Assembly (NCBI GenBank): GCA_028710985.1
Contig: JAQTTB010000001.1
Span: 295,397-359,396 of the forward strand
Direction: 5' to 3'
Source of the DNA: Patescibacteria group bacterium
Lineage (GTDB): Bacteria > Patescibacteriota > Patescibacteriia > JAHJFT01
Length of the DNA: 64,000 nt
Part shown: one piece after another, positions 1-64,000 of the stretch
How the letters are laid out: each line of letters begins with the position of its first letter
Numbering within the stretch: position 1 is the stretch's first letter
Translations under genes and position numbers: made by a program
The notes under the pieces: model-generated
Databases searched by the model: none
What the model was told of the DNA's origin: nothing
Seen by the model: the letters and a program-made list of their open reading frames with translations, nothing else

Positions 1-244
1 TTTCGCGGCCGAAGCCATGCGCCGCATCAAAGCCGCTCTCCTGCTCCGCGTTATCAGCCAAAAAGAAAAAATTGACGTCGAAGAGAAAGACGTTGACCAG
101 GAGATTGACCGCCAGGCTGAAACCTACAAGGATAATGATGACGCGCGCAAACAAATCTTTTCTCCCGAATACCGCGATTACATTTTCGGCGCCCTGCGCA
201 ACCGCAAGGTAATCGAAATGCTGAAAAAAAACATGATCAGGTAA
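1..244 (+). CDS. tig: trigger factor, C-terminal fragment (gene begins upstream of window)
   Basis: The frame is open from the window edge (nt 2) to TAA at 242-244. The translated tail (IDRQAETYKD...RNRKVIEMLKK) resembles the C-terminal arm of trigger factor. The internal ATG at 17 is probably not the true start. Confidence 0.4.
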   Translation, partial: FAAEAMRRIKAALLLRVISQKEKIDVEEKDVDQEIDRQAETYKDNDDARKQIFSPEYRDYIFGALRNRKVIEMLKKNMIR

Positions 245-283
245 TACAAAAGGACGGGCCGAGACCTGTCCTTTTGTGATATA

Positions 284-1081
284 ATGCCGTATATGAAAAC
301 CGACGAAAAACAAATGCTGTCCATGCTCGAGGCGGCCAAAACCGCCGCCCTCTCGGCCGGCCGCGAACTTATGGGCCACTTCCGCCACGCCGGCAACGGC
401 CGCAAATATAAAAAAGACCATGAACTGGTCACCACGGCCGACATCCGCGCCAACGCGATTATAATTAAACTGCTAAAAAAGCGCTTTCCGCATCACAATA
501 TCGTGAGCGAAGAAGGCAAATACCCAATCAATCACTCGGATTTTTGCTGGTACGTTGATCCGCTTGACGGTACGGTGAATTACGATGCCGGCCTGCCGCT
601 TTTCGCCGTAAACATCGGCCTTGCCTACAAAAACAAACCCATTCTCGGTGTAATTTATCTTCCGGCCGCAAATGAAATGTATTCTGCCGTTGCCGGCGCA
701 GGGGCATTTTTTGAAAATCAACGCCTTCATGTTTCCAGAACCGCGCGCCTCGCGGATTCATTCATTCAATTCTGCCACGGCTACAGCCCGGCCGAGATCC
801 GGCGCGGCCGGCGGATTGCCAATCAAATCGCCGCGCACAGCCGCGTCTACCGCCGCCTGGGCTGCGCCGGCCTTGAACACGCGAATGTTGCCGCCGGCCG
901 CGCCGACGCCATCGTGATCGCCGGCTCAAAATCCTGGGACAACTTAGCCGGCAGCGTACTCATCCGCGAAGCCGGCGGCCGCGTTACCGATTCGCGCGGT
1001 ATCGAATGGACCGCGGCGAGCCGCGACCTTGTTGCCACGAATAAAAAAATCCACGCGCAAATTATTAACCACTTAAAATAA
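284..1081 (+). CDS. inositol monophosphatase family protein (SuhB/IMPase-like)
   Basis: 265 aa ORF. WYVDPLDGTVNY matches the DPxDGT metal-binding signature of IMPase/FBPase-fold phosphatases. A downstream WDNLAGSVLIREAGG motif fits the family. Confidence 0.8.
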   Translation: MPYMKTDEKQMLSMLEAAKTAALSAGRELMGHFRHAGNGRKYKKDHELVTTADIRANAIIIKLLKKRFPHHNIVSEEGKYPINHSDFCWYVDPLDGTVNYDAGLPLFAVNIGLAYKNKPILGVIYLPAANEMYSAVAGAGAFFENQRLHVSRTARLADSFIQFCHGYSPAEIRRGRRIANQIAAHSRVYRRLGCAGLEHANVAAGRADAIVIAGSKSWDNLAGSVLIREAGGRVTDSRGIEWTAASRDLVATNKKIHAQIINHLK

Positions 1082-1163
1082 TAAAGATTTTCACCTCGAC
1101 TTACTTTTTAGCGAAAAGGGCGCGGTCGAACTTTTTTCAAAGCAAGAGGAAGAATACGAGACA

Positions 1164-1790
1164 ATGAAAAAATATTTTCCTCCGGGCATGATCGCTGAAT
1201 CTGTATTCGTTGTTCCCAATCGTCTTGAATCAACCTTTGAAAAAGCAAAACTCGATACGAAAAATATTTATCCTTATCATAAATTTTGGCTAATTCAGGC
1301 CAACCGCCGCTTGGCTGGACGCTACGGCCTAGATGAGCGCCATAAAAATCAAGAAAATAAACCCTTCAATAAAATTATTAGCCAGCTGGGCAAGGAAATT
1401 GAAAAATTTAAGGACAAAAAATTTACTGGCGCGGTTATTCAGGAACGTATTCACGGCACGACGTTTTCAAGAGTTCTTTCCAGTCCGGAACTTAAGAGCC
1501 ACCCTAATTACCCCCTCCTTCAGCACTCGGTGCAAACGCTCGTTCACGGGCTACGGGAATTCCACGCGCAGGAACCGCGCGCTGCCTACACCTGGCATAG
1601 CCTGGAAAGCGACAATATCATGGCCGAAATCGATGATAATAACGAGATAACCGGCCGAGTCGTGATAATCGATACAAATTTTTCGCAGCGGCCGGATACG
1701 ATCTACCAAAAATCGGTTCTGAAAAAACTAGAAGAAAAAATTCTTCAACCGCTTGAAGAAAAGTTTGAACTCGCGACACATGAGCAATAA
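1164..1790 (+). CDS. hypothetical protein
   Basis: 208 aa ORF with no recognisable motifs. It sits tightly between two confident genes and its stop overlaps the next start. Confidence 0.4.
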   Translation: MKKYFPPGMIAESVFVVPNRLESTFEKAKLDTKNIYPYHKFWLIQANRRLAGRYGLDERHKNQENKPFNKIISQLGKEIEKFKDKKFTGAVIQERIHGTTFSRVLSSPELKSHPNYPLLQHSVQTLVHGLREFHAQEPRAAYTWHSLESDNIMAEIDDNNEITGRVVIIDTNFSQRPDTIYQKSVLKKLEEKILQPLEEKFELATHEQ

Positions 1791-2010
1791 AATAATTAAA
1801 ATCCGCGTCATCCCGCGCGCCAAACGGCCGGAAATCGTTGAACTTGACGACGGTTCGCTCAAAGTCAAACTCAAATCTCCGCCGCTTGATAATCGCGCGA
1901 ACCAAGAGCTGATTGAAACCCTGTCCAAATATTTCGATGTTCCGAAATCAAAAATCATTATCGCCTCCGGAAAAAAATCGCGCAACAAAATCGTGGAAAT
2001 TAAAAAATAA
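1780..2010 (+). CDS. YggU/DUF167 (UPF0235) family protein
   Basis: Start ATG at 1780 (MSNKIIKIRV) overlaps the upstream stop. The pattern IKIRVIPRAKRPEIV...LKVKLKSPPLDNRANQELIETLSKYFDVPKSKIIIASGKKSRNKIVEI matches the YggU consensus (K...G.LKV.L.APP.DGKAN..L...L...F.V....V.I.SG..SR.K.V.I). Confidence 0.7.
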   Translation: MSNKIIKIRVIPRAKRPEIVELDDGSLKVKLKSPPLDNRANQELIETLSKYFDVPKSKIIIASGKKSRNKIVEIKK

Positions 2011-2070
2011 TTTCATAAAAAATAGACAACCAAACATGATGGTTGTTTTTATAATCAAACTTCCATTGAT

Positions 2071-2239
2071 TGTCATCCTGAGCCACGACTTCCGCAAAGC
2101 GGAATGTCGGGGCGAAGGATCTCGCAGTCTCGGAATGGCTATCCATGGCGCCACATTGGTTTATCCAATATGTGAGATCCTTCGCCTCTCGCTTCGCCTG
2201 CCTTCGCTAAAGCTTCGGCAGGCAGGCTCGGGCTCAGGA
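2071..2239. repeat. ~170 bp palindromic element with 14 bp terminal inverted repeats (TGTCATCCTGAGCC / GGCTCAGGATGACA) and nested internal stems
   Basis: Terminal arms at 2071-2084 and 2226-2239. Internal pairs include CGAAGGATCTC/GAGATCCTTCG and CGCCTGCCTTCG...CTTCGGCAGGCAGG. The region is intergenic between convergent yggU and yidD. The overlapping ORFs are low-complexity and probably spurious. Confidence 0.35.
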
Positions 2240-2316
2240 TGACAATAATGAGCGCGTCAAACTTAACCGAGATAAAAAATATCCGCCGCGCGGATACAAC
2301 AACTTTTAATTTTACA

Positions 2317-2340
2317 CCTGCCTGCCGGTAGGCAGGTTTT
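2317..2340. terminator. REP-like palindrome CCTGCCTGCCGGTAGGCAGG followed by TTTT; bidirectional terminator between convergent genes
   Basis: Perfect 8 bp stem (CCTGCCTG/CAGGCAGG) with a T-run. The same palindrome recurs near 6340, 9385 and 58440. Confidence 0.5.
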
Positions 2341-2353
2341 GAATTTTTAATTG

Positions 2354-2605
2354 TTACGGCAGGTCCAATCCGCCTTTTGAAAACGGATTGCACCTCATCA
2401 CCCGCCAGAGTCCCTTGAACCCGCCCCGGATGATGCCGTATTTTTTTATTGACTCATAAGTATAGTCCGAGCAGGTCGGCTGAAACCGGCAATATCCGCC
2501 CGGAAACATGAAACGAAAAATCCCATGGTCAAAACTCAATGTTTTCTGATACCCCCGGATGGCGAAAAGCGCCGCCTGGCGCGCCATGGCCGTAAAAAAA
2601 CTCAT
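2354..2605 (-). CDS. yidD: membrane protein insertion efficiency factor YidD
   Basis: 83 aa. The conserved YidD core is present (FMFPGGYCRFQPTCSDYTYESIKKYGIIRGGFKGLWRVMRCNPFSKGG). It lies immediately downstream of rnpA with a 4 nt overlap, the classic rpmH-rnpA-yidD order. Confidence 0.85.
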   Translation of the reverse strand: MSFFTAMARQAALFAIRGYQKTLSFDHGIFRFMFPGGYCRFQPTCSDYTYESIKKYGIIRGGFKGLWRVMRCNPFSKGGLDLP

Positions 2606-2940
2606 ACAATCCCCTGCTTTTTAAAAAGTCCGAGCAGTTCTTTTTCCATTTCCCCGAACTTAAGCTGTAAAATCGCGGGTTTGGTCATGACCATGACGTC
2701 ATAACCGGCAGCGATTGCCCCAAGGTGCTTGCGCACGATCTCCCGGAGCTGGCGCCGCACCCGGTTTCTCTTAACCGCGCTTTTTGATACCTTAAGCCCG
2801 GCCACAAAAGCAAAACGCGATACTCCAAGCTGATTTTTCGCTAATCTTACGGAAATATTTGGAGTATACGCGCTTCTTCCCCTCTTCAAAACCGCCTCAA
2901 TGTCCAGCTTTTTTCGTAGTCGGTATTGGGCCGGAAGCAT
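2602..2940 (-). CDS. rnpA: ribonuclease P protein component
   Basis: 112 aa basic protein (RLRKKLDIEAVLKRGRSAYTPNISVRLAKNQLGVSRFAFV...KVSKSAVKRNRVRRQLREIVR). It follows rpmH directly. Confidence 0.85.
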   Translation of the reverse strand: MLPAQYRLRKKLDIEAVLKRGRSAYTPNISVRLAKNQLGVSRFAFVAGLKVSKSAVKRNRVRRQLREIVRKHLGAIAAGYDVMVMTKPAILQLKFGEMEKELLGLFKKQGIV

Positions 2941-2944
2941 ATGA

Positions 2945-3082
2945 TTAATGGCTCAATTTCTTTCGGCCTCGCGCCCGTCGCCGGGCTAGCACCTTGCGGC
3001 CGCCTTTGGTTTTCATGCGGCTGCGGAAGCCTTCTTTTTTGCGGATATAGCTCTTTTTCGGCTGAAATGTTCTCTTTGGCAT
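2945..3082 (-). CDS. rpmH: 50S ribosomal protein L34
   Basis: Translated by hand from the minus strand: [45 protein letters not shown], 45 aa. This matches the L34 consensus (MKRTFQP..RKR...GFR.RM.T..GR.VL..RR.KGR..L). It is missing from the six-frame track because it is short. Confidence 0.85.
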
Positions 3083-3426
3083 ATATTTTATTAGTGGCCC
3101 CGATGGCTATCGGGGCATTTATGCTTAATAAGGTCGGCGGAGCCGACACTTTGTCTAAAAAACCCGCCCAGATGCCCTGCGGCATTGCCGCAGGGACGGG
3201 TTTATGGTATTTAGCAAGCCAATCATACTATACCTTGATTATTTTTTCAAGACGCATTACACTTGGAATACGAGTAATGCACACTGTCCACAGTTTATCA
3301 ACAATTTATTAACTTTTTGGCTTATTTTAGCCAATTTTCAAATCCCCGGCTTTGTGATAATATTGGGTAGCAGCGCCCGGAAAAACGAATCGCCCCCCGG
3401 GCATAAAAAAAATAAAAAATAAACCT

Positions 3427-4803
3427 ATGAACGTCCACGAAATTTGGCAAGCCGCTCTTGGCGAACTGGAGCTTAATCTTAGCAAGGTAAATTTCCGCAC
3501 CTGGTTTAAAAATACTTTTATTGCCGGCATTGAAAACGACAAGGTGATTATTTGCGTGCCAAATACCTTTTCCAAGGCGTGGCTTGAAAAAAAATACAAT
3601 CCCGCGATTATTCAAACCCTGCGCAATGTCACCAATCATCCGGTCAAAGAAATAATCTACAAGGTTGAAATCCGGCCCCAGAACGAAGTGGTGCAGGAAT
3701 ACGCCGACGAAGCGCCGGTCGCCCCGGTCGCCACCGAACCGATCCGCCCCCAGCTTCCCCAGCGCGATCACTGGTGCGAAATTGGCTTAAATTCACGCTA
3801 TACCTTCAAAAATTTTGTGGTCGGCAAGGGCAATGAACTCGCCCATGCCGCGGCTCAGGCCGTGGCGGCCAAACCCGGAGAGGTGTACAACCCTCTTTTT
3901 ATTTATGGCGGTGCCGGACTCGGCAAAACCCACCTCTTGCAGGCCATCGGTCACGAAACCCTGACTACCGCCCCCCATCTTCGCGTACTCTATGTTACCT
4001 GTGAACGCTTTACCAATGATTTTATACAGGCCGTGCGCTCCGGTCATGCCAAAGAATTCAAAGACACTTATCGCAACGTGGATCTTCTTTTGATTGACGA
4101 TATCCAGTTCATCACCGGTAAAGAAGGCACGCAGGAAGAATTTTTTCACACCTTTAACACCCTGCACCAATTCAATAAACAAATCATCATCAGCTCCGAT
4201 CGGCCGCCCAAAGCGATTCCGTCACTTGAGCACCGGCTCCTCACCCGCTTTGAGTGGGGCATGATTGCCGATATTTCCAGCCCTGATTTCGAAACCCGCA
4301 TTGCCATTTTGCAAAACAAGTGCCACGAAAAAAACTACGACCTTGACCGCGAATTTTTAGAGCACATCGCCAATTTGATTCAAAGCAATGTCCGCGAGCT
4401 AGAAGGCGCCTTAAATAAAATCATTGCCTATCACCAGTTCAAAAGTCTGGCGCCCAGCATGGAAACCATTGAATCCGTGCTTGAAAGCTTTTCTCCCATC
4501 CACAGGCGCAAATCCATTTCCCCGCGCCAGCTCATTGAAGTGGTTGGAAATTATTTTGAGATAAAAACACCGGATATTTTAGGCAAAAGCCGCGAAAAAA
4601 AGCTGGCTTTCCCACGCCAAATTATCATGTTTTTGCTGCGTGAAGAAATGAAAGCCTCGTATCCGTCCATCGGCGACGAACTCGGCGGCCGCGACCACAC
4701 CACTGCCATGCATGCGTACGAAAAAATTTCCAATCTTTTGAAGATAGACGAGCAGCTCAAACAGGACCTTGAATTGATCCGCGAAAAACTTTACGGTGTA
4801 TAA
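3427..4803 (+). CDS. dnaA: chromosomal replication initiator protein DnaA
   Basis: 458 aa. Features present: Walker A GGAGLGKTHLLQA, Walker B LLLIDDIQF, sensor SSDRPP, and the C-terminal DnaA-box-binding HTH (ELGGRDHTTAMHAYEKI). It sits directly before dnaN. Confidence 0.95.
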   Translation: MNVHEIWQAALGELELNLSKVNFRTWFKNTFIAGIENDKVIICVPNTFSKAWLEKKYNPAIIQTLRNVTNHPVKEIIYKVEIRPQNEVVQEYADEAPVAPVATEPIRPQLPQRDHWCEIGLNSRYTFKNFVVGKGNELAHAAAQAVAAKPGEVYNPLFIYGGAGLGKTHLLQAIGHETLTTAPHLRVLYVTCERFTNDFIQAVRSGHAKEFKDTYRNVDLLLIDDIQFITGKEGTQEEFFHTFNTLHQFNKQIIISSDRPPKAIPSLEHRLLTRFEWGMIADISSPDFETRIAILQNKCHEKNYDLDREFLEHIANLIQSNVRELEGALNKIIAYHQFKSLAPSMETIESVLESFSPIHRRKSISPRQLIEVVGNYFEIKTPDILGKSREKKLAFPRQIIMFLLREEMKASYPSIGDELGGRDHTTAMHAYEKISNLLKIDEQLKQDLELIREKLYGV

Positions 4804-5044
4804 GCAGTGCAAAAAACCCCACTCCGCCTGTGCTCTGCTTGCGCTCTGCCGGTGCAAAAAAAACTCGATTCTCTCTCCTGGCAATTTCCCTAAAAATCCT
4901 CCACCGCGTAACGCAAACCTTGTCCACCTTCTGACCCCCTAACTTTTTCGCCATTTCTTGCTGCGTTTCCCGGTTTTGCACCCTGTCCACCGCCCTACTA
5001 CTATTACTATATATAAATATATAAAATAACTAATAACAATAATT
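4804..5044. promoter_or_regulatory. candidate oriC / dnaN upstream region: DnaA-box-like TTGTCCACC and CTGTCCACC plus an AT-rich unwinding-element-like tract
   Basis: The dnaA-dnaN intergenic region has two TGTCCAC cores (about 4921 and 4983). A pure A/T stretch follows (TATATATAAATATATAAAATAACTAATAACAATAATT, about 5008-5044), adjacent to the dnaN start. Confidence 0.4.
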
Positions 5045-6181
5045 ATGAAACTCGTGTGCACGCAGGAAAATCTCGCGAGGGGGCTGAATATCGTAAGTCA
5101 CATTACCAGCAAAAATATTAATTTGCCGATTTTAAATAACGTACTCGTTAAAATTGAGGACAAGAGTGTCCGGCTCTCCACCACCAATCTTGAGGTGGCC
5201 ATTAATTGTACGCTTCGCGGCAAAATTGACGAGCCCGGAGAATTTACCCTGCCGTCGCGGCTTTTTAGCGACTATGTGAATCTCCTGCCGGCCGAAGCCG
5301 TGGAAATTGAAACCACGGACACGAACCTCGGCATAAAGTGCGGCAATTACGAAACCAAAATCAAAGGCCTGCCGGCCTCCGAGTTTCCGCTTATTCCGCA
5401 GGTAGTGAAAAAGAAAGTATACAGCTGTTCGGCTTCGGAATTTAAACGTGCGCTTTCCCAGGTAATTTTTGCGGTTTCGCCGAATGAGTCAAAGCCGGAA
5501 TTCGCCGGCATCTGCATGGAAATAAACCGCGAGAATGAGTCTGGACGGCTGGTCCTCGCCGCAACCGACACCTATCGCCTGGGCGAGGCATCGCTTGCCC
5601 TGGAGAAGGGTTCAGGGGCGGAAAACGCTTCCGCAATCGTGCCGGTCCGCACTATGGCCGAAGTTCTGCGCATTCTCTCTGCGTTTAAGGACGATGCCGA
5701 AGCGCCGGAAAACCTGGAAATTGCCTTTTCCGAGAGCCAGATTGTTTTTACCCTGGGGAACGCTGAGCTTATTTCGCGCGTTATCGAGGGCCAATATCCC
5801 GACTACCGTCAGATCGTGCCCGCCGATTTTAAGGTCACGGCCAAACTCTCAAGGGACGAGCTTGCAAAAGCCATCAAAACCACGAGCCTTTTCTCTAAGA
5901 CAGGGCTCTTTGATGTCACGCTTGAATTTGTACCGCCTCGGGGTATTATCATAAGGTCAATTGATTTGCAGACCGGTGAAAACAAAGTTGAACTCGCCGG
6001 CGAAGTAAGCGGCGCGGAGAATAAAATTACATTAAATTACCGCTATCTTCTGGAGGGCTTAAACGCGCTTCCGGGCAGCGAAGTGAGCTTCAGCCTGGTC
6101 GATGCCGCCAACCCCTGCCTCATCCGTTCAATTGGCAATGAAAAGGAATACTTCTACATCGTAATGCCCATAAAACAATAA
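5045..6181 (+). CDS. dnaN: DNA polymerase III beta sliding clamp
   Basis: 378 aa. N-terminus reads MKLVCTQENLARGLNIVSHI...LPILNNVLVKIEDKSVRLSTTNLEVAI, the typical three-domain clamp. It is in the canonical position after dnaA. Confidence 0.95.
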   Translation: MKLVCTQENLARGLNIVSHITSKNINLPILNNVLVKIEDKSVRLSTTNLEVAINCTLRGKIDEPGEFTLPSRLFSDYVNLLPAEAVEIETTDTNLGIKCGNYETKIKGLPASEFPLIPQVVKKKVYSCSASEFKRALSQVIFAVSPNESKPEFAGICMEINRENESGRLVLAATDTYRLGEASLALEKGSGAENASAIVPVRTMAEVLRILSAFKDDAEAPENLEIAFSESQIVFTLGNAELISRVIEGQYPDYRQIVPADFKVTAKLSRDELAKAIKTTSLFSKTGLFDVTLEFVPPRGIIIRSIDLQTGENKVELAGEVSGAENKITLNYRYLLEGLNALPGSEVSFSLVDAANPCLIRSIGNEKEYFYIVMPIKQ

Positions 6182-6269
6182 AAATTAAAAAGCAGGCGCG
6201 ATTGAATAAAGCACCTGTTTTTTTATAAATCCTTTCCCTATCGAAAAAACGTTTTTGTTAGTACCTGGG

Positions 6270-6372
6270 GTTCGGGGTGGCTGCTAAGCGCCGTTTAGAA
6301 ATGCAAAGAGTCGCCTAATGAAATTGAGAGCGCACCTGCCTGCCGGCAGGCAGGTCAGCCACCCCGAAACTT
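6270..6372. repeat. composite palindromic element: 13 bp stem (TTCGGGGTGGCTG / CAGCCACCCCGAA) enclosing REP-like palindrome CCTGCCTGCCGGCAGGCAGG
   Basis: The two 13-mers are perfect reverse complements at 6270-6282 and 6360-6372. The F1 palindrome lies in the enclosed loop. A second hairpin (ACTTTTGG..CAAAAGT) follows at 6375-6400. Confidence 0.45.
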
Positions 6373-6477
6373 TTGCATACTTTTGGTTACAAAAGTAGGT
6401 CCTGCTGAAAGCAAACAACGGAGTATCTAGAAAAATTATCGTCACCCAGGCATGCGCCCCGCGATCGCTAGAAAACA

Positions 6478-6512
6478 AAAAACCGGAATTTTTCAACGCC
6501 GGTTTTTTTGTT
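6478..6512. terminator. intrinsic terminator hairpin AAAAAACCGGAATTTTTCAACGCCGGTTTTTTTG (bidirectional), 3' of PBP1A gene
   Basis: The CCGG..CCGG stem has A-run and T-run flanks. It sits 5 nt beyond the stop of the minus-strand PBP gene. Confidence 0.55.
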
Positions 6513-6516
6513 GCGC

Positions 6517-9363
6517 TTATTCAACTCGGACCACGATCACCTCGCTTTTTGTTCTCTGCCCGTTCAAGTCCTCGGCTTCAAGCCAGAGCCGGTAGCTGCC
6601 CGGCCGCGGCGCGATTCCCCAGGAGACAGTCATTACGTTTTCGCTCGGCGCCACCACTGAGCCGATGAGAGTGCCGTAAAATTCATTCTCACCCCAGTAG
6701 AAATCGATTTTTTTGATGTTTGAAATATCCGAAAGCTCGGCCGTGACCGGTAGCGGAAATTCATTTTGCAGAACCACATCCCCGGCTTCGGGATTTGTGA
6801 AAAGGATTTCAAGCGGAATCTTTTCGGCAAGCAGGTTGATTGTGATTTCATCAACCTCGCTGTTGTCGATGTCGTCAAATGCCCGGGCGCGCAATGCGTG
6901 AAATCCTTTGTCCACGCTGTTCGGTATGAAAAATACGGCGTCCGATCCGCTTCCCCAAGTCGTGCCGATTTTTGTTTCATCGATATAATATTCAATTCTC
7001 GCGACGCCGCGCAGCGCGCTCGCGGTTGCCGCGACATGAACGCGGCGCTCGGTTACGGTCGCGTTATTTTCCGGCGCCGTCATCTGCACAAACGGCCGGT
7101 TCGCGGGTACGTGCAGGTCGTCATATTCGGTTGGCGGCGCGGTCGCGACAAAGCCGGGGTCGTTTTTCTTTACCCATTCCTGCACCGCGGCTTCCCAGCC
7201 CGCAAATTGCGGATCAACCCCGGGATTTGTTGGCGCCGGGCCGCGTGGATTGTCGCGGTCAACGTAATATAAAATGCAGTGCGCCTCGCGGTAAGTCCGT
7301 TCTTCGGTATACGAAGCTGGCGTGTATTCGGTCGCGAGTTTGCCGGACGCGCGGTCAACATTTACTTTTAATTCTTCGGCTGATTTGCCCGCGAGCACCG
7401 GCTTAGCCGCGTCATTTGCCGGCGGCGCGGTAAATTTTTCAATTTCGGTTCCTTCCAGCGCTTCGCGCATAAATCGATTCCAGATCGGTGCGGCGCCAAG
7501 TGAGCCGCCGACGCGCGACATTTCGGAATTGTCATTATTGCCGATCCACACCCCGGCCGCGAGGCTCGGCGTGTAGCCGATTGTCCAGCCGTCGCGATAA
7601 TCATTGGTCGTGCCGGTCTTGGCCGCCACCGGGCGTGCACCGAGTTGGAGATACGACCCGGTGCCAAAAACATAAGCGCGCGCTGCGTTATCGGATAATA
7701 TATTGCTCGTGAGCCGCGCTGCCTCGGCCGGAATCACCTGCTCGCCCTCGGGCTGTTGCCATTCCTCAAGTGTTTTTCCCCACGGGTCTTCCACTTTGAG
7801 AATTGGGTTTATGGGATATTTTTTTCCTTCGGCCGCGAAAATCGCGTACGCTCCGGTGTGCTCCAGGAGTTTTACTTCCCCACCGCCAAGAACCAGTGAA
7901 AGTCCGAAACGCGAGCGGTCAGAAAATGTGGTGTAACCCATTTTTTCCGCTAAATCTAGCACATTATCAATGCCCGCAAGATAAATCATTTTTACGGCCG
8001 GGATATTAAGCGAACCTTGAAGCGCGGTCCGCACGGTCACTGCCCCCCGCTCCCTGAGGTCGTAATTATGCGGAATGTACGGCGTGGTCGCGGTCTTGAA
8101 AGTAGTGAGTACGTCCCAAAGAATCGTTTCCGCGGTGTAGCCTTTCATGAACCCCATAGTATAAACAACCGGTTTAAAAGATGAGCCCGGTTGGCGCGGC
8201 ATGAGGGATACATTCACCTGTCCGTCGATGGTATCGTCAAAAAAATCTTTTGAGCCGACCATTGCGAGCACCTGTCCGGTTTTTGGATCGATTGCGACAA
8301 GCGAACCATTGGAAAATTTTTGGCTCTCGCCGTTTTGTTCAATGTGCTCGCGCACTGCACGATCAGCAATCTCCTGTTTTGTAATATCGAGCGTTGAAAT
8401 TACCTTAAGCCCGCCCTGTTCAACCGTGCGCTCGCCGTATTTTTCCGAGAGTAGCTGCTTTACATAAAAAACAAAATGCGGCGCCTTGATGTTGTCAATC
8501 CGCGGCCGTATTTTAACTTCTTCGGCCTTGGCCGTATCGGCTTCTTCGCGCGTGATGTAGCCGAGTTCGGCCATCTGATCAAGGGCGTAGTCACGCCGGC
8601 CGCGCAAAAGTTCCTGGTCGTTCAGATATTTTGTCGGCGCCTGCGGCAGAGCGGCGAGCACCGCGGCTTCAGAGAGCGTGATGTCTTTTACGTTCTTTCC
8701 GAAATAATTCTGGCTAGCGGCTTCAATGCCGTAGTTGGTTGAGCCGTAGGGAATCTCATTAAAATAAAGCTGGAGAATCTGGTCTTTGGAAAATCTTTGT
8801 TCAAGTTCAATGGAAAGAATTAACTCCTTTAATTTTCGGGTCATTGTTTTTTCCGGACTCAAGATCGAATTCTTCACGAATTGCTGGGTGATGGTGGATC
8901 CGCCGACGCGCGTGCCTTTAATGAAATTGGATAAAACCGATCGGAGAATGCCCCGGAGATTAAAGCCATGGTGTTTGTAAAAATCGCGGTCTTCGAGCAC
9001 GATGGTCGCCCAGATGGCGTATTCAGGGATGTCCTCAATTTTTATAAGCGTGCGGTTTTCTTCTCCGTGAATTTCATACAATAAAATTTCCCCGGTGCGA
9101 TCATAAATTTTCGTACTCTGCGCCACGGTCCGCTCCTGCAGATTGTCCGGATTCGGCAGCTCGCGCGAATACCAGGCAAAAAGCACGGCGGTTACAATAA
9201 ATAGCAAAAGAACGCCGGCGCCGGCGCCGTAAAAAATTTTTCGCAGCAACCCCTTTGTTTTTAGTTTGGGTTTTTTGTTCGGATAAAGCTTTTTCGCGAA
9301 AAATCCGTTTTTTTGTATTAATTGCGGTAGTGGCATGTTTAGAATTATTTTTTTGGAGGCCAC
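6517..9363 (-). CDS. mrcA: penicillin-binding protein 1A (bifunctional transglycosylase/transpeptidase) with about 250 aa C-terminal beta-sandwich extension
   Basis: 948 aa. N-terminal TM anchor. GT51 motifs RDFYKHHGFNLRGI and GGSTITQQFVKN. Transpeptidase SxxK (PGSSFKP), SxN and KTG (KTGTTND) motifs. The extra C-terminal domains run to about 6517-7300. Confidence 0.9.
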   Translation of the reverse strand: MASKKIILNMPLPQLIQKNGFFAKKLYPNKKPKLKTKGLLRKIFYGAGAGVLLLFIVTAVLFAWYSRELPNPDNLQERTVAQSTKIYDRTGEILLYEIHGEENRTLIKIEDIPEYAIWATIVLEDRDFYKHHGFNLRGILRSVLSNFIKGTRVGGSTITQQFVKNSILSPEKTMTRKLKELILSIELEQRFSKDQILQLYFNEIPYGSTNYGIEAASQNYFGKNVKDITLSEAAVLAALPQAPTKYLNDQELLRGRRDYALDQMAELGYITREEADTAKAEEVKIRPRIDNIKAPHFVFYVKQLLSEKYGERTVEQGGLKVISTLDITKQEIADRAVREHIEQNGESQKFSNGSLVAIDPKTGQVLAMVGSKDFFDDTIDGQVNVSLMPRQPGSSFKPVVYTMGFMKGYTAETILWDVLTTFKTATTPYIPHNYDLRERGAVTVRTALQGSLNIPAVKMIYLAGIDNVLDLAEKMGYTTFSDRSRFGLSLVLGGGEVKLLEHTGAYAIFAAEGKKYPINPILKVEDPWGKTLEEWQQPEGEQVIPAEAARLTSNILSDNAARAYVFGTGSYLQLGARPVAAKTGTTNDYRDGWTIGYTPSLAAGVWIGNNDNSEMSRVGGSLGAAPIWNRFMREALEGTEIEKFTAPPANDAAKPVLAGKSAEELKVNVDRASGKLATEYTPASYTEERTYREAHCILYYVDRDNPRGPAPTNPGVDPQFAGWEAAVQEWVKKNDPGFVATAPPTEYDDLHVPANRPFVQMTAPENNATVTERRVHVAATASALRGVARIEYYIDETKIGTTWGSGSDAVFFIPNSVDKGFHALRARAFDDIDNSEVDEITINLLAEKIPLEILFTNPEAGDVVLQNEFPLPVTAELSDISNIKKIDFYWGENEFYGTLIGSVVAPSENVMTVSWGIAPRPGSYRLWLEAEDLNGQRTKSEVIVVRVE

Positions 9364-9700
9364 CTGCCTACGCTCTCGCTGCGCCTGCCTGCCGGCAGGC
9401 AGGCTTGAGCTTCGGCAAGGCGGGCGGTGACACGTCGCTCGCGAGCGACGTGTCGGTGGGAATCGTCCCGATGTTCCGCTGCGCGGAAATCGGGACGATT
9501 CGCGAAACTTAGATCATCATAGATAATCAGGCCACGGCGAGAATTGCACTCGCGCATAGGAGTTTTGCAGACTCCCGCCTTACTGCTTGGCTACGTGGCC
9601 TGATTATCTACGATGTACTTTTAGCTTTTAAAGAAAAGTTTTAGTTTTGCAGATTTACCCGCCGTAGCCCCGATAGCAATCGGGACGAAGGAGGATGGCC
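9361..9700. repeat. palindrome-dense intergenic block (several nested/adjacent inverted repeats) in the divergent PBP1A/polA promoter region
   Basis: Five elements in 340 bp: (1) CCTGCCTGCCGGCAGGCAGG at 9385-9404; (2) 26 nt perfect palindrome GACACGTCGCTCGCGAGCGACGTGTC about 9430-9455; (3) ATCGTCCCGAT..TTCCGCTGCGCGGAA..ATCGGGACGAT about 9458-9497; (4) 17 bp inverted repeat TAGATAATCAGGCCACG / CGTGGCCTGATTATCTA at 9518-9534 and 9596-9612, enclosing two small hairpins; (5) CCCCGATAGCAATCGGGACG about 9672-9691. Confidence 0.6.
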
Positions 9701-9898
9701 ATTCGTTAAAATTTGCTTGTATTGTAGCAAAATTACGCCATGTTTTCAAGAAAATATTCAGTCCGGCACTTTATCGGCTTGGGCATAGCTAAATTATCCG
9801 CCAAACTGTTGATTAAATGGGGAAAAAACATCTAAATTTAGCCAAAAATGCATTTGGCAAAACTTTGAAAATCAGGTAGAATATACATAAATATCTCC

Positions 9899-12565
9899 AT
9901 GAAAGAGCAAAAAAAGAAAACCCTGCTTATTTTGGACGGCAATGCCCTGTTGCATCGCGCCTGGCACGCCTTGCCGCCCCTAACCGACCCCAAGGGCCGG
10001 ATCGTTAACGCGGTTTACGGTTTTATTTCCGTGCTCTTGAAGATGATTAAGGAACAGGCGCCCGAATACATGGCCGTGACTTTCGATAAAGCCGGCCCGA
10101 CTTTCCGGCATGAAGAATTTAAAGAATATAAAGCCACCCGCGTTAAACAGCCGGACGAGCTTTACGCGCAAATCCCCATGGTCAAGGATATTTTGCGTGT
10201 TTTTAATATTCCGGTATTTGAAGCCGCGGGTTATGAAGCCGACGACGTCATCGGTACGCTTTCCCGCATTCTTGATCCGCGTATGGACGTTGATTCAGTC
10301 ATTGTCACCGGCGACATGGATACTCTTCAGCTCGTTGACCGGAACACCCGGGTTCTGGCTTTCGTGAAGGGTTTGAGCCAGGCCACCCTCTATGGCGAGT
10401 CTGAGGTGCGCGAGCGCTACGGCCTCCCGCCCGATCATCTCATTGATTACAAAGCAATTGCCGGCGACGCGTCCGACAATATTCCCGGCGTGCCGGGCAT
10501 TGGTCCAAAGGGCGCCGGTGATTTGATTCGCGAATTTGACAGTCTGGAGAATGTGTATCACGAGGTTAAAGTCCATCCGGAAAAGTTTAAAAAAGGCACT
10601 TTGGAAAAATTACAAAAAGGTGAAAAAATGGCCAAATTAAGTCAAAAACTGTCCAAGATTATTATTGACGTGCCCATTAAGTTCGCGTTGGAAAAATGCG
10701 AGCTTGGCAAGTGGAACCGCGACGAAATGGTTGCCGCGCTTGGTGAATTTGGATTCAAGTCACTTATTGCGAAATTGCCCGGCGCGGAATCGGAAAATAA
10801 GGGAACGATGGAACAAGGGAACAATAGAACAAGCGGGCGGGTAGGCTCTATCCGGGAGATGGAAAAAGCATTGGCCGGAATTGCCAGAGAAAAACAAATC
10901 GCCGTGGCTGCGGAGATTGGGGCGGCCGGGCTTTTCGGTGCGAGCCTTGCCGGTCTGGCGGTTTATTTTCCGGAATCGGGCGCGCAGTTTTTTGATCTTG
11001 CAAGATTATCAAAAACCGATTTAAAAAAATTCGTCGATCTCGCGGCGCCGGTTCTTGAAAATGAAAATATAAAAAAAATCGGCCATGACCTGAAGCGCGA
11101 AGCCGCATTGCTCGCAGGGCAGGGCATCCGCTTGGCTGGTTTTGATTTTGATGTCATGATTGCCGCCTATCTCCTGTCATCCGGCACGCGGAGTTATGAC
11201 CTTGAGTCCGTCATACTGCAGGAATTCGGCGAGGAGATGAAAATCGGAACCGCGGACTCGGCGGCAAATAAGATAAAGCGCATCTGGGATCTTCGGGACG
11301 CGCTTGAGCCGCGTCTTAGCGAGGCCGGCATGGCCAAATTGTTTCAGGAGATCGAAATGCCGCTCGTGCCCGTCCTTGCCGCCATGGAGCAGATCGGCGT
11401 GAAGATTGATTCCGGTTTTTTAAATAAAATGGCAGTAAAAGTAGATGAGAGCATTGAAAAGCTCAGCAAGAAAATTTATAAAATGGCCGGCGGTGAATTC
11501 AATATCAATTCTCCGACCCAGCTCAAGGAAGTGCTTTTCGAAAAACTTGCCATTTCCCCGGCCGGCATCCGCCGCGGCAAGACCGGGCTTTCCACCGCCG
11601 CGCCGGAACTTGAAAAAATGCGTGGTCAGCATGAGATTATTGATTTGATTTTTGAGCACCGCGAACTCGCTAAGCTCAAAAGCACCTATATTGACGCCCT
11701 GCCCCGGCTGGTTGATAACGCGTCCGGCCGCGTACATACGAGTTTCAATCAGACCGTAACTTCAACCGGCCGGCTCTCCTCTTCAAACCCCAACCTGCAA
11801 AACATTCCCATCCGCTCCGAACTTGGCCGTGAAATCCGCAAGGCTTTTATCGCCGAGCCGAAGAATCTTTTGGTTGCGGCCGATTACTCGCAGATTGAAC
11901 TTCGCATTGTTTCCGCCTTGGCCGGCGATGAGCGCATGATCCAGGCGTTCCGCGAGAAACGCGACATTCATACCGCCACGGCGGCGGCCATCTGGGGCGT
12001 TCCGGAAGACAAAGTTGATAAAGATATGCGCCGATCCGCGAAAGCCATAAATTTCGGCATCATTTACGGCCAGGGGCCGCGCGGTCTCGCGCAGTCGGCG
12101 GGCATAAGTTACGCCCAAGCCGAAGAATTTATTCGCAAATATTTTGAGGTTTACTCCGGCGTGGCCGAGTACATGGAGCGTACCCGCGCTCTGGCGCGGG
12201 AGTTTGGTTATGTTGAAACAATTTTTGGCCGGCGGCGTTATCTTCCGGAAATTAATTCCCACGTGGCCCAGCTTCAGGCCGCGGCCGAACGCATGGCCAT
12301 CAACATGCCGGTGCAAGGCGCGGCCGCGGATATCATGAAAATCGCCATGATTAAGATCCACGCCGGCTTGTCCAAGATTTCCCCGAAGTCAAAAATGATT
12401 CTGCAGGTGCATGACGAACTGGTGTTTGAGGTGCCGGAGACTGAGGCGAAAAAAGTTGCGGCTTTCGCGCAGGAAGAAATGGAGAGCGCGGCCAAACTCG
12501 CGGTGCCCATCGTCGTTGAAGTCGAGTCCGGTAAAAATTGGGGGAGCATGGATAAGATTATATAG
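9899..12565 (+). CDS. polA: DNA polymerase I
   Basis: 888 aa. N-terminal 5'-3' exonuclease/FEN domain (LLILDGNALLHRAWHA...GDASDNIPGVPGIGPK). Central 3'-5' exo-like region. C-terminal polymerase motif A (AADYSQIELRI), motif B (RRSAKAINFGIIYGQ) and motif C (LQVHDELVFEV). Confidence 0.95.
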   Translation: MKEQKKKTLLILDGNALLHRAWHALPPLTDPKGRIVNAVYGFISVLLKMIKEQAPEYMAVTFDKAGPTFRHEEFKEYKATRVKQPDELYAQIPMVKDILRVFNIPVFEAAGYEADDVIGTLSRILDPRMDVDSVIVTGDMDTLQLVDRNTRVLAFVKGLSQATLYGESEVRERYGLPPDHLIDYKAIAGDASDNIPGVPGIGPKGAGDLIREFDSLENVYHEVKVHPEKFKKGTLEKLQKGEKMAKLSQKLSKIIIDVPIKFALEKCELGKWNRDEMVAALGEFGFKSLIAKLPGAESENKGTMEQGNNRTSGRVGSIREMEKALAGIAREKQIAVAAEIGAAGLFGASLAGLAVYFPESGAQFFDLARLSKTDLKKFVDLAAPVLENENIKKIGHDLKREAALLAGQGIRLAGFDFDVMIAAYLLSSGTRSYDLESVILQEFGEEMKIGTADSAANKIKRIWDLRDALEPRLSEAGMAKLFQEIEMPLVPVLAAMEQIGVKIDSGFLNKMAVKVDESIEKLSKKIYKMAGGEFNINSPTQLKEVLFEKLAISPAGIRRGKTGLSTAAPELEKMRGQHEIIDLIFEHRELAKLKSTYIDALPRLVDNASGRVHTSFNQTVTSTGRLSSSNPNLQNIPIRSELGREIRKAFIAEPKNLLVAADYSQIELRIVSALAGDERMIQAFREKRDIHTATAAAIWGVPEDKVDKDMRRSAKAINFGIIYGQGPRGLAQSAGISYAQAEEFIRKYFEVYSGVAEYMERTRALAREFGYVETIFGRRRYLPEINSHVAQLQAAAERMAINMPVQGAAADIMKIAMIKIHAGLSKISPKSKMILQVHDELVFEVPETEAKKVAAFAQEEMESAAKLAVPIVVEVESGKNWGSMDKII

Positions 12566-12586
12566 AATATTTCTTTTGTAATATTT

Positions 12587-14668
12587 ATGAAAGATACAAT
12601 CAACGCTAGCGTGACAAGAAGCAGGGTCTCCATATTCTGTACCCACGCGATTGAAATGCTGTGGTTATTTTTGCTCGTGGCCCTGCCGCTGTTTTATTAC
12701 CGTTCACATCAGTCGTTTAACATGCCAAAAATCCAGCTCATGTGCATTACGGTCGCGTTCATGATTGCCATCTGGATTATAAAAAGTATTGAGGGGCGCC
12801 GTTTTACTGTACGCGGCGGAGCCATGCTCTGGCTCATGACCGCTTATTTCGGCGTCATGGCCTTGTCCACGATTTTTAGTTTCTACCCTGCGGCCAGCTG
12901 GTGGGGCACTTACATCCGTTTTGAAGGCATGATTACCTATCTGTTTTATTTTTCCGCTTTTTATTTAATTTTCTGGCATCTCCGGACTTTGACGCAGGCC
13001 TATCGGTTTTTTATGGTGGCAGCGCTCGCCTCTTTGCCGGTTTCGATTTATGGCTTTTTTCAATACTATGGCTATGACTTTTTGAAATTTACAGAGGACG
13101 CGTCCGGTTTTTCGGAAATCATTTCTACTCTGGGAAATTCGCTTTATCTCTCCGATTATCTGATCATGGTACTGCCGCTCGCCTTTGCCCTGGCACTGAT
13201 CGCGAAACGCTGGTATTGCCGCGCCGCTTGGCTCGCGCTTGTATTTACGGATATATATGCCCTGGTGCTCACCGGTAAGCGTTCGGGCTTTGTTGCTCTC
13301 GTCGTCATGGCGGCAATCGGCGGATTCCTTTTGCTCTGGCGTTGGCGCCGGTCAATTGCCATCGCCGTTGGCGCGGTTGGGCTTGCCGCGGTTCTGATGC
13401 TCGCTTTCAATTTCAACACCCTATCGCAATCAGGCCTGGTCCAGAATACACCCTATCTGCGGAGAGTCGCGAGCATTTTTAATTTTGAAGACATTACAAT
13501 CAAAGAGCGTTTAGCGGTTTGGCAGCTTGCGGTCGGTTTTATTATGGATCGCCCGATCATCGGCCACGGCGTGGAAACTTTTGGTTATGTATTTAATGCC
13601 CAATATCCGCCGTCTTTTACCGCAATGCCGGAAACGATTTTTGACCGCGCCCACAATTTATTTCTGGATACCGCATTTAATGTTGGGCTGGTCGGCTTCG
13701 TTATATATCTTGCCATCTTTGGCTTGGCCATATTTCAGAGCTTGAAGATTTTTTTCAGAGAGAAAAATCAATGGTTCTCATATCTCAGCTGGGGAATCTG
13801 CGTGGCGCTCATAGGTTTTGTGGCTCACAACCAGTTTATGTTTGAAAACGCGGCAACGCGATACTTCCTTTTTTCATATTTTGCCGTGGCTGCGGCGATT
13901 CCGCTTGCGATCCAACGTGAACGTAAAATTGCTGCCGTGCCAGCTGAGCCGATCAGGCCGACGGAAAAAATTAAATTCTGGGCATCCCCGGAATACAAAA
14001 TTATTTATTACGCCATACTGATTGCGGCCCTGGCTTATTCGGTAAAATTTCACATCTTTCCAATTTCCGGAGACTTTTTCTATAATAGGGCGTTGAGTTT
14101 CGGCAGTCTGGCGGATAAAAATATGCGGGAAGTTGAATTAGAAAAAGCCATGTACTATATTCCGGATTACCGGTCCGCTGTTTATTATCAGAGAATGGGC
14201 GCTGACTGTTTTATTTATGCACAGAATATAAAAGACGAAACACGCGATGTCAGTTTTGAAAAAAGCATTAACTGGTACAATGAGGCCGCGGAAAAAGATC
14301 CCTGGCGCTACCAAATTTTTCAGGAAGAAGCGCAGGTTTTCATGATTTGGAGCAAATTTACCACCGATGAGGCCGTGGCTCAGGAGAGGCGGGATCAGGC
14401 AAACATACTATTTGAAAAATCGGTCTCTCTAAGTCCCGGTCGTCAATCAATATATTGGGACTGGGGCCGCGCTTTAATCAACATCAAACTTTGGGATAAA
14501 GGCATTATTAAATATCAGCACGCGATCGATATGGATCCTTTGATCGGCCGGTCGTATTTTGAACTGGGCAAGGCATACCGCGATACGAGCGAGCCGGAAA
14601 AAGCGCGGGAAGCGTTCGATAAAGCAATTGAGCTTGGTTACACCGGCGATGAGAGCGATCCACTCTAA
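12587..14668 (+). CDS. O-antigen ligase/Wzy_C-like polytopic membrane protein with C-terminal TPR repeats
   Basis: 693 aa. About 12 hydrophobic helices. A large loop reads ...LVLTGKRSGFVALVVMAAIGG..., consistent with Wzy_C-type proteins. The C-terminal about 200 aa is TPR-like (YYQRMGADCF...FELGKAYRDTSEPEKAREAFDKAIELGY). A paralog lies at 48870-51377. Confidence 0.55.
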   Translation: MKDTINASVTRSRVSIFCTHAIEMLWLFLLVALPLFYYRSHQSFNMPKIQLMCITVAFMIAIWIIKSIEGRRFTVRGGAMLWLMTAYFGVMALSTIFSFYPAASWWGTYIRFEGMITYLFYFSAFYLIFWHLRTLTQAYRFFMVAALASLPVSIYGFFQYYGYDFLKFTEDASGFSEIISTLGNSLYLSDYLIMVLPLAFALALIAKRWYCRAAWLALVFTDIYALVLTGKRSGFVALVVMAAIGGFLLLWRWRRSIAIAVGAVGLAAVLMLAFNFNTLSQSGLVQNTPYLRRVASIFNFEDITIKERLAVWQLAVGFIMDRPIIGHGVETFGYVFNAQYPPSFTAMPETIFDRAHNLFLDTAFNVGLVGFVIYLAIFGLAIFQSLKIFFREKNQWFSYLSWGICVALIGFVAHNQFMFENAATRYFLFSYFAVAAAIPLAIQRERKIAAVPAEPIRPTEKIKFWASPEYKIIYYAILIAALAYSVKFHIFPISGDFFYNRALSFGSLADKNMREVELEKAMYYIPDYRSAVYYQRMGADCFIYAQNIKDETRDVSFEKSINWYNEAAEKDPWRYQIFQEEAQVFMIWSKFTTDEAVAQERRDQANILFEKSVSLSPGRQSIYWDWGRALINIKLWDKGIIKYQHAIDMDPLIGRSYFELGKAYRDTSEPEKAREAFDKAIELGYTGDESDPL

Positions 14669-14670
14669 AC

Positions 14671-14760
14671 GAGAATCTAGTAGCTAGAATCTAGAATCTA
14701 GCCGTTTAAAGCAGGTTTACCCCTCAATAAAAGACTAGATTCTAGATTCTAGATTCTAAG
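14671..14760. repeat. empty hairpin of the TCTAGA-type low-complexity inverted-repeat family (left arm GAGAATCTAGTAGCTAGAATCTAGAATCTAG, 27 nt spacer, right arm AAAAGACTAGATTCTAGATTCTAGATTCTAAG)
   Basis: The arms are reverse complements. It fills the whole gap between the waaL-like stop (14668) and the holA start (14763). The same arm family flanks the four-helix-bundle gene at 23998-24342 and recurs at 27095-27290. Confidence 0.65.
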
Positions 14761-14762
14761 TT

Positions 14763-15704
14763 ATGATAATACTAATTCACGGTCAAGACACCTTCCGCTC
14801 ACGGCAGAAACTACGCGAGCTTATTTTGAGTTTTAAGCAAAAATTTGATACCAATGGTTTGAATTTGATTTCTTTTAAAGAGAGTTCTACCACCGACGAA
14901 CTTTTTCAGGCCGCGGCCACGGCCCCATTTCTCGCGCCCAAAAAAATGGTCATTGCCGAGAATATAAGCCAGCGGGTAAAGGACTGGGACGTCATCGCTC
15001 CGCTCTGGAAGCGTGTTCCGGATGAGACTATTCTCGTGCTTTGGGAAGAGGCGGAAGAGAAAAGTCTGAGCAAGGCCTTTGCGGGCTTGCCGAAGAAAGA
15101 TGTATTTTTTTATGAATATTCCCCACTCTCGCCGGCCGAAACGCGGCGCTGGCTCGTGGACCGCTGCCGCGAAAAAAAGATTTCCATCCGGCCGGCCGTG
15201 CTTGACCTCCTGACCGAAAAAGTCGGATTTGATCTTTGGCGGCTGGATTCCGAACTTGATAAGCTTTCGGCGCGCGCCGCAGGCAAGGAAATCACAAAAC
15301 AGCACATTGACGAGTTGGTTGACACGCGGCTTGAAGATAATATATTTCTTTTTTGCGACGCGTTGGCGCAGAAAAACACCAAGTTGGCGCTGGATTTGCT
15401 TGAGCGATTAATGCGCTCCGGGGTCAATGAGTTTGAACTCTTGGGTAAGCTCATTTGGCAGTTTAGGATATTACTCAAGATGCGTTCATATTTTGATGAT
15501 GATCCGTCGGCCAATTCGGCTCGCGCGGCTAAAGATTTGGGGCTTCACCCGTTCGTGGCGAATAAAAATAGCGCGATTGTCAAAAATTTTAAATCCGCCG
15601 AACTTACTGCTCTGTATAGAAAAGCTCTGGAATTGGAGATCAGCCTCAAGACTGGCCGCGTTGAACCGACTCTCGGGCTGGAGATGCTCGTGGCGGCGAT
15701 ATAG
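14763..15704 (+). CDS. holA: DNA polymerase III delta subunit
   Basis: 313 aa. N-terminus MIILIHGQDTFRSRQKL matches the HolA pattern (IYLLYGEE.F). Overall alpha/beta N-domain, and the length fits. Confidence 0.7.
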   Translation: MIILIHGQDTFRSRQKLRELILSFKQKFDTNGLNLISFKESSTTDELFQAAATAPFLAPKKMVIAENISQRVKDWDVIAPLWKRVPDETILVLWEEAEEKSLSKAFAGLPKKDVFFYEYSPLSPAETRRWLVDRCREKKISIRPAVLDLLTEKVGFDLWRLDSELDKLSARAAGKEITKQHIDELVDTRLEDNIFLFCDALAQKNTKLALDLLERLMRSGVNEFELLGKLIWQFRILLKMRSYFDDDPSANSARAAKDLGLHPFVANKNSAIVKNFKSAELTALYRKALELEISLKTGRVEPTLGLEMLVAAI

Positions 15705-16145
15705 CAATAGAACATCAGAGCAAAAGAACAATGGAACAAAAATATGGCGGATAAGAATGCCTACAGAGAAACTTTAAAGCAAAAGATGGACGAATATGTC
15801 CATCTTGTTTATAAAGTCACTAGAAATTTTCCGGCTGAAGAAAGATTCGGTTCAGCGTCGCAGTTGCGTCGGTCGGCTTTATCGGTAATTTTGAACTATA
15901 TTGAGGGATTCGCTCGCATAAGATTAAATGTAAAATTAAATTTTCTTGAAATCGCTTATGGCTCACTCAAAGAATCAAAATATTTGATATATTTCTCAAT
16001 GAAGGAAGGGTATATATTCAAAGAAGATTACCAGACCCTAATCGGACTTGCCGACAATATCGGGGCCATGCTCTGGTCTGAAATAGCGCAAGGCAGTAAA
16101 AAGCGAGACAAAAATTGACTTGTTCTTTGTTCTGTTGTTCTATTG
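15705..16145 (+). mobile_element. IVS-like cassette A: four-helix-bundle protein gene enclosed by imperfect low-complexity inverted repeats (left CAATAGAACATCAGAGCAAAAGAACAATGGAACAA, right CTTGTTCTTTGTTCTGTTGTTCTATTG)
   Basis: Arms at 15705-15739 and 16119-16145 are reverse-complementary (ttgttc/gaacaa motifs). They abut the start and stop codons of the enclosed ORF. Confidence 0.6.
15744..16118 (+). CDS. four-helix-bundle protein (23S rRNA intervening-sequence protein family, TIGR02436-like)
   Basis: 124 aa. Family hallmarks: ...LVYKVTRNFPAEERFGSASQLRRSALSVILNYIEGFAR...IAYGSLKESKYLIYFSMKEGYI. Three paralogs elsewhere in the window share the SQ(L/M)RR(A/S)AxSIxxNIAEG core. Confidence 0.85.
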   Translation: MADKNAYRETLKQKMDEYVHLVYKVTRNFPAEERFGSASQLRRSALSVILNYIEGFARIRLNVKLNFLEIAYGSLKESKYLIYFSMKEGYIFKEDYQTLIGLADNIGAMLWSEIAQGSKKRDKN

Positions 16146-16210
16146 TTGAAATACCGCAAGAAAACAAAAACCAGCCTAGATTATCTTGGGCCGGTTTTTT
16201 AAATATACTC

Positions 16211-16483
16211 TTACTTGGCTGCGAATTTCCGATTGTACGCCTTGGTGAGCCGCGAAACATTGCGCCGGCTAGTGTTAGCCGGAATGGCATGAGACTTGGC
16301 GGCCTTGGCAGACCTCGTCTGTAATTGTAAGAGAAGTTTTTTTGCATCATCCTTTTTGTCGGAGGCAATCGCCTTAAGGAGATGCTTTTTAATTGTATCC
16401 AATTCACCGGTCAAGGCGGCATTTTTCGCGGTTCGGACCTTGCTTTTCCGGAGCTCCTTGGCCGCGGATTTTTTGATTGGCAT
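16211..16483 (-). CDS. rpsT: 30S ribosomal protein S20
   Basis: 90 aa basic protein (MPIKKSAAKELRKSKVRTAKNAALTGELDTIKKHL...), the S20 signature. Confidence 0.9.
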   Translation of the reverse strand: MPIKKSAAKELRKSKVRTAKNAALTGELDTIKKHLLKAIASDKKDDAKKLLLQLQTRSAKAAKSHAIPANTSRRNVSRLTKAYNRKFAAK

Positions 16484-16521
16484 AAATAAAATTTGATAAA
16501 AATAAATTGATTAATCGTATC

Positions 16522-17562
16522 TTACGATAAATCCGCCGGCTTGTCAAGTTGCTTGGGTTCAACCAAGTCCTCGCTGCCGGTTAGTTTATTCATGTCCTTG
16601 TTAATTTTGGCAAATTCCTTGTAGGCAGAATTATAAGTATTCACCACAGTGCCAAATTGATCGCCAAGTTTAATTAAATAATTATCAAAATTTAGATAGT
16701 GCTTGTTAAGTTTTTGCAGACCGGCGATAACCTCTTTAATATTTTCTTCAACCTTCAAAGCCTTTAAAGCCTGCAAAATCGTCTGCAGATAAGCGATAAA
16801 CGTGGTCGGTGAAACAATGACAACCTTTTTGCTGTTGGCATATTCAATCAGGTTCTGGGAACTGACGTCAACCGCGCCGACGGTCGCAATGAGCAAACTG
16901 TAATATACGCCTTCGGCCGGAATAAACATGAGTGCGAAATCAGTGGTGTTTTCATTTGGCCGGATGTATTTGCTTGTTTCGTCAATGCGTAGTTTTAAGT
17001 CTTGTTTAAATTCGCGTTCAAGCAAATTTCGGCGCACTTTGTCATTTTCTTCCTGGATTAGATTATATTTTTCCAGAGAAAATTTTGCGTCAATGGGGAT
17101 GATTTTGTCGCGGACAAATATTGCGGCATCAACAATTTCGCCGTTTTTGAAAGCGTACTGCATGGTGAAGTGATTGGGGGGCAAAACGTTGGATAAAACC
17201 GATTCAAGAAAGTATTCCCCCAAAATACCACGATGTTTGGGGTTTTTTAGAATATTTTCCAGGCTCTGCAATTGTGATGCAAAATTAACCACCTGTTTGT
17301 TTGTGGCATCAAGTTGTTCAAGTCGGGCAGTAACAGACTGGATTAAGCGGCTGGAGTCGCCGGATTGCTTTTGCAAAAAATCCAGGTTCTTCTCAAGTGA
17401 AGATTTAAGTTCGCTTTGGATTTCCTTGACCTGGGTTTGCAGATCTTTAAGCCCACGGTCCTGATTCGTGTCAGTATTGCGTTTTGAAAAAACAAAATAA
17501 GCCAGCAAAATGATCAAGGCAATAAGCAGTAATAGTAAAAACATTGATAGATAGTTTTGCAT
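16522..17562 (-). CDS. rmuC: DNA recombination protein RmuC
   Basis: N-terminal TM helix, then a long coiled coil (LQTQVKEIQSELKSSLEKNLDFLQKQS...), then the conserved RmuC C-terminal domain (VDAAIFVRDKIIPIDAKFSLEKY...FALMFIPAEGVYY). The start is taken at MQNYLSMFLLLL (17562) rather than the longer ORF start at 17604. Confidence 0.7.
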   Translation of the reverse strand: MQNYLSMFLLLLLIALIILLAYFVFSKRNTDTNQDRGLKDLQTQVKEIQSELKSSLEKNLDFLQKQSGDSSRLIQSVTARLEQLDATNKQVVNFASQLQSLENILKNPKHRGILGEYFLESVLSNVLPPNHFTMQYAFKNGEIVDAAIFVRDKIIPIDAKFSLEKYNLIQEENDKVRRNLLEREFKQDLKLRIDETSKYIRPNENTTDFALMFIPAEGVYYSLLIATVGAVDVSSQNLIEYANSKKVVIVSPTTFIAYLQTILQALKALKVEENIKEVIAGLQKLNKHYLNFDNYLIKLGDQFGTVVNTYNSAYKEFAKINKDMNKLTGSEDLVEPKQLDKPADLS

Positions 17563-18114
17563 ATAACAGTATTTTAGCACGATAAAGCAAGGCAGGCAAG
17601 TCACAAATGACCATATTTTGCGAATCTTATTTTAAAGTAAAATTACACAATATATTAGTATTCATATCCTCGCTTGTCGTGAAACTAGTTGATTTATCGC
17701 AGATTATGCGCGTCAGAGCCGGTTTGACTAAATATGCTACGAAATTCCGTTAAACTGTATCACAATTTGATGCAGTTCGTTGTATTTATAGAGGAAATAT
17801 CGCTTATCTGCTCAGCCGATGAGTAAAAGGAGGTGAGAGTGGAGGCTATCGCAAGGAAGACGAAGTTGAGGAGCTGCGTGGAATTTAAAACAATTGATTG
17901 AAAAATCGCGAGTACATTGGCCGGTCGTGTCCGTCTCTTCAACTCGTGGAGTGGGTGCAAAGAGGAAAAAATAGTTCCTTGAAAATGGTCAAAAAACCGT
18001 CTATGGGATCGTTAACAGGGCTAACGAAGAAAAAGTTCCACATGAAACTATTTTAAAGATAAACATACTAGATGTCTAAGTAAGACTAGACAAAGACTTT
18101 TTAACCCATAAATC

Positions 18115-18194
18115 TGTGGATAAGTTGTCTGAAAAATCAAAAAATAGCTTAAAATCAGGTGATTTAAAAACAATGAACAATTTATTTATCCACA
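18115..18194. promoter_or_regulatory. two perfect consensus DnaA boxes in inverted orientation (TGTGGATAA 18115-18123; TTATCCACA 18186-18194) in a 670 bp AT-rich non-coding region
   Basis: Each is an exact 9-mer match to the canonical DnaA box. The surrounding sequence is strongly AT-rich with A/T tracts. They lie 70-150 bp upstream of the promoter at 18233-18261. Confidence 0.6.
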
Positions 18195-18232
18195 GATAGC
18201 TATTTTTTAGCTAATTTTAGCGAAATTTAGAA

Positions 18233-18261
18233 TTGAAAATAGCCCTAATTCATGCTATAAT
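18233..18261 (+). promoter_or_regulatory. sigma70-type promoter TTGAAA-17-TGcTATAAT driving the surface-protein gene cluster
   Basis: -35 TTGAAA at 18233-18238. 17 nt spacer. Extended -10 TGCTATAAT at 18253-18261. Start codon at 18284. Confidence 0.5.
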
Positions 18262-18283
18262 ATAGAGTGAAAATCTAACAAAC

Positions 18284-19207
18284 ATGACTAAAGAAGAAAA
18301 AATTTTTGGTTTCTTGATTGTTTTTTGTATTACCCTGTTATTCACCGGGTGTATTCAGGCTATGTCCTCCACAAACTACATCATCAACTGGGATTCCTTA
18401 AACATTGGCGGCACGGACTTCAGTTCTTCAACCAACTACTTCATGAGTGACACCCTTGGCGAGATGTCAACCGGCCGCAGTTCAAGTACCAACTACTGGA
18501 TTTACGCCGGTTATCGTCAAGGCGTTACGGACATCCGATTTATCAGCTTTGACATTGGCGCCCAGGCAAACGCTTCGAAAATTGATTATTCGGCTTTCAG
18601 CAATGCGGGTAAGCAAGTGACGGTTTCGAGTGCGGTTGGCTATTCGGTGGGGGATTATATCGTGGCCGTGGAAAATGCCGGAGCAAGCCAGATGATTGCC
18701 ATCGGTAAAATTTCCAGCATTCTGGGAAACAGCCTCACGGTTGATAAGTGGGACGGCGATAATGCGGCCATGAGCGCGGTTCCAGCAGGAGGCAACGATT
18801 GGGTGTATGAATTATCCGGGAATACCGTAGATCTCGGGACACTGCTCACTGCCACGGTGGGTGTCGGCGTGAGCTTCAACGAAGTTAGTACCAACGCGGA
18901 CAATGGGTACACGGTTTCGGTAAAAGATGACGGAAATTTGCGGGACGGATTAAAAGACATTGACGACGTGATTGACGGCGCAGTCACGGCCGGCATTGAA
19001 GAATATGGCATTGAAACAGTTGGGACAAACGCGTCCGGCACCAATGATTTCGCTTTAGAATCTGCATTGGGCCAGTCGATACAAGTATCGACCGCTCCCT
19101 GGAACAGAGACCGCATCGGTGTAATTTATAAAGCCGGAATAAATTATGCGACGCAGGGCGGATCATATTCACACATTGTTTCGTATTATGTGACAGCAAA
19201 TTTTTAG
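18284..19207 (+). CDS. secreted/lipoprotein-like protein of unknown function (paralog 1; C-terminal motif SYSHIVSYYVTANF)
   Basis: 307 aa. N-terminal signal with a lipobox-like LFTGC. Repeated S(S)TNY motifs. Gly/Thr/Ser-rich beta-type composition. Shares its C-terminal motif with the next gene. Confidence 0.5.
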   Translation: MTKEEKIFGFLIVFCITLLFTGCIQAMSSTNYIINWDSLNIGGTDFSSSTNYFMSDTLGEMSTGRSSSTNYWIYAGYRQGVTDIRFISFDIGAQANASKIDYSAFSNAGKQVTVSSAVGYSVGDYIVAVENAGASQMIAIGKISSILGNSLTVDKWDGDNAAMSAVPAGGNDWVYELSGNTVDLGTLLTATVGVGVSFNEVSTNADNGYTVSVKDDGNLRDGLKDIDDVIDGAVTAGIEEYGIETVGTNASGTNDFALESALGQSIQVSTAPWNRDRIGVIYKAGINYATQGGSYSHIVSYYVTANF

Positions 19208-19485
19208 TAAGCAGGGGATTGATGATTGTCCATTTCGTGGACAGTGATTAGTTCCTTCAAAAGGTCGATAGTTTCATGCGATTTTAACTTGGCTTCCTAC
19301 CTTCAAGAACTTGTCTTTGAAGGTTTAGAGCTAAGGTTTTACGCCTGAGACAAAATTTTAAAAACTAAAAATTACTTGAGAGGACGAAATTTATTTCGCG
19401 TTCTTATCCGACTCCTTTCCGCCTGTGCGGCGGCAAAGGGGAAGACAAGAAACGGATAAGGCTCTTCTCAGGGGAAGGAGAAATT

Positions 19486-20532
19486 ATGAACAACTTAATT
19501 AAATTCCTGGTGTTCGTCATGGTATTCACCATGAGTCTTGGATTGTTTACGCCGGTTTACGCGGCCAATGTGGCGTTAAATCTCGGCGTGGATAGCAAGG
19601 TTGATATCTTTGACAGCACATACCCTATTGAAAACCAGTCGTCTGCCGAATTAGCGCTTTCAACGGCCGCGGATCTTTATTTTCAGTACGTAGCGGCAGG
19701 CAACTTTGCAGTAGGTCAGACGATTAGCATCGTGGCAACTACGCCATTGGTTATCGCGTCTTGCGTCGCACCAACAACCGATGCTGACCAGGACGGAACT
19801 CCGGATGGCACCGGTGCAGTTTCCGGAGACAACTATACCTACACCTTCTATGCCCCCACTACTCAAGCCGCCGCTTCAATCACCCTGTGCATCAATGTCG
19901 ATAACAGTATCGCAACTGCTGGCAATTATTCGTTCATCATGGCTGACGACCTCGGTGATTTCGGCGGAGCATTCCTGTACATCGGTACACCTGGGGGAGC
20001 GGCCAACGATGTTTATGTAACCGCGACAGTTACGAGCCAGGAACTTGAGTTCTGGATCCGGAATGCGGCGGATACAGCGGACACCAACGCTTGCGCTCTG
20101 GGAACGCTTAATACCACGTCGGTATCAACGTGCAACTATGCACTAAAGGTTCGCACCACGGCCACAATTGGATATACCATTTCCTGGACCTCGGACGGCG
20201 AACTTGACCGAAGTGGTACTGCGACCATTGATGCAATCGCCATGAACACGGCGGTTGCGGTCGGTGTTGAAGGTTATGGCGTAACGTTCACCCCGGGCGC
20301 TAACACCGACGGCGGTACTTGTACGGCGCAAAATATCTGGACAGCTGCCTACGATGACCCGGTTTCCACCACGGCGCAGAGTCTGGTGGTCTGCAACAAG
20401 GCCAACTTGCCAGCCGCAACCGGCGCAACGACATATATTCACAACATGGATCACCAGGCGGCAATTGATCCGGCTACTCCAGCGGGTAGTTATGATCAGA
20501 TTGTTACCTATTACGTGACCGCGCAATTCTAG
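19486..20532 (+). CDS. secreted protein of unknown function (paralog 2; C-terminal motif SYDQIVTYYVTAQF)
   Basis: 348 aa. Signal peptide MNNLIKFLVFVMVFTMSLGLFTPVYA. RBS GGAAGGAG 8 nt upstream. Thr/Ala/Gly-rich. The C-terminal 14 residues are nearly identical to the previous protein. Confidence 0.5.
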   Translation: MNNLIKFLVFVMVFTMSLGLFTPVYAANVALNLGVDSKVDIFDSTYPIENQSSAELALSTAADLYFQYVAAGNFAVGQTISIVATTPLVIASCVAPTTDADQDGTPDGTGAVSGDNYTYTFYAPTTQAAASITLCINVDNSIATAGNYSFIMADDLGDFGGAFLYIGTPGGAANDVYVTATVTSQELEFWIRNAADTADTNACALGTLNTTSVSTCNYALKVRTTATIGYTISWTSDGELDRSGTATIDAIAMNTAVAVGVEGYGVTFTPGANTDGGTCTAQNIWTAAYDDPVSTTAQSLVVCNKANLPAATGATTYIHNMDHQAAIDPATPAGSYDQIVTYYVTAQF

Positions 20533-20612
20533 GGTTATTGGTGCTCCAGGGCCTCGAAAAAATTTCGGGGCCCAACCAGCGCCATTAATCGACTAAAAAT
20601 TAATCAAAGAAT

Positions 20613-21569
20613 ATGAAGAAAATGTTTATTATGGGGTGTATTGCCTTGCTCATGGCCATGACTCTCGCGTCCGGGGCGCAGGCAATCGGCATCTTGCCGT
20701 TCATTGTGGAGGATGTGAACATCGCACCCGGCGAAATGGCCACTCGGACTTTCACTGTATACAACAATACCGAGAGCGAGCAGACGTATTATTTCGTGAC
20801 GCGAAATTTTACCACCCGGGGTGAGGAGGGAGAGGTCGTGATTACCGAAGAAAAATTCGGTCTTGCCACTTGGATTGAGTTTCCCTTCACTTCGATAACC
20901 ATTCCATCCAGCGAAAACCGGGAGATTGAATTTACCATCATAATTCCGCCGAATGCCGACGCCGGTGGCCATTTCGCCGCAGTGTTTGCTTCCACCAATC
21001 CGCCGGATGTGGAACAAGGAGTTGGCCTCTCTGCCAATGTCGGTACTCTGGTGTTCGTGCGCGTGTCCGGCGACATCATTGATGACGTGCGTTTGTTGAG
21101 TTTCCATACCAAGGGGGACCAGGCGCTGTTTAGTCACCTGCCGGTTAATTTTGAATACCGCATAGAAAATCGCGGAACGGTTCATGCCAAGCCAACCGGA
21201 AGAATTATGATGAGCGGCTGGTTGGGTAAAACCGACATTGACGCCAATCCCAAGGAAAATCGCATTCTGCCGTCATCCATCCGTCGCATTGAAGCGACCT
21301 GGGTAAAAGATTCAGGAGCAATCCGATCCGGAGGCTTTCTGACTGAACTCAAAAACGAATGGAACAATTTCGCCATTGGAAAATATACAGCCGCGCTAGA
21401 TTTGTCTTATGGCGTCGAAGGAAAAAATTTGACTACCGAGACGGCTTTCTGGGTATTTCCATGGCATGTTTGCTTAGCGGCTTTGCTAATTCTGATCGGG
21501 ACAATTGTTGCCATCATTCTCTATAACAAGATGGTTATCGCAACCGCCCGCAAAAGCGGCAAACTCTAG
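20613..21569 (+). CDS. cell-surface protein with signal peptide, beta-sandwich domains and C-terminal TM anchor (DUF916/DUF3324-like architecture)
   Basis: 318 aa. Signal peptide ...ASGAQA. Central beta-rich domains (TFTVYNNTESEQTYYFVTRNF...GGHFAAVFAST...). C-terminal hydrophobic helix FWVFPWHVCLAALLILIGTIVAIILY followed by a basic tail NKMVIATARKSGKL. Confidence 0.45.
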   Translation: MKKMFIMGCIALLMAMTLASGAQAIGILPFIVEDVNIAPGEMATRTFTVYNNTESEQTYYFVTRNFTTRGEEGEVVITEEKFGLATWIEFPFTSITIPSSENREIEFTIIIPPNADAGGHFAAVFASTNPPDVEQGVGLSANVGTLVFVRVSGDIIDDVRLLSFHTKGDQALFSHLPVNFEYRIENRGTVHAKPTGRIMMSGWLGKTDIDANPKENRILPSSIRRIEATWVKDSGAIRSGGFLTELKNEWNNFAIGKYTAALDLSYGVEGKNLTTETAFWVFPWHVCLAALLILIGTIVAIILYNKMVIATARKSGKL

Positions 21570-21582
21570 TTTGACATCGAGT

Positions 21583-23898
21583 ATGGGAAAATGCATTTAT
21601 AAAATAATTTTCATCGCGGTTTTGGTAGGAACCATTCTAGCAAACTCTTTTACATTTGCTGCGGATATGACGCACGTCTCGGTGTCCTTGTCTGCCCAGA
21701 TGATTGGCGAAGCGGCCAATACCACGATTCGTTTTCGTACGCCAACCGGCGTGGACAGTTCAACCGATACGATTGTCATTGCCTGGCCGGCGGAATTTAA
21801 TGTCGCGGGTATTGTTCTTACGGATATGGATTTATCACATGGCGCGGTCTCGGGCTATGAAACCGATCTTACCCTGGCGGCCGTTGCCGGCGCCGGCATC
21901 TGGGGCGCTTCGTGGGTCGGGCATACTCTGACCTTGGCTGCGCCGACCGACGCTGCGGCCGGCGAAATCGGAGTCAACGATTACGTGGTGCTCGAGGTCG
22001 GTACGCACGCATCATTCGGCGGTGCCGGTGCCAACCAGGTGGTGAATGCGGCGACTGCCGGAAGTTATAATTACACCATTAGCGGCACGTTTGGCGATAC
22101 TAAAAATCCGGCTGTCTACGTTGCGGATAACAACACGGTTGCCATCACCGGCACTGTGCTTGGCGATATTGAAACAATTTGCGACAACGGACTTGACGAT
22201 GACGGTGACACATTAATTGACTGCTATGATCCGGACTGCGCCGGCAATTCTTATTGCGTGCCGCCCGGCGGCGGCGGTGATACCACCCCGCCGGCTATCA
22301 CCAATGTAAACTGCATGGATATTACCCCAACCTCGTTTTCCGTGGTCTGGGAAACCAACGAAGCCGCAACCTCCTGCTCCGAATACGGGGAAACTTCGTT
22401 TTACGAACTCGGCATGCTCTGCAATATGTCGCTCGTCTGGTCGCATTCCGTGCCGTTTGTTGGTTTGGCCCAGCTTACGAATTACCATTTCCGTGTGATT
22501 TCCCGCGACGAATATTTCAACACCTCAATTAGCGATGATTATTCCTGCGCCACTTTGGGCGACACCGAAGCGCCGGTTATCAGCAATATCCGCGTGATAA
22601 ATATCACGGCCACGAGCGCGGAAGTTGTTTGGGACACCAATGAGCCAGCCACGTCGCAGGTTGATTACGGTCTGACCGATGTCTATGGTACGGAAACACC
22701 GACAGATTTCGCCTATGTTACCGAGCATCACGTTATTCTCACGGGTTTGACCCCGAACACGGATTATCATTTTCTGGTTCGCAGTTATGATATCGCGGGG
22801 AATGGCGCGGTTTCCGGTGACAATATTTTTCACACGCTCACGAGCGTGGATTCGCCGATTATTACCGATGTGCAGATTGTTGACATCACGGAAACTTCGG
22901 CACGGGTTATTTGGCAGACCAACGAGATTGCCGATTCCGAAGTTGATTACGGCACGACCCTAAGCTACGAGGTCGGCACCGTGGTTGACGGCGCGTTTGT
23001 GGTTGATCATTCAATTGACCTGAACAACCTTTTACCGAACACGCTTTATCATATCCGCGTACACAGCACCGATCCGGAATCCAATGAATCGGTTACTGGC
23101 GACTACACCTTTACCACTCTGCCGGATACCACCCCGCCGGCTAATGTGACAGACTTCACGGCAACAGTAACCGGACCGCTGGAGATTACTCTGACCTGGA
23201 TCAATCCGACCGACGCGGACTTCGCCGGCGTGCGCATTTGCCGCAGTACGGTCGCGTACCCGACCGATCCGTTGACCTGCGATATTATTTTTGAAGGCGC
23301 GGGCACGAGTTTTATTGACACCGACGTGGAGGCAGGCGTGACGTACTATTACACCAACTTTGCTTTTGACACATCCAATAATTTCGCTTCCGGCGCAATC
23401 GCTTCGGCCCGGGTTCCGTTGCCGGTTACTGTGACTTTTCTTGGGCATCCGGAAAAGCGCTGGCCGCGGACCGGCAACTGGAGCACGACTATTGAAATGG
23501 AGCTTCGCGAACCCGGTTCCCTGGCCTCGCTTGAAACAATTTTATTTGACACCAATTCGCTTGGCTATGGCACCTCTACCATGAATCTGTTGGAATACGG
23601 AGAAGCGTACGACTTTACGGCAAAGGGTTTTTCTCACCTGCGGAAAAAAATGAGTTCCGCGACCATCACCGAAACCAGCACTATGCTGGACTTCACTTTT
23701 GGAAACATCTTTAACCTCTATGCCGGTGACTGCCATCCGTCAAAAGACAATTTTGTAAATTCGTTAGACATTTCCACTTTAATTAATGACCTAATGGCTT
23801 CGGAACGGGTTAGCGATCTGAATAATGATAGCCAGGTGAATTCGCTTGATATTACTATTCAGATGGCCAATCTTATGAAGGACCTGGGGGATGATTAG
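21583..23898 (+). CDS. secreted protein with four FN3-like repeats and C-terminal tandem dockerin
   Basis: Start chosen at MGKCIYKIIF (signal peptide); the longer ORF start overlaps the upstream gene. Four repeats of the pattern TTPPAITNV.C.DITPTSFSVVWETNEAATS..EYG / ISNIRVINITATSAEVVWDTNEPATSQVDYG / ITDVQIVDITETSARVIWQTNEIADSEVDYG / NVTDFTATVTGPLEITLTWINPTD. The C-terminus has two dockerin calcium-binding segments (SKDNFVNSLDISTLINDL and DLNNDSQVNSLDITIQMANLM; D1-N3-D5-N9-D12 spacing). Confidence 0.6.
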   Translation: MGKCIYKIIFIAVLVGTILANSFTFAADMTHVSVSLSAQMIGEAANTTIRFRTPTGVDSSTDTIVIAWPAEFNVAGIVLTDMDLSHGAVSGYETDLTLAAVAGAGIWGASWVGHTLTLAAPTDAAAGEIGVNDYVVLEVGTHASFGGAGANQVVNAATAGSYNYTISGTFGDTKNPAVYVADNNTVAITGTVLGDIETICDNGLDDDGDTLIDCYDPDCAGNSYCVPPGGGGDTTPPAITNVNCMDITPTSFSVVWETNEAATSCSEYGETSFYELGMLCNMSLVWSHSVPFVGLAQLTNYHFRVISRDEYFNTSISDDYSCATLGDTEAPVISNIRVINITATSAEVVWDTNEPATSQVDYGLTDVYGTETPTDFAYVTEHHVILTGLTPNTDYHFLVRSYDIAGNGAVSGDNIFHTLTSVDSPIITDVQIVDITETSARVIWQTNEIADSEVDYGTTLSYEVGTVVDGAFVVDHSIDLNNLLPNTLYHIRVHSTDPESNESVTGDYTFTTLPDTTPPANVTDFTATVTGPLEITLTWINPTDADFAGVRICRSTVAYPTDPLTCDIIFEGAGTSFIDTDVEAGVTYYYTNFAFDTSNNFASGAIASARVPLPVTVTFLGHPEKRWPRTGNWSTTIEMELREPGSLASLETILFDTNSLGYGTSTMNLLEYGEAYDFTAKGFSHLRKKMSSATITETSTMLDFTFGNIFNLYAGDCHPSKDNFVNSLDISTLINDLMASERVSDLNNDSQVNSLDITIQMANLMKDLGDD

Positions 23899-23940
23899 GG
23901 GGCGGAGGCTTGGAGAGGAAGGAATTACTGCTTGGGGGCG

Positions 23941-24368
23941 AAGAATCTAGTATCTAGTATCTAGAATCTAGAAGATCAAAAACGAAAATACTTATATATG
24001 CAGACGAAATCATTTAGAGATTTGATTGTTTGGCAGAAGTCGCGCGATTTGGGGGTTGAGATATACAAGTTGACAAAGAGTATGCCCAAAGAGGAACTCT
24101 ACGGCATGGTGAGTCAGATGAGAAGGGCGGCGATCTCCATATCGTCCAATATCGCCGAAGGATATAATCGCGCGCATCCGATAGAGAAGAGGCAGTTTAT
24201 GCGCATCGCCTATGGTTCAGGATCGGAATTAGAAAGCCAGATCGAAGTCGCAAAGATTATATATCCAAAGTTAAGTTATAAGTTATCAGAAAGTTTATTA
24301 CTCGAAGTACTAAAGATCCTAAATAAATTTATCAACCGATAAAAGACTAGATTCTAGATTCTAGATTC
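23941..24368 (+). mobile_element. IVS-like cassette B: four-helix-bundle gene enclosed by TCTAGA-type inverted repeats (left AAGAATCTAGTATCTAGTATCTAGAATCTAGAAG, right AAAAGACTAGATTCTAGATTCTAGATTC)
   Basis: Arms at 23941-23974 and 24341-24368 are reverse-complementary. The right arm starts at the stop codon. Same arm family as 14671-14760 and 27095-27290. Confidence 0.65.
23998..24342 (+). CDS. four-helix-bundle protein (23S rRNA intervening-sequence protein family)
   Basis: 114 aa. MQTKSFRDLIVWQKSRDLGVEIYKLTKSMPKEELYGMVSQMRRAAISISSNIAEGYNR...IAYGSGSELESQIEVAK: the canonical family sequence pattern. Confidence 0.85.
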   Translation: MQTKSFRDLIVWQKSRDLGVEIYKLTKSMPKEELYGMVSQMRRAAISISSNIAEGYNRAHPIEKRQFMRIAYGSGSELESQIEVAKIIYPKLSYKLSESLLLEVLKILNKFINR

Positions 24369-24373
24369 ACCGT

Positions 24374-27112
24374 ATGAAATACGCACGCACAACAATAATA
24401 CTGCTTGCCATAATGGCAGGGCTCGCAATTGCCACGGCCGTCCACGCCGCGCGATTTGAATTATCGCCTGCGAGTGCGGCCCTGAATCAGGGTTGCGACT
24501 CGGTGGTGAACATCGTGCTTAGTACCGAAGGAAGCGAATCCGATGCCGCTAATGTCATTATCCAATACAATCCGGCTGAAGTGGAAATTACGGACACAAA
24601 CCCGGCCATTCCGGGAATCCAGATTGGCCAGGGCAATGCCTATGATATATACGCCGATAATATTGTCGATCCGGCAATCGGCCAGATTCGGTTGACCGGA
24701 TTTTCCATCGGCCATGCCTACAACAGCGGCTTATTGTACGGAGTCTTTGGTTCGATTCCATTCAAGAGCCGGCCCGGGATTGCGGCAGCCACTTTCACAA
24801 TTTTTTATGAGGCTGGGAGCACGCTTGATTCAAATATTGCTGAATACATCACAAGCGACGATCTTCTCACCGGCGTGCGAAACGGATCTTATACATTCGC
24901 GGTTGGCGAGTGCGTGAGCGATGTAACACCGCCCTGGGTTACGAATCCTCAGCCCGCGCCTGGTTCAACCGGCGTGCCGCTTTCAAGCAACACTACTTTT
25001 CACATTCTGGATAACATGTCCGGAGTTGACCTCTCGTCGCTCCGCATCAATGTCCAGGGAATTGAATATAATTATGACGGCGTCAACCGTTTCAGCTATT
25101 CTGGCACGGCGCTCGATTACGCAATCACGATTGATCCGATTGCCGATTTTCCGGACGGCGTTATGGTGCGCGTCGAAGTAAACGGCCGCGATCTTGACGG
25201 CAACACCATGTCACCTTATCGCTGGTATTTTAACGAACCGCCGATTCCGCCGCCGGTCCCGCCAACCTGTACCGAGCTCGGTTGCCCGGAACCTGATGAA
25301 TGTGCTCCGCCGGAAGAACTTCCGGCGTGTGAAGAACCCGAGGTTTTGCCCATCCCCGAACCCACTGTGCCGCCCGGAGAGCAGATAAGTATTGATGCCA
25401 TTGAATTCTTGGCTGCGAACCGCACGGTTCGTTTGTATCCCGACGGAGTCAATGCCGTGCGCGTACTTGTGGGTACTTCGTACAGCGTGCAAATCAGCCA
25501 TGAAAATCTCGCCAAAGAAGTGGGCTCAATCTGGTGGTATTCGGGTGCGTCAACATATCAACTCGCGCAAAGTGCGGCGGGTGATTTCTGGACCGACATC
25601 GGCGCCTATGCTTCAATCACCGCGGTTCCTTCACACATCATTATAAATTACGCAGATGGCACCATTGATGTGCGCGACTTTACGGTGCGGACCGTGCCGC
25701 GAGGCAATGTGTACGAACAAATCGGCGAAAATGAATCCATGGTTTCCGGCGCCAGGGTGACGATTTATCAAGCCGGCACCACGCCTGGAATCTGGAATGC
25801 CGGAACCTACAATCAGATAAATCCGGTATGGACTTCAAATGACGGCCAGTTCGGCTTTTATGTGCCGCAGGGCTATTACTACATTGAGGTGCAAAAGCCG
25901 GGATATGATCTGGCGCGGTCGCTCTCGTTCTATGCGCGCAGTTCCATTGTTAATAATCCCATGCTTCTTACGAAAATTCCCGGACCGGTTACTCCGATTG
26001 ACGCGATTACACAGACCGCAGTACTGGTCGGCGAAACCGTGGCCGATATGGCCGCGCGGACACAGTCCGCGATTGTCGCCGCCATTCCGGCAACTCAGGA
26101 ACAGATTGATTCAGCCGTCGGTATTATCGCGCCCGCCGCCATCGGCCTCGCATTCCTGAATCTCGGTACCGCGATTTCATTCGCTAATCTGATTCCGTTC
26201 TTGTGGGGGCTCTTTACCCAACCGCTGCTCTTGCTCGGCCGGGGCAAAAGAAAAAGATGGGGAGTGGTTTACAATTCACTCACCAAGATACCGATTGATC
26301 TCGCTATCGTCCGCCTGATTGAAGCCCGGACCGGAAAAATAATTCGCACTCGCATCACCGACCGTGAGGGCCGATATTTCTTCATGGCCAAACTGGGAAT
26401 TTACCGCATTGAAGTAAAAAAGCCGGGTTTTCTGTTTCCCACGATAAATTTACGCGATGCCAAGGAGGATTTTCAGTATCTGGATGTTTATCACGGTGAG
26501 ATTATTCAGGTTCGCGAAGAAAGTCGCCAAATTACGGCTAATATTCCGCTTGATCCGATCGCCGGCGCCGAGAAATCAAAATGGCTTATTGTTCGTTCAT
26601 ACTTAAAGAAGGCGCAACAGTACGCGGCTTCACTTTCGGTTATGGTGGCCATCGGACTCTTGGTCGTCAACCCCTCATGGTTTATGCTCGGGTATCTTAT
26701 TCTGCAAATCGCTCTTCTTCTGCTTTTCCGTCGCCTGGCTCAGCCTGCCAAGCCAAAGGGCTGGGGCATAGTTTACGACAAAAAAACCCGCCGGCCGATT
26801 GCCAATGCCATTGTGCGTATCTTTGACCTTGAATTCAGCCGTCTTTTGGAAACCCAGGTCACGGACGGACAGGGCAAGTATTCATTCCTGGTCGGCAGTA
26901 ATCGGTATTTCACCACCTACGAAAAGCCCGGTTTCGTGGTAAAGAAATTAGCGCCAATTGATTATTCAAAAATGAAAGAAAGAACCATGGTGGCTTATGA
27001 TGTGGGGCTGGAGCGGGCCAAGGACATTGCGGCATCAGAGCAGAAAAATGCGGCCAGTGGGTCAGTGCAAGTCGGAGGCGGAGAAGAGTGGAAGAACGAG
27101 AATAGAATCTAG
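24374..27112 (+). CDS. membrane-anchored surface protein: N-terminal cohesin-like domain, Ig-like domain, Pro-rich linker, three CarbopepD_reg-like domains, internal TM helices
   Basis: 912 aa. Signal peptide. Residues about 26-160 (FELSPASAALNQGCDSVVNIVLSTEG...ANVIIQYNPAEVEITD...) resemble the cohesin beta-sandwich pattern. Linker reads EPPIPPPVPPTCTELGCPEPDECAPPEELPACEEPEVLPIPEP. Three G.Y...V.KPG(Y/F) modules (YYYIEVQKPGYDL; GIYRIEVKKPGFLF; YFTTYEKPGFVV) are preceded by TD.(D/E)G.(Y/F) motifs. Two or three hydrophobic helices lie around residues 560-600 and 740-790. Confidence 0.5.
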   Translation: MKYARTTIILLAIMAGLAIATAVHAARFELSPASAALNQGCDSVVNIVLSTEGSESDAANVIIQYNPAEVEITDTNPAIPGIQIGQGNAYDIYADNIVDPAIGQIRLTGFSIGHAYNSGLLYGVFGSIPFKSRPGIAAATFTIFYEAGSTLDSNIAEYITSDDLLTGVRNGSYTFAVGECVSDVTPPWVTNPQPAPGSTGVPLSSNTTFHILDNMSGVDLSSLRINVQGIEYNYDGVNRFSYSGTALDYAITIDPIADFPDGVMVRVEVNGRDLDGNTMSPYRWYFNEPPIPPPVPPTCTELGCPEPDECAPPEELPACEEPEVLPIPEPTVPPGEQISIDAIEFLAANRTVRLYPDGVNAVRVLVGTSYSVQISHENLAKEVGSIWWYSGASTYQLAQSAAGDFWTDIGAYASITAVPSHIIINYADGTIDVRDFTVRTVPRGNVYEQIGENESMVSGARVTIYQAGTTPGIWNAGTYNQINPVWTSNDGQFGFYVPQGYYYIEVQKPGYDLARSLSFYARSSIVNNPMLLTKIPGPVTPIDAITQTAVLVGETVADMAARTQSAIVAAIPATQEQIDSAVGIIAPAAIGLAFLNLGTAISFANLIPFLWGLFTQPLLLLGRGKRKRWGVVYNSLTKIPIDLAIVRLIEARTGKIIRTRITDREGRYFFMAKLGIYRIEVKKPGFLFPTINLRDAKEDFQYLDVYHGEIIQVREESRQITANIPLDPIAGAEKSKWLIVRSYLKKAQQYAASLSVMVAIGLLVVNPSWFMLGYLILQIALLLLFRRLAQPAKPKGWGIVYDKKTRRPIANAIVRIFDLEFSRLLETQVTDGQGKYSFLVGSNRYFTTYEKPGFVVKKLAPIDYSKMKERTMVAYDVGLERAKDIAASEQKNAASGSVQVGGGEEWKNENRI

Positions 27113-27290
27113 AATCTAGTATCTAGAATCTAGGCGTTAAAAGTTTATCAATCTATAAAAAGACTAGATTCTAGATTCTAGCTTCTAGATTCTCCGTAAA
27201 GACTAGATTCTAGATTCTAGCTCCTAGATTCTCCGAAAAGACTAGATTCTAGCTTCTAGATTCTAGATTCTATCTTTTCCGCTCTCGGAC
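27095..27290. repeat. TCTAGA-type inverted-repeat locus: one left arm (overlapping the last codons of the upstream gene) and three tandem right arms (AAAGACTAGATTCTAGATTCTAG(C/T)T(C/T)CTAGATTCTCC)
   Basis: The left arm AGAATCTAGAATCTAGTATCTAGAATCTAGG starts inside codons NENRI-stop. The spacer CGTTAAAAGTTTATCAATCTAT resembles the spacer at 14702-14728. Three near-identical right-arm copies lie at about 27158-27195, 27199-27236 and 27240-27285. Confidence 0.65.
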
Positions 27291-27339
27291 TGAAGTCAGT
27301 GCTCTTGCGCAAAATGAGCCCTAACCTGAGTCCGAAAGT

Positions 27340-30300
27340 ATGAACTCAATCGGAGGAAGACAATTCAAGCGGACTTTAAAGAAAACCATTGTTTTGCAAA
27401 TGGCAGTTTTGATGTTGCTTGTCTGGTTCGGTGCGTTCGTGACTCCGGAAAAAGCCCATGCTGCGATTAATAAATACATCAACTATCAGGGAAAACTGCT
27501 TGATTCTTCCAAAATCCCGGTGGCGGACGGAACCTATGGCATTGAATTCAAGATTTACGATGCCGTCACTGCCGGCAGTGAACTCTGGTCAGATTCCTTT
27601 GATGTTGCTGTTGATGACGGTCTATTCAGCATTTTGCTGGGTTCAAGCGGCACGCTTGACTTGAATTTTGAAGATGAAGCCGGCTACTGGCTGGGTGTTA
27701 ATGTTGAGGCTGATGGCGAAATGACGCCGCGCAAAGAAATTGGCGCCGCGGCTTATGCATTCAACTCGGATTTATTGGACGGATTGCATGCCACGACTAC
27801 CGGCGCAATTTCTTCGGCCGTGGTCGCGCTGACTGCCAACGGCAATCTCACCATTACCGGCGATCCCCAAGGCGGCGCGGTTACACAGGGTTCCCTATAT
27901 ATTAATCCAGCCGCTCCGGCAGCCGATGAAACGCTTTTGGGTATCGCAAATAACGGCTCGCAGCGGCTGCTTTTGGATGCGGAAGGCGATCTGACGGTCG
28001 CCGGATATGTCTCAACCACACAATTATTTATTGATAGTATTGATGTTCAAACCAGCGCTTCCCGGACAACCTCAGGCGCGTATATCATTGGTGTTGCCGA
28101 CAACTTCTCGTGGTCGGCCTCAACCAATGTCCAGTTCGTGCTTGAGGATTTGGATCTCGCAATCACTAACGCCTCATCTTCAGCCAACCTTTGGACCGAT
28201 GCAGGTACATATATATATAACACCCCGGCCGGTGACATTAACCGATTCTATGACAACGGCGATATTAAGTTTGACCAAGTGAGTGATACATTATTTATTG
28301 ATCAAAGCGCGCACAGTATTGGTATCTTTACAACTTCTCCTACGGCCGCGGCACTTGAGGTTGATGCAAATTCACTTGGAACAACTACGGCAAACAAAAT
28401 AATTTTAGCAAACACAACCGCCGCCGGCGCTGGTGCACAACAGGTTTCGCCTGCATTAAATTTTAGAAGTCAAGGTTGGTCACTTGCAGAAAGTGCATCT
28501 CAAGAAGTGGATTGGCAAGTGTATGTCCTACCTCATCAATACGCTGGTCGACAGGCGACCTCAGATTTATATTTTCAGTATAAATTGGGCGGTGAATCAA
28601 GTTATAGAACTGGTATTATTTTTACCGCTCCTTTTGATAGCGGATATGCATCTTTAGCGGCATATAATGGCACTTTTTATAATAGCGTAAGTGTAAGCGC
28701 AGTTCTAAGTGTTAGCACCAATGCTTATCTGGCATATACATCTACTGCCTACAGGGTCGGCATCGGCACCAACAGCCCCGGCTACAAGCTGCATGTTGTT
28801 GGCACGAGCGGTTTTGATGGCAGCCTTGCTGTTTCATCAACCAATCTCATTTTTGACGCCGCCGGTACAGCCTTCGCAAGTTCAACCGACCGAACTCACT
28901 CCGGCGCTTACTACTTGGGTGTTGCCGACAATTTCTCCTGGTCGGCTTCAACCAATGTCCAGTTCGTGCTGGAAGATTTGGACCTTGCGATCACCAACGC
29001 CTCATCATCGGCCAATCTTTGGAAAGCAAACGCTTCATATATATATCCGGCCTCAACCACGGCCAATGTTTTCCCTTCATCAAACAATGCGCAAAGCCTA
29101 GGAGCGTTTGGTAGTGCCTGGAAAGATATTTATGCTTCGGGCACGTCATATTTAACCAACGTAACGGCGGCAAATTATGTTAATGTTTCCGACGCGACAG
29201 TCGGCTATAAAATCGGCGGGAACATAATTTTAAGAAATCCCTATACCCGCAATATACTTCTTGGTCAAAGCGCGGGAGCGGCTCTTAATTCAGATGGCAC
29301 GGACAATATGTTTCTCGGTTATTTGGCCGGAGCTGCAGCCACTTCTTCAGATTACAATACTTTCATCGGCTCTTACGCCGGCTATGCCAACACTGCCGGT
29401 ACTGCCAATGCCTTCATTGGCTATGTCGCCGGCTATGCCAACACCACCGGCGCTAATAATATTTTCATCGGCTCTTACGCCGGCTATACCAACACCATCG
29501 GCGCAAATAACTCCTTCATCGGTTATGCCGCTGGCCGCTACAGCACTACCGGCTCCTACAACTCCTTTATTGGTAATGCCGCCGGCTATTCAAACACCAC
29601 CGGTGCTGCCAATGCTTTCATCGGCTATGGTGCTGGCTACTATAACACCACCGGCGCGAATAACACCGCGATCGGTTCTTATGTTTTATACGCCAACACC
29701 ACAGGCGCGAATAATAGCGCGATCGGTTTTTACGCCTTAAGCGCCAACACCACTGGCGCGAATAACAGCGTGATTGGTTATTTTGCTTCATTTTACAACT
29801 CATCGGCCACGAGCACAGTGGCAATCGGTTATCAGGCGGCTCGAGGAACCGCGGCATACAGCAACCAAAACGGCGTGTACATTGGTTACAATGCCGGGTA
29901 TGCGGCTCAAACAGGGTCGGATAACAATATAATGATTGGTTATCAAGCCGGAGACAGTATAACAACGGGATCTGGCAATTTGCTTATTGGCTATGATGTT
30001 GATAATGCCACAAGCACGGCTTCAACCAATTACATAAATATCGGAAATACCATCCAGGGCTGGATCGGTGGAAAAATCTATCCATACAATCATGGAACAC
30101 AGGATTTGGGCGCATACGGTTATGCCTGGAAAGACATCTGGGCTTCAGGCACGGCCTTCCTCGCGAACGCGAATCTCTCCGGCAATGCTACTGTCCTGGG
30201 CTATGTCTCAACCACCCAAGTTTATATAGATAGTATAGATATAGAAGGCCAGGGTACGGGCAATACCACGGCCGGCGCCTACAAAATCGGCACTTATGAC

Positions 30301-33300
30301 GAATTTGACTGGTCCGCAAGCACCAATGTGCAGGATGTGCTTGATGACCTGGACGCCACTCTGACCACGGTTTCTACCTCGGCCATGCTTTGGACCGACG
30401 CGGGTACATATATATATAATACCCCGGCCGGAGACATTAACCGGTTTTATGATACCGGCAGTGTCAACTTTGATGCCACCAACACCACGCTTTATGTTGA
30501 CGCCATGAACAATCGCGTTGGTGTCGGCACGAATAACGCTTTAAGCGTTTTCCATATTCTTGGCAGCTACCCGCAGTTATTAATTAATGACAGTTCGGTT
30601 CCGAGCTTCCTGTCTTTGAGGGGTGATGCCAATATCTTCTTCAACAATGCCTCCAACTACAGGATCGCTAGCCAGGCTTATGCAAACCGCGGCACGGCCA
30701 CGGGCGATACAGTGAGATTTACCATTCAGGGCTCCAATGGATATGTGGGTATTGCCACTTCAACTCCGCAAGTGATGCTCCATGTGTACGACGGGAGTTT
30801 CCGTCAGCAAGATACAACCGGCGGCAAGACCGGGCAATTGACCATCTCCACCCTCTCTTCTGGTACGCTAATTCAGGAAACCAATAACGGTCGTATTACG
30901 TATAAGGCATATGCTCATACTTGGCAGACTCATGCGGGAACAGAAATTTTCCGAACCAGTGACGGGTTGACCGCAGTTATATTTAATGGAAATATTTTTT
31001 CTTACGGTAATCTTTACACCTCATCTTCAAAATTATTTGTTGGAAGTGACACAACTCTCGCCGAATCAACCGACCGCCTTGATTCCGGCGCCTACAATGT
31101 GGGCGTGGCCGACAACTTCTCGTGGTCGGCTTCAACCAATGTCCAGTTTGTGCTGGAAGATTTGGACCTCGCCATCACCAACGCCTCATCATCGGCCAAT
31201 ATCTGGAAAGCAAACGCTTCATATATATATCCGGCCTCAACCACGGCCAATGTTTTCCCCTCATCAAACAATGCGCAAAGCCTGGGTGCGTTTGGCAGCG
31301 CCTGGAAAGATATTTACGCTTCAGGCACAGCGTATTTAACCAACGTAACGGCGGCAAATTATGTTAATGTTTCCGACGCGACCGTCGGATATAAAATCGG
31401 CGGGAACATTATTTTAAGAAATCCCTATACTCACAATACACTTATCGGGCAAAACGCAGGGGCAAACATCAATTCAGATGGCACGGATAATACTTTTATT
31501 GGTTATTTCGCTGGGTACACAGCCACTTCAACAGATTATAACGTTTTTATCGGTCCTTACGCCGGCCAGAACAATGCTGCCGGCGCTAATAATTCCTTTA
31601 TCGGCTATGCCGCTGGCAAAGACAACACTACTGGCAGTGGCAACTCCTTCATCGGTTATGTCGCCGGCTATGCCAATACCATTGGCAATTATAACTCCTC
31701 CATCGGCTATGCCGCCGGCTATGCCAACACCACCGGCTCTTACAACTCCTTTATCGGCAATGCCGCCGGCCAAACCAACACCACCGGCGCGAATAACACC
31801 GGGGTTGGTTATTCCGCTTTATACTCCAACACCACCGGCGTGAATAACACCGCGGTTGGTTATTCCGCTCTATTCTATAACTCATCGGCCACAAGCACGG
31901 TGACAATTGGTTATCAGGCGGCGCGAGGAACCGCGGCATATAGCAACCAAAATGGCGTGTATATTGGTTACAGAGCGGGGTATGTTGTTCAAACAGGGTC
32001 GGATAACAATATAATGATCGGTTTTCAAGCCGGAAACAGTATCACAACCGGCGCTAATAATATATTGATTGGTTATGATGTTGATACACCGCTCGCAACC
32101 ACATCTAACTACTTAAACATTGGCAATCGGATTTATGGAAGTCTAACGGATGGAATTTTAAATATCCAGCCAAACGGTGATTCCAACAATTATTCCCGAT
32201 TTGCGACGGTTGATGCACAACCCATACTATATTTCGTTTCATCAACCATGACTAACTATTCCGGCTTCCGCTTGAATTCCTCTACCGGCGAAATGGAGTA
32301 TCGCGATGAGGATTCAGCGACGTATACACCATTTGACACAATCGCGGCCGGAGCGGGTATCTGGTCAACCGGCGCTTCATATATATATCCGGCCTCCACC
32401 ACGGCCAATGCTTTCCCCTCATCAAACAATGCGCAAAGCCTGGGTGCGTTTAGCAGCGCCTGGAAAGATTTTTATGCCTCCGGAACTTCATATCTCACCG
32501 GCGTATTGAATTCTGACGGAGCTCTTGGCGCGCCAAGCTACTCTTTCGCCGCAGATTCTGATACAGGTATGTTTTGGGCGGGTACGGGCAATGTTCGTTT
32601 CTCTTCAAACGGAGCGAGCATAGTGACCATGGGCAATTCTGAAGTGGATGTCGGCGGTTCAATTCTGCCAACCGCCAATAATACCCGAGATTTAGGCGCT
32701 TTCTCTTATGCCTGGCGCAATATCTATGCCTCCGGCACGGCATTCTTAACCGGTATTCAAAATTCAGTCGGAGCCGTCGGCACGCCAAGCTACAGTTTTG
32801 CCGGAGATACAAACACAGGAATCTACAGTCCATTATCCGATGCGGTTGCGATCGCTGTAAATGGTGCTCAACGATTCCAGGTAACCGCAACTGGCGCACA
32901 AGTAACCGGAACTGTCTATTCGGACGCAAATAATTCACGGGACATCGGCTACTTTGGAAATGCCTGGAATGATATCTTCGCGTCCGGTACAGCCTTCCTC
33001 GCGGATGCAAATCTCTCCGGCAATGCCACGGTCCTGGGTTATGTCTCTACCACGCAGTTATTTATTGATAGTATTGATGTTCAAACCAGCGCTTCCCGGA
33101 CAACCTCGGGCGCTTATGTCATTGGTGTGGCCGACAATTTCTCCTGGTCCGCCTCAACCAATGTCCAGTTCGTGCTGGAAGATTTGGACCTTGCGATCAC
33201 CAACGCCTCCTCATCCGCCAATATCTGGAAACTCGGGGCTTCATATATATATCCGGCATCCACCACGGCCGATATCCTGGCCGGCGCCGCAACTCCGGAC

Positions 33301-36300
33301 GGTGTCTCGCCGTTCTATGTTGATATTGCCGGCGGCGACAGATTACTTCAGCTGTATAAAGTATATGGCGGCACGCTCGCCGCCGGCGCAGCCAACTATG
33401 GTCTGCACGCCCAGGTTTCAAGCACGGTTGATGTGGCGGATCAAATTTATCAAATGTATGGCGCCTATAGCCAAGCCGAATTCGCCGGCACTTATGATTC
33501 CGGCTCAGGCGGCTCGATTACGGTTACTGGTTCATACTCTGAAGGCCGGTCCGCGACTAATACCATGTATATTTACGGCGCGTATAATTATGGTCTTCAG
33601 GAAGCCGGCGCGACCGCGGATACGGTTTACGGCGCATATAATCGGGCAATTTCCGCTGGGTCAACAAATACCGGCGTTTATGGCACATTTTCCGATGCTC
33701 AAGGCGACGGCATAAGCCGCGCTTATGGCGTATATTCAACAGTAACCGGCGGCACATCCAATTATGGTTTCAGTGCCTCGGTAACCGACGGCGCGGCCGG
33801 ATCAAACTACGGCGTCAATCTTATGGTCTCGGACGGCCTGGGTTCTAACTACGGTATTTCCGCCAGTGTTTCGGGTTCAGCCGGTGGCACAGTGCAATAC
33901 GGCGGCCAATTCACTGTCGGGGGCGCGGCAGGTGATACAAATTACGGCATTGATGCCGAAGTAACCGGATTCGGTGTTGGTGATACGAACTATGGTGTTT
34001 ATGCTAATGTGACCGGCGCGGCGGCTAACTGGGCCGGCTGGTTTGCGGGAGGCGACGTTTATGTGGAAAATAAATTATTTGTTTCAAGCTCGGAGCTTTT
34101 TATCGGCACTGATACCGCTCTCTCCGAATCAACCGGCCGCCTTGATTCCGGCGCCTACAATGTGGGTGTTGCCGACAATTTTGCCTGGTCGGCCTCAACC
34201 AATGTCCAGTTCGTGCTTGAAGATTTGGACGCGGCAATTACCGCCGCTGGAGGCATCTGGACCGACGCAGAAGGTTATATTTATCCGACCGCGGCCGGCG
34301 ATTATTACGACACCGGCGCGCGCATATACGACAACGGCGAAATCAACACCGATTCAAATCTCGTGGTTGATGGCTATGCCGCTTTCGGCACGGCAACTGA
34401 CACCTCAAAAATCGTGAATATTGAAAACACCGCCACGGATAAATACGGTTTGTATTCTCATACCACATCCACTTCTCTTATTCCGGGCGACTGGTATCAA
34501 GTACCTTCGGGCGCGGCCGGATATTTCCTGGCCGATGGCAGCTACGGTGGCGTTCGTACAAATACCGGAATTATGAGCCGGGCGGTGGGCGTTGCATTAT
34601 TTAATTCCGGCAATGTTAGCCATGCGTATAATGCGACAAATTATAATTTCGCGTATTTTGGCACCGCGAGCGGCACAAATTCCTATGTTGTTTATGGCTT
34701 GAATCCGAGCTATGGCACGACCGTTGATGCCTGGGGTGGATATCTTGAAGTGAATACAACGGCAAATGGTGGTACGTCTGATCACGTCGGCATGGAAACC
34801 AAGGTTGGCGGCGCGGATGCTAACTGGGGTTATAAAACAACCACCTCGGCTCCGTCGGGTGAAAAAGCCTATGGTTTTTGGGCCAATGTTGATGTGCAAG
34901 CCGCTTCGGAGTCCTACGGTATATATTTGACACTGGATGATTTAACCGGAGTCAGTACCAACCTTTATGGCTCAAGTATGAGTGTGAAGGGCAACGCAGC
35001 AGGCTATGCCGGTACTATTTACGGCAATAAGATCGTTGCCCAATATGGCGGTACTATTTACGGCCTTGATATTGATATTGATAACATTCATAACTATGGC
35101 TATGGCGTCAATGTATCAGTTGACGGCGCCAGCTATAGCCCCGTGGTCTACTTGGCGGGAAAAAGTTTAAAAAATTTCGGTGTGCGCGGCATGGCGGCTT
35201 CTGACACCGCGGATGTGGTTGGAGTTTACGGTTTGGGTACGGGCAACGGTGGCGACAATAGTATTTTTGGCATGGTCGGTAAAGCCACGGGCGGCATCTC
35301 TCAATATGGCGCTTATCTTGAAGCGGTTGGTGACACTTCGGATGCTACCTATGGCCTTTATTCAAGAACCAATACCGGAGATTCGGCCACAAGTTACGGC
35401 GTGTATTCATATGCGGTCGGCGGCGCCGATTCTACTAACTACGGTGTCTATGCCGTGGCCACGGACGGTGCTTCAACTCCGGTCGTGAACTATGGCATCT
35501 TCGCGTCGTCATCCGCCGCTACAACAAACTGGGCCGGCTGGTTTGGCGCCGGGGATGTTTATGTGGAAAATAAATTATTTGTTTCAAGCTCAGAGCTTTT
35601 TATCGGTACGGATACCGCTCTCTCCGAATCAACCGACCGCCTTGATTCCGGCGCCTACAACGTCGGCGTGGCCGACAATTTCTCCTGGTCCGCCTCAACC
35701 AATGTCCAGTTCGTGCTGGAAGATTTGGATGCCACTCTGACCACGGTTTCCACCTCGGCCATGCTTTGGACCGATGCGGGTACATATATATACAACACTC
35801 CGGCCGGGGACAAGAACCGCTTCTATGATAACGGCGCCGTGCTCTTCGGCCAGTCATGGAATACTTTCTTTGTCAGCGGCACCTCGAACTACGTGGGCAT
35901 TGGCACGGCCACGCCTTCAACCACTCTGCACATCGTTGGAACGTCATATCCTTTTGTACTGGTCGAAGGCAGTTCCATCTCAAAATTTACCGCACTCCGT
36001 GCCGACAGCAAGATTTTCTTTACGAGCACGGAAAATTTTAATATCAGCAGCCAGCCATATGCCAACCGCGGAACCGCCGCGGGTGAGACATTAAGATTTA
36101 CCATCCTGGGCTCTAATGGCTATGTGGGTATCAATACCGCGTCGCCGACTTCCACTCTTCAGGTCACGGGCGGAGATGTGCATTTCCAGGCAACCGGCGG
36201 AGCCCCGGGTACATATTGGGACTACGATACCGGTTATCTGGGCATCGGGACGACCGGGCCAGTGGCGAAATTGAATATTAGTGTTTCTGGTGACGGGACT

Positions 36301-39300
36301 GAAGCTTTGAGATTTTCCACGGAAAGAGCATGGACATTCCGCCAGAGTGGCGTGGGGGGAGCGGCGAAACTGCAACTTAAAGACCTCAGCGGGCAGAAAT
36401 ATTTTGAAATTACCGGATTTGATGATTCTGTTACGGCCTCTTTTTACAATGACTTTGCAACACCTGCGGGTAGCAGGGTTTTGTTGTTACCAGGCGGCGG
36501 CAACGTCGGCATTGGCACAACCGCGCCAAATTATCTCCTGCATGTCTCCGGCACGAGCGCGTTCATGGATAATATGTACGTCTCGTCATCTGAATTATTT
36601 ATCAATACCAGCACTTATCTTTCCGAATCAACGGCAAGAGACGATTCCGGCGCCTACAACGTCGGCGTGGCCGACAATTTCTCCTGGTCGGCTTCAACCA
36701 ATGTCCAGTTTGTGCTGGAAGATTTGGACCTTGCCATCACCAACGCCTCATCGTCGGCCAATATCTGGAAAGCAAACGCTTCTTATATATATCCGGCCTC
36801 AACCACGGCCAATGTTTTCCCTTCATCAAACAATGCGCAAAGCCTAGGAGCGTTTGGTAGTGCCTGGAAAGATATTTACGCTTCAGGCACAGCGTATTTA
36901 ACCAACGTAACGGCGGCAAATTATGTTAATGTTTCCGACGCGACCGTCGGATATAAAATCGGCGGGAACATAATTTTAAGAAATCCCTACACCCGCAATA
37001 CACTTCTTGGGCAAGGCGCGGGAGCAGCGCTTAATTCAGACGGCACGGACAATACTTTTATCGGTCATGGCGCCGGAAATGTTGCCACTTCAACGGATTA
37101 TAATGCCTTCGTTGGTGCTTACGCCGGCTATGCCAATACTATTGGTAATTATAACTCCTTTATTGGCTATGCCGCTGGTTTTTCCAATACCATTGGTGCG
37201 AATAATACCTTTATCGGTAATGCCGCCGGCCAATCCAACACCACCGGCGCGGGTAACATCGCAATCGGTTCGGCTGCTTTATATACCAATTCCACTAGCG
37301 CGAATAATACCGCGATTGGTAATGCTGCTTTACGCTACACCACCGGCGCGAATAATACCGGGGTTGGTTATGCCGCTTTATACACCAATACCACTGGTGC
37401 GGGTAACACCGGGGTTGGTTCTTATACTCTATACGCCAACACCACCGGTACGAATAACACCGCCATCGGTTTATATGCCTTAAGCGCTAACACCACCGGC
37501 TCATATAACACCGCGATCGGTTATTATTCTTCACTCTATAACTCATCGGCCACAAGTACGGTGGCAATTGGTTATCAAGCGGCACGAGGAACCGCGGCAT
37601 ACAGCAACCAAAACGGCGTGTACATTGGTTACAATGCCGGGTATGCGGCTCAGACAGGGTCAAATAACAATATAATGATTGGTTATCAAGCCGGAGATAG
37701 TATAACAACGGGATCTGGCAATTTGCTTATTGGCTATGACGTTGATAATGCCACAAGCACGGCTTCAACCAATTACATAAATATCGGAAATACCCTTCAG
37801 GGCTGGATCGGTGGAAAAATTTATCCATACAACCAGGGAACACAGGATTTGGGCGCATACGGCTATGCCTGGAAAGATATCTTCGCCTCCGGCACGGCCT
37901 TCCTCGCGAACGCGAATCTCTCGGGCAATGCCACGGTCCTGGGTTATGTCTCTACCACGCAGTTATTTATTGATAGTATTGATGTTCAAACCAGCGCTTC
38001 CCGGACAACCTCGGGCGCTTATGTCATTGGTGTTGCCGACAACTTCTCCTGGTCCGCCTCAACCAATGTCCAGTTCGTGCTGGAGGATTTGGATCTCGCG
38101 ATCACCAACGCCTCATCTTCAGCCAACCTTTGGAAAGCAAATGCTTCATATATATATCCGGCCTCAACCACGACTAAAATTTATGTTCCAAAGCAAGCGT
38201 ATCCAATTCCATCCCTGACTTTTTCCGATGATCCGGACACGGGTTTCGGGTCCATAACCGCGAATCAACTAACTTTTTACGCCGGAGGAACCGAATCCTT
38301 CACCGCGAAGGCTTCGGGTATATTAAATTATATAAACTGGAAAGCTCCGGCAACGAATAGCCAATTAAATGTTTTGGGAGCAATCACTACGGGAAGCGGA
38401 AATACGGCCTTTAGAATTGGTAATGAGAATGCTCTTTATGGAACCGACAGAGTTCTGGCAGTTTATTCCGGAAATCTTAACGGCGAACTGCTGACTGTCT
38501 TAGCAAACGGCAGTGTCGGCATGGGTGACACTACGCCGGATTTTGGCTTAGAGGTCGCCACTTCAACCGCGAGCGGTTTTCTGGCGGTTTCTTCAGTTTC
38601 GGGTAATAACGGCGACCTGTTCATGGTGGATGAAGCCGGTCGGGTCGGCATCAACACCACCGATCCCGGTTACAAGCTGCATGTTGTTGGCACGAGCGGC
38701 TTTGACGGCAGTCTTGCTGTTTCATCAACCAATCTTATCTTTGACGCATCGGGTACGGCTATCGCAAGCTCAACCGACCGTCTGCATTCTGGCGCATATT
38801 TCGTCGGCGTTGATTCAGCCAATATTACTCAATCGGCTTCAACCAATGTCCAGTTTGTGCTTGAGGATTTTGACCTTGCCATCGTTTCGGCCGGTTCAAA
38901 ATGGACCGATGCCGCGGGTTATATTTATCCGACCGTGGCCGGCGATTACGGCGGAACCGGCATGAAAATAGCTGACGACGGTGAAATTAGCACCGATGGC
39001 AATCTCACGGTTGACGGTAAGGTTGCAATTGGCACAACTATATTGGGTACGCGGATGTTGAACATTATTCAAGCCGGCACGGGAGTTAGTAACTATGGCA
39101 TCAATGTGACAGCATCGGGCGCGGGCACGAACAATTATGCCATTTACGCAACCGCTACAGGAGGAGCCGCGGCGAATTGGGCCGCCTATTTCGGTGCCGG
39201 TAATGTCGCGGTCCTTAATGGCAATATGTATGTTGGCGCAACCACGGAGACGATTACGGATACGACTTTTAGTATGGCCGGTGATGATTTCTATGATTCA

Positions 39301-42300
39301 GGCATGATTGGCGCGGCGGTGGCTTTATATACAAATGGATATATTTGCGTCGGCGGTGATGGATGCGGAACCGACGCGGGTACAGTATATGTTATTCAAG
39401 CTGGCACGGGAGTTAGTAACTACGGTGTCCATGTAACGGCATCAGGCGCGGGCACGACCAACTATGGCGTTTATGCGACCGTTTCAGGAAGCGCGACAAA
39501 TTATGCATTTTATTCGCCAGACGCCGGCGGCTACTCCTACTTCGGCGACCACGTGGCAATTGAGGATGCGGCGGTTTCGGATAATTACGCGCTTGGTATT
39601 TTGGAAACATTCTCCGGCGCCGGCATCACTGGCTTGCAGACCGGCGTGAGCACCACAGTTGCATTTACCGGCAGCGTTGGCGCCGGAAATTACTATTTTG
39701 GCGCGCAAAGCGATGTGGCGACATGGAGCGGAACCGCCGGCGACGCGAACGATATGCTAATTGGCAATGCGGCGCAAATTTATGTAACAACAACCGGCGG
39801 TAAAACTTTGGAAGATGCCAGAGCATTCTATGGATATTCCCGGGTTTCGGATGGCTATGTGAGTAGTACCTATGGCGTTTATGGTACGAGCAACAACAGT
39901 GGTGGTCTGGTGGATTATGCATACGGCGGCTACTTTAGCGCCGAGGGCACAGCTACGGATAATTATGGTATATATGCCTCTGCGGAAGACGGCCAGCATC
40001 AGATCGGTGGCAATTTTGTAGCAACTGGATCAACGGGCGATTCGACCTATGGAGTAAAAATCGATGTAGCGGGTGGTGATAAAAATTATGGGGTGTACAC
40101 AGTGGTTGGTAGTGCCGACTCGGAATCATATGCAGTATATGGCAGAACGACCGGAGGTATTTATTCAGTAGGCTCAACTTCTTATGGGGGTTACTTTACG
40201 GGCCTAGCAGTCGCTTCGACCACGTATGGCGTGTATGCAAATGCGAGTAACGGCACAACCGCAAGTTATGGCGTATTTGCAAAAGGCACGACCGCCGGGG
40301 TTTATGCGGAAAATCCCGCCGATGCCAATGATTATACTCAGCTCTTAAATGTTAGCGGCGGCACGGTGAATGGGGTAAATACACAAATAATTCATAATGA
40401 CGCAGCCACTGCTTACGGCAGTAAAATTACAGTAACGGGTTCTGCGGGCAACGCTGGAGATTTGCAGGGAGTAAGCGCTACCTTGACCGGAGTCGCCTAT
40501 GATCCGAGTTCATACGCCTATGGCGGGTATTTCAGCGCGGCAGTAACAGCATCTAGCACCTATGGCATTTATGCTAATGCATCCGGAGGGACGCAGCAAA
40601 GCGTTGGCGTCTTCGCAAAGGGTACAAGCGCCGGCGTATTTGCGGAAAACCCGGCCGATGCGAGCGACTATACCAAGCTCATGTATGTGGACGGCGGCAC
40701 AATTCATGGAGTTAGGGTTGACATTCAGCACAATAATGCGGCCGAAGCGCATGGCCTCGACATCGGCGTCACCGGCACCGGAGCAAATCCAGGTGATTTA
40801 TACGGTGCGAAGGTGCAAACATTGGGCACAGTTTATGATGCGGATTCACTTGCCTATGGCGGATATTTTTACAACACGGTCACCGCTTCAACTACCTATG
40901 GCGTTTATGGAAAGGCAGCAAACACATCCGAGGGAAGCACCAGTTATGGACTTTACGGTGAAGCAATCGATGGACCCGGTGTTGGATTGCAAGTTGGCGT
41001 AATGGGTGTTGCCGGTGATGCTCTTTACAGTATGGGCGTGAGAGCGCAATCGCCAAAGATTGCCCTTGCTGCTGAAGATAGTAATGATATAAATAATCAC
41101 TCGGTTTATCTTGCTCATTGGGCAGCCAGTAATGAAGCCGTGGGTGTGACAATAAATAATCTTGCCTCATTAAATATGTCAGATGTTTCAAGGGAAGGTC
41201 TGATAGTAAGTGTCAGCGGTTATCCCGGAAACACACGGAAAGTTACTGGTATTGATGTAGCTGCCAATAAGCTGGGTGGAGTCGGTGATATTTTTGGCAT
41301 AGATGTGGATACAAATTCAAATTCAACTAGTTCAGTTAATGTGTATGGCATCAGATCTATTACAACCGGAGACAACAATAGCGCTGACGGTGAAATATAT
41401 GCCGGATATTTTGACATAACAAGCAGCGATGCATCATCGTCAATTGGCGTTTATGCGAACGCCGCGAGCGGCGACACTAACTGGGCATTCTACGGCGGAG
41501 GAGTAACTGATTCGGCCTTTGGCGGCGATATCTATGTCGGATATGGAAATGCCGGGGATGATGATTATGTGTATTTTGACGGTGGCTCAACCGAGTATCT
41601 TGTATGGGATAATGCAAACGCCCGATTTAGATTTAGCGACGATTTGGTCGCGGATGGCAATGTGTATGTCGGCAATAGCAGCCAGGTTGACGATGATTAT
41701 GTTTATTTTGATCAAGCCGCAGAATGGATTGTTTATGATGAGTCAGTAGACGATAGGTTTGAGATTACCGGCCAAGTATATATTATTACTGACACACAGT
41801 CCACGAATGGTATTTGCGGATCCAATGCCGCAGTGGGTAGTACAGAGCTATATGATTGCAGCGGCACGCCGGGAGATATTGCCGAGTGGTATCCGATCGT
41901 TGAAGATGCGGTTGCCGGTGACATAGTCTATGCGGCAAGCAGTACGATTACATACTCGGAAGTATTATTTGATCCAGTATCAGGCCTCTCAACCAGCAGT
42001 ACGGGAACGTATAATACATCCGTGGTTGACCGCGCTTCTAAACCCTACGACTCAAGAATAATTGGCATCGTTTCAACGAGCCCGGTTCAGAGATTTGGAG
42101 AGAATGTCCGTGAAGTGTCATCAAGCACCGCAGTGATTGCACTCATCGGCCGCGTGCCGACAAGGGTTTCGGATGCCAATGGTCCCATTAAAGCCGGTGA
42201 TCAAATAACTTCCTCTGATATTAGGGGCGTTGGAATGAAATCCACCAAGCCGGGCATGGTCGTGGGCACGGCGCTCGAAGATTGGAGCGGGTCCGGAGAA

Positions 42301-43770
42301 ACAACCATCATGGTATTTGTTAACCCGATGTGGTATTCGGGTGGAGCGATACAAAATAATGGGGACAAATCAACATTTGTTGACAATTTCTCTTTTGAGC
42401 CAGCCTTGTTTGCAACTTCCTCAACTCCGGCCATTGATTCATTCGGCCTCTCGTTCCGCGGTTCGGGTTGGGATACGGTTTCCAGTACCGAAAGAATTTT
42501 GAGCATGACAATTTTGAATGAAGTTTCATCCACTGATGAATTCGGTTTAGCTATTAATAATAGTGATGACGAAAAAGTCGCCTATGTTTCAAATAATGGT
42601 GACTTGATGATTTCCGGCCGGCTGTATCCGTCCGACCGCGGCGTCATGCAGAGCGACAAATATATTTTCTTGGATACAAGCGGCGGATTGGGCGACTACA
42701 TGCGCACCAATGCCGACGGCTGGGCAACCGGTAGCTATGATTATGCCGAAATGTTCTATTCCGATGACGGCCTCACGGCTGGTGAAATCGTGACCGTTGG
42801 CACGGCTGACGAAACCGTGGCGCGCAGCGCGAGCGCTTACCAAAATCCGCTGCTCGGCATCGTCTCAACCAAGCCGGGATTCATTGCCGGTGAATTTGCC
42901 ACTTCAACTCATCCAGTGGCGCTCTCCGGCCGCGTTCCGACCCGTGTGACGAACGTGAATGGCGCTATCGCCATCGGCGATCCGATTACGAGTTCTGACA
43001 TTCCGGGCGTGGGCATGAAAGCCACGGCAAACGGACCGATCGTGGGCTATGCGCTTGAAGCATCAGATTCGGCGGCTGATGAAATTATTCTATATGTTAA
43101 TCCGGGTTGGTGGAACGGCGGTACAACGAGCGCCATTCCGGGCGCCGAAGGGGGCGCTTCCGGATTCCCGGCGGTTCCGGGCGAGGTTACATATATTAAC
43201 GGCGATCTGGATATCACCGGCCATGATCTCTATGGCGTGAAAAAGATTTACGGCAATGGTTACAAATGGGAGATTGACGAAAATGGCGTGGTTATTTCGC
43301 GCGTGGAAACCGGCGGCGGACAAAAAGAAGTCTTTGGCGTCACCGCCACCCAGGCCGAAATTATTGTGAGCGGTTCGGGCATTACGGAAAATGGCGCCGC
43401 AACGGTTGAATTCAGCGCCGAAGTTGTTGCCCTGCTCTCATCCTCCAATTTAAATGTTAAAGTAATCGTTACGCCGACCTCGGCAAATACGGCCGGTCTT
43501 GCAGTAACGGCCAAATCATCGGCCGGATTCACGGTGACCGAACTCAATTCCGGTACTAACGCGGTGACGTTTGATTGGATGCTCATGGCTCCGCGCGCCG
43601 GATACGAAAGAACGCTTGAAGATTACATTGTAAATCCGGCAAGCGCGGCGCCACTGGAAGAATCTTCTTCAACCGAACCAGTCGTGCCTCCGGAAGAGTC
43701 GGGTTCATCAACCGAACCGATTATACCTCCGGAAGAATCTGGTTCTTCAACTGAACCAATAATTCCGTAA
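27340..43770 (+). CDS. giant (5476 aa) secreted repeat protein, adhesin-like (Hep_Hag/YadA-head-like beta-roll repeats, near-identical internal super-repeats, C-terminal tandem PPEESGSSTEPIIP repeats)
   Basis: Single uninterrupted 16,431 nt ORF. Signal peptide (…VLQMAVLMLLVWFGAFVTPEKAHA). Periodic motifs of the form N(T/S)(T/A)(I/V)GxxA(L/G)xxNTTGxxN (for example ANTTGANNSAIGFYALSANTTGANNSVIGY) run through the protein. A unit of about 130 aa (SGAY.VGVADNFSWSASTNVQFVLEDLDLAITNASSSANIWKANASYIYPASTTANVFPSSNNAQSLGAFGSAWKDIYASGT.YLTNVTAANYVNVSDATVGYKIGGNIILRNPYT) recurs at least 8 times with near-identical DNA. A Gly/Tyr-rich xYG(V/I)YA region follows. A duplicated module of about 95 aa lies near the C-terminus, followed by three PPEESGSSTEP(I/V)(I/V)P repeats. 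An intrinsic terminator follows. Confidence 0.7.
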   Translation: MNSIGGRQFKRTLKKTIVLQMAVLMLLVWFGAFVTPEKAHAAINKYINYQGKLLDSSKIPVADGTYGIEFKIYDAVTAGSELWSDSFDVAVDDGLFSILLGSSGTLDLNFEDEAGYWLGVNVEADGEMTPRKEIGAAAYAFNSDLLDGLHATTTGAISSAVVALTANGNLTITGDPQGGAVTQGSLYINPAAPAADETLLGIANNGSQRLLLDAEGDLTVAGYVSTTQLFIDSIDVQTSASRTTSGAYIIGVADNFSWSASTNVQFVLEDLDLAITNASSSANLWTDAGTYIYNTPAGDINRFYDNGDIKFDQVSDTLFIDQSAHSIGIFTTSPTAAALEVDANSLGTTTANKIILANTTAAGAGAQQVSPALNFRSQGWSLAESASQEVDWQVYVLPHQYAGRQATSDLYFQYKLGGESSYRTGIIFTAPFDSGYASLAAYNGTFYNSVSVSAVLSVSTNAYLAYTSTAYRVGIGTNSPGYKLHVVGTSGFDGSLAVSSTNLIFDAAGTAFASSTDRTHSGAYYLGVADNFSWSASTNVQFVLEDLDLAITNASSSANLWKANASYIYPASTTANVFPSSNNAQSLGAFGSAWKDIYASGTSYLTNVTAANYVNVSDATVGYKIGGNIILRNPYTRNILLGQSAGAALNSDGTDNMFLGYLAGAAATSSDYNTFIGSYAGYANTAGTANAFIGYVAGYANTTGANNIFIGSYAGYTNTIGANNSFIGYAAGRYSTTGSYNSFIGNAAGYSNTTGAANAFIGYGAGYYNTTGANNTAIGSYVLYANTTGANNSAIGFYALSANTTGANNSVIGYFASFYNSSATSTVAIGYQAARGTAAYSNQNGVYIGYNAGYAAQTGSDNNIMIGYQAGDSITTGSGNLLIGYDVDNATSTASTNYINIGNTIQGWIGGKIYPYNHGTQDLGAYGYAWKDIWASGTAFLANANLSGNATVLGYVSTTQVYIDSIDIEGQGTGNTTAGAYKIGTYDEFDWSASTNVQDVLDDLDATLTTVSTSAMLWTDAGTYIYNTPAGDINRFYDTGSVNFDATNTTLYVDAMNNRVGVGTNNALSVFHILGSYPQLLINDSSVPSFLSLRGDANIFFNNASNYRIASQAYANRGTATGDTVRFTIQGSNGYVGIATSTPQVMLHVYDGSFRQQDTTGGKTGQLTISTLSSGTLIQETNNGRITYKAYAHTWQTHAGTEIFRTSDGLTAVIFNGNIFSYGNLYTSSSKLFVGSDTTLAESTDRLDSGAYNVGVADNFSWSASTNVQFVLEDLDLAITNASSSANIWKANASYIYPASTTANVFPSSNNAQSLGAFGSAWKDIYASGTAYLTNVTAANYVNVSDATVGYKIGGNIILRNPYTHNTLIGQNAGANINSDGTDNTFIGYFAGYTATSTDYNVFIGPYAGQNNAAGANNSFIGYAAGKDNTTGSGNSFIGYVAGYANTIGNYNSSIGYAAGYANTTGSYNSFIGNAAGQTNTTGANNTGVGYSALYSNTTGVNNTAVGYSALFYNSSATSTVTIGYQAARGTAAYSNQNGVYIGYRAGYVVQTGSDNNIMIGFQAGNSITTGANNILIGYDVDTPLATTSNYLNIGNRIYGSLTDGILNIQPNGDSNNYSRFATVDAQPILYFVSSTMTNYSGFRLNSSTGEMEYRDEDSATYTPFDTIAAGAGIWSTGASYIYPASTTANAFPSSNNAQSLGAFSSAWKDFYASGTSYLTGVLNSDGALGAPSYSFAADSDTGMFWAGTGNVRFSSNGASIVTMGNSEVDVGGSILPTANNTRDLGAFSYAWRNIYASGTAFLTGIQNSVGAVGTPSYSFAGDTNTGIYSPLSDAVAIAVNGAQRFQVTATGAQVTGTVYSDANNSRDIGYFGNAWNDIFASGTAFLADANLSGNATVLGYVSTTQLFIDSIDVQTSASRTTSGAYVIGVADNFSWSASTNVQFVLEDLDLAITNASSSANIWKLGASYIYPASTTADILAGAATPDGVSPFYVDIAGGDRLLQLYKVYGGTLAAGAANYGLHAQVSSTVDVADQIYQMYGAYSQAEFAGTYDSGSGGSITVTGSYSEGRSATNTMYIYGAYNYGLQEAGATADTVYGAYNRAISAGSTNTGVYGTFSDAQGDGISRAYGVYSTVTGGTSNYGFSASVTDGAAGSNYGVNLMVSDGLGSNYGISASVSGSAGGTVQYGGQFTVGGAAGDTNYGIDAEVTGFGVGDTNYGVYANVTGAAANWAGWFAGGDVYVENKLFVSSSELFIGTDTALSESTGRLDSGAYNVGVADNFAWSASTNVQFVLEDLDAAITAAGGIWTDAEGYIYPTAAGDYYDTGARIYDNGEINTDSNLVVDGYAAFGTATDTSKIVNIENTATDKYGLYSHTTSTSLIPGDWYQVPSGAAGYFLADGSYGGVRTNTGIMSRAVGVALFNSGNVSHAYNATNYNFAYFGTASGTNSYVVYGLNPSYGTTVDAWGGYLEVNTTANGGTSDHVGMETKVGGADANWGYKTTTSAPSGEKAYGFWANVDVQAASESYGIYLTLDDLTGVSTNLYGSSMSVKGNAAGYAGTIYGNKIVAQYGGTIYGLDIDIDNIHNYGYGVNVSVDGASYSPVVYLAGKSLKNFGVRGMAASDTADVVGVYGLGTGNGGDNSIFGMVGKATGGISQYGAYLEAVGDTSDATYGLYSRTNTGDSATSYGVYSYAVGGADSTNYGVYAVATDGASTPVVNYGIFASSSAATTNWAGWFGAGDVYVENKLFVSSSELFIGTDTALSESTDRLDSGAYNVGVADNFSWSASTNVQFVLEDLDATLTTVSTSAMLWTDAGTYIYNTPAGDKNRFYDNGAVLFGQSWNTFFVSGTSNYVGIGTATPSTTLHIVGTSYPFVLVEGSSISKFTALRADSKIFFTSTENFNISSQPYANRGTAAGETLRFTILGSNGYVGINTASPTSTLQVTGGDVHFQATGGAPGTYWDYDTGYLGIGTTGPVAKLNISVSGDGTEALRFSTERAWTFRQSGVGGAAKLQLKDLSGQKYFEITGFDDSVTASFYNDFATPAGSRVLLLPGGGNVGIGTTAPNYLLHVSGTSAFMDNMYVSSSELFINTSTYLSESTARDDSGAYNVGVADNFSWSASTNVQFVLEDLDLAITNASSSANIWKANASYIYPASTTANVFPSSNNAQSLGAFGSAWKDIYASGTAYLTNVTAANYVNVSDATVGYKIGGNIILRNPYTRNTLLGQGAGAALNSDGTDNTFIGHGAGNVATSTDYNAFVGAYAGYANTIGNYNSFIGYAAGFSNTIGANNTFIGNAAGQSNTTGAGNIAIGSAALYTNSTSANNTAIGNAALRYTTGANNTGVGYAALYTNTTGAGNTGVGSYTLYANTTGTNNTAIGLYALSANTTGSYNTAIGYYSSLYNSSATSTVAIGYQAARGTAAYSNQNGVYIGYNAGYAAQTGSNNNIMIGYQAGDSITTGSGNLLIGYDVDNATSTASTNYINIGNTLQGWIGGKIYPYNQGTQDLGAYGYAWKDIFASGTAFLANANLSGNATVLGYVSTTQLFIDSIDVQTSASRTTSGAYVIGVADNFSWSASTNVQFVLEDLDLAITNASSSANLWKANASYIYPASTTTKIYVPKQAYPIPSLTFSDDPDTGFGSITANQLTFYAGGTESFTAKASGILNYINWKAPATNSQLNVLGAITTGSGNTAFRIGNENALYGTDRVLAVYSGNLNGELLTVLANGSVGMGDTTPDFGLEVATSTASGFLAVSSVSGNNGDLFMVDEAGRVGINTTDPGYKLHVVGTSGFDGSLAVSSTNLIFDASGTAIASSTDRLHSGAYFVGVDSANITQSASTNVQFVLEDFDLAIVSAGSKWTDAAGYIYPTVAGDYGGTGMKIADDGEISTDGNLTVDGKVAIGTTILGTRMLNIIQAGTGVSNYGINVTASGAGTNNYAIYATATGGAAANWAAYFGAGNVAVLNGNMYVGATTETITDTTFSMAGDDFYDSGMIGAAVALYTNGYICVGGDGCGTDAGTVYVIQAGTGVSNYGVHVTASGAGTTNYGVYATVSGSATNYAFYSPDAGGYSYFGDHVAIEDAAVSDNYALGILETFSGAGITGLQTGVSTTVAFTGSVGAGNYYFGAQSDVATWSGTAGDANDMLIGNAAQIYVTTTGGKTLEDARAFYGYSRVSDGYVSSTYGVYGTSNNSGGLVDYAYGGYFSAEGTATDNYGIYASAEDGQHQIGGNFVATGSTGDSTYGVKIDVAGGDKNYGVYTVVGSADSESYAVYGRTTGGIYSVGSTSYGGYFTGLAVASTTYGVYANASNGTTASYGVFAKGTTAGVYAENPADANDYTQLLNVSGGTVNGVNTQIIHNDAATAYGSKITVTGSAGNAGDLQGVSATLTGVAYDPSSYAYGGYFSAAVTASSTYGIYANASGGTQQSVGVFAKGTSAGVFAENPADASDYTKLMYVDGGTIHGVRVDIQHNNAAEAHGLDIGVTGTGANPGDLYGAKVQTLGTVYDADSLAYGGYFYNTVTASTTYGVYGKAANTSEGSTSYGLYGEAIDGPGVGLQVGVMGVAGDALYSMGVRAQSPKIALAAEDSNDINNHSVYLAHWAASNEAVGVTINNLASLNMSDVSREGLIVSVSGYPGNTRKVTGIDVAANKLGGVGDIFGIDVDTNSNSTSSVNVYGIRSITTGDNNSADGEIYAGYFDITSSDASSSIGVYANAASGDTNWAFYGGGVTDSAFGGDIYVGYGNAGDDDYVYFDGGSTEYLVWDNANARFRFSDDLVADGNVYVGNSSQVDDDYVYFDQAAEWIVYDESVDDRFEITGQVYIITDTQSTNGICGSNAAVGSTELYDCSGTPGDIAEWYPIVEDAVAGDIVYAASSTITYSEVLFDPVSGLSTSSTGTYNTSVVDRASKPYDSRIIGIVSTSPVQRFGENVREVSSSTAVIALIGRVPTRVSDANGPIKAGDQITSSDIRGVGMKSTKPGMVVGTALEDWSGSGETTIMVFVNPMWYSGGAIQNNGDKSTFVDNFSFEPALFATSSTPAIDSFGLSFRGSGWDTVSSTERILSMTILNEVSSTDEFGLAINNSDDEKVAYVSNNGDLMISGRLYPSDRGVMQSDKYIFLDTSGGLGDYMRTNADGWATGSYDYAEMFYSDDGLTAGEIVTVGTADETVARSASAYQNPLLGIVSTKPGFIAGEFATSTHPVALSGRVPTRVTNVNGAIAIGDPITSSDIPGVGMKATANGPIVGYALEASDSAADEIILYVNPGWWNGGTTSAIPGAEGGASGFPAVPGEVTYINGDLDITGHDLYGVKKIYGNGYKWEIDENGVVISRVETGGGQKEVFGVTATQAEIIVSGSGITENGAATVEFSAEVVALLSSSNLNVKVIVTPTSANTAGLAVTAKSSAGFTVTELNSGTNAVTFDWMLMAPRAGYERTLEDYIVNPASAAPLEESSSTEPVVPPEESGSSTEPIIPPEESGSSTEPIIP

Positions 43771-43785
43771 TAATCAAAACAAAAA

Positions 43786-43817
43786 ATCCCCTGAACGAAG
43801 TCGAAGGGGGATTTTTT
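43786..43817 (+). terminator. intrinsic terminator (ATCCCCTGAACGAAGTCGAAGGGGGATTTTTT) after the giant gene
   Basis: Stem ATCCCC/GGGGAT with a T6 run, 16 nt after the stop codon. Confidence 0.6.
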
Positions 43818-43864
43818 AACTGCTTAATTATCTCAATTTTTTTTGGGGTAATTAAGAAGGAATG

Positions 43865-43905
43865 GGAGCGCTTTAGTAAGTTGGCGGCTCCCAGAAGCCA
43901 GAGAA
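43865..43905. repeat. conserved 3'-flank motif GGGAGCGCTTTAGTAAGTTGGCGGCTCCCAGAAGCC (copy 1 of 3) immediately downstream of lipoprotein gene stop
   Basis: Near-identical copies at 45155-45195 and 46505-46545. Each sits just past the stop codon of one of three consecutive minus-strand lipoprotein genes. It contains a short GGGAGC..GCTCCC stem. Confidence 0.55.
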
Positions 43906-43911
43906 GTGGAG

Positions 43912-44970
43912 TTACTCCTGGTAAATGGCGTCGTAGGTTGCTTCGAAGTGTTCCGAGCTATCAAGACCGCTTAGCGCGACTACGCCGGACACGTCGTGTC
44001 CAACCGCCGCATTCACGATCCCGATGAACTCGGGTCCGTAGCAAACCGCTTCGCCATCGGTTAGGAACCAGGAATCGTACACATCGGCGAGGATTTGGCG
44101 CACGCACTCTTGGCCGCAGCCGTGGTAGGCCCACAGCGTGCCAAAAAGCGCGTACCCGATCTGCCGGTCGGGTTGCGAACTCGGCGTGGCGACTTCGGTG
44201 AGTTCAGCGCCGCTGTTGACCGCTTCAACCGCCGTCTTGTAGATGGCGATGTAGATGCGGTCAAAAACGATGATGTCCTCAAGGAATTCAACCAGTCCGT
44301 GATTCCAGATTCCGCCGCAGAAGGGTGACCAGAGGAAGGCATGGGCGAGCTCGTGCGTGGCCGCGGCTTCGAAAGTTCGCGGAACGCCCTCGTCGTCGAG
44401 GTAAGAGACCGTGGGCTCGTTCACGAAACTGTCCTCGTTTACCAGCGCGCCGGACCAGTCGGCATGAACCGTCTGTCCCGAACCCATGGCAAACAGAGCG
44501 AGGTTGAGCGTGCGGTAGCCGGAGTCGTAGTAGCGGTCCACTGCCGTGGGAGGCCGGTATCCGGTCCAGCTGACGAGTTCCGCGTAATAGGGCAGAATCT
44601 CGGTCTGAACCTGGGCAAGTACCTCGTCGCTGACCGTACAGCCGGCGCAGGCCGCGCGAAGTTCCGTACCGGTGGTGCAGGAAGAAATCGGCGTCTCGTC
44701 AATCTCGGCCGGGCAGGTGCCGCCATCCGAATAGACATTGTCGCCGCACCAGTTGTACTTGGTGAGGTTGCTGCATGTCCGGTTGATGAGGCAGAGGTCG
44801 TTCGTGCAGATGGAGCCGTCGTTGCAGTCGTCGTGCGAGCCGCAGAATGGCGGGTTGAACTCCGCCGAAACCGGCGGGTTGGCGAGCGCGACCGGATTGA
44901 TTCCGGCCGGCTCTTGGTAGCAGGCGGGAATCATGATCGCCACGAGGACGATCGCGGCCGTTCGCTTCAT
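43912..44970 (-). CDS. secreted lipoprotein, putative zinc metallopeptidase (HExxH) with N-terminal Cys-rich repeats
   Basis: 352 aa. Signal peptide plus lipobox-like IPAC. Cys-rich module CGSHDDCNDGSICTNDLCLINRTC (C..D.C.DG..CT.D.C pattern). HELAHAF zinc-binding motif. GC content visibly higher than the flanks. Confidence 0.5.
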   Translation of the reverse strand: MKRTAAIVLVAIMIPACYQEPAGINPVALANPPVSAEFNPPFCGSHDDCNDGSICTNDLCLINRTCSNLTKYNWCGDNVYSDGGTCPAEIDETPISSCTTGTELRAACAGCTVSDEVLAQVQTEILPYYAELVSWTGYRPPTAVDRYYDSGYRTLNLALFAMGSGQTVHADWSGALVNEDSFVNEPTVSYLDDEGVPRTFEAAATHELAHAFLWSPFCGGIWNHGLVEFLEDIIVFDRIYIAIYKTAVEAVNSGAELTEVATPSSQPDRQIGYALFGTLWAYHGCGQECVRQILADVYDSWFLTDGEAVCYGPEFIGIVNAAVGHDVSGVVALSGLDSSEHFEATYDAIYQE

Positions 44971-45054
44971 GTGGGTTTCCTCTCAATATTGTAAGGAGCT
45001 TGTTTGTTCAGTCATGAAAGACGGAATTGTCCTTCAATTACATTTTAACATTAA

Positions 45055-45083
45055 ATTATAGCAGATATTAAGAGTTTTGTCAA
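45055..45083 (-). promoter_or_regulatory. consensus sigma70 promoter TTGACA-17-TATAAT for the 43912-44970 gene
   Basis: Read on the minus strand: CCTTGACAAAACTCTTAATATCTGCTATAATTT. Perfect -35 and -10 hexamers with a 17 nt spacer, about 85 nt upstream of the start codon. Confidence 0.6.
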
Positions 45084-45154
45084 GGGTAATAAGGTGATTT
45101 TTTATCTAAAATAAGCAAAATAATATAATATTAGCCAAAATTTGATAAGAAAAA

Positions 45155-45195
45155 AGGGAGCGCTTTGTGGAGGCGGCTCCCAGAAACCTAGGAAG
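45155..45195. repeat. conserved 3'-flank motif (copy 2): GGGAGCGCTTTGTGGAGGCGGCTCCCAGAAACC
   Basis: See 43865-43905. It sits just past the stop of the 45201-46427 gene. Confidence 0.5.
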
Positions 45196-45200
45196 GTGTG

Positions 45201-46427
45201 TTAGTGGCAGTTGAGATTCTTAAATGACAGGCCGGCATTGGTCAGCCAGAGCGCATAGACGTCGTCGCCCACGCGGATGAGTTCGGTGTCGGCGCATCCG
45301 GTGAGATCGAGATCAACCCAGAGTTCGGTTTCCGCGAGGTCGGTCGTGAGCCGGATGACGTGGATGCTGGAAATGCCGGTTTCTAGATCCACACCGCACC
45401 AACTGGCGCGTGCCGGATCATCATCTGACGAATCAATGCCGGCTACGCCCGCGATGTCCCGGTCCAGATCCAGCGCCATGACCGTATCGTCAGGAAGGAC
45501 CCAGCCCGCAGAAAGCTGGTTTATGTCGTCCGCCATGTACCGTTCGTAGAGCACCATCGCCGTACCGCCGGCATTGACCATGGCTCGCGTGGCGAACATG
45601 GTCGGCTCAAGTACGATGGTGGTTACTTCGCCGAATGCGTCAGGCGCCACGAACTCGGTGAGATAAACCGAGTTGTTGGATTCTCCGCGTACCGTGTAGG
45701 CGAGAGACCAGCCGGTTTCGGTTGGTGAAAGTACCGGGCTGCGGCTGTCGGCGCTGATGAGCCGGTGATAGTCGTTGAAACCCGTGCTTGCGGACCAGCG
45801 GCCGAACCAGGCGGTGGCGATTTCCGGATCACGAACTTCAAGGGCCAGACCGTATTCACCATCCAGGCCGAGCTTAACATCGTTGAGCGTGGTCGTGGCT
45901 GGTGATGGGGAGTCCCAGATTTCGCCGCGGTTTATCACTGCGCTCTCGGAGATGCCGTATTCGCCGGTCAACATGATGGCGCTGTCGCTGGAAGTTGCAG
46001 TCCAGAACAGGCGGGGATTCTCGCCGGCGAACCAGAACACGAACGGCTTGCGCAGTTCATTGCCCGGCTCCTCGATTGGAGTAGCCGTGAGTTCCTCGGG
46101 CGGTTCGAGCGGATTGAAGAGAGAGATATTTCCTCGCTCTCCGCTATCGCAGCCGATCCATGCGAGGATGATTCTCTCGTCGTCGCTTGCGGCATCCAGG
46201 CCGCAGCCCAGGGTCGGCAGGTTGATGGTTCTGATCTCGGGATCGCACATCGGTTCCACGCACTCGTCGATCACGTGGCAGAGGTTGTCGGCTCCGCAGT
46301 AGTCCAGCGTGCACTCCACGCCGTCCTCGCACTCGTTGTCCGAGTTGCATTCAGTCTGGCCGTCGAGGTCAACGCGGTAGCAGCTCACGAAACACATGGC
46401 GCAAAGCGCCAGAATCAGCTTCTTCAT
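45201..46427 (-). CDS. secreted lipoprotein with N-terminal Cys-rich repeat module, unknown function
   Basis: 408 aa. Signal plus FVSC lipobox-like. Cys-rich module CNSDNECEDGVECTLDYCGADNLCHVIDECVEPMCDPE. Paralogous in architecture to the 46554-47708 product (shared NP(L/P)E(P/L)P.ELT..P(I/L)E, FW(F/T), SLAYTV segments). Confidence 0.5.
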   Translation of the reverse strand: MKKLILALCAMCFVSCYRVDLDGQTECNSDNECEDGVECTLDYCGADNLCHVIDECVEPMCDPEIRTINLPTLGCGLDAASDDERIILAWIGCDSGERGNISLFNPLEPPEELTATPIEEPGNELRKPFVFWFAGENPRLFWTATSSDSAIMLTGEYGISESAVINRGEIWDSPSPATTTLNDVKLGLDGEYGLALEVRDPEIATAWFGRWSASTGFNDYHRLISADSRSPVLSPTETGWSLAYTVRGESNNSVYLTEFVAPDAFGEVTTIVLEPTMFATRAMVNAGGTAMVLYERYMADDINQLSAGWVLPDDTVMALDLDRDIAGVAGIDSSDDDPARASWCGVDLETGISSIHVIRLTTDLAETELWVDLDLTGCADTELIRVGDDVYALWLTNAGLSFKNLNCH

Positions 46428-46504
46428 TTCAAAACCCTCCTTGGTTTTTTCAAAGTCCGATTTCTACTTTATTGCCCCATACCAATGAGGCAATCAAGAT
46501 GAAA

Positions 46505-46545
46505 TGGGAGCGCTTTAGTAAGTTGGCGGCTCCCGGAAGCCTTTA
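46505..46545. repeat. conserved 3'-flank motif (copy 3): GGGAGCGCTTTAGTAAGTTGGCGGCTCCCGGAAGCC
   Basis: See 43865-43905. It sits just past the stop of the 46554-47708 gene. Confidence 0.5.
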
Positions 46546-46553
46546 GTGAAAGA

Positions 46554-47708
46554 TCAATTGCAGATCTTGCGGTAGGAGAGGTTCTTGCTCGTGGAATCGA
46601 GCCAGAAGATCCAGTCGTTGGTTTCCGTGCCAAGCAGGTGAGTCATCTGGCATCCGCCCGGAAGGCTGATGTCTAGGATGCTTCGTCTTGGAGCCGGACC
46701 AACCAGCTGGACGTGAAGCGAGTCGGCGTCATCTTCGGAACCGCACCAGCTCAATAGCGCCCGGTCATCCCAGAGTGCGCCCAAGCCATGGCTTCCGCTC
46801 GCGTTGCTATCCAGCAGTTCAAGACCGTCGCTTCCGGAGGCGGCGAAGTAGAGTTCACTGTAATCACCGCGGTCCCGGTTAACGAGCAGGAAGTCGTCGG
46901 CCAGAGTCGGCGCGATCGCCGCCGATGAGTATCGTCCGCTTTCCGGGCTGATGAGGACGGCTTCGCCCAGCCCATGAACTAGTGAATAGTCCACGGTCCA
47001 GACATCGCCGTAAGCCGGATCAAGCTCCGGATGAACGGTGTAGGCGAGCGAGTAACCATCCGCTACCGTGTCAACAACTCCATGAGTCGTGAACGGCGCG
47101 TCGCCGAGTTCCTGGATCGTCTTGAGCTCGCCATCGAGCGAGAACCGAGCGAACATTGCCTGCTGGTAACCTACGACTTCATCGTGGTATGCCCAGACCA
47201 AGCCGTATTCGCCCGACGGGTGGAAAACCGCCTCGCCCAGGCTCGAGTAGTAGCCCTGGTCAAAGAGAATCTTTGGCTCGCCCAAGCTTCCCGTTTCTAG
47301 GTCGTACTCGGCCATGACGAGAGTGCCGCGCGAGTCCGAGGCGTGATAGCGGGTCCAGAAGATCTGCGGATTGCCATCGTGCCAGAGAACTCGCGGATTC
47401 CACACCGCGAGATCCTCATCGGTCTCGAGGGGAATGGGAGTGAGTTCGGCGGGAGGGTTCTCGAGTTCGAATACCGCGATGTGACCCTTGCCCATGTCGC
47501 AGCCACGATCGCGCCAGACAAGCGTGGCCAGGCCGTTGCGGCTCGCCACGTCATAGTCTTCCACGCCTTCTGCGAACGAGAAGGCATGGGTCACGGGTAT
47601 GCACATTGGCTCACAGCCGCCGTCCGGGCAGTCGGATTCGGCATATCGCGCTTCGCTCATATAGCAGCCGGTCGCAAAAAGCGCCGTTGCGATTATCAGG
47701 TTTCTCAT
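46554..47708 (-). CDS. secreted lipoprotein, paralog of 45201-46427 product
   Basis: 384 aa. Signal plus ATGC lipobox-like. Cys-rich N-terminus CPDGGCEPMC. Shared sequence blocks with the neighbouring lipoprotein. High GC. Confidence 0.5.
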   Translation of the reverse strand: MRNLIIATALFATGCYMSEARYAESDCPDGGCEPMCIPVTHAFSFAEGVEDYDVASRNGLATLVWRDRGCDMGKGHIAVFELENPPAELTPIPLETDEDLAVWNPRVLWHDGNPQIFWTRYHASDSRGTLVMAEYDLETGSLGEPKILFDQGYYSSLGEAVFHPSGEYGLVWAYHDEVVGYQQAMFARFSLDGELKTIQELGDAPFTTHGVVDTVADGYSLAYTVHPELDPAYGDVWTVDYSLVHGLGEAVLISPESGRYSSAAIAPTLADDFLLVNRDRGDYSELYFAASGSDGLELLDSNASGSHGLGALWDDRALLSWCGSEDDADSLHVQLVGPAPRRSILDISLPGGCQMTHLLGTETNDWIFWLDSTSKNLSYRKICN

Positions 47709-47770
47709 CGGTCCTCTCCTTGTGTTTTATGGTTGGATTTCAATGTCCCATGCTACCATTGTAGCCTGAA

Positions 47771-47799
47771 ATTATAGCATATTTAAGCGGTTTTGTCAA
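47771..47799 (-). promoter_or_regulatory. consensus sigma70 promoter TTGACA-17-TATAAT for the 46554-47708 gene
   Basis: Read on the minus strand: CCTTGACAAAACCGCTTAAATATGCTATAATTT. This is a near-duplicate of the promoter at 45055-45083. Confidence 0.6.
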
Positions 47800-47855
47800 G
47801 GCTCTGTACAGTTAATCTCTAAGGGTGACTAAGGTTAACTATACCGAGGCGCATA

Positions 47856-47884
47856 CAAAAAACCGCCCAAAGGCGGTTTTGATA
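47856..47884. terminator. bidirectional intrinsic terminator AAAAAACCGCCCAAAGGCGGTTTTGA
   Basis: GC stem CCGCC/GGCGG flanked by A and T runs. It lies between divergent/convergent units. Confidence 0.55.
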
Positions 47885-47903
47885 ATTTTTATGATTAATA
47901 TAT

Positions 47904-48257
47904 CTATTCTGCCGGTTTGGGAAAAATCTTAATCTGCCCCAGGCGCTCCAGATCGGCTTGGTCAATTAGCCCGTGGCTTGCCATTATGCTAGTTTGTGTG
48001 TCTATTTTTTCTTCTAATTTTTTGTCCCGGACCACGGTTTCGCCAGATAAATCAGCGATTTTATCGGCCAAATAATCTCGGGTATCCATAATATCCTTTT
48101 TAGTTGCCATGGTTGAACGTATTTCTTTGATTTCTCCCTTAATACCGCCAATCTCTTCTCGCAATTCATCAAACTGCGGAGCAATGGTTTGCTCGTAAAA
48201 ATTGCCAAATTCTGTCCCGATTTTCTTTAAATCTTGGTCATCTAACATATAAAACAA
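47904..48257 (-). CDS. hypothetical coiled-coil protein
   Basis: 117 aa, charged and heptad-like. No motif recognised. Confidence 0.35.
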   Translation of the reverse strand: MFYMLDDQDLKKIGTEFGNFYEQTIAPQFDELREEIGGIKGEIKEIRSTMATKKDIMDTRDYLADKIADLSGETVVRDKKLEEKIDTQTSIMASHGLIDQADLERLGQIKIFPKPAE

Positions 48258-48340
48258 TTATAAACGCAATATTCCATGTCGTCAAATTATGTGTTATAAT
48301 TGCCTTATCAAGGGGAAAGGTTATCCCCAACGTCCGAGAA

Positions 48341-48796
48341 GCTCCAAATTCCAAACACCAAGCTCCAAATAAATTTCAATGGGCGAAATCCCAAAATCCA
48401 AACCCTATAATCTGGAAGAAAGAACCTTTGAATTTTCAAAGCAAGTAGCTGTTTTTTGCAAGAATTTACCCAAAACTCAAAGCAATTATGAGTATACCAG
48501 ACAGGTTATTCGATCTTCCGGATCGGTTGGTGCGAATTACATTGAAGCCAACGAAGCGTTAAGCAGCAAAGATTTCTTGATGAGAATTAAGATTTGCCGC
48601 AAGGAGGCAAAGGAAACCGCATATTGGATTGGCCTAATTATTGCGACAAACGACGCAGACCTCGAAAACGCCAAGCGACTATATGAAGAAGCCATTGAAT
48701 TAAAAAAGATATTTTCATCAATCGCAGAGAAAACAAAAAAAGTTTGAAATTTGGATTTTGGCATTTATTTGTAATTTGGTGCTTGTTATTTGGAGT
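48341..48796 (+). mobile_element. IVS-like cassette C: four-helix-bundle gene enclosed by CCAAA/TTTGG-type inverted repeats
   Basis: Left arm GCTCCAAATTCCAAACACCAAGCTCCAAATAAATTTCA (48341-48378) continues into the first codons (ATGGGCGAAATCCCAAAATCCAAA). Right arm AAATTTGGATTTTGGCATTTATTTGTAATTTGGTGCTTGTTATTTGGAG (48748-48796) is its imperfect reverse complement. Confidence 0.55.
48379..48747 (+). CDS. four-helix-bundle protein (23S rRNA intervening-sequence protein family)
   Basis: 122 aa. ...FEFSKQVAVFCKNLPKTQSNYEYTRQVIRSSGSVGANYIEANEALSSKDFLMRIKICRKEAKETAYWIGLI: the family pattern. Confidence 0.8.
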   Translation: MGEIPKSKPYNLEERTFEFSKQVAVFCKNLPKTQSNYEYTRQVIRSSGSVGANYIEANEALSSKDFLMRIKICRKEAKETAYWIGLIIATNDADLENAKRLYEEAIELKKIFSSIAEKTKKV

Positions 48797-48869
48797 TTAG
48801 AAAGTCAGTTCTTTAAAATAATAAAAAAAGCTCTATTAACAGAGCTTGCTAATTCATAAGAGAAATAAT

Positions 48870-51377
48870 ATGGCATTCCCATATACCCCGGCGGTTCAGG
48901 ATCCATCCTCTGCCGCTCCGGACAAGCCATTTTCGGCTCAGGCGCATGCCTCTGTCGGAATCGGCAAAGTCAAGCCAGCGGGGCAAAAGCGCACGTTAGG
49001 AGAAGCTTCAAGGCTTATCCGATTTTGCGATTTTGTCATCCGCTGGTCAATCTACCTGGCGGTTTTTTTAATTCCGCTCTGGTTTTTACCGTTCACTCAG
49101 GATGCCCTTGAGATAAACAAGCAGACCCTGCTTGTAATTCTCTCGGTTATCGCGCTTCTTGCCTGGTTCGGCCGCATGATGGCCTTGCGCCAGGTTGAGT
49201 TTAAGCGGACCGTCCTGAATCTCATCGTTGCTCTTTATGTTTTGGGTTACGGCATTGTCGCCTGGTTTTCCAGCGACCGGTATTTAAGTTTTGTTGGCAC
49301 CGGTACCCTTGAGCAGTTCAGTTTCTTGTCGGTTCTTGCCTTTGCCGTCATGTACTTTGTTATTTCAAACAACGTACGCGACCTTAAGTTCGTGCGCAAT
49401 ATTCTGTACACACTGGCTGGTGCGTTAACCCTAACCTCGTTCTTCGGCATTCTGCAGATGCTCGGCGCGTATATTTTGCCCTGGGATTTCGCGCGCGTCG
49501 TTACATTCAATACAATCGGCACGATCTATGCCCTGGGCATTTTCCAAGTTATTGGACTCCTCGTGATCAATGCCCTGATTCTCGTAATGTCCGGCGGCGG
49601 CGCGGTCTTTTGTCCGGCTGGGCGCTGCGGCATCGCGAGCAAAGTGCTTTTAATTATTGCCGCGGTCTTAAATCTCATTGGTTTAATACTGCTTGATTTC
49701 TGGATTGTTTGGGTTCTTCTGATTGTGGGATCAATAATCGTACTCGCGTTTGCAATTGTCCGCGCCGGCGAATTCCGGCCCGGCGCGCCGTTCATGCTGC
49801 CCATGCTGACGCTTGTGATCGCAGTCTTGCTTCTAATCGTTAATCTTCCGCTCGGCATCAATCTTCCTGCTGAAATCAGCCCATCAACCGGCGCGAGTTT
49901 TGAAATTGCCAAATCCGCGCTTCAGGAATCGCCGCTCGTTGGTTCGGGCCCCGGCACGTTTGGTTATGACTATACCAAATTTCACTCGTCGGCCGTTAAT
50001 GCCACGATTTTTTGGAATGTGATTTTTGACCGTGCCAACTCCCATGCGCTTACACTCCTTGCGACCACCGGTCTCATTGGTCTGATGCTCTGGCTCGTTT
50101 TGATTGCCGTGGCGGCGGTGCGCGCAATTATCAATTTGTTCCGCGACAACCGTGCGGAAATCTGGCGATATATTTTAGTTATCGGTTCAGTATTTATCAC
50201 GGTGATTGTGTCGCGCTTCCTTTATTCTTCAAACTTCGTCGGTGAATTCATATTTTGGCTGTTCCTCGGCCTCGTCGGCGCCCTGATTTCGCGCGAGTGG
50301 TTTCGCGCCGATTTCAAGATTTCGCCGCGCGCCGCGCTCACCATGAGCTTTGTGTTTATTATTCTCATTGTGGGGTCGGTCTCGTTGATATACCTCGCTT
50401 GTCAGCGCTACGCCGCCGAAGTTATATTTGTTCAGGCAATTAAACTTGATCAAAACCGCGGTTCGATTGATGATGTAATCACAAAACTGAATTCCGCCGT
50501 GCGTCTCAACCGCTACGAGGACACGTATCTCCGGAATCTGTCCAGCGCGGTTACGGCAAAATTTGCAAACGAAGTGAGCGGGCAGGTACCGCAGGAAAAA
50601 GCCACCTACGTGCAATCCCTCATTAATGATATGGTAAGTATCGCCAAGGCCGCGGCCGATTTGAATCCCGCGAACAGCGCCAACTGGGCGAATCTCGGCG
50701 CAACTTACCGTAGTCTCGTGCCGTATGTTCAGGGCTCGGGCGACGCGGCCAAGGTTGCCGAAGAAAAAGTAGTTGAACTCGCGCCGACCAACCCGGTGTC
50801 TTACATTGATCTTGCCATGACGCATATCGCGGTCGCGGATTTGAATTTGGCCCTCACCCAGTCCGAGGATGAAAAGATTGCGGCTGAAGCAAAAACCATT
50901 GTTACCGAAAATCTCGCCAGGGCCGAAGAACTCCTGAATAAAGCGATTGAACTGAAACAGGATTACGCACCGGCTCATTATCAACTCGCGCTTGTCTATG
51001 ACCGTCAGGGAAAACTCGCTGAGGCGATTGTAAAAATGGAGCAAGTTGCGGCCGCTAATACCGATGACGTTGGCGTGGCTTTCCAGCTTGGCATGCTTTA
51101 TCTCCGCAATAACGATAACGACAAGGCGCGGAACGCCCTTGAATACGCGGTCAAGCTTGTGCCGAGTTATTCCAATGCCCGCTGGTTCCTGGCCACGGTT
51201 TACGAAAATCTGAAGGATATACCCAAGGCCATTGAGCAGGTGGAAAAAGTGCTTGAGCTCAATCCGGATAACGCCACCATCAAACAGCGTCTGGATAACC
51301 TGAAGCAATACGGTACTTCTCAACCGCCGTCCATTCCCGAACCCGTGAAAGAAGGCACGGCCGCGCCGCAGCGATAA
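48870..51377 (+). CDS. O-antigen ligase/Wzy_C-like polytopic membrane protein with C-terminal TPR domain (paralog of 12587-14668)
   Basis: The ORF-track start at 48846 is a TTG; the first ATG is at 48870 (MAFPYT). More than 10 TM helices. C-terminal TPR repeats (AHYQLALVYDRQGKLAEAIVKMEQ...ARWFLATVYENLKDIPKAIEQVEKVLELNPDN). The fully overlapping antisense 401 aa ORF at 50229-51434 was rejected. Confidence 0.55.
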   Translation: MAFPYTPAVQDPSSAAPDKPFSAQAHASVGIGKVKPAGQKRTLGEASRLIRFCDFVIRWSIYLAVFLIPLWFLPFTQDALEINKQTLLVILSVIALLAWFGRMMALRQVEFKRTVLNLIVALYVLGYGIVAWFSSDRYLSFVGTGTLEQFSFLSVLAFAVMYFVISNNVRDLKFVRNILYTLAGALTLTSFFGILQMLGAYILPWDFARVVTFNTIGTIYALGIFQVIGLLVINALILVMSGGGAVFCPAGRCGIASKVLLIIAAVLNLIGLILLDFWIVWVLLIVGSIIVLAFAIVRAGEFRPGAPFMLPMLTLVIAVLLLIVNLPLGINLPAEISPSTGASFEIAKSALQESPLVGSGPGTFGYDYTKFHSSAVNATIFWNVIFDRANSHALTLLATTGLIGLMLWLVLIAVAAVRAIINLFRDNRAEIWRYILVIGSVFITVIVSRFLYSSNFVGEFIFWLFLGLVGALISREWFRADFKISPRAALTMSFVFIILIVGSVSLIYLACQRYAAEVIFVQAIKLDQNRGSIDDVITKLNSAVRLNRYEDTYLRNLSSAVTAKFANEVSGQVPQEKATYVQSLINDMVSIAKAAADLNPANSANWANLGATYRSLVPYVQGSGDAAKVAEEKVVELAPTNPVSYIDLAMTHIAVADLNLALTQSEDEKIAAEAKTIVTENLARAEELLNKAIELKQDYAPAHYQLALVYDRQGKLAEAIVKMEQVAAANTDDVGVAFQLGMLYLRNNDNDKARNALEYAVKLVPSYSNARWFLATVYENLKDIPKAIEQVEKVLELNPDNATIKQRLDNLKQYGTSQPPSIPEPVKEGTAAPQR

Positions 51378-51384
51378 AAATAAA

Positions 51385-51421
51385 AAAAGAGAGGCTTTAC
51401 CAAATATTGCCTCTCTTTTTG
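51385..51421 (+). terminator. intrinsic terminator AAAGAGAGGC..GCCTCTCTTTTT
   Basis: 10 bp stem with a T5 run, 8 nt after the stop. Confidence 0.55.
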
Positions 51422-51567
51422 TATTGACAATCAAGGCGCTTTACCCTAAAATACCATACATCACGGGCCGTTAGCTTCCGCCTTCGCTCTCGTTTTACTC
51501 GAGCTACGGCGGACAGGCAGCTGGTGTTCGTCTTGAAGCATATGCTATTAATTATAGTTTAATCAGT

Positions 51568-51640
51568 GGGCTCGTAGCTCAGTTGGTAGAGCGCCTCCAT
51601 GGCATGGAGGAGGTCAGGAGTTCGAGACTCCTCGGGTCCA
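51568..51640 (+). tRNA. tRNA-Ala (anticodon GGC)
   Basis: Folded by hand: acceptor stem GGGCTCG/CGGGTCC with the G3:U70 alanine identity pair; D-arm GCTCAGTTGGTAGAGC; anticodon stem CCTCC/GGAGG with loop ATGGCAT (U33, GGC, A37); T-arm GGAGTTCGAGACTCC; discriminator A. The 3' CCA is not encoded. A flanking inverted repeat AATCAGTG/CACTGATT extends the acceptor stem. Confidence 0.85.
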
Positions 51641-51774
51641 CTGATTAAATTATTTTTTATTCAATATTCGCTGAAGTAGGCATGCCTGTCCGCCGAAGTA
51701 CCGATAGCAATCGGGACGTAGGCGGAGAAGAGGTCACCCCGACATAACGTCGGGGTCGGGACCAAAATAATACT

Positions 51775-52362
51775 ATGCCCATTCCATCGCGCGAACTCGG
51801 CCGCCGTTCCATCCGGTTAAAAGGATATGATTATTCCCGACCCGGATTTTATTTTGTGACGCTTTGCACGTTTCAGAGAGTGTGTTTGTTTGGCGAAATA
51901 GTGGATGATCAGATGATTTTGAACAGGCTTGGTAAAATCATAATTGATGAATGGCGCAATATTCATAAGCGATACAGCGAAGTCGCTTTGGATAAATATA
52001 TTATAATGCCAAATCATATTCATGGAATTATTCAAATTAATGTAGGGGCGACCCTTGCGGTCGCCCCGAATAGGGCGGACCGTTCAGGCGCATGGGTCAG
52101 GGCAGGCGCAAGGCCTGCCCCTACAGCGCACGATATAAGTTTGGGAGATATTATAGGGTCATTCAAATCATTGTGCGTCAATGAATGGATAAAGAATAAT
52201 GCGAATGACCCGATTCGCCAGGCCGCAAATATTTGGCAGCGCAATTATTACGAACGCATTATCCGTACGTTAGCCGAATTATCAGAAACACGCAAATATA
52301 TTCAAGAAAATCCTATAAAATGGCAGGCGGATGACAATCATCCGGACAATTTTAAAAAATAA
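51775..52362 (+). CDS. IS200/IS605-family Y1 (HUH) transposase, REP-associated tyrosine transposase (RAYT)-like, with GC-rich palindromic insert in the HUH-Tyr linker
   Basis: 195 aa. HUH motif MPNHIHGII. Catalytic-Tyr region IWQRNYYERIIRT...YIQENPIKW is typical of TnpA_REP/IS200-like proteins. Residues about 90-120 (VGATLAVAPNRADRSGAWVRAGARPAPTAH) are encoded by two GC-rich hairpins. Confidence 0.65.
   Translation: MPIPSRELGRRSIRLKGYDYSRPGFYFVTLCTFQRVCLFGEIVDDQMILNRLGKIIIDEWRNIHKRYSEVALDKYIIMPNHIHGIIQINVGATLAVAPNRADRSGAWVRAGARPAPTAHDISLGDIIGSFKSLCVNEWIKNNANDPIRQAANIWQRNYYERIIRTLAELSETRKYIQENPIKWQADDNHPDNFKK
52045..52120. repeat. REP-like palindromes inside the RAYT ORF (GGGGCGACCCTTGCGGTCGCCCC at 52045-52067; GGGCAGGCGCAAGGCCTGCCC at 52100-52120)
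   Basis: Both are perfect 8-9 bp stem palindromes. They are much more GC-rich than the surrounding ORF, but they are in frame. Confidence 0.6.
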
Positions 52363-52367
52363 CCGTA

Positions 52368-52407
52368 GGGGCGACCCTTGCGGTCGCCCCGTATAGCGCG
52401 GTCGCCC
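52368..52407. repeat. REP-like palindrome GGGGCGACCCTTGCGGTCGCCCC (second copy) immediately 3' of RAYT stop, followed by partial third copy
   Basis: Identical 23-mer to 52045-52067. It starts 6 nt after the stop codon. GCGCGGTCGCCC follows. Confidence 0.6.
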
Positions 52408-52450
52408 AGATAAAAACATTGCGTCAATTTATTTATAATCACCCCATAAT

Positions 52451-53530
52451 ATGTCTCTCAAGGTCGGCATCGTCGGATTGCCAAATGTCGGAAAATCAAC
52501 CCTTTTCAAAGCGCTCACGCGCAAGAGCGTTGATATTGCGAATTATCCGTTCTGCACCATTGAACCCAATGTCGGGGTGGTTGAGGTGCCGGACGAGCGG
52601 CTCGCTCGCCTTGCCGCGGTTTCCAAGCCGGCGCGCATCGTGCCGGCCGTGATTGAATTCGTTGATATTGCCGGGCTCGTGGCCGGCGCGAGCCGGGGCG
52701 AAGGCCTGGGCAATAAATTTCTTTCGCATATCCGCGAGGTTGACGCCGTCTGCCAGGTGGTGCGCGTTTTCCGCGATCCCAACGTCACGCACGTGCATGA
52801 TAAAATCGATCCCAAGAACGACATTGAAATCATCAATACCGAGCTAATCATGGCGGATCTGGAGACAATAAAGCGCCGCGACGAAACCTTGGCCGCAAAA
52901 GCCAAAGCCGGCTTGAATCCGGCGCTGGAAAAAAGTATCGGTACTATTAAAAAAATAATCTCCGCGCTTGAACGCGGCGAGCTTGCGAATTCACTGGAGC
53001 TTGACGAAGAAGAGCGCGAATCCGTCTACGACCTGCACCTTCTCACCGCCAAGCCGTTTGTCTATGCCGTAAATTGCGACGAGGAGCAGATTAAAAATAA
53101 AAACTGGCAGCATGGACTGCCAGCGGGGCTTGAATACGTTCCATTTTGCGCCAAGCTTGAGGCCGAAATCGCCGATCTTCCGCCCGCCGAAGCCGGGGAT
53201 TTCGTCACTGCCCTGGGGTGGGAACACGGCTGCCTGGATTCATTGATTGTTTCCTGCTACAAAATTTTGGATCTCATTACATTTCTTACCACCGGGCCGG
53301 ATGAAACCCGCGCCTGGACGGTCCGCGCAGGGGCCAAGGCACCGGAAGCCGCCGGAGTGATTCACACGGATTTTGAAAAAGGATTCATCCGCGCCGAAGT
53401 CTGCGATTGGAAAAAATATGTTGAAGCCGGGAGCGAGGCCGCAGCCAAAGCCTCGGGCTGGGTGCGCACCGAAGGCAGAGACTATATCATCCAGGACGGC
53501 GACGTGTGTTATTTTCTCTGCAACAAATAA
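52451..53530 (+). CDS. ychF: ribosome-binding ATPase YchF (Obg-like ATPase)
   Basis: 359 aa. G1 motif GIVGLPNVGKSTLF. G3 DIAGLV. G4 NCDE (YAVNCDE, which is the YchF-specific form). C-terminal TGS domain. Confidence 0.9.
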   Translation: MSLKVGIVGLPNVGKSTLFKALTRKSVDIANYPFCTIEPNVGVVEVPDERLARLAAVSKPARIVPAVIEFVDIAGLVAGASRGEGLGNKFLSHIREVDAVCQVVRVFRDPNVTHVHDKIDPKNDIEIINTELIMADLETIKRRDETLAAKAKAGLNPALEKSIGTIKKIISALERGELANSLELDEEERESVYDLHLLTAKPFVYAVNCDEEQIKNKNWQHGLPAGLEYVPFCAKLEAEIADLPPAEAGDFVTALGWEHGCLDSLIVSCYKILDLITFLTTGPDETRAWTVRAGAKAPEAAGVIHTDFEKGFIRAEVCDWKKYVEAGSEAAAKASGWVRTEGRDYIIQDGDVCYFLCNK

Positions 53531-53531
53531 A

Positions 53532-54719
53532 TTAAATTTTTTTGAGTATCAGTATCTCCCGCCCCACGATTTGTCCGGGGCGAGAGTACAGAATAGTGTG
53601 GCGGATGGTCTGTTCCGGAAAAATTTGTCCATTTTCCACGATCGGGTTCACGATTTCAAAGCCCGATTTTTTTATTTCCCACAGAATATTAATAAAAATA
53701 TTGGTTTTTAGCATAAAGACCGGCGCAACTATGACCGCGCGCCCGGATTTTTTTAATATTTTGGCAAAAACCGAGAACATTTTGGCATAAAGCTTTTCAA
53801 GTTCGTTTTTTATTTTGCGGGCGTCGTTTTCCCGCACGCTCCGGCGAAGCGGGGGGCCGAGATAAGGCTCGGTTACAATAGCGCTGACGGAATTTGGCGC
53901 GATTTGTTTTTCAAGAAGCCGCGCGTCGCACGAAAAAAGCTGGATCTTCGCGTCGCGGGCGAGCATATCCTGGTCTTTGAGCCAGTTAAAATTTTTGCGC
54001 GTGTCTTCTATGGCTTTTTCGCTCACGTCCGAACCGATTACATTAAACCCCATGAGCGCGGCTTCCATGAGAATCGTGCCGGATCCGCAGAATGGATCAA
54101 GCAGTACGCCGGACTTGTCCGCGGCTGCGAGATTAATCATGATTTTCGCAAGCTTTGGCGGCATCATGCCCGCGAGCTCGTCTTTTGCCGGCCGGTCCCA
54201 GTCGCGCCGGGATAATTCTTCAAACGGCTGGCAGGTCACGGTTTTGCCGACGAGGATTGAATCATCAAATTTAAAACAATTCAATTCAACGCCACTCTTG
54301 TTCAAGATTTCTTTTTGGGCGATGACGCTTGAAAGCGCGGGTTCGCGCGAGGCAACGAGTCGCGCGCTCACGCCCGCGGACCGGAGCGCTTTTTTGACAG
54401 CTAGCGCGTCAAATTTAAAGCCGTAATTATTGACGCCAAAATTTAATTTTTTGATGCCCGACGAATCGGAGAGTAACCGCGTGAGATCCTGCGGCAGTGA
54501 GGCCGGATTTGATTCCAAAACAACTTGGCCGATTTTTACCGTACCGCCAAGCTGCTTCTGCAGGCCGGCCGGGTCAAGCGGGGATTGGGTTTCAACAATA
54601 AAAAATCCCGGGCCGTGCCGCCGTCCGGTAATCCGGCCGGCAAGTACGGATTCGATTTCCGCGGTGGATAAGGCCGCGTTCCGTCCGAGCATAAAGAAAT
54701 ATGCATTGGTCGTTTTCAT
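53532..54719 (-). CDS. THUMP-domain/UPF0020-type SAM-dependent RNA (or N6-adenine-type) methyltransferase
   Basis: 395 aa. SAM motif I LLDPFCGSGTILMEAA. Catalytic-loop motif MMPPKLA. The N-terminal ferredoxin-like/THUMP-like region precedes the MTase fold. Confidence 0.55.
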   Translation of the reverse strand: MKTTNAYFFMLGRNAALSTAEIESVLAGRITGRRHGPGFFIVETQSPLDPAGLQKQLGGTVKIGQVVLESNPASLPQDLTRLLSDSSGIKKLNFGVNNYGFKFDALAVKKALRSAGVSARLVASREPALSSVIAQKEILNKSGVELNCFKFDDSILVGKTVTCQPFEELSRRDWDRPAKDELAGMMPPKLAKIMINLAAADKSGVLLDPFCGSGTILMEAALMGFNVIGSDVSEKAIEDTRKNFNWLKDQDMLARDAKIQLFSCDARLLEKQIAPNSVSAIVTEPYLGPPLRRSVRENDARKIKNELEKLYAKMFSVFAKILKKSGRAVIVAPVFMLKTNIFINILWEIKKSGFEIVNPIVENGQIFPEQTIRHTILYSRPGQIVGREILILKKI

Positions 54720-55057
54720 ACTGTTATAAAAATTCTACATCAAATCCGAGTGTTTTGCGAGTTTTTTGCCAAAATGCGTCAAAAATCCGTGGGTCCGGGT
54801 GTCGGGAATAGTCTTCAACATTTGAAATTTGACGCTTATTTTAGCTAAATTTATAATATAATTAGGAATTGGCCAATTCCGAACAAGCGTTCTTTGACAA
54901 GAATTTCACGAGCTTTTGTCCGGCCGGCTCTTGACGGCCGGACATTTCCCCGCTAAAATAAGGTTACTTTATTAATTCTTAAGTCCATAGGGTCCAAAAG
55001 ACTCTTTTCGCGGTTCTCCCGATTGCGATCGGGATCGGGATACGCGGAACAAACACT

Positions 55058-55546
55058 ATGAACTACGAACTACTTTATATTATATCTGCGCAGTATACGG
55101 ACGACGAAGTGGCCGGTCTCAAAGACAAGGTCACCGCGGCGCTCCAGAAATCGCCGATTAATATATTAACCAACGAGAACCTGGGGAAGCTCAAGCTTGC
55201 ATATCCAATCAAGCACGCGCGCCACGGGTTTTATATTTTAGTTGAGTTTGAAACCGAACCCGCCGCGGTCCGCGGCCTTGAGCGCGAAATCCGCCTGATG
55301 CCCGAAGTGCTCCGCCATCAGCTTATTAGTCTCGGCGCAAAGCGTCCGAGCGATGAGGCGAGAAAGGCCATTAGAATGATTTCCTACGAAGAGCCGGAGC
55401 CGGATGCCGTGCGTGAGCCGGCGCCCCGATCCCGATCGCAATCGGGAGGGCCGAGAACCGCTCCGCGCCCCGCTCCGAAGAAAGTAAATCTCGAGGAGTT
55501 GGACAAAAAGCTTGATGAAATTCTTGAGAGCGACGTGAAAATCTAA
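55058..55546 (+). CDS. rpsF: 30S ribosomal protein S6 with C-terminal low-complexity extension
   Basis: [30 protein letters not shown]...[36 protein letters not shown] is the S6 fold pattern. It is first in an rpsF-ssb-rpsR operon. Confidence 0.85.
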
Positions 55547-55563
55547 GAAATCAACCCAAATAT

Positions 55564-55977
55564 ATGAATTTAAATAAAGCAATGATTATCGGGAATCTTA
55601 CCCGCGATCCCGAACTTCGCACCACTCCGAGCGGCGCTTCGGTCACTTCCTTCGGCGTCGCCACCAACCATACCTGGACTGACCAGCAGGGCAACCGCCA
55701 GGAAAAGGCTGAATACCACAACATTGTCGCCTGGGGCAAGCTCGCCGAAATCTGCTCGCAGTATCTTGCCAAGGGGCGCAAGGTTTATATCGAGGGGCGC
55801 CTGCAGACCCGCGACTGGGAAGGCCAGGACGGCGTCAAACGCTACCGCACCGAAATCGTGGCCGAGAACATGATTATGCTTGACCGCGGCCAGGGTCCGC
55901 GCGCGCCGGGCGAAGTTCAGAGTGAAGCGCCGGCCATGCCCGAAGAAGAGGTTAAAAAAGAAGACATTCCGTTTTAA
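55564..55977 (+). CDS. ssb: single-stranded DNA-binding protein
   Basis: 137 aa. OB-fold core [35 protein letters not shown]...[13 protein letters not shown]...[14 protein letters not shown]. Acidic C-terminal tail ending DIPF. Confidence 0.9.
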
Positions 55978-55983
55978 AACAAT

Positions 55984-56211
55984 ATGGCAATCTCACAAAA
56001 ACCAAAAGAAGACCGGCGCTGCTATTTCTGCGCCAACAATTTTCCGGAAATTGATTATAAGGATACGCAGCTCCTGCGCCGTTTTATTTCGTCATATGGC
56101 AAGATTGTGCCGCGCCGCAAGAGTGGAGCTTGCTCCAAGCACCAGCGCCAGCTGGCCACGGCGATTAAACGGGCGAGGATAATGGCGCTCTTGCCTTTTG
56201 TCCCTAAGTAA
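55984..56211 (+). CDS. rpsR: 30S ribosomal protein S18
   Basis: 75 aa. [54 protein letters not shown] is the S18 signature. Confidence 0.9.
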
Positions 56212-56220
56212 TTTTTTCCC

Positions 56221-56250
56221 AAAACCCCGCTTCTAACGAGGCGGGGTTTT
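56221..56250 (+). terminator. intrinsic terminator AAAACCCCGCTTCTAACGAGGCGGGGTTTT after rpsR
   Basis: 8 bp GC-rich stem with a T4 run, 10 nt after the rpsR stop. Confidence 0.6.
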
Positions 56251-56260
56251 GCTGTTATCT

Positions 56261-57337
56261 ATGGCAAACTCAAATTCCATGAAAAATGAATCAGTCCGCG
56301 CGAAATTCGAGTGCCGCGCCGAGATCATTGACGCAATCCGCGCCTTTTTTAAAGGTCGCGGCTATCTTGAGGTGGAAACACCCAAGGTCGTTGCGTTCCC
56401 CGGCCAGGAGCCAAATCTTGTTTCGTTTGAAACCGCGGTTCTGGACGAACGTGGAAAAAGTTTCTCTGGATATCTTATCACCTCACCCGAGTTTTCCATA
56501 AAGAAAATGCTTTCGGCAGGTTTTACCAAGGTTTTTGAAATGGGAAAATGCTTCCGCAACGGCGAGCCCTGGGGTGGTGATCACAATCCGGAATTTACCA
56601 TGCTCGAGTGGTACGCGTGCGGTATGGATTACCGGGGACTCATGGATGAAACCGAAGAGCTGGTTTGCGCCGTTAATCAGAAAATCAATAATTCCGAGAA
56701 AATTCAATATCAGGGACGGACCGTGAATCTCGCGCGGCCCTGGACCCGGATGAGCGTGGCCGAAGCGTTTAAGAAATGGACCAGTATTGATCTTGCGGCG
56801 AATCTTGAAGCCAATCGGCTCGCCGAGCGCGCCCGCGAAATCGGAATTGAGGTAACCGAGAGCGACAGCCTTAGTGACATTTTTTTCAAAATATTCTTAT
56901 CGCGCATTGAAACCGAGTTTCCCAAGGACGCGCCATTGATTCTGTATGATTATCCCACGGCCTTGGGTGCTCTGGCGCGTCGGCGCAGTGATGACCCGCG
57001 TTTTGCCGAGCGGTTTGAAGTGTACATCGCCGGCATGGAGCTTGCGAACGCCTTTTCCGAGCTCACCGATCCGGTTGAACAGAGGCAGAGATTCTTGGCG
57101 GAACAGGAAGAGCGTGGGCGCAACAATCTCCCGGTTTATCCGATTGACGAAGACTTCCTTTCCGCGCTTGCAACCCTTCCGCCGTCCGCCGGCATCGCTC
57201 TCGGCGTCGACCGGCTGGTTATGCTGCTTCTTGACGCCGCGGATATCAATGACGTGATCGCTTTCGGGGCCGGAGACATATTTAGTCAAAAGTCTAAAGT
57301 TAAAAGTCAAGTCCAAAGTCATCGAGTTCAATCTTAA
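56261..57337 (+). CDS. epmA: EF-P lysine beta-lysyltransferase EpmA (class II lysyl-tRNA-synthetase paralog lacking anticodon-binding domain)
   Basis: Class II aaRS motifs: motif 1 region AIRAFFKGRGYLEVETP; motif 2 FEMGKCFRNGE; motif 3 GIALGVDRLVMLL. No N-terminal OB anticodon domain. The start is moved to ATG 56261 because the track start (56249) is a TTG inside the terminator hairpin. The last about 19 codons (SQKSKVKSQVQSHRVQS) are encoded by the left inverted-repeat arm of cassette D. Confidence 0.65.
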   Translation: MANSNSMKNESVRAKFECRAEIIDAIRAFFKGRGYLEVETPKVVAFPGQEPNLVSFETAVLDERGKSFSGYLITSPEFSIKKMLSAGFTKVFEMGKCFRNGEPWGGDHNPEFTMLEWYACGMDYRGLMDETEELVCAVNQKINNSEKIQYQGRTVNLARPWTRMSVAEAFKKWTSIDLAANLEANRLAERAREIGIEVTESDSLSDIFFKIFLSRIETEFPKDAPLILYDYPTALGALARRRSDDPRFAERFEVYIAGMELANAFSELTDPVEQRQRFLAEQEERGRNNLPVYPIDEDFLSALATLPPSAGIALGVDRLVMLLLDAADINDVIAFGAGDIFSQKSKVKSQVQSHRVQS

Positions 57338-57790
57338 ATCCAATATGGCAAGCAATAAGGAATTTAGCGACCAGTTCAAAAGAAGAATATATAAGTTTAT
57401 TCTGGACTTAATAAAATATACCGATACCCTAGCGCAAGATAATTCACTCTGCCGCGTCGCGACCAACCAGCTACTGCGATGCGGAACAAGCGTCGGCGCT
57501 AACTATATAGAAGCCATCGCGAGCGCCTCAAGAAAAGAATTCACCAACTTTTTATCAATTTCGCTGAAATCAGCAAACGAAACAAAATTTTGGCTTGCTC
57601 TCTTACGGGATTCCAATCGGGGAAGCACCGATGAAATAAACAAGCTCTTAAAAGAAATCATGGAAATATCAAACATGCTCGGTTCCAGTATCCGGACATT
57701 GAGAGTAAAGTGATTGGACTAATAAACTTTAAACTTGACTTAAGATTTTTAACTTTTGACTTTAGACTAAACGGGTCGGCTTGACTTTGC
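57281..57790 (+). mobile_element. IVS-like cassette D: four-helix-bundle gene enclosed by AGTC/AAAG-type inverted repeats (left TTTAGTCAAAAGTCTAAAGTTAAAAGTCAAGTCCAAAGTC, right GACTAATAAACTTTAAACTTGACTTAAGATTTTTAACTTTTGACTTTAGACTA)
   Basis: Arms at 57281-57320 (overlapping the epmA 3' end) and 57716-57770 are reverse-complementary low-complexity sequence. The gene start and stop abut the arms. Confidence 0.6.
57345..57713 (+). CDS. four-helix-bundle protein (23S rRNA intervening-sequence protein family)
   Basis: 122 aa. ...YKFILDLIKYTDTLAQDNSLCRVATNQLLRCGTSVGANYIEAIASASRKEFTNFLSISLKSANETKFWLALL matches the 48379-48747 paralog (GSVGANYIEA core). Confidence 0.8.
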   Translation: MASNKEFSDQFKRRIYKFILDLIKYTDTLAQDNSLCRVATNQLLRCGTSVGANYIEAIASASRKEFTNFLSISLKSANETKFWLALLRDSNRGSTDEINKLLKEIMEISNMLGSSIRTLRVK

Positions 57791-57845
57791 ACATGATTGA
57801 TTGTATAACTTTCTTAAATTAATAATATTTCTATATTTTTATCGT

Positions 57846-58412
57846 ATGGCTTCAACCTCGGAAATAAAAAAAGGCGCGGTTCTCAAATTCAAAGACGACC
57901 TTTGGCTTGTTACCGAATTCCAGCATATCAATCCGGGCAAGGGAAGCGCGTTTGTGCGCACGCGGCTCAAAAATATTAAAACCGGAAAAAGCCTGGAGAA
58001 TACTTTTAAAGTCTCCGAATCGGTCGATATCGAGGAGCTCACGCGAAAAAACATGAATTATCTTTATGCCGATGCCGGACAATATAATTTCATGGACCCG
58101 GTATCCTATGAACAGATTTCTTTGGGCGCCGATGTACTCGGGGATACGGCGCGCTTTCTCAAGGAAAATCTCGAGGTCATGATTCTCTACCATAACGACG
58201 CTCCGGTCACGGTTGAGATTCCCAAAAAAATTACCTATAAGATAGTTGAGGCCATGCCGGCCGTGAAGGGCGATACCGCTTCGGGAAATGTTACCAAGGA
58301 AGTTGTTTTGGAAAACGGGCTCAATGTCCAGGCGCCGCTTTTCATCAATCAGGGAGAAAGCATTGTGATAAATACCGACACCGGTGAATACGTTGAACGG
58401 GCTAAGTCGTAA
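57846..58412 (+). CDS. efp: elongation factor P
   Basis: Start at MASTSEIKKG (the longer ORF start at 57801 is an N-terminal artefact). The KOW-like N-domain holds the conserved modification loop NPGKGSAFVRTRLKN. Three-domain length is 188 aa. Confidence 0.9.
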   Translation: MASTSEIKKGAVLKFKDDLWLVTEFQHINPGKGSAFVRTRLKNIKTGKSLENTFKVSESVDIEELTRKNMNYLYADAGQYNFMDPVSYEQISLGADVLGDTARFLKENLEVMILYHNDAPVTVEIPKKITYKIVEAMPAVKGDTASGNVTKEVVLENGLNVQAPLFINQGESIVINTDTGEYVERAKS

Positions 58413-58436
58413 TTCAATATAACAAAAACACCCTGG

Positions 58437-58474
58437 CCTGCCTGCCGGTAGGCAGGTTACCCGGGGTGTTTTTT
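58437..58474. terminator. REP-like palindrome CCTGCCTGCCGGTAGGCAGG plus T-run; bidirectional terminator between efp and recA
   Basis: Same palindrome family as 2317, 6340 and 9385. Followed by GGTGTTTTTTATTTT. Confidence 0.55.
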
Positions 58475-58486
58475 ATTTTATTGTCA

Positions 58487-59515
58487 CTAGTCCTTTTCCG
58501 GTGCCTTTGCTTTCACCTGCTCCCAAATATCTTTTCCAATTTTATCCATAAGTTTCGGGTCGCCCTTGAGAAACAGTTTGGCCGTTTCGCGGCCAACGCC
58601 AAGCTTGATTTCGCCGTAGGCGTAGGAGTTGCCGGATTTTTGAATAATGCCGTAGGCAATGCCTGTGTCCAAGAGATCTCCGGGAATTGAAATACCTTCG
58701 TTGTACATGATATCAAATTCCGTGGCGCGAAACGGCGGCGCGACTTTGTTCTTGACGATTTTTGCTTTGACGCGGTTGCCGATGATTGTTTCGCCCTGCT
58801 TGATCTGCGCGGCGCGCCGCACTTCAATGCGCACCGAGCTGTAAAACTTAAGCGCGTTGCCGCCGGTCGTGGTTTCCGGATTGCCGAACATGACGCCGAT
58901 TTTGTGGCGGATCTGGTTTATAAAAATTACGATTGTCCGGCTCTTTGAAACAATGCCGGCAAGCTTCCGGAGGGCCTGGCTCATGAGGCGGGCCTGCAGT
59001 CCGATGTGTTGATCGCCCATGTCTCCTTCTATTTCCGCTCGCGGAGTGAGCGCCGCCACGGAATCAATCACTATTACATCAACCGCGTTTGAACGCACGA
59101 GCGTCTCAACAATCTCAAGCGCCTGTTCGCCGGTGTCGGGCTGTGAAATCAAAAGATCATTAATTTTTACGCCGATGCGTTTTGCATAATCCGGATCCAG
59201 CGCGTGCTCGGCATCCACGAACGCGGCAATTCCGCCGCGCTTCTGCACTTCGGCGACAATGTGCTGCGCGAGTGTGGTTTTACCCGATGCCTCGGGTCCA
59301 AAGATCTCGATAATGCGGCCATGCGGCACGCCGCCGACACCGAGCGCGATATCGAGCGAAATGCTGCCCGTGGGCACGGTTTCCACCTGCATGCTCTTGG
59401 CCTCACCAAGCTTCATGATCGAGCCTTCGCCGAAACGGCTCTTGATCTGGCTTACCGCCTCCGAAGCGGCGTTTTGTTTTTCATCCTGCCCCTCCCGTTC
59501 CTTGTCTTTAGCCAT
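58487..59515 (-). CDS. recA: recombinase RecA
   Basis: 342 aa. Walker [10 protein letters not shown]. Loop L1/L2 and MAW-equivalent region. Highly canonical ([33 protein letters not shown]). Confidence 0.95.
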
Positions 59516-59531
59516 ACTAATTTATAATTAA

Positions 59532-60224
59532 TTAATCTTCGTTTGATTCCATTATTATTTTTTTGTATACGGTTACGGCGCGGCTATGCCGTTTCCAGGC
59601 TTCAATGGTAACAATATTGAGGCCCCTTTGCAAATCCAGGGTATGGTTGAAGCGGCCTTCGCTGTCCGTGACCACCGCCTGGTCGTTGATTTTTACCAAT
59701 GCCTCGGCGTCGGTTTTGCCCTGAATTTCCGCCTGCGCGCGAACCGTGACAAAATCATCCGGCGGAGCGGTAACGATAAGGGAAGGCGGGCGGAGAAGCG
59801 CGTTGATCTGCCAGCCGAGATATCCGATAATCGCGAGGCCGGCGATGCTTACCAAAAATATTTTTATGAGTCGCGGCGCCACAATCAGATGGCTCGGCCG
59901 CAGCGTGCCAGATGCCGGCCGATGCCCCGTTTTTCCCTGCACCTTTGCCGCGAGATTCCACTCGTGTTCAAATAATGGTATGAATTTTGCTTCCTTAAGG
60001 CCGAGAGCGCGGAGATAGGCGCGCAAATAATTTTTTGAATAAAGTATTTCCGGAAGTTCGGAAAAATCATTTTTTTCAAACGCGACAATAAATTTTTCCT
60101 GAAGGCCGGCGCGTTCGGCGGCTTCGGCCGTCGAGAGTCCGCGCCGTTCACGCCATGACGCGAGCTCCTGGCCGAGCGTCGGCATAACGTCAATAGTTTT
60201 GATGCGAAAAGCCGGCATGGGCAA
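59532..60224 (-). CDS. RodZ-like cytoskeleton protein (N-terminal XRE-type HTH, single TM helix, C-terminal beta domain)
   Basis: 230 aa. HTH region LGQELASWRERRGLSTAEAAERAGLQEKFIVAFE. TM helix IKIFLVSIAGLAIIGYLGW. C-terminal DUF4115-like domain. Confidence 0.5.
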   Translation of the reverse strand: MPMPAFRIKTIDVMPTLGQELASWRERRGLSTAEAAERAGLQEKFIVAFEKNDFSELPEILYSKNYLRAYLRALGLKEAKFIPLFEHEWNLAAKVQGKTGHRPASGTLRPSHLIVAPRLIKIFLVSIAGLAIIGYLGWQINALLRPPSLIVTAPPDDFVTVRAQAEIQGKTDAEALVKINDQAVVTDSEGRFNHTLDLQRGLNIVTIEAWKRHSRAVTVYKKIIMESNED

Positions 60225-60260
60225 AAAAATAAAAAATCAAATCTCAAATCTCAAAAATAT

Positions 60261-62747
60261 TTAATCCTGATCGTTTTTTCGTCCCCAGCCCGTCTCGTCA
60301 TCTGATGGCACATAGGCGCTCGGTTCTTCTTTAGCCTCATCCTCCTCAGCATCCTCCTCGGATTCTCCCGGCTCATTCTCGGCTTCTTCTTCCACTTCTT
60401 TTTCCTCACTTTCCTCTTCCTCCACCTCTTCTTCTTCCGCCTCTTCTTCTTCGGCTTGTTCCGTTGTTCCATTGTTCTGTTGTTCGGTTGCTATATTGTT
60501 CTCTTGTTCTTTCGTTGGCTCATCTTCCGCCGTCTCCTCGGAAACTTCTTCCGAATCCAGCGGCGCGCCGCCTAAGTCTTCAAGATCGTCTAGGGAGTTA
60601 ATCAAAAGTTCGCGCGGTTTTGCGCCGTCGCCCGGGCCGATAATGCCCTGCTCTTCCATGAGATCCAAAAGTCTTGCCGCGCGTGCGTAACCGACTTTGA
60701 GCCGGCGCTGCAGGAGCGAGGCCGAAGCCTTCTTGGCCTGGAAAATCGCTTCAACCGCTTCTGGCATAAGCGGATCACCGTCGCCGTCGCTTGAAAAAAT
60801 CGTGCCGCCGGCGGTGCCTTTTTCGGTTACGGTTTCATCATAAGACGCGGGCGCATATTTTTCTTTGATAAACGACACTACGTTCCTGATTTCCTGGTCC
60901 GTAACAAACGCGCCCTGGAGCCGACGCGGCTTTGATATTTCTGCGGATGTAAAAAGCATGTCGCCGCGGCCGAGAAGTTTTTCCGCGCCCGAGGTGTCCA
61001 GAATGGTGCGTGAATCCATGAGCGATGCTACGGCAAACGCGATGCGCGCCGGAAAGTTGGCCTTGATGAGGCCGGTGATAACATCAACCGACGGACGCTG
61101 GGTCGCGAGAATGAGGTGGATGCCGACCGCGCGCGCCATCTGGGCCAAGCGGATGATGCTCGCCTCAACCTCCGAGGCTGCCGCGGTCATAAGATCCGCG
61201 AGTTCGTCAATGACGATTATAATATACGGCAGTTTTTCCTGATGCCCGGAATTATAAGTTCCGATGTCGCGCGCGCCGCACTTGGAAAGAATATCAAAGC
61301 GTTTTTCCATTTCGCGGATCGCCCATTTGAATGCATTCACGGTTTTATGGACATCGGTGACAACCGGCGTCAAGAGGTGCGGCAATCCGTTATAAACCGG
61401 AAGCTCAACGCGCTTTGGGTCGATCAAAATGAATTTTAATTCATCCGGGCTGTTCTGAAAGAGGAGGCTCATGATGATGGCGTTAAGGCAGACGGTTTTG
61501 CCCGAACCGGTTGAGCCGGCGACTAGAAGATGGGGCATGCGCGCGATGTCGGCCAGGTGCGGCGCGCCGGAAACGTCCTTGCCGAGGGCGATATAGGTGT
61601 TGCTTTTTCGTCCGCGAAATTCGCGTGTATCAAGAATCTGCCGGAGCCGCACGGTGGCGATGCTTTGGTTCGGAACTTCAATGCCGACAAGTGATTTGCC
61701 CGGAATCGGCGCCTCGATGCGGATTGGGTGCGCCGCTAAGGCGAGCGCGAGATCATTAGTGAGCGCGGTAATTCGGGTGAGCTTTACACCCTCCGTCGGT
61801 TTCAGCGTATATTGTGTCACCGTCGGTCCGATCGCGATGTCGCCCATTTCAACCTGCACGCCAAAGTCGGCGAGCGTTTTGCGGATAATTTCCTGCCGTG
61901 CCTTGATGTCCCCGGCCGTGGGTTTGCCGGCTTCGGCCGAAAGAAGATCGAACGGAATATCGATCTTGGCGCGCACGCGCGTCGGCGCGGCCGAAGGCAA
62001 GTGCTCTTCCGGGGGCTTTATTATTCTTTCAATTCTATTTTTAATAATTTTTTTCGCGAATCCGGGATCGTATTCGCCCTGGTCATTGATGACTTCGGGC
62101 GCGCCGATTTCCGATTCGGTTTCATCCGAAAATTTAGCCGTGCGTTCGGAGCGTTTGAAAAGAAAACCGATTGGTTTGAAGATTGAGAAAATTGCGGTGA
62201 ACATCCGGCCCACGATTGTGCCTGCGGCCATGAGATGCTGGATGTAGGTATTCAAAAGGAAAAGAATTGAAACCCCGGTCAAGGCGACGGTTAGTACGAG
62301 CGCGCCCCAAAAGCCGGTGAGTCCGAGAAACGGGCTCGCAACTAAAAGTCCGATCATGCCGCCGGCCGTGGCGAGTTCCTCGGCCGTAAAATCTTCGTTT
62401 CCAAAAACCAGCACATGCACAAGTGCGTTGAAAAATAGGAAAAATAAAACAACGCCCACCCAGTTGGTGGCGTTGACGCGGAGTTTTCCGGGCGCAAATA
62501 TCACATAGGCGATCACGGCCATGATCACGGGTATTAAAATCCGATCCCAGCCAAAGGCGTCACGCAGAAAATCATTGATTTTTACCCCAAAAGAGCCCGC
62601 TAAGTTGAAGATGCTCAGGGCGATAATCAGAGTGGTTGCAAGGAGCGCGATAATCGCGATGCCGCGTCGGGTCTCCGGCGTCAGATGCCAATGAAATTTT
62701 TGGTGCTTTTCGCCCCGGTTTCCGTTGATTTTTTTTCTTTTTTTCAT
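60261..62747 (-). CDS. ftsK: DNA translocase FtsK/SpoIIIE with long acidic C-terminal tail
   Basis: 828 aa. N-terminal 4-5 TM helices. Motor domain: Walker A VAGSTGSGKTV and Walker B IIVIDELADL. Gamma domain LLQRRLKVGYARAARLLDLMEEQGIIG. About 110 aa of Glu-rich low complexity follow (…EQENNIATEQQNNGTTEQAEEEEAEEEEVEEEE…). Confidence 0.9.
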   Translation of the reverse strand: MKKRKKINGNRGEKHQKFHWHLTPETRRGIAIIALLATTLIIALSIFNLAGSFGVKINDFLRDAFGWDRILIPVIMAVIAYVIFAPGKLRVNATNWVGVVLFFLFFNALVHVLVFGNEDFTAEELATAGGMIGLLVASPFLGLTGFWGALVLTVALTGVSILFLLNTYIQHLMAAGTIVGRMFTAIFSIFKPIGFLFKRSERTAKFSDETESEIGAPEVINDQGEYDPGFAKKIIKNRIERIIKPPEEHLPSAAPTRVRAKIDIPFDLLSAEAGKPTAGDIKARQEIIRKTLADFGVQVEMGDIAIGPTVTQYTLKPTEGVKLTRITALTNDLALALAAHPIRIEAPIPGKSLVGIEVPNQSIATVRLRQILDTREFRGRKSNTYIALGKDVSGAPHLADIARMPHLLVAGSTGSGKTVCLNAIIMSLLFQNSPDELKFILIDPKRVELPVYNGLPHLLTPVVTDVHKTVNAFKWAIREMEKRFDILSKCGARDIGTYNSGHQEKLPYIIIVIDELADLMTAAASEVEASIIRLAQMARAVGIHLILATQRPSVDVITGLIKANFPARIAFAVASLMDSRTILDTSGAEKLLGRGDMLFTSAEISKPRRLQGAFVTDQEIRNVVSFIKEKYAPASYDETVTEKGTAGGTIFSSDGDGDPLMPEAVEAIFQAKKASASLLQRRLKVGYARAARLLDLMEEQGIIGPGDGAKPRELLINSLDDLEDLGGAPLDSEEVSEETAEDEPTKEQENNIATEQQNNGTTEQAEEEEAEEEEVEEEESEEKEVEEEAENEPGESEEDAEEDEAKEEPSAYVPSDDETGWGRKNDQD

Positions 62748-62811
62748 GTTATTTTTCGCCTAATTTACCCATAAATTATACCATTTTTTCAACCCTCGGT
62801 CAACGATAAAC

Positions 62812-62840
62812 AAAAAACCAGATAATCTATCTGGTTTTTT
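62812..62840. terminator. bidirectional terminator AAAAAACCAGATAATCTATCTGGTTTTTT
   Basis: 10 bp stem CCAGATAGAT-type palindrome flanked by A6 and T6. Confidence 0.55.
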
Positions 62841-62844
62841 GCGG

Positions 62845-63003
62845 TTCTGCATTTGAAGCTGCGTCACGGGGCCAAGCAAGTTTTGTCGAGTCAAAGGTTG
62901 GAAAGCGTAGAGGAGAGAGATTTATCCCGACAAAGTCAGGATAACGCTTCTAACACTCCGATCTGACAGAAGCTTACCCCGCTTCGCAGCTTTAAAGGCA
63001 GAA
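62845..63003. ncRNA. candidate structured RNA (about 160 nt) closed by a 19 bp terminal stem (TTCTGCATTTGAAGCTGCG / CGCAGCTTTAAAGGCAGAA, 2 mismatches), adjacent to an intrinsic terminator
   Basis: The terminal arms at 62845-62863 and 62985-63003 pair. Internal partial pairings include CGGGGCCAAGC/GCTTACCCCG. No ORF of any length crosses the region. Its class (6S-like, other sRNA, or 3' UTR structure) is undetermined. Confidence 0.25.
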
Positions 63004-63262
63004 CTCGGACTGCGGTTAGTAATATTAATTTAATACAGATTTTGGTCTCTGTCAACCGCGGAATATTCTCACGACAAGCTATATTCAGGATTCAAGATTT
63101 TTGAATGCTGGATATAGCCGGCCTGATGAATTTTTTAGGTTCAACAGGCCGAGAAAGGGTGCGGCCCGGGAGCGGACGGCTCAAGGTCACAATGGCCGAA
63201 CCGTCCGCTCAACCAGGCCAGCGAGGCTCAAAGTCGGCAGAGTTCGCCAACGAGCCTTGCTC

Positions 63263-63553
63263 TCACTCCGGGCTTGCGAGATCTGAATCGCTAATCGCCA
63301 GCCGCGGTTTTGGCCGATATCCGCGGGAAAGATCCCGGTGCTTGATGGCCATCTCCAGGTCCATCAGCCCCTTGTCCCTCTCCACGTTCTCGCAGAGCTC
63401 GCAGACCGGTCGCAAGGACAGTTTCTTTCCGTTGTAGCGAACTAGGTAGGCCTTGCGAATCACCGGCTCGGAGAAGTCCGGGTTTTTCTTCCGTTCATCC
63501 TCAACCGCGAGATCGTGCGTCTCGCAGGTGCAATATATGAGTTCGTCGCACAT
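63263..63553 (-). CDS. hypothetical small zinc-ribbon protein
   Basis: 96 aa. Cys pairs CDELIYCTC and CELCENV suggest a C4 zinc ribbon. No further similarity recognised. Confidence 0.35.
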   Translation of the reverse strand: MCDELIYCTCETHDLAVEDERKKNPDFSEPVIRKAYLVRYNGKKLSLRPVCELCENVERDKGLMDLEMAIKHRDLSRGYRPKPRLAISDSDLASPE

Positions 63554-63566
63554 GGCTAGTACCTCC

Positions 63567-63690
63567 TACTTCTATATGCCAAATGTCAGATGTTAGATGT
63601 CAAATCTTATGTTAAATGTCAAAGCTTAAATTGTAGATTTAAGATTCATCTTTGACATATAACATTTGACATTTGACCTTGAAAAGTTCA
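63567..63690. repeat. iteron-like low-complexity inverted repeat (ATGTCAGATGTTAGATGTCAAATCTTATGTTAAATGTCAAAG ... CTTTGACATATAACATTTGACATTTGAC)
   Basis: The two arms are near-perfect reverse complements built from (A/G)ATGTCA(A/G)A units, separated by about 25 nt. It lies immediately upstream of the minus-strand gene at 63263-63553. It resembles the empty cassette hairpins. Confidence 0.45.
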
Positions 63691-63806
63691 CATCAGCCGC
63701 CGATTTTCATCAGCGTCTAATGATCGGGCACAACTGATTCAGGGGATGAATCATTATGTTGTGCCAAGTTGAAGTGGAAGAACTGTGAACGGTGGGAAGA
63801 ACCGGA

Positions 63807-64000
63807 TCAGGCCGCCGAGCTGGCGGTTTCGGGCTCCTCGATCTCCCCCTGGGCGCCTGCGGCCGCCTTGCGGGCCTTCTTTCCGTTCGGTCGCGGCTGG
63901 CGCGGGTTCCCTCCGGAGGTCCTGTCGAGCTCGGCCTTGGCGAGCGCCTTGGCTACGCGTTCCGCCTTTGCCGCCTTTTTTGCCGCCTTGGTTGCATCGC
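63807..64000 (-). CDS. partial CDS (C-terminal end only): Lys/Ala-rich basic protein tail; gene continues beyond window end
   Basis: The minus-strand frame is open from the window edge to TGA (63807-63809). It translates ...DATKAAKKAAKAERVAKALAKAELDRTSGGNPRQPRPNGKKARKAAAGAQGEIEEPETASSAA. GC-rich. Identity not determinable. Confidence 0.3.
   Translation of the reverse strand, partial: DATKAAKKAAKAERVAKALAKAELDRTSGGNPRQPRPNGKKARKAAAGAQGEIEEPETASSAA

Follow-up and report, generated by a model that had tools for sequence, protein, structure and literature searches.

Three minus-strand ORFs with lipoprotein-type N-termini (genes A, B and C; NCBI locus tags PHW53_01615-01625, in a MAG labelled "Patescibacteria group bacterium") on balance probably constitute a surface-lipoprotein cassette locus that is native to an uncultivated, ultra-small Patescibacteria (CPR) bacterium and turns over fast. 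It is flanked on one side by the 3′ end of a giant gene for a surface protein and on the other by a Wzy/TPR gene. Its units would consist of a perfect extended -10 sigma-70 promoter, one or more lipoprotein genes and a conserved 3′UTR module, and the variable cargo would comprise an orphan protein with the motif HExxH...WxHG and propellers, of which some carry Dicty_CTDC-like disulfide knots and others do not. The locations of these features in the window, i.e. the whole 64-kb stretch of DNA that was analysed, are given in Table 1. Between A and B, which starts 126 nt past A, lie only hairpins, and B lacks its own promoter; the genes therefore form two transcription units, P_A with the A-B operon and P_C with C. 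The original prediction of exported lipoproteins with cassette-like flanks and atypical composition fits all three genes, but the cassettes are not the identical ones that it had also proposed: B lacks a promoter and its hairpin loop differs.

Table 1. Features of the lipoprotein locus and its borders (window coordinates).
Feature	Coordinates	Strand	Remarks
Giant repetitive ORF, 5,476 aa (context)	27340..43770	+	Convergent with the cassettes; conserved left border of the locus
Canonical bidirectional intrinsic terminator	43781..43817	.	Shared by C and the giant gene convergent with it; by fold
3′ module after C	43820..43906	-	Covariance model 83 bits; hairpin 1 43864-43892; hairpin 2 43823-43856
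Gene C, 352-aa lipoprotein	43912..44970	-	Cys knot (residues 43-66, 44773-44844) and helical C-terminal domain with HELAH (44341-44355) and WNHG
Promoter P_C	45055..45083	-	TTGACA-17-TATAAT with TG; drives C
3′ module after B	45127..45195	-	Covariance model 33 bits; fold; hairpin 1 variant 45156-45181
Gene B, 408-aa lipoprotein	45201..46427	-	One Dicty_CTDC-like Cys knot (residues 27-50, 46278-46349) and predicted 7-bladed beta-propeller (residues 61-408)
3′ module after A	46464..46548	-	Inside operon; covariance model 77 bits; fold; hairpin 1 46506-46534; hairpin 2 46467-46498
Gene A, 384-aa lipoprotein	46554..47708	-	Beta-propeller family (predicted); lipobox ATG/C-Y; full Cys module absent
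Promoter P_A	47771..47799	-	TTGACA-17-TATAAT, TG at extended -10; 12/12 match; drives A-B operon
Wzy_C/TPR membrane protein (context)	48846..51377	+	Pfam; conserved right border in relative L016

The two near-identical perfect promoters claimed previously are indeed the only TTGACA-17-TGnTATAAT sites in the 64 kb, where shuffles lead one to expect 0.03. P_A and P_C form a 45-nt repeat of 78% identity, with 5′UTRs of about 56 nt and 78 nt, respectively; the A ORF is preceded by AAGGAGAGG, and the AT-rich region upstream of P_C bears TTTTAG(C/A)TAA-like motifs. The relative L005 has no gene A, and its promoter, which shares 94% identity with P_A over 51 nt, drives the B orthologue directly. Promoters with 11/12 matches were found upstream of S6, ftsK and other genes, and the spacer of the S6 promoter holds the same TTTTAGCTAA motif. 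The cassette promoters match the organism's own style, that of S6 included, which does not support foreign regulatory flanks.

The 3′ module is laid out as a G-poor pyrimidine-rich tract of 16-37 nt, a GGG...CCC hairpin (hairpin 1), a UUYC linker and an AT-rich hairpin 2 with the consensus CUUAAUUAYCYC-loop-GRGAURAUUAAG; the tract and the second hairpin had been overlooked previously. Hairpin 1 has the core GGGAGC...GCTCCC after each gene. After A and C it is an exact 29-mer, GGGAGCGCTTTAGTAAGTTGGCGGCTCCC, of which shuffles expect 0 copies; the full motif, which includes a flanking R-GAAGCC, ends 12 nt past the stop codon of each gene, but its copy after B is a variant with a different, shorter loop. 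The copies after A and C form a 56-nt repeat of 89% identity, with linkers AUUUCAU and AUUCCUU and second hairpins CUUGAUUGCCUC..GGGGCAAUAAAG (no U-tract after it) and CUUAAUUACCCC..GAGAUAAUUAAG, respectively. After B, hairpin 1 (dG -11.1 kcal/mol, then U6) is directly followed by UUUUUUCUU and hairpin 2 is degenerate; this copy is likely the terminator of the A-B operon. Where a transcript ends, a canonical terminator comes after the module; the one at 43781..43817 folds into a stem with A- and U-tracts on either side.

The covariance model (R1) found copies in the window only after A, B and C (next best E=1.6) and in 12.5 kb of L016 only the lipoprotein copy; in both, the module is restricted to these lipoprotein genes, and it does not recur ubiquitously after unrelated genes of the window. 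About 13 copies are known, from source genomes that probably number at most six. Pairing in hairpin 1 is kept across five stem sequences (dG -5 to -14.6 kcal/mol), for which MAFFT gave a different homology, and the aberrant non-GGG...CCC variant after the 368-aa gene of L022 has a dG of -17.3 kcal/mol. Hairpin 2 is 86.7% paired, with both sides changed in 4/12 pairs; paired changes at stem positions 6-9 are U-A to C-G, A-U to G-C and U-A to G-U. This covariation is modest, the observed score being reached by 11/500 shuffles and the measure being inflated by relatedness. Fold z-scores of the module are -2.1 to -5.9.

A lipobox [G/S/A]-C-Y is common to A (MRNLIIATALFATGC/Y), B (..CFVSC/Y) and C (..MIPAC/Y); the NCBI annotation of A is 16 residues shorter and so lacks the signal peptide. 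All three genes had been predicted to encode lipoproteins starting with a Cys-rich module, and lipoproteins they are, but the module (C-x5-C-x5-C-x4-C-x5-C) is present only in B and C (BLASTP E=0.005), A retaining a CPDGGCEPMC remnant. The Cys module in A, B and C falls below every Pfam and NCBIfam threshold, and the Myxococcus Cys-rich repeat model matches none of the three; in two relatives of B, P0005 and P0006, the module passes Dicty_CTDC PF00526 with 33.5 and 32.4 bits (cutoff 27). CPR genomes encode extracellular proteins that are rich in Cys, vary between strains and weakly resemble Myxococcus Cys-rich repeats (PMC4736985). Those of Peregrinibacteria resemble the present proteins in being exported and strain-variable, with disulfide modules of the C-x-D-x-C-T-x-D-x-C type, but are multi-repeat proteins of >1,600 aa (PMC4736985), whereas here a single 24-residue knot is combined with a lipobox in 350-450 aa.

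A and B are old paralogues (27% identity, E=1e-21), and C is unrelated to them except for the 24-residue Cys knot; therefore, they are not the recent duplicates that had been proposed. The AF2 model of B (pLDDT 78, pTM 0.77) matched propellers in the PDB by Foldseek, e.g. Photorhabdus lectins and GH145. The likeness to PLL/PHL lectins and GH145 spans the propeller of B (Foldseek E about 1e-7, TM 0.5-0.65), but at 9-15% identity and with no binding-site or catalytic residues mapped, and the match is generic, extending to Sec12, LGI1 and WD40 proteins. On this modelling A and B are predicted to fold as 7-bladed beta-propellers and are probably binding modules; no hydrolase or catalytic signature was found in either. 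The notion of secreted hydrolases is not supported for A and B; only C has a conserved HExxH. C belongs to an orphan family of four members with an invariant HExxH...WxHG (H206, E207, H210, W222, H224 and G225); no Pfam or PDB relative of it was found, and its structure model has a pLDDT of 44. From the motif, C is probably a zincin-type metalloprotease. It resembles gluzincins (M1, HExxH-x18-E; Peptidase_MA_2, HExxH...W.xEG) in that its HELAH is followed 11 residues on by W-N-H-G-L-V-E, and the analogous last gene of L002 has the classical gluzincin pattern HETTH...SWLNEGLA. It differs in the invariant His at the position of the third-ligand Glu, and no peptidase family shows detectable homology to it in sequence or structure.

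When 5.8 billion and 1.84 billion proteins were searched, only a handful of metagenome relatives came up (1-4 homologues per protein, all on metagenome contigs), and none of the high-GC deltaproteobacterial or actinobacterial relatives that had been expected. There were no plasmid, phage or viral matches either. The syntenic relatives are L001 (C, 60%), L005, L006 and L002 (B, 69%, 40% and 35%), L016 and L022; L002 additionally encodes PEGA and HETTH..WLNEGLA lipoproteins. The same promoter and CU-tract/hairpin module were found in each relative whose relevant flank is on the contig. The promoters are perfect in most, with 11/12 matches (TATTAT) before the 368-aa gene of L022; hairpin 2 is missing after that gene and after gene 3 of L002. 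The convergent giant gene with its bidirectional-terminator arrangement recurs in L001, L002 and L022, and the C-terminal ~900-1,150 residues of the giant protein are 48-52% identical to partial homologues on L002 and L022 that are likewise convergent with lipoprotein cassettes. The Wzy_C/TPR protein is 70% identical to its L016 orthologue, which directly adjoins a 453-aa A/B-family lipoprotein. Both flanks are thus conserved across relatives though the cargo proteins are only 25-40% identical; between the window and L016, housekeeping proteins are 57-84% identical and A/B-family proteins 25-30%. Between L001 and L022, a neighbouring gene (87% identity), a promoter (76%) and a 3′UTR (78%) are conserved, yet the cargo inside these flanks is a C-like gene in L001 and a pair of 404-aa and 368-aa genes in L022. 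Cargo has therefore been replaced between conserved flanks in close relatives, and because relatives hold different genes between the same flanks, the locus is better viewed as native and fast-changing than as recently imported from a GC-rich bacterium.

As had been noted, the three genes are richer in GC than the rest of the window and than their AT-rich flanks: GC is 0.597, 0.596 and 0.610 and GC3 0.706, 0.733 and 0.771 for A, B and C, above all 27 other ORFs (mean GC 0.493, sd 0.047, maximum 0.558; mean GC3 0.550, maximum 0.644), with intergenic flanks at 0.34-0.44. Codon usage is likewise distinguishable, the C fraction of two-fold NNY codons being 0.755 versus 0.456 (p=1.7e-24), with shifts in TTC (Phe, 0.84 versus 0.32), TAC (Tyr, 0.78 versus 0.44), ATC (Ile, 0.75 versus 0.41) and AAC (Asn, 0.67 versus 0.40). 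The bias is real and accompanies the cassettes across genomes of differing background GC. A recent genomic island from a high-GC donor (Myxococcota or Actinobacteria), its genes and flanks duplicated in situ and encoding host-targeting hydrolases, would account for these outliers and for the 89% identity of the 3′ sequences after A and C; in the lower-GC relative L016, moreover, the cassette gene has a GC4 of 0.74 against 0.41-0.62 in housekeeping genes, which is what lateral origin would predict and counts against a native locus. In the window, however, four-fold sites of the cassette genes (0.74) lie inside the housekeeping range (0.65-0.79). The homologues are confined to a few CPR-like metagenome contigs, the slot holds such cassettes in relatives with housekeeping identities of 57-84%, the promoters are of host style, the locus has neither an integrase gene nor att repeats and no tRNA beside it, and the divergence of the three genes and the absence of hydrolase signatures from A and B fit poorly. 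This origin is very unlikely, its "recent" and "duplicated" parts being largely refuted; horizontal acquisition may hold in the narrower sense that cassettes may plausibly be exchanged laterally among members of the clade. Translational selection for C-ending codons in very highly expressed genes, rather than origin or recombination, would suit the concentration of the shift in Phe, Tyr, Ile and Asn codons, the small difference at four-fold sites of the window and the perfect consensus promoters, but is comparably improbable: S6, EF-P and RecA lack the bias (NNY-C 0.52, 0.37 and 0.59), the L016 four-fold sites are outliers too, and the exclusive use of AAG for Lys (100%) and the G-ending NNR fraction of 0.57 versus 0.38 point to GC pressure rather than tRNA matching.

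Two further alternatives concern the 3′ module. It might consist of ordinary intrinsic terminators or stabilising stem-loops that lack any sequence-specific function and are alike only through common descent and gene conversion, with the cassette appearance as a by-product. The U6 after B, the near-identity of the A and C copies in the same genome, which gene conversion would explain, and the modest covariation agree with this, as do the canonical terminators, which where present come after the module. It is unlikely all the same, since the arms of hairpin 2, the linker and the tract are conserved where proteins are only 25-40% identical, a distance at which neutral non-coding DNA should be randomised; the module also occurs inside operons with no U-tract (after A; L003, L006), and other terminators of the window look different. 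The module is like terminators and stabiliser stem-loops in having a GC hairpin and then a U-rich stretch at a gene end, the difference being the fixed layout of tract and two hairpins, which is conserved in sequence, occurs within operons too and is confined to one functional gene class. Alternatively, the quasi-palindrome CTTAATTAYCYC..GRGATRATTAAG might act as DNA, either as the binding site of a dimeric regulator or as the target of a recombinase dedicated to moving cassettes. Most copies of hairpin 2 have two C.A mismatches on the sense strand that pair as G.U on the opposite strand, so a role as a DNA palindrome is possible; several copies pair better antisense (reverse-strand matches of 28-44 bits), both arms fit one degenerate half-site, and the breakpoints of cargo replacement lie between promoter and 3′ module. 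This is quite unlikely, however, given the paired changes at stem positions 6-9, the lack of a linked recombinase or regulator gene in the window, L002, L016 and L022, and the location of the site always upstream of the terminator, such that it is transcribed.

Mollicutes have variable lipoprotein families such as the Mycoplasma Vlp, Vsp and Vpma/Vsa loci. These resemble the present locus in belonging to wall-reduced, host-dependent bacteria with small genomes, and in being clusters of lipoprotein genes whose 5′ regulatory regions and signal peptides are highly conserved, whose mature parts vary and whose gene content depends on the strain. In contrast, intragenic tandem repeats are absent here, as are promoter switches by homopolymer or inversion, no linked Xer-like recombinase was found, each unit has a constitutive-looking consensus promoter, and the conserved structured 3′UTR module has no counterpart there. 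Integron attC cassettes are similar as exchangeable ORFs each directly followed by an imperfect inverted repeat, with variable cargo in a fixed locus, but here there is no IntI integrase and no R''/R' GTTRRRY core site, the cassettes carry their own promoters, their orientation in L022 is not uniform and the hairpin arms are conserved in sequence. Anti-Shine-Dalgarno elements exist in 3′UTRs, e.g. that of Staphylococcus aureus icaR, and share with the module a pyrimidine tract complementary to AGGAGG. The 3′UTR element of the cassette locus is absent from Rfam (release 15).

If the locus is a native cassette locus, its 3′ module would act in the mRNA: the hairpin with U6 would terminate transcription after B, the hairpins with no U-tract after A would permit read-through into B and shield the 3′ end, and the pyrimidine tract (CCUUCCU-like) may pair with Shine-Dalgarno sequences. 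The conserved flanks would supply homology for cassette exchange between strains, and the GC and codon anomaly would be the signature of a common cassette pool or of a bias tied to recombination, rather than of recent import from a high-GC phylum. The lipoproteins themselves would sit on the outside of the cell and have a part in its contact with a host cell.

The three lipoprotein genes (A, B and C) lie consecutively on the minus strand, as read over 43500-48200, and the anatomy described in the original prediction is real and non-random. They do not, however, form an island of recent acquisition and duplication. The best-supported interpretation is a native, hypervariable surface-lipoprotein cassette locus that adjoins the gene for a giant surface protein in one Patescibacteria clade; the locus belongs with variable surface-lipoprotein loci, a kind already known. 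Its coding sequences would be set in a frame consisting of a conserved promoter and signal peptide on the 5′ side and, on the 3′ side, a structured 3′UTR module that appears to be specific to this gene class and is absent from Rfam.

Coordinates of the lipoprotein genes, their flanking elements and neighbouring features
Feature	Position	Strand	Description
Gene A	46554-47708	minus	384 aa, lipobox ..LFATG-C
Gene B	45201-46427	minus	408 aa, lipobox ..CFVS-C
Gene C	43912-44970	minus	352 aa, lipobox ..MIPA-C
HELAH motif of C	44341-44355
Perfect promoter of A	47771-47799		TTGACA-17-TATAAT
Perfect promoter of C	45055-45083		TTGACA-17-TATAAT
29-mer GGGAGCGCTTTAGTAAGTTGGCGGCTCCC	43864-43892; 46506-46534		two exact copies
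Hairpin 1 variant	45156-45181		after B, shorter loop
Bidirectional terminator	43781-43817		common to C and the giant gene
Giant ORF	27340-43770	plus	5,476 aa, repetitive, convergent with the cassettes at its 3′ end
Pair of small genes	47904-48257 / 48379-48747		117-aa coiled-coil-like protein and 23S-rRNA-intervening-sequence (Avd-like, PF05635) protein; between the cassettes and the Wzy_C/TPR gene
Wzy_C/TPR gene	48846-51377	plus	further right of the cassettes
tRNA-Ala	51568-51641		just upstream of the RAYT-like ORF
IS200/Y1-transposase-like (RAYT-like) ORF	51775-52362

By their N-terminal pattern, A, B and C would be lipoproteins: in each, a basic N-terminus and a hydrophobic core (signal peptides were judged by eye) lead to a lipobox of the form [LVI..][ASTVI][GAS]-C, as in bacterial substrates of Lgt and LspA, with Cys-Tyr at the junction. 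Most relatives, those with unrelated cargo included, have the [G/S/A]-C-Y junction too; the +2 residue deviates from Tyr in P0002, a relative of C, and in both lipoproteins of the related metagenome contig L002. Neither an Lgt nor an LspA gene is located within the 64-kb window. The public entry of A (PHW53_01625, 368 aa) starts at Met17 and, being 16 residues shorter, has lost the signal peptide and lipobox; because the 384-aa ORF is preceded by the ribosome-binding site AAGGAGAGG and its N-terminus fits the family, the database start is probably wrong.

Perfect TTGACA-17-TATAAT promoters number exactly two in 64 kb, upstream of A and of C, and TG precedes the -10 element of both (0.03 expected from shuffles). 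B starts 126 nt past A, and because it has no promoter of its own and the gap holds hairpins only, A and B form an operon. The two near-identical promoters that had been predicted are present, but the picture of three identical promoter-gene-hairpin cassettes has to be given up. Promoters matching at 11/12 positions were found upstream of hyp307 (18233), the gene at 51775, rpsF (54829), ftsK (62803) and the 117-aa gene (48285). In relatives, cassette promoters contain the TTTTAGCTAA motif or have it upstream. It is present as well in the rpsF promoter spacer (and kept there in the syntenic contig L016) and upstream of the 18233 promoter. The cassette promoters are the strongest examples of the native promoter type of the organism. 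A palindromic AT-rich form, TTTTAGCTAA(A/T)TTT, occurs at several near-consensus promoters (18195-18261 and 54829-54857 in the window, 4800-4850 in L016) and may be a lineage-specific UP-element or regulator site.

The conserved 3′ motif is indeed present after each of the three genes, but it is a fragment of a larger module. Folding of the regions after the stop codons and comparison with relatives gave the layout: a pyrimidine-rich, G-poor tract (16-37 nt, 68-84% C+U, often CCUUCCU or CCUUCUU), hairpin 1 (GGG at its start and CCC at its end in all copies but one), a UUYC-type linker, hairpin 2 (CUUAAUUAYCYC-loop-GRGAURAUUAAG) and a canonical terminator at the expected end of the transcript. 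Neither the exact copies of the 29-mer nor the hairpin 1 variant would be expected by chance. Downstream of the module after C comes the bidirectional terminator; after A, both hairpins are present, the U-tract is absent and the module runs into the ribosome-binding site of B; after B, hairpin 1 (-11.1 kcal/mol) is directly followed by UUUUUUCUU and hairpin 2 is degenerate. The GC stem-loop and U-tract of an intrinsic terminator are complete after B and partial after A and C, where the tail is interrupted (AUUUCAUCUU, AUUCCUUCUU). A consensus terminator scanner missed all three hairpins because their loops are longer than 8 nt.

Pairing in hairpin 1 is kept through five stem sequences (GGGAGC/GCUCCC, GGGC/GCCC, GGGCUA/UAGCCC, GGGCUAAC/GUUAGCCC and GGGAACGC/GCGUUCCC), which were tabulated copy by copy since MAFFT gave no structure-consistent alignment of this hairpin; covariation was counted for hairpin 2 only. 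Hairpin 2 is 86.7% paired across 10 copies, versus 24-44% with the partner slid, and 4 of its 12 pairs are altered on both sides; the covariation score of 0.144, versus 0.099 in shuffles, was reached by 11 of 500 shuffles and is suggestive rather than conclusive support for the structure. A covariance model built from the 10 copies matched only the three cassette copies in the window (next best E=1.6) and, in 12.5 kb of L016, only the copy after a lipoprotein gene. Because nothing else in either sequence matches, the module appears, within the sequence searched, to be specific to these lipoprotein genes, and the possibility that the motif follows unrelated genes everywhere is answered in the negative there. 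A search of Rfam at E<=10 returned noise only, the best overlapping family being STnc470 at 21 bits versus a threshold of 80. A hairpin 1 pattern scan of the genome contig collection, which does not include the source genome, gave seven single matches in unrelated phyla, not far from the roughly 3-4 estimated by chance, and a metagenome scan for hairpin 2 gave 12 loci, of which four are true relatives, the known L002 contig among them, and the others unrelated perfect palindromes. The module may serve as a terminator or attenuator and as a stabiliser, its pyrimidine tract possibly as an anti-Shine-Dalgarno tract, and it might also be a recombination handle. An antisense ORF or sRNA from the purine-rich complement of the tract was considered and rejected, the only ORF there being of seven codons.

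The GC-richness of the three genes relative to the window and to their AT-rich flanks is borne out by per-gene composition. GC is 0.597, 0.596 and 0.610 and GC3 is 0.706, 0.733 and 0.771 in A, B and C, respectively; the 27 other ORFs of the window have a mean GC of 0.493 (sd 0.047, max 0.558) and a mean GC3 of 0.550 (max 0.644), and the four intergenic flanks of the cassettes have a GC of 0.34-0.44. The difference in GC1 + GC2 tracks amino acid composition, with Lys at 1.1% in cassette genes versus 5.7% in the others, Ile 5.0% versus 8.0%, Asp 8.3% versus 5.2%, Cys 3.3% versus 0.7% and Trp 2.5% versus 1.2%. Four-fold boxes barely differ (GC4 of 0.74 versus 0.684 for all other genes of the window; most window housekeeping genes are at 0.65-0.79, and RmuC is lower at 0.53). 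The anticipated distinction in codon usage was found at two-fold sites: the C fraction of NNY codons is 0.755 versus 0.456 (Fisher p=1.7e-24), with each of A, B and C above every other window gene (max 0.625), and the G fraction of NNR codons is 0.571 versus 0.384. These site-class tests were used in place of a first codon-usage likelihood test, uninformative in that the giant gene dominated its reference. The housekeeping codon usage of the host is itself strongly context-dependent, with GC4 of about 0.72 and two-fold C and G fractions of 0.46 and 0.38; this contrast between four-fold and two-fold sites is absent from the cassette genes. Simple expression-linked selection is an unlikely cause of the cassette bias, since S6 (NNY-C 0.52) and EF-P (0.37) lack it.

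In L016, a lower-GC relative, housekeeping genes have a GC4 of 0.41-0.62 and cassette genes have a GC4 of 0.70-0.74 and an NNY-C of 0.77-0.78, apart from a 368-aa gene at 0.61 for both. Because cassette genes stay GC-rich in this lower-GC context, cassettes keep their own composition across host backgrounds. Such a composition is compatible with a shared, laterally exchanged cassette pool or with a GC bias linked to recombination. A recent import from a named high-GC phylum does not agree with it, evidence of homologues in such a phylum being absent: the delta-proteobacterial or actinobacterial relatives that transfer would predict did not appear among the very few relatives returned by homology searches, none of which is from a high-GC phylum. 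A GC-rich island may thus reflect a lasting trait of a class of genes instead of recent transfer from a GC-rich phylum.

A, B and C are recorded in one MAG only, labelled 'Patescibacteria group bacterium' (PHW53_01615, PHW53_01620 and PHW53_01625, on a contig of 744,538 bp). C has a relative at 60% identity (P0002) and two distant members, as found by exhaustive profile search; B has three relatives, at 69%, 40% and 35% identity; the sole relative found for A is B. The same design is seen on the contigs of these relatives and on three more from the hairpin 2 scan, wherever the flank is on the contig. On the metagenome contig L001 the order is A/B-family gene, module, terminator, perfect promoter, C-like gene, module, terminator and convergent giant gene; on L002, a B-like lipoprotein gene, module, PEGA lipoprotein gene and terminator are followed by a perfect promoter, a gene for a 316-aa lipoprotein with HETTH..SWLNEGLA, a hairpin and a convergent giant gene. 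L016 and another metagenome contig, L022, share the synteny of the window (HTH-recA-efp-ssb-rpsF-MTase-ychF-Wzy/TPR) and encode, between their Wzy/TPR and giant genes, a 453-aa A/B-family lipoprotein and lipoproteins of 368 and 404 aa, each with a promoter and 3′ features. Between the window and L016, identity is 57-84% for housekeeping proteins and only 25-30% for the A/B-family proteins. L001 and L022 are close to each other: the adjoining gene is 87% identical, the promoter 76% and the 3′UTR on the giant-gene side 78%, yet the cargo between those flanks is the C-like gene in L001 versus the 404-aa and 368-aa genes in L022. On the contig L005, a promoter 94% identical to that of A directly drives a B orthologue, and A and the 117-aa gene are absent. 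On the strength of these comparisons, the flanks are a conserved frame within which coding parts are exchanged; the slot itself is old.

In independent short-read assemblies of the same strain (the Logan contigs L026 and L027), the sequence starts some 105 nt ahead of B, and that of L026 stops some 50 nt past C; these ends lie in or beside repeated 3′ modules. Logan contigs with B and C thus break at 3′ modules, as a repeat would predict; because the ends fall there, the repeated modules seem to break up assemblies, which may explain why relatives are found on very short contigs only.

An island recently acquired by horizontal transfer and duplicated, as originally proposed, would have the atypical composition in its favor, but the other marks of such an island are missing. 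No integrase or transposase is located in or beside it, a scan covering window ORFs of >=150 aa (of the giant ORF, the two ends) gave no integrase domain, no direct repeats flank it as att sites, and the nearest tRNA gene is 3.7 kb off, beyond the Wzy/TPR gene. Related cassettes fill the slot in relatives, which is the opposite of an island's absence from them. Nothing indicates recent duplication either, A being paralogous to B at only 27% identity (E=1e-21), and there are no tandem repeats within the coding regions of the cassettes. BLAST against plasmids and phages gave no match, and viral scans by DNA motif and protein profile gave nothing related; a prophage or ICE was rejected for want of an integrase and att sites. 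An integron does not account for the cassettes, which have their own promoters, no IntI, and no RYYYAAC/GTTRRRY attC cores in their modules. REP/RAYT elements were rejected too, as the REP-like hairpin nearby differs from the modules in sequence. A DGR target, to which the nearby Avd-like gene might point, was likewise rejected, since neither a reverse transcriptase nor a TR/VR repeat turned up.

Searches of Pfam and NCBIfam with A, B and C returned noise only (DUF7107 E=0.53; GH43 E=0.096). A model of B built from five sequences (pLDDT 78, pTM 0.77) is disordered or of low confidence over residues 1-60, the signal peptide and Cys knot, and all beta over residues 61-408, with 28 strands in the AF2 model. 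Foldseek against the PDB gave 473 matches at E<=0.001, mostly seven-bladed propellers, the best being Photorhabdus PLL/PHL lectins and GH145 enzymes (TM 0.5-0.65, 9-15% identity). With about 28 strands in seven blades, B is predicted to be a seven-bladed beta-propeller; the propeller matches would indicate its fold, not its function. The C-x5-C-x5-C-x4-C-x5-C knot is common to residues 27-50 of B and residues 43-66 of C only, so the Cys module once attributed to all three lipoproteins stands for B and C and not for A. Its assignment to the myxobacterial type is not supported, as neither the Myxococcus repeat model TIGR02232 nor PF00526 (Dicty_CTDC) matched A, B or C at E<=1. Two relatives of B, P0005 (40% identity) and P0006 (35%), pass PF00526 at 33.5 and 32.4 bits versus a cutoff of 27, and the Cys module of B aligns with the second repeat of both; L016_453 scores 17.5 bits. 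Work on CPR Peregrinibacteria has described extracellular proteins that are Cys-rich, vary between strains and weakly resemble Myxococcus repeats (PMC4736985).

The HELAH motif noticed in C is present, and HExxH is found in all four known members of the C family (HELAH, HELAH, HETVH and HETLH). H206, E207, H210, C218, W222, H224, G225 and several Cys residues are invariant in the family; Glu228 is not, being Met in the relative P0008. His224 (WxHG) is a candidate third zinc ligand. Because the pattern HExxH-x11-W-x-H-G of C parallels HETTH...W-L-N-E-G of the positionally equivalent L002 gene, it suggests a gluzincin-like site in which His replaces the third-ligand Glu. C has no Pfam relative and no PDB relative, and PDB profile and single-sequence searches found nothing for C or for the L002 HETTH protein. 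An AF2 model of C from a two-sequence alignment has a pLDDT of 44, at which its Foldseek matches (best probability 0.44 over 28 columns, top-ranked match 0.08) are meaningless.

The window represents ordinary chromosome close to the origin of replication and carries dnaA, dnaN, PBP1, polA, holA, rmuC, ychF, rpsF, Asp/Asn-tRNA synthetase, efp, recA and ftsK. It is rich in envelope and surface functions, including a pair of Wzy_C (O-antigen-ligase-like) membrane-protein paralogues, each with TPR repeats at the C-terminus (the one besides the Wzy_C/TPR gene of the table is at 12587-14668), and several fn3, dockerin and CarboxypepD_reg surface-protein genes at 20.6-27.1 kb. The giant ORF has many internal repeats (e.g. 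...SGAYxIGVADNFSWSASTNVQFVLEDLDLAITNASSSAN...), no Pfam match in its first and last 1,000 residues, and unusual codon usage in which T is frequent at third positions (GC3 0.50). Partial giant ORFs of L002 and L022, which are also convergent with lipoprotein cassettes, share 48-52% identity with its C-terminal part. The pair of small genes has a GC of 0.41 and 0.39, and because both are missing from syntenic L016 (and the 117-aa gene apparently from L005), they look like more recent insertions. An exact 26-nt GC-rich hairpin, GTAGGGGCGACCCTTGCGGTCGCCCC, occurs within the coding sequence of the RAYT-like ORF (52042-52067) and at its 3′ end (52365-52390), with no further copies in the window. The gap between recA and efp is only 75 bp in the window, and L016 carries an insertion there (2204-2707), a 167-aa ORF without a signal peptide (GC 0.625, GC3 0.86) that is a further example of a GC-rich gene against a low-GC CPR background.

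A more ambitious interpretation, which we consider rather unlikely, is that the 5′ frame (consensus promoter, 5′UTR and lipobox) and the 3′ frame (pyrimidine tract, GGG..CCC hairpin and CUUAAUUA..UAAUUAAG hairpin) constitute a dedicated system by which a Patescibacteria clade would swap and express surface lipoproteins beside a giant adhesin-like gene. The new structured 3′ element would then have a dual role, as a regulatory 3′UTR (attenuator, stabiliser, anti-Shine-Dalgarno) and as a recombination handle, and the GC-rich codon signature would mark a clade-wide mobile pool of cassettes.

A large part of bacterial diversity belongs to the Patescibacteria, which live attached to other cells; to our knowledge, little is understood of the way in which they recognise their hosts and hold on to them. 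Because the native cassette locus lies beside a giant surface protein, has the strongest promoters of the region and has its cargo replaced between close relatives, it is a concrete candidate determinant of host interaction and surface variation, the cargo swapped being predicted propeller binding modules, a putative metalloprotease and a PEGA protein. The 3′UTR module without a counterpart in Rfam, if functional, would be one of few cis-regulatory RNA elements described for Patescibacteria, and would be of practical use as a marker when metagenomes are searched for further cassettes of this sort.

Follow-up and report, generated by a model that had tools for sequence, protein, structure and literature searches.

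In the DNA analysed here, a stretch of 64,000 nt of a Patescibacteria MAG that we refer to as the window, a RAYT gene that is single-copy within these 64 kb (51775-52362 in the ORF list; forward strand (+), as for all features below unless stated otherwise) lies between a tRNA-Ala gene and ychF and encodes a protein of 195 aa. An exact look-up at NCBI returned this ORF under the annotation 'transposase' (MDD4995154.1, Patescibacteria MAG). The upstream neighbour, tRNA-Ala(GGC), was located at 51568-51641 by ARAGORN and recognised by the Rfam tRNA model with 61 bits. The RAYT ORF starts 133 nt past its end, in agreement with the first-pass annotation, which had placed the two next to each other. 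A promoter-like sequence (TTGACA-17-TAAAAT at 51424-51452; promoter scan) is listed with tRNA-Ala, and the terminator scan detected no terminator-like site in the interval between tRNA-Ala and the RAYT gene. At a permissive threshold, Rfam gave nothing besides the tRNA between 51300 and 52700.

In a diverged relative, the orthologous locus L201, the same TPR gene, tRNA-Ala(GGC) and ychF surround the RAYT gene. Protein identity between the window and L201 amounts to 60% for RAYT, 73% for YchF and 63% for the TPR protein, and the background conservation of fourfold-degenerate sites is ~44%. With pN = 0.245, pS = 0.58 and a dN/dS of ~0.26 relative to L201, the RAYT gene is under purifying selection, and it is a chromosomal gene that is probably inherited vertically.

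The RAYT gene is preceded by a conserved leader element (51727-51765, 10-48 nt before the ATG) which is composed of GAAGAGGTCA, a hairpin of 8 bp and CGGGACCA. The hairpin, ACCCCGAC-ATAAC-GTCGGGGT at 51736-51756 according to the hairpin scan, is not a REP, and the RNA fold of the leader has a z-score of -5.3. A block of 38 nt of the leader is homologous with L201 (score 41 compared to a shuffle maximum of 25). The first part of the L201 leader is a perfect 19 nt copy of positions 31-49 of tRNA-Ala (score 38 compared to a maximum of 21), located 38 nt past the tRNA and just before the RAYT start, and the window carries a degenerate counterpart of this copy. A four-sequence DNA alignment had pointed to an upstream degenerate GTAG-headed REP at ~51717-51743; judged by L201, this candidate is a tRNA-Ala-derived fragment followed by the conserved non-REP hairpin and was discarded.

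Motifs, profile matches and fold of the RAYT protein

The identification of the gene product as a HUH nuclease of the RAYT/TnpA_REP type was borne out by its motifs, by a profile match to the structure of E. coli TnpA_REP (4ER8) and by its predicted fold. The homologue search returned more than 7,900 homologues of the window protein, and the profile built from homologues matched 4ER8 at E = 3.8e-5 with the HUH, W and Y motifs in register. This profile was needed for the match, as a search of the PDB with the single sequence (phmmer) gave SUMO-E1 matches only, which we consider spurious. Against the NCBIfam equivalog NF047646 (REP_Tyr_transpos), the protein scored 59.1 bits (E = 4e-16) at a cut-off of 80, and is thus related to this equivalog, yet not a member of it. 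With 21.9 bits for Pfam Y1_Tnp, the protein falls just short of the gathering score (23), as the domain is split by the insert described below.

The HuH motif, N80-H81-I82-H83 (52012-52023), aligns with H59-M60-H61 of 4ER8 and matches the HuH signature NH[IFV]H of TnpA_REP subclass 2.4; HIHGII corresponds to residues 81-86, and both H81 and H83 are invariant across 105 homologues. The W motif, W154-Q155-R-N-Y-Y-E160-R161-I-I-R164 (52234-52266), was located by the profile alignment to 4ER8, in which W154/Q155/E160/R161/R164 align at the same spacing with W94/Q95/E100/H101/R104 of the E. coli enzyme. In the latter, W94, Q95, E100, H101 and R104 contact the GTAG guide (PMC6006769). The sequence RNYYERIIRT had at first been read as the catalytic-Tyr motif; it is present, but belongs to the W motif, and since the E. 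coli counterparts of W154/Q155/E160/R164 contact the GTAG guide, RNYYERIIR is to be regarded as the GTAG-recognition motif. The Y motif is located further downstream, Y175-I-Q-E-N179-P180 within KYIQENP (52297-52314), and aligns with Y115...N119-P120 of 4ER8, where Y115 is catalytic and N119 is a metal ligand (PMC3479197). Y175 is hence the predicted catalytic tyrosine. Compared to the subclass 2.4 signature YIxNNP, YIQENP agrees at 5 of 6 positions, with E replacing the first N; Y175 and N179 are invariant in the 105 homologues, and I176 and P180 reach 90% conservation or more. The protein ends 15 aa past the Y motif and lacks a conserved tail domain at its C-terminus. It retains all 12 positions that are invariant in the family and almost every position conserved at 90%.

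The AlphaFold model (pLDDT 82, pTM 0.76) has a Y1-transposase fold with the HUH motif on a beta-strand and the Tyr on the C-terminal helix. Its core is predicted with a pLDDT above 90, compared to ~50 for residues 90-120, and the insert forms a low-confidence loop between the strand 81-88 and the helix 123-141. In a Foldseek search with this model, the top 30 matches (E below 1e-3) were all Y1 transposases or TnpA_REP, headed by ISDra2, IS608 and TnpA_REP; the match to 4ER8 had an rmsd of 3.7 A.

REP hairpins in and beside the gene

The first-pass annotation had reported a 23 nt palindrome, GGGGCGACCCTTGCGGTCGCCCC, within the ORF (52045-52067) and again 3' of its stop (52368-52390). We confirmed both copies, of which the second begins 5 nt past the TAA stop rather than 6 nt as noted earlier. 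The 23-mer occurs exactly twice in the window, with no further match at up to 3 mismatches, compared to 0 occurrences expected from 100 shuffles. The repeat extends beyond the 23-mer: 45 nt, 52034-52078 and 52357-52401, are 89% identical and include a GTAG head at the 5' side. The designation of the palindromes as REP-type was appropriate, as in each of them a GTAG head precedes a perfect, G+C-rich hairpin.

The first intragenic copy, REP1 (52042-52067), comprises the GTAG head, a perfect stem of 9 bp and a loop of 5 nt, GTAGGGGCGACC-CTTGC-GGTCGCCCC, and is translated as V90-G-A-T-L-A-V-A-P98. The exact REP1 26-mer recurs, dispersed and mostly outside RAYT genes, in metagenomes from other sources (at least 120 contigs); REP1 is a widespread REP type according to this metagenome scan, which is silent on the host genome. 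The second GC-rich palindrome that had been described in the ORF is likewise real, and was retrieved by the hairpin scan as GGGCAGGC-GCAAG-GCCTGCCC at 52100-52120. It has the design of an inverted REP: its reverse complement, GTAGGGGCAGGCCTTGCGCCTGCCC, shares the CTTGC loop with REP1, and its stem core differs from that of REP1 and is self-complementary. We refer to the complete inverted element as REP2 (52100-52124, minus strand). It reads GTAGGGGCAGGC-CTTGC-GCCTGCCC on the minus strand and is translated from the plus strand as (R)AGARPAPT. Between REP1 and REP2 lies a spacer of 32 nt (52068-52099) encoding NRADRSGAWV(R). Together, the two hairpins encode VGATLAVAP...RAGARPAPT in a loop of ~29 aa rich in Ala, Pro, Arg and Gly, as the earlier description of an Ala/Pro/Arg-rich insert had it. 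REP1(+) and REP2(-) are inverted with respect to each other and separated by 32 nt, which corresponds to the REPIN geometry of Bertels & Rainey (2011); their arms are only 76% complementary, because the stem cores differ.

The downstream flanking REP, GTAGGGGCGACCCTTGCGGTCGCCCC (52365-52390), begins 2 nt past the stop and is identical to REP1 over 26 nt, in the same orientation and 323 nt apart from it on the same strand. Thus, a canonical GT[AG]G-headed REP is present within 1000 nt of the gene, as is characteristic of subclass 2.4. An additional 3' half-copy of the REP stem, GCGGTCGCCCAGA (52398-52410), was recognised in the repeat family and in the fold of 52360-52415, and is either a remnant or an alternative pairing partner. 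A role of the downstream REP as intrinsic terminator was considered and rejected, since it is not followed by a T-run and is not called by the terminator scan. When the whole 64 kb were scanned for GT[AG]G-headed perfect hairpins, the three GTAG-headed G+C-rich ones were all located at the RAYT gene, and three GTGG-headed ones elsewhere (one G+C-rich at 3094 and two A+T-rich). Hence, neither the 23-mer search nor the hairpin scan revealed dispersed GTAG-headed REP copies elsewhere in the window.

Family-wide occurrence of the insert and subclass assignment

The first-pass annotation had called in-frame REPs in a transposase unusual, and had left it to a family alignment whether the insert is unique to this protein. 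In this alignment, the insert region is shared across the family, which refutes the former view, and VGATLAVA...RAGARPAPT is nearly invariant in close homologues. Homologues from more than 15 phyla have hairpins in this very loop, which connects the HUH strand to the following helix. In the HUH-to-alphaC insert, 55 of 72 genes contain a perfect stem of 8 bp or more, compared to 4 of 72 each for two control segments, the N-terminal 210 nt and the C-terminal part. A GT[AG]G-headed hairpin was detected in the insert of 57 of these genes, the other 15 having no recognisable REP in the loop, and about one third also carry such a hairpin within 300 nt up- or downstream, whose sequence is in many cases that of the internal hairpin. 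The spacer is altered by indels and tandem duplications among close homologues, as illustrated by two of them (P0062 and P0101) that are 100% identical outside the insert and differ by a duplication of 8 aa within it.

In-frame REPs have been described as a striking trait peculiar to TnpA_REP subclass 2.4 (Quentin et al. 2018, PMC6006769), in which they make up a variable beta3-alphaC insertion (PMC6006769). The signature of this subclass is NH[IFV]H / WQ / YIxNNP at a median length of 194 aa (Table 1 in PMC6006769). In the window protein, residues 90-118, encoded by REP1, spacer and REP2, constitute such an insertion. On the basis of motifs, length, insert and REP type, the gene fits this subclass, and we assign the locus with good confidence as a REPtron of TnpA_REP subclass 2.4, which corresponds to RAYT Group 4 (Bertels et al. 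2017). This locus is typical of the subclass, whose intragenic REPs were already published as its hallmark in 2018, and it extends subclass 2.4 to a small Patescibacteria genome. In-frame REPs in a REP-processing enzyme are accordingly a regular property of this subclass and should be flagged neither as decay nor as novelty.

By analogy to the characterised enzymes of E. coli, S. maltophilia and Marinomonas, the protein is expected to attach to a REP that has folded on single-stranded DNA, with the helix carrying W154/Q155/E160/R164 reading the GTAG foot of the REP, and Y175 together with a metal ion held by H81/H83/N179 cutting beside the hairpin. Published biochemical assays, which address the metal-dependent cleavage of hairpin-bearing single-stranded DNA by way of a 5'-phosphotyrosine intermediate, cover group 2 and group 3 enzymes only; nuclease activity, the role of the REPs as substrates and the functional neutrality of the translated loop are what we infer for the window protein. 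As is common in the subclass, the inverted REP pair is accommodated in frame in a surface loop joining the HUH strand (beta3) to helix alphaC and is translated as a disordered segment rich in Ala, Pro, Arg and Gly, which leaves the catalytic core intact. During evolution, the hairpin ends persist, and the spacer and the stem cores change by slippage, REP replacement or compensatory change. Of the two explanations put forward by the first-pass annotation, a hairpin insert tolerated in the linker and a decaying gene copy, the evidence favours the former; the latter is at odds with an intact ORF in which the catalytic residues are present.

Alternative readings and comparison with known systems

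The alternative that survives best is that the intragenic REP pair is kept by selection as a cis-acting element rather than tolerated as a passenger, which we consider possible, though doubtful. The element could serve as a site of self-recognition, by which the nuclease, or a hairpin in the mRNA, regulates the expression of its own gene, or it could be a protected 'master copy' that keeps enzyme and substrate linked and co-evolving. The position of the REPs in the beta3-alphaC loop is nearly fixed across more than 15 phyla, and the internal REP of a gene usually belongs to the same variant as its flanking ones. The comparison with L201 points in the same direction: the REP1 26-mer is identical in both orthologues, with 8 of 8 fourfold-degenerate sites conserved, for which the probability by chance is ~0.001 given the background of ~44%. 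REP2 of L201 is GGGCAGGG...CCCTGCCC, with a compensatory C:G to G:C change, and both REP2 and the downstream REP differ from their L201 counterparts by compensatory pairs. Moreover, the hairpin ends are kept while the spacer changes. The conservation of REP1 at the nucleotide level and the compensatory changes in the stems suggest that the role of the hairpins may go beyond that of passive passengers. However, repeated gene conversion or re-insertion combined with selection for an open frame alone would yield the same pattern, and the 15 of 72 genes without a recognisable loop REP indicate that the element is not obligatory. Close homologues also swap REP2 variants and degrade REP1 (P0007 compared to P0012), and in the published model the loop lies away from the DNA-binding and catalytic sites (PMC6006769). 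In its stronger form, namely that the REP pair is an ancestral cis-element under nucleotide-level selection by which the nuclease recognises its own gene, be it for autoregulation or as a master copy, we regard this reading as rather unlikely; if true, subclass 2.4 would represent a self-referential unit of enzyme and substrate. With identical REP1, compensatory changes in REP2 and the flanking REP and a hypervariable spacer, the pair of window and L201 provides a small and clean data set on why hairpins persist in the loop.

It is considerably less probable that the RAYT locus arrived as an element, or as part of one, that integrated site-specifically at tRNA-Ala. The RAYT gene lies directly downstream of tRNA-Ala, and the 19 nt tRNA copy in L201 with its degenerate counterpart in the window would be in line with such an origin. 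This fragment is, however, located between the tRNA and the RAYT gene, so that the gene is not bracketed, the repeat search found no copy of the tRNA 3' end past the RAYT gene, and the window ORF list contains no integrase or recombinase gene. The arrangement is furthermore common to species with near-saturated synonymous sites, so that any such event must be ancient. The earlier description of the place as a typical integration neighbourhood is, as far as a recent event is concerned, unsupported, given this lack of an integrase and an order of tRNA-Ala, RAYT and ychF that is kept in a relative with ~44% fourfold-site conservation; the short fragment derived from the tRNA is a hint of an old event only.

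We consider it very improbable that the unit is an autonomous insertion sequence of the IS200/IS605 type, with hairpins on the same strand as its ends, the downstream REP on the right and either REP1 or the leader hairpin on the left. The TnpA proteins of IS608 and ISDra2 have a matching fold, and the identical hairpins 323 nt apart would be in keeping with such ends, but NHIH and YIQENP are of the class 2 (TnpA_REP) type, as opposed to DH[VI]H and Y[IV]ENQ in subclass 1.1, and the segment from REP1 to the downstream REP holds only the C-terminal half of the gene. In addition, the window contains a single copy, at an orthologous chromosomal position in the diverged relative, and no tnpB adjoins the RAYT gene in the ORF list. 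Hardly tenable is the reading of the gene as a decaying RAYT copy that was disrupted by REP insertions and is turning into a pseudogene, for, although two REPs lie within the coding sequence, the HMM scores fall just under the curated cut-offs and the window is devoid of dispersed REPs, the frame of 195 aa is unbroken and of a length typical of the subclass, the 12 invariant and nearly all 90%-conserved positions are kept, dN/dS is ~0.26 towards the syntenic orthologue, the core of the structure model is confident and the insert is common to most family members.

As a probable REPtron of subclass 2.4, the locus was compared with four known systems. With subclass 2.4 as defined by Quentin, Siguier, Chandler & Fichant (2018, BMC Genomics 19:475), it shares the HuH/W/Y signatures, a length of ~194 aa, the lack of a C-terminal tail domain, the variable beta3-alphaC insertion built of in-frame REPs, flanking REPs of the long or 'double-foot' type with a GT[AG]G head and the patchy distribution over many phyla. 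It differs in its host, a Patescibacteria (CPR) MAG, whereas the paper names Cyanobacteria, Bacteroidetes and 'various phyla' (PMC6006769), in the E for the first N of the Y motif, in the flanking REP, which is direct rather than inverted relative to REP1, and in having no REP copies elsewhere in the 64 kb. The E. coli TnpA_REP or RayT (YafM; 4ER8; subclass 2.2 / Group 2) has the same HUH/Y1 fold, with its HUH, WQ...E.H..R and Y...N-P residues in register with the window protein at a sequence identity of ~14%, and the gene is likewise flanked by GTAG-headed REP hairpins, which are the cognate substrates. The E. coli REPs are, however, bulged and located outside the gene only, and the E. coli protein, in which there is no REP-encoded beta3-alphaC loop, carries a short insertion between alphaC and beta4 as well as a C-terminal tail that is auto-inhibitory.

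The TnpA proteins of IS200/IS605 (IS608, ISDra2; subclass 1.1), which gave the best Foldseek matches, have the same fold and the same chemistry of HUH and Tyr on hairpin-bearing single-stranded DNA. They differ by their DH[VI]H and Y[IV]ENQ motifs, are obligate dimers and belong to multicopy mobile insertion sequences, often with tnpB, in which the hairpins are subterminal ends of the element instead of dispersed REPs or in-frame inserts. A parallel to the intragenic hairpins as such is offered by the RPEs of Rickettsia and the intragenic GTAG/CGTC REPs (Di Nocera et al. 2013), small palindromes that are also inserted in frame, translated as tolerated surface segments and often dimers encoding 20-30 aa. 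At the locus described here, in contrast, the host gene is the REP-processing enzyme itself, and the REPs are placed in one and the same loop in the majority of a widespread family rather than at scattered sites in unrelated genes.

Organisation of the RAYT locus

The tRNA-Ala(GGC) gene (51568-51641, + strand; ARAGORN, Rfam 61 bits) is followed on the same strand by the RAYT reading frame of 195 aa (51775-52362), downstream of which ychF starts at 52451. The 23-mer GGGGCGACCCTTGCGGTCGCCCC occurs in exactly two copies in the window, at 52045 and 52368; no third copy appears even with three mismatches allowed, and the chance expectation is none. The repeat around this 23-mer comprises 45 nt at 89% identity, includes a 5' GTAG and yields an intragenic hairpin (REP1, 52042-52067, + strand) and a downstream REP (52365-52390, + strand). 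The second intragenic palindrome (52100-52120, within REP2, 52100-52124, - strand) is of the same design but inverted; as reverse complement it reads GTAGGGGCAGGC-CTTGC-GCCTGCCC and shares head and loop with REP1, while the stem core differs and is still self-complementary. When the entire window was scanned for perfect hairpins with a GT[AG]G head, three G+C-rich, GTAG-headed ones were found, all at the RAYT gene, along with three GTGG-headed ones away from it, one G+C-rich (3094) and two A+T-rich. Since the only G+C-rich GTAG hairpins sit at this gene, the REP palindromes reported inside and downstream of the reading frame in the first-pass annotation are confirmed, far above chance. Neither the 23-mer search nor the hairpin scan found REP copies in the window outside the REPtron, i.e. 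the RAYT gene plus its REPs.

The window contains other palindromes. A second dispersed family without GTAG head, (A/G)CCTGCCTGCCGG(C/T)AGGCAGG(T/C), is found at 2316-2337, 6334-6355, 9383-9404 and 58437-58456; since at least the copy at 58437 forms part of a longer hairpin with a T-run behind it, the family may represent terminators, or a REP-like family of another kind with no relation to the window RAYT. An identical 18 nt palindrome, TCCGACG-CGAC-CGTCGGA, is present 5.5 kb apart at 31372-31389 and 36934-36951, and its copies may lie within duplicated genes.

The encoded protein (MDD4995154.1, annotated 'transposase', from a 744,538 bp contig of a Patescibacteria MAG) scores just below threshold with Pfam Y1_Tnp (21.9 bits, gathering score 23) and NCBIfam REP_Tyr_transpos (59 bits, cut-off 80), as the domain is interrupted by the insert. 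A homologue search gave more than 7,900 matches, many annotated 'REP element-mobilizing transposase RayT', and a profile of 29 homologues matched E. coli TnpA_REP (PDB 4ER8) with E = 3.8e-5. This alignment places H81/H83 on H59/H61, WQRNYYEHIIR on W94-Q95...E100-H101...R104 and YIxxNP on Y115...N119-P120. In the E. coli enzyme, Y115 is the catalytic tyrosine and H59/H61/N119 are metal ligands (Messing et al. 2012, PMC3479197), and the counterparts of the W-motif residues touch the GTAG guide (PMC6006769). Y175 (KYIQENP), aligned to Y115, is therefore the predicted catalytic residue, and RNYYERIIRT, previously taken for the catalytic-Tyr motif, is the W motif instead. With 105 homologues as input, AlphaFold gave a model with a pLDDT of 82 and a pTM of 0.76; pLDDT exceeds 90 in the core and is around 50 for residues 90-120, the loop joining strand 81-88 to helix 123-141. 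All 30 Foldseek matches in the PDB at E <1e-3 were ISDra2, IS608 or IS200 TnpA, or 4ER8.

The REP-encoded loop across the family

In the alignments of 29 and 105 homologues, V90, G91, A92, A115 and P116 are at least 90% conserved, and the insert has the consensus VGATLAVA...RAGARPAPT. We retrieved 80 genomic loci that represent over 15 phyla, including Bipolaricaulia, Omnitrophica, Cyanobacteria, Chloroflexota, Nitrospirota, Bacteroidota, Desulfobacterota, Gammaproteobacteria, Planctomycetota and Patescibacteria, and inspected the DNA from the HUH to the WQRNY motif; hairpins were counted over 72 genes. In this stretch, 63/72 genes had a perfect hairpin with 6 bp or more. Perfect stems of at least 8 bp were present in the insert (mean 112 nt) in 55/72 genes, compared to 4/72 in each of the N-terminal (210 nt) and C-terminal (189 nt) controls, and 57 of the 72 inserts carried a GT[AG]G-headed hairpin. 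Thus, the 30 aa insert, which had been regarded as unusual, is a regular part of these proteins. Two architectures recur, the inverted REP pair of the window and one long hairpin of the 'double-foot' type, GTAGGGGCnnnn-loop-nnnnGCCCCTAC. 'VGA' and 'APT' in the proteins derive from the outer GTAGGGGC and GCCCCTAC, and the inner stem bases vary between genes with complementarity kept. As expected for intact genes, none of those examined had a + strand REP head in the frame that gives an in-frame TAG. About one third of the genes have REPs within 300 nt up- or downstream, often of the same variant as the internal REP; in the 10 kb flanks on each side of the other loci, REP copies outside the REPtron are absent for most genes, with exceptions such as L064 (24 copies) and L071 (9 copies).

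The nearest relative of the window protein (P0002, 60% identity) is encoded on metagenome contig L201. Between the two genes, the 26 nt of REP1 are identical, with 8/8 fourfold sites kept (chance ~0.001 at 44% background), a compensatory pair separates the REP2 copies (GGGCAGGC/GCCTGCCC versus GGGCAGGG/CCCTGCCC) and a compensatory G:C to A:T change the downstream REPs (GGGGCGACC versus GGGGCAACC). The RAYT-to-ychF space holds a single REP plus a half-copy in the window, compared to a BIME-like array of five REPs in L201 (6663-6925), one + REP (GTAGGGGCAACCCTTGTGGTTGCCCC) followed by four inverted copies ~60 nt apart. Among closely related proteins, indels and tandem duplications alter the spacer between the REP-encoded ends. 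With the insert set aside, P0062 and P0101 show 100% identity, and an 8 aa duplication in the spacer distinguishes their inserts. REP2 variants can be exchanged among close relatives (RAGASPAPT in P0044, GATARVAPT in P0092). The exact REP1 26-mer GTAGGGGCGACCCTTGCGGTCGCCCC was found in at least 120 metagenome contigs (L081-L200) with many different sample prefixes, and 121/123 occurrences among the matches listed lie outside RAYT genes, which marks the 26-mer as a genuine extragenic REP type of wide distribution. In metagenome contigs it is frequently translated as 'VGATLAVAP' in spurious ORFs. Tandem amplification of the REP-encoded module inside the gene was seen in P0065 (three VGATLVVA...RAGTSPAPT units), L071 (three direct REPs 81 nt apart, 10287-10471), L066 and L014; together with the spacer duplication of P0062/P0101, the loop behaves like a slippage-prone minisatellite.

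The main rival explanation, that the intragenic hairpins are a selected cis-element, is possible, albeit rather unlikely. Their fixed position, nucleotide-level conservation, compensatory stem changes and match to flanking REPs are compatible with it, but all four patterns fit repeated conversion by other REP copies, or their re-insertion, equally well, and a recognisable REP in the loop is missing in 15/72 genes.

Age and neighbourhood of the gene

L201 has the gene order of the window (TPR/O-antigen-ligase-like gene, tRNA-Ala(GGC), RAYT, ychF), with 73% identity for YchF and 63% for the TPR protein. Fourfold sites were kept at 15/27 (56%) in RAYT without the insert, 53/119 (45%) in YchF and 112/261 (43%) in the TPR protein, with pS of 0.58, 0.736 and 0.672, pN of 0.245, 0.183 and 0.248, and dN/dS of ~0.26, ~0.07 and ~0.18, respectively. 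By gene order and substitution rates, the RAYT gene is a long-standing occupant of this chromosomal site under purifying selection.

The tRNA had been considered a typical integration neighbourhood. A conserved leader common to both loci (51727-51765; L201 5994-6040), 10-48 nt upstream of the RAYT ATG, consists of an 8 bp hairpin, ACCCCGAC-N5-GTCGGGGT, followed by GG(A/T)CCA. In L201, a 19 nt stretch identical to tRNA-Ala positions 31-49 (score 38, shuffle maximum 21) stands before the hairpin; its window counterpart is degenerate. The leader resembles a vestigial tRNA 3' half with replaced T-arm and may go back to an ancient event at the tRNA. A tRNA-directed integrated element is nevertheless quite improbable: the gene order is conserved in L201, and the fragment does not bracket the RAYT gene. 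As judged from the conserved order and rates, the RAYT gene is not a recent arrival. An autonomous IS200/IS605-type insertion sequence is very improbable. A pseudogene, or the decaying copy proposed earlier, is hardly credible given the dN/dS of ~0.26.

A near-consensus (11/12) promoter-like TTGACA-17-TAAAAT (51424-51452) upstream of tRNA-Ala would drive the tRNA and, possibly, the RAYT gene; since a scan found no terminator-like site between the two, co-transcription is possible. Directly before it, after the TPR gene, lies an inverted repeat of 17 nt, flanked by A and T runs (AATAAAAAAAGAGAGGC / GCCTCTCTTTTTGTATT, 51379-51425), that resembles a bidirectional terminator. A 16 nt inverted repeat (51504-51519 / 51683-51698; CTACGGCGGACAGGCA / TGCCTGTCCGCCGAAG, 94% complementary) flanks tRNA-Ala on both sides, its arms lying 49 nt before and 42 nt behind the gene; in L201, the upstream arm is kept and pairing only in part. 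The repeat may represent a processing stem or what is left of a palindromic element.

Comparison with TnpA_REP subclass 2.4

We propose to read the locus as a subclass 2.4 REPtron in which the intragenic REP pair is translated as a disordered surface loop and the RAYT gene is functional, single in the window and probably vertically inherited. Group 2 and group 3 enzymes were shown to recognise GTAG plus hairpin and to cleave by Tyr (PMC3479197 among the sources); by analogy, single-stranded DNA carrying these two features is most likely the target of the window enzyme, with Y175 most likely making the cut. Quentin, Siguier, Chandler and Fichant (BMC Genomics 2018, PMC6006769) split the TnpA_Y1 superfamily into subclasses, of which TnpA_REP subclass 2.4, corresponding to Bertels' RAYT Group 4, has NH[IFV]H, WQ and YIxNNP motifs, a median length of 194 aa and REPs of the 'long' and 'double foot' types. 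The window protein agrees with subclass 2.4 in every trait tested; the insert is therefore a normal part of such proteins, contrary to the first-pass annotation, and an in-frame REP insert is already known for this subclass (PMC6006769). The locus is a real, well-delimited, textbook member of a described subclass, here in a CPR host.
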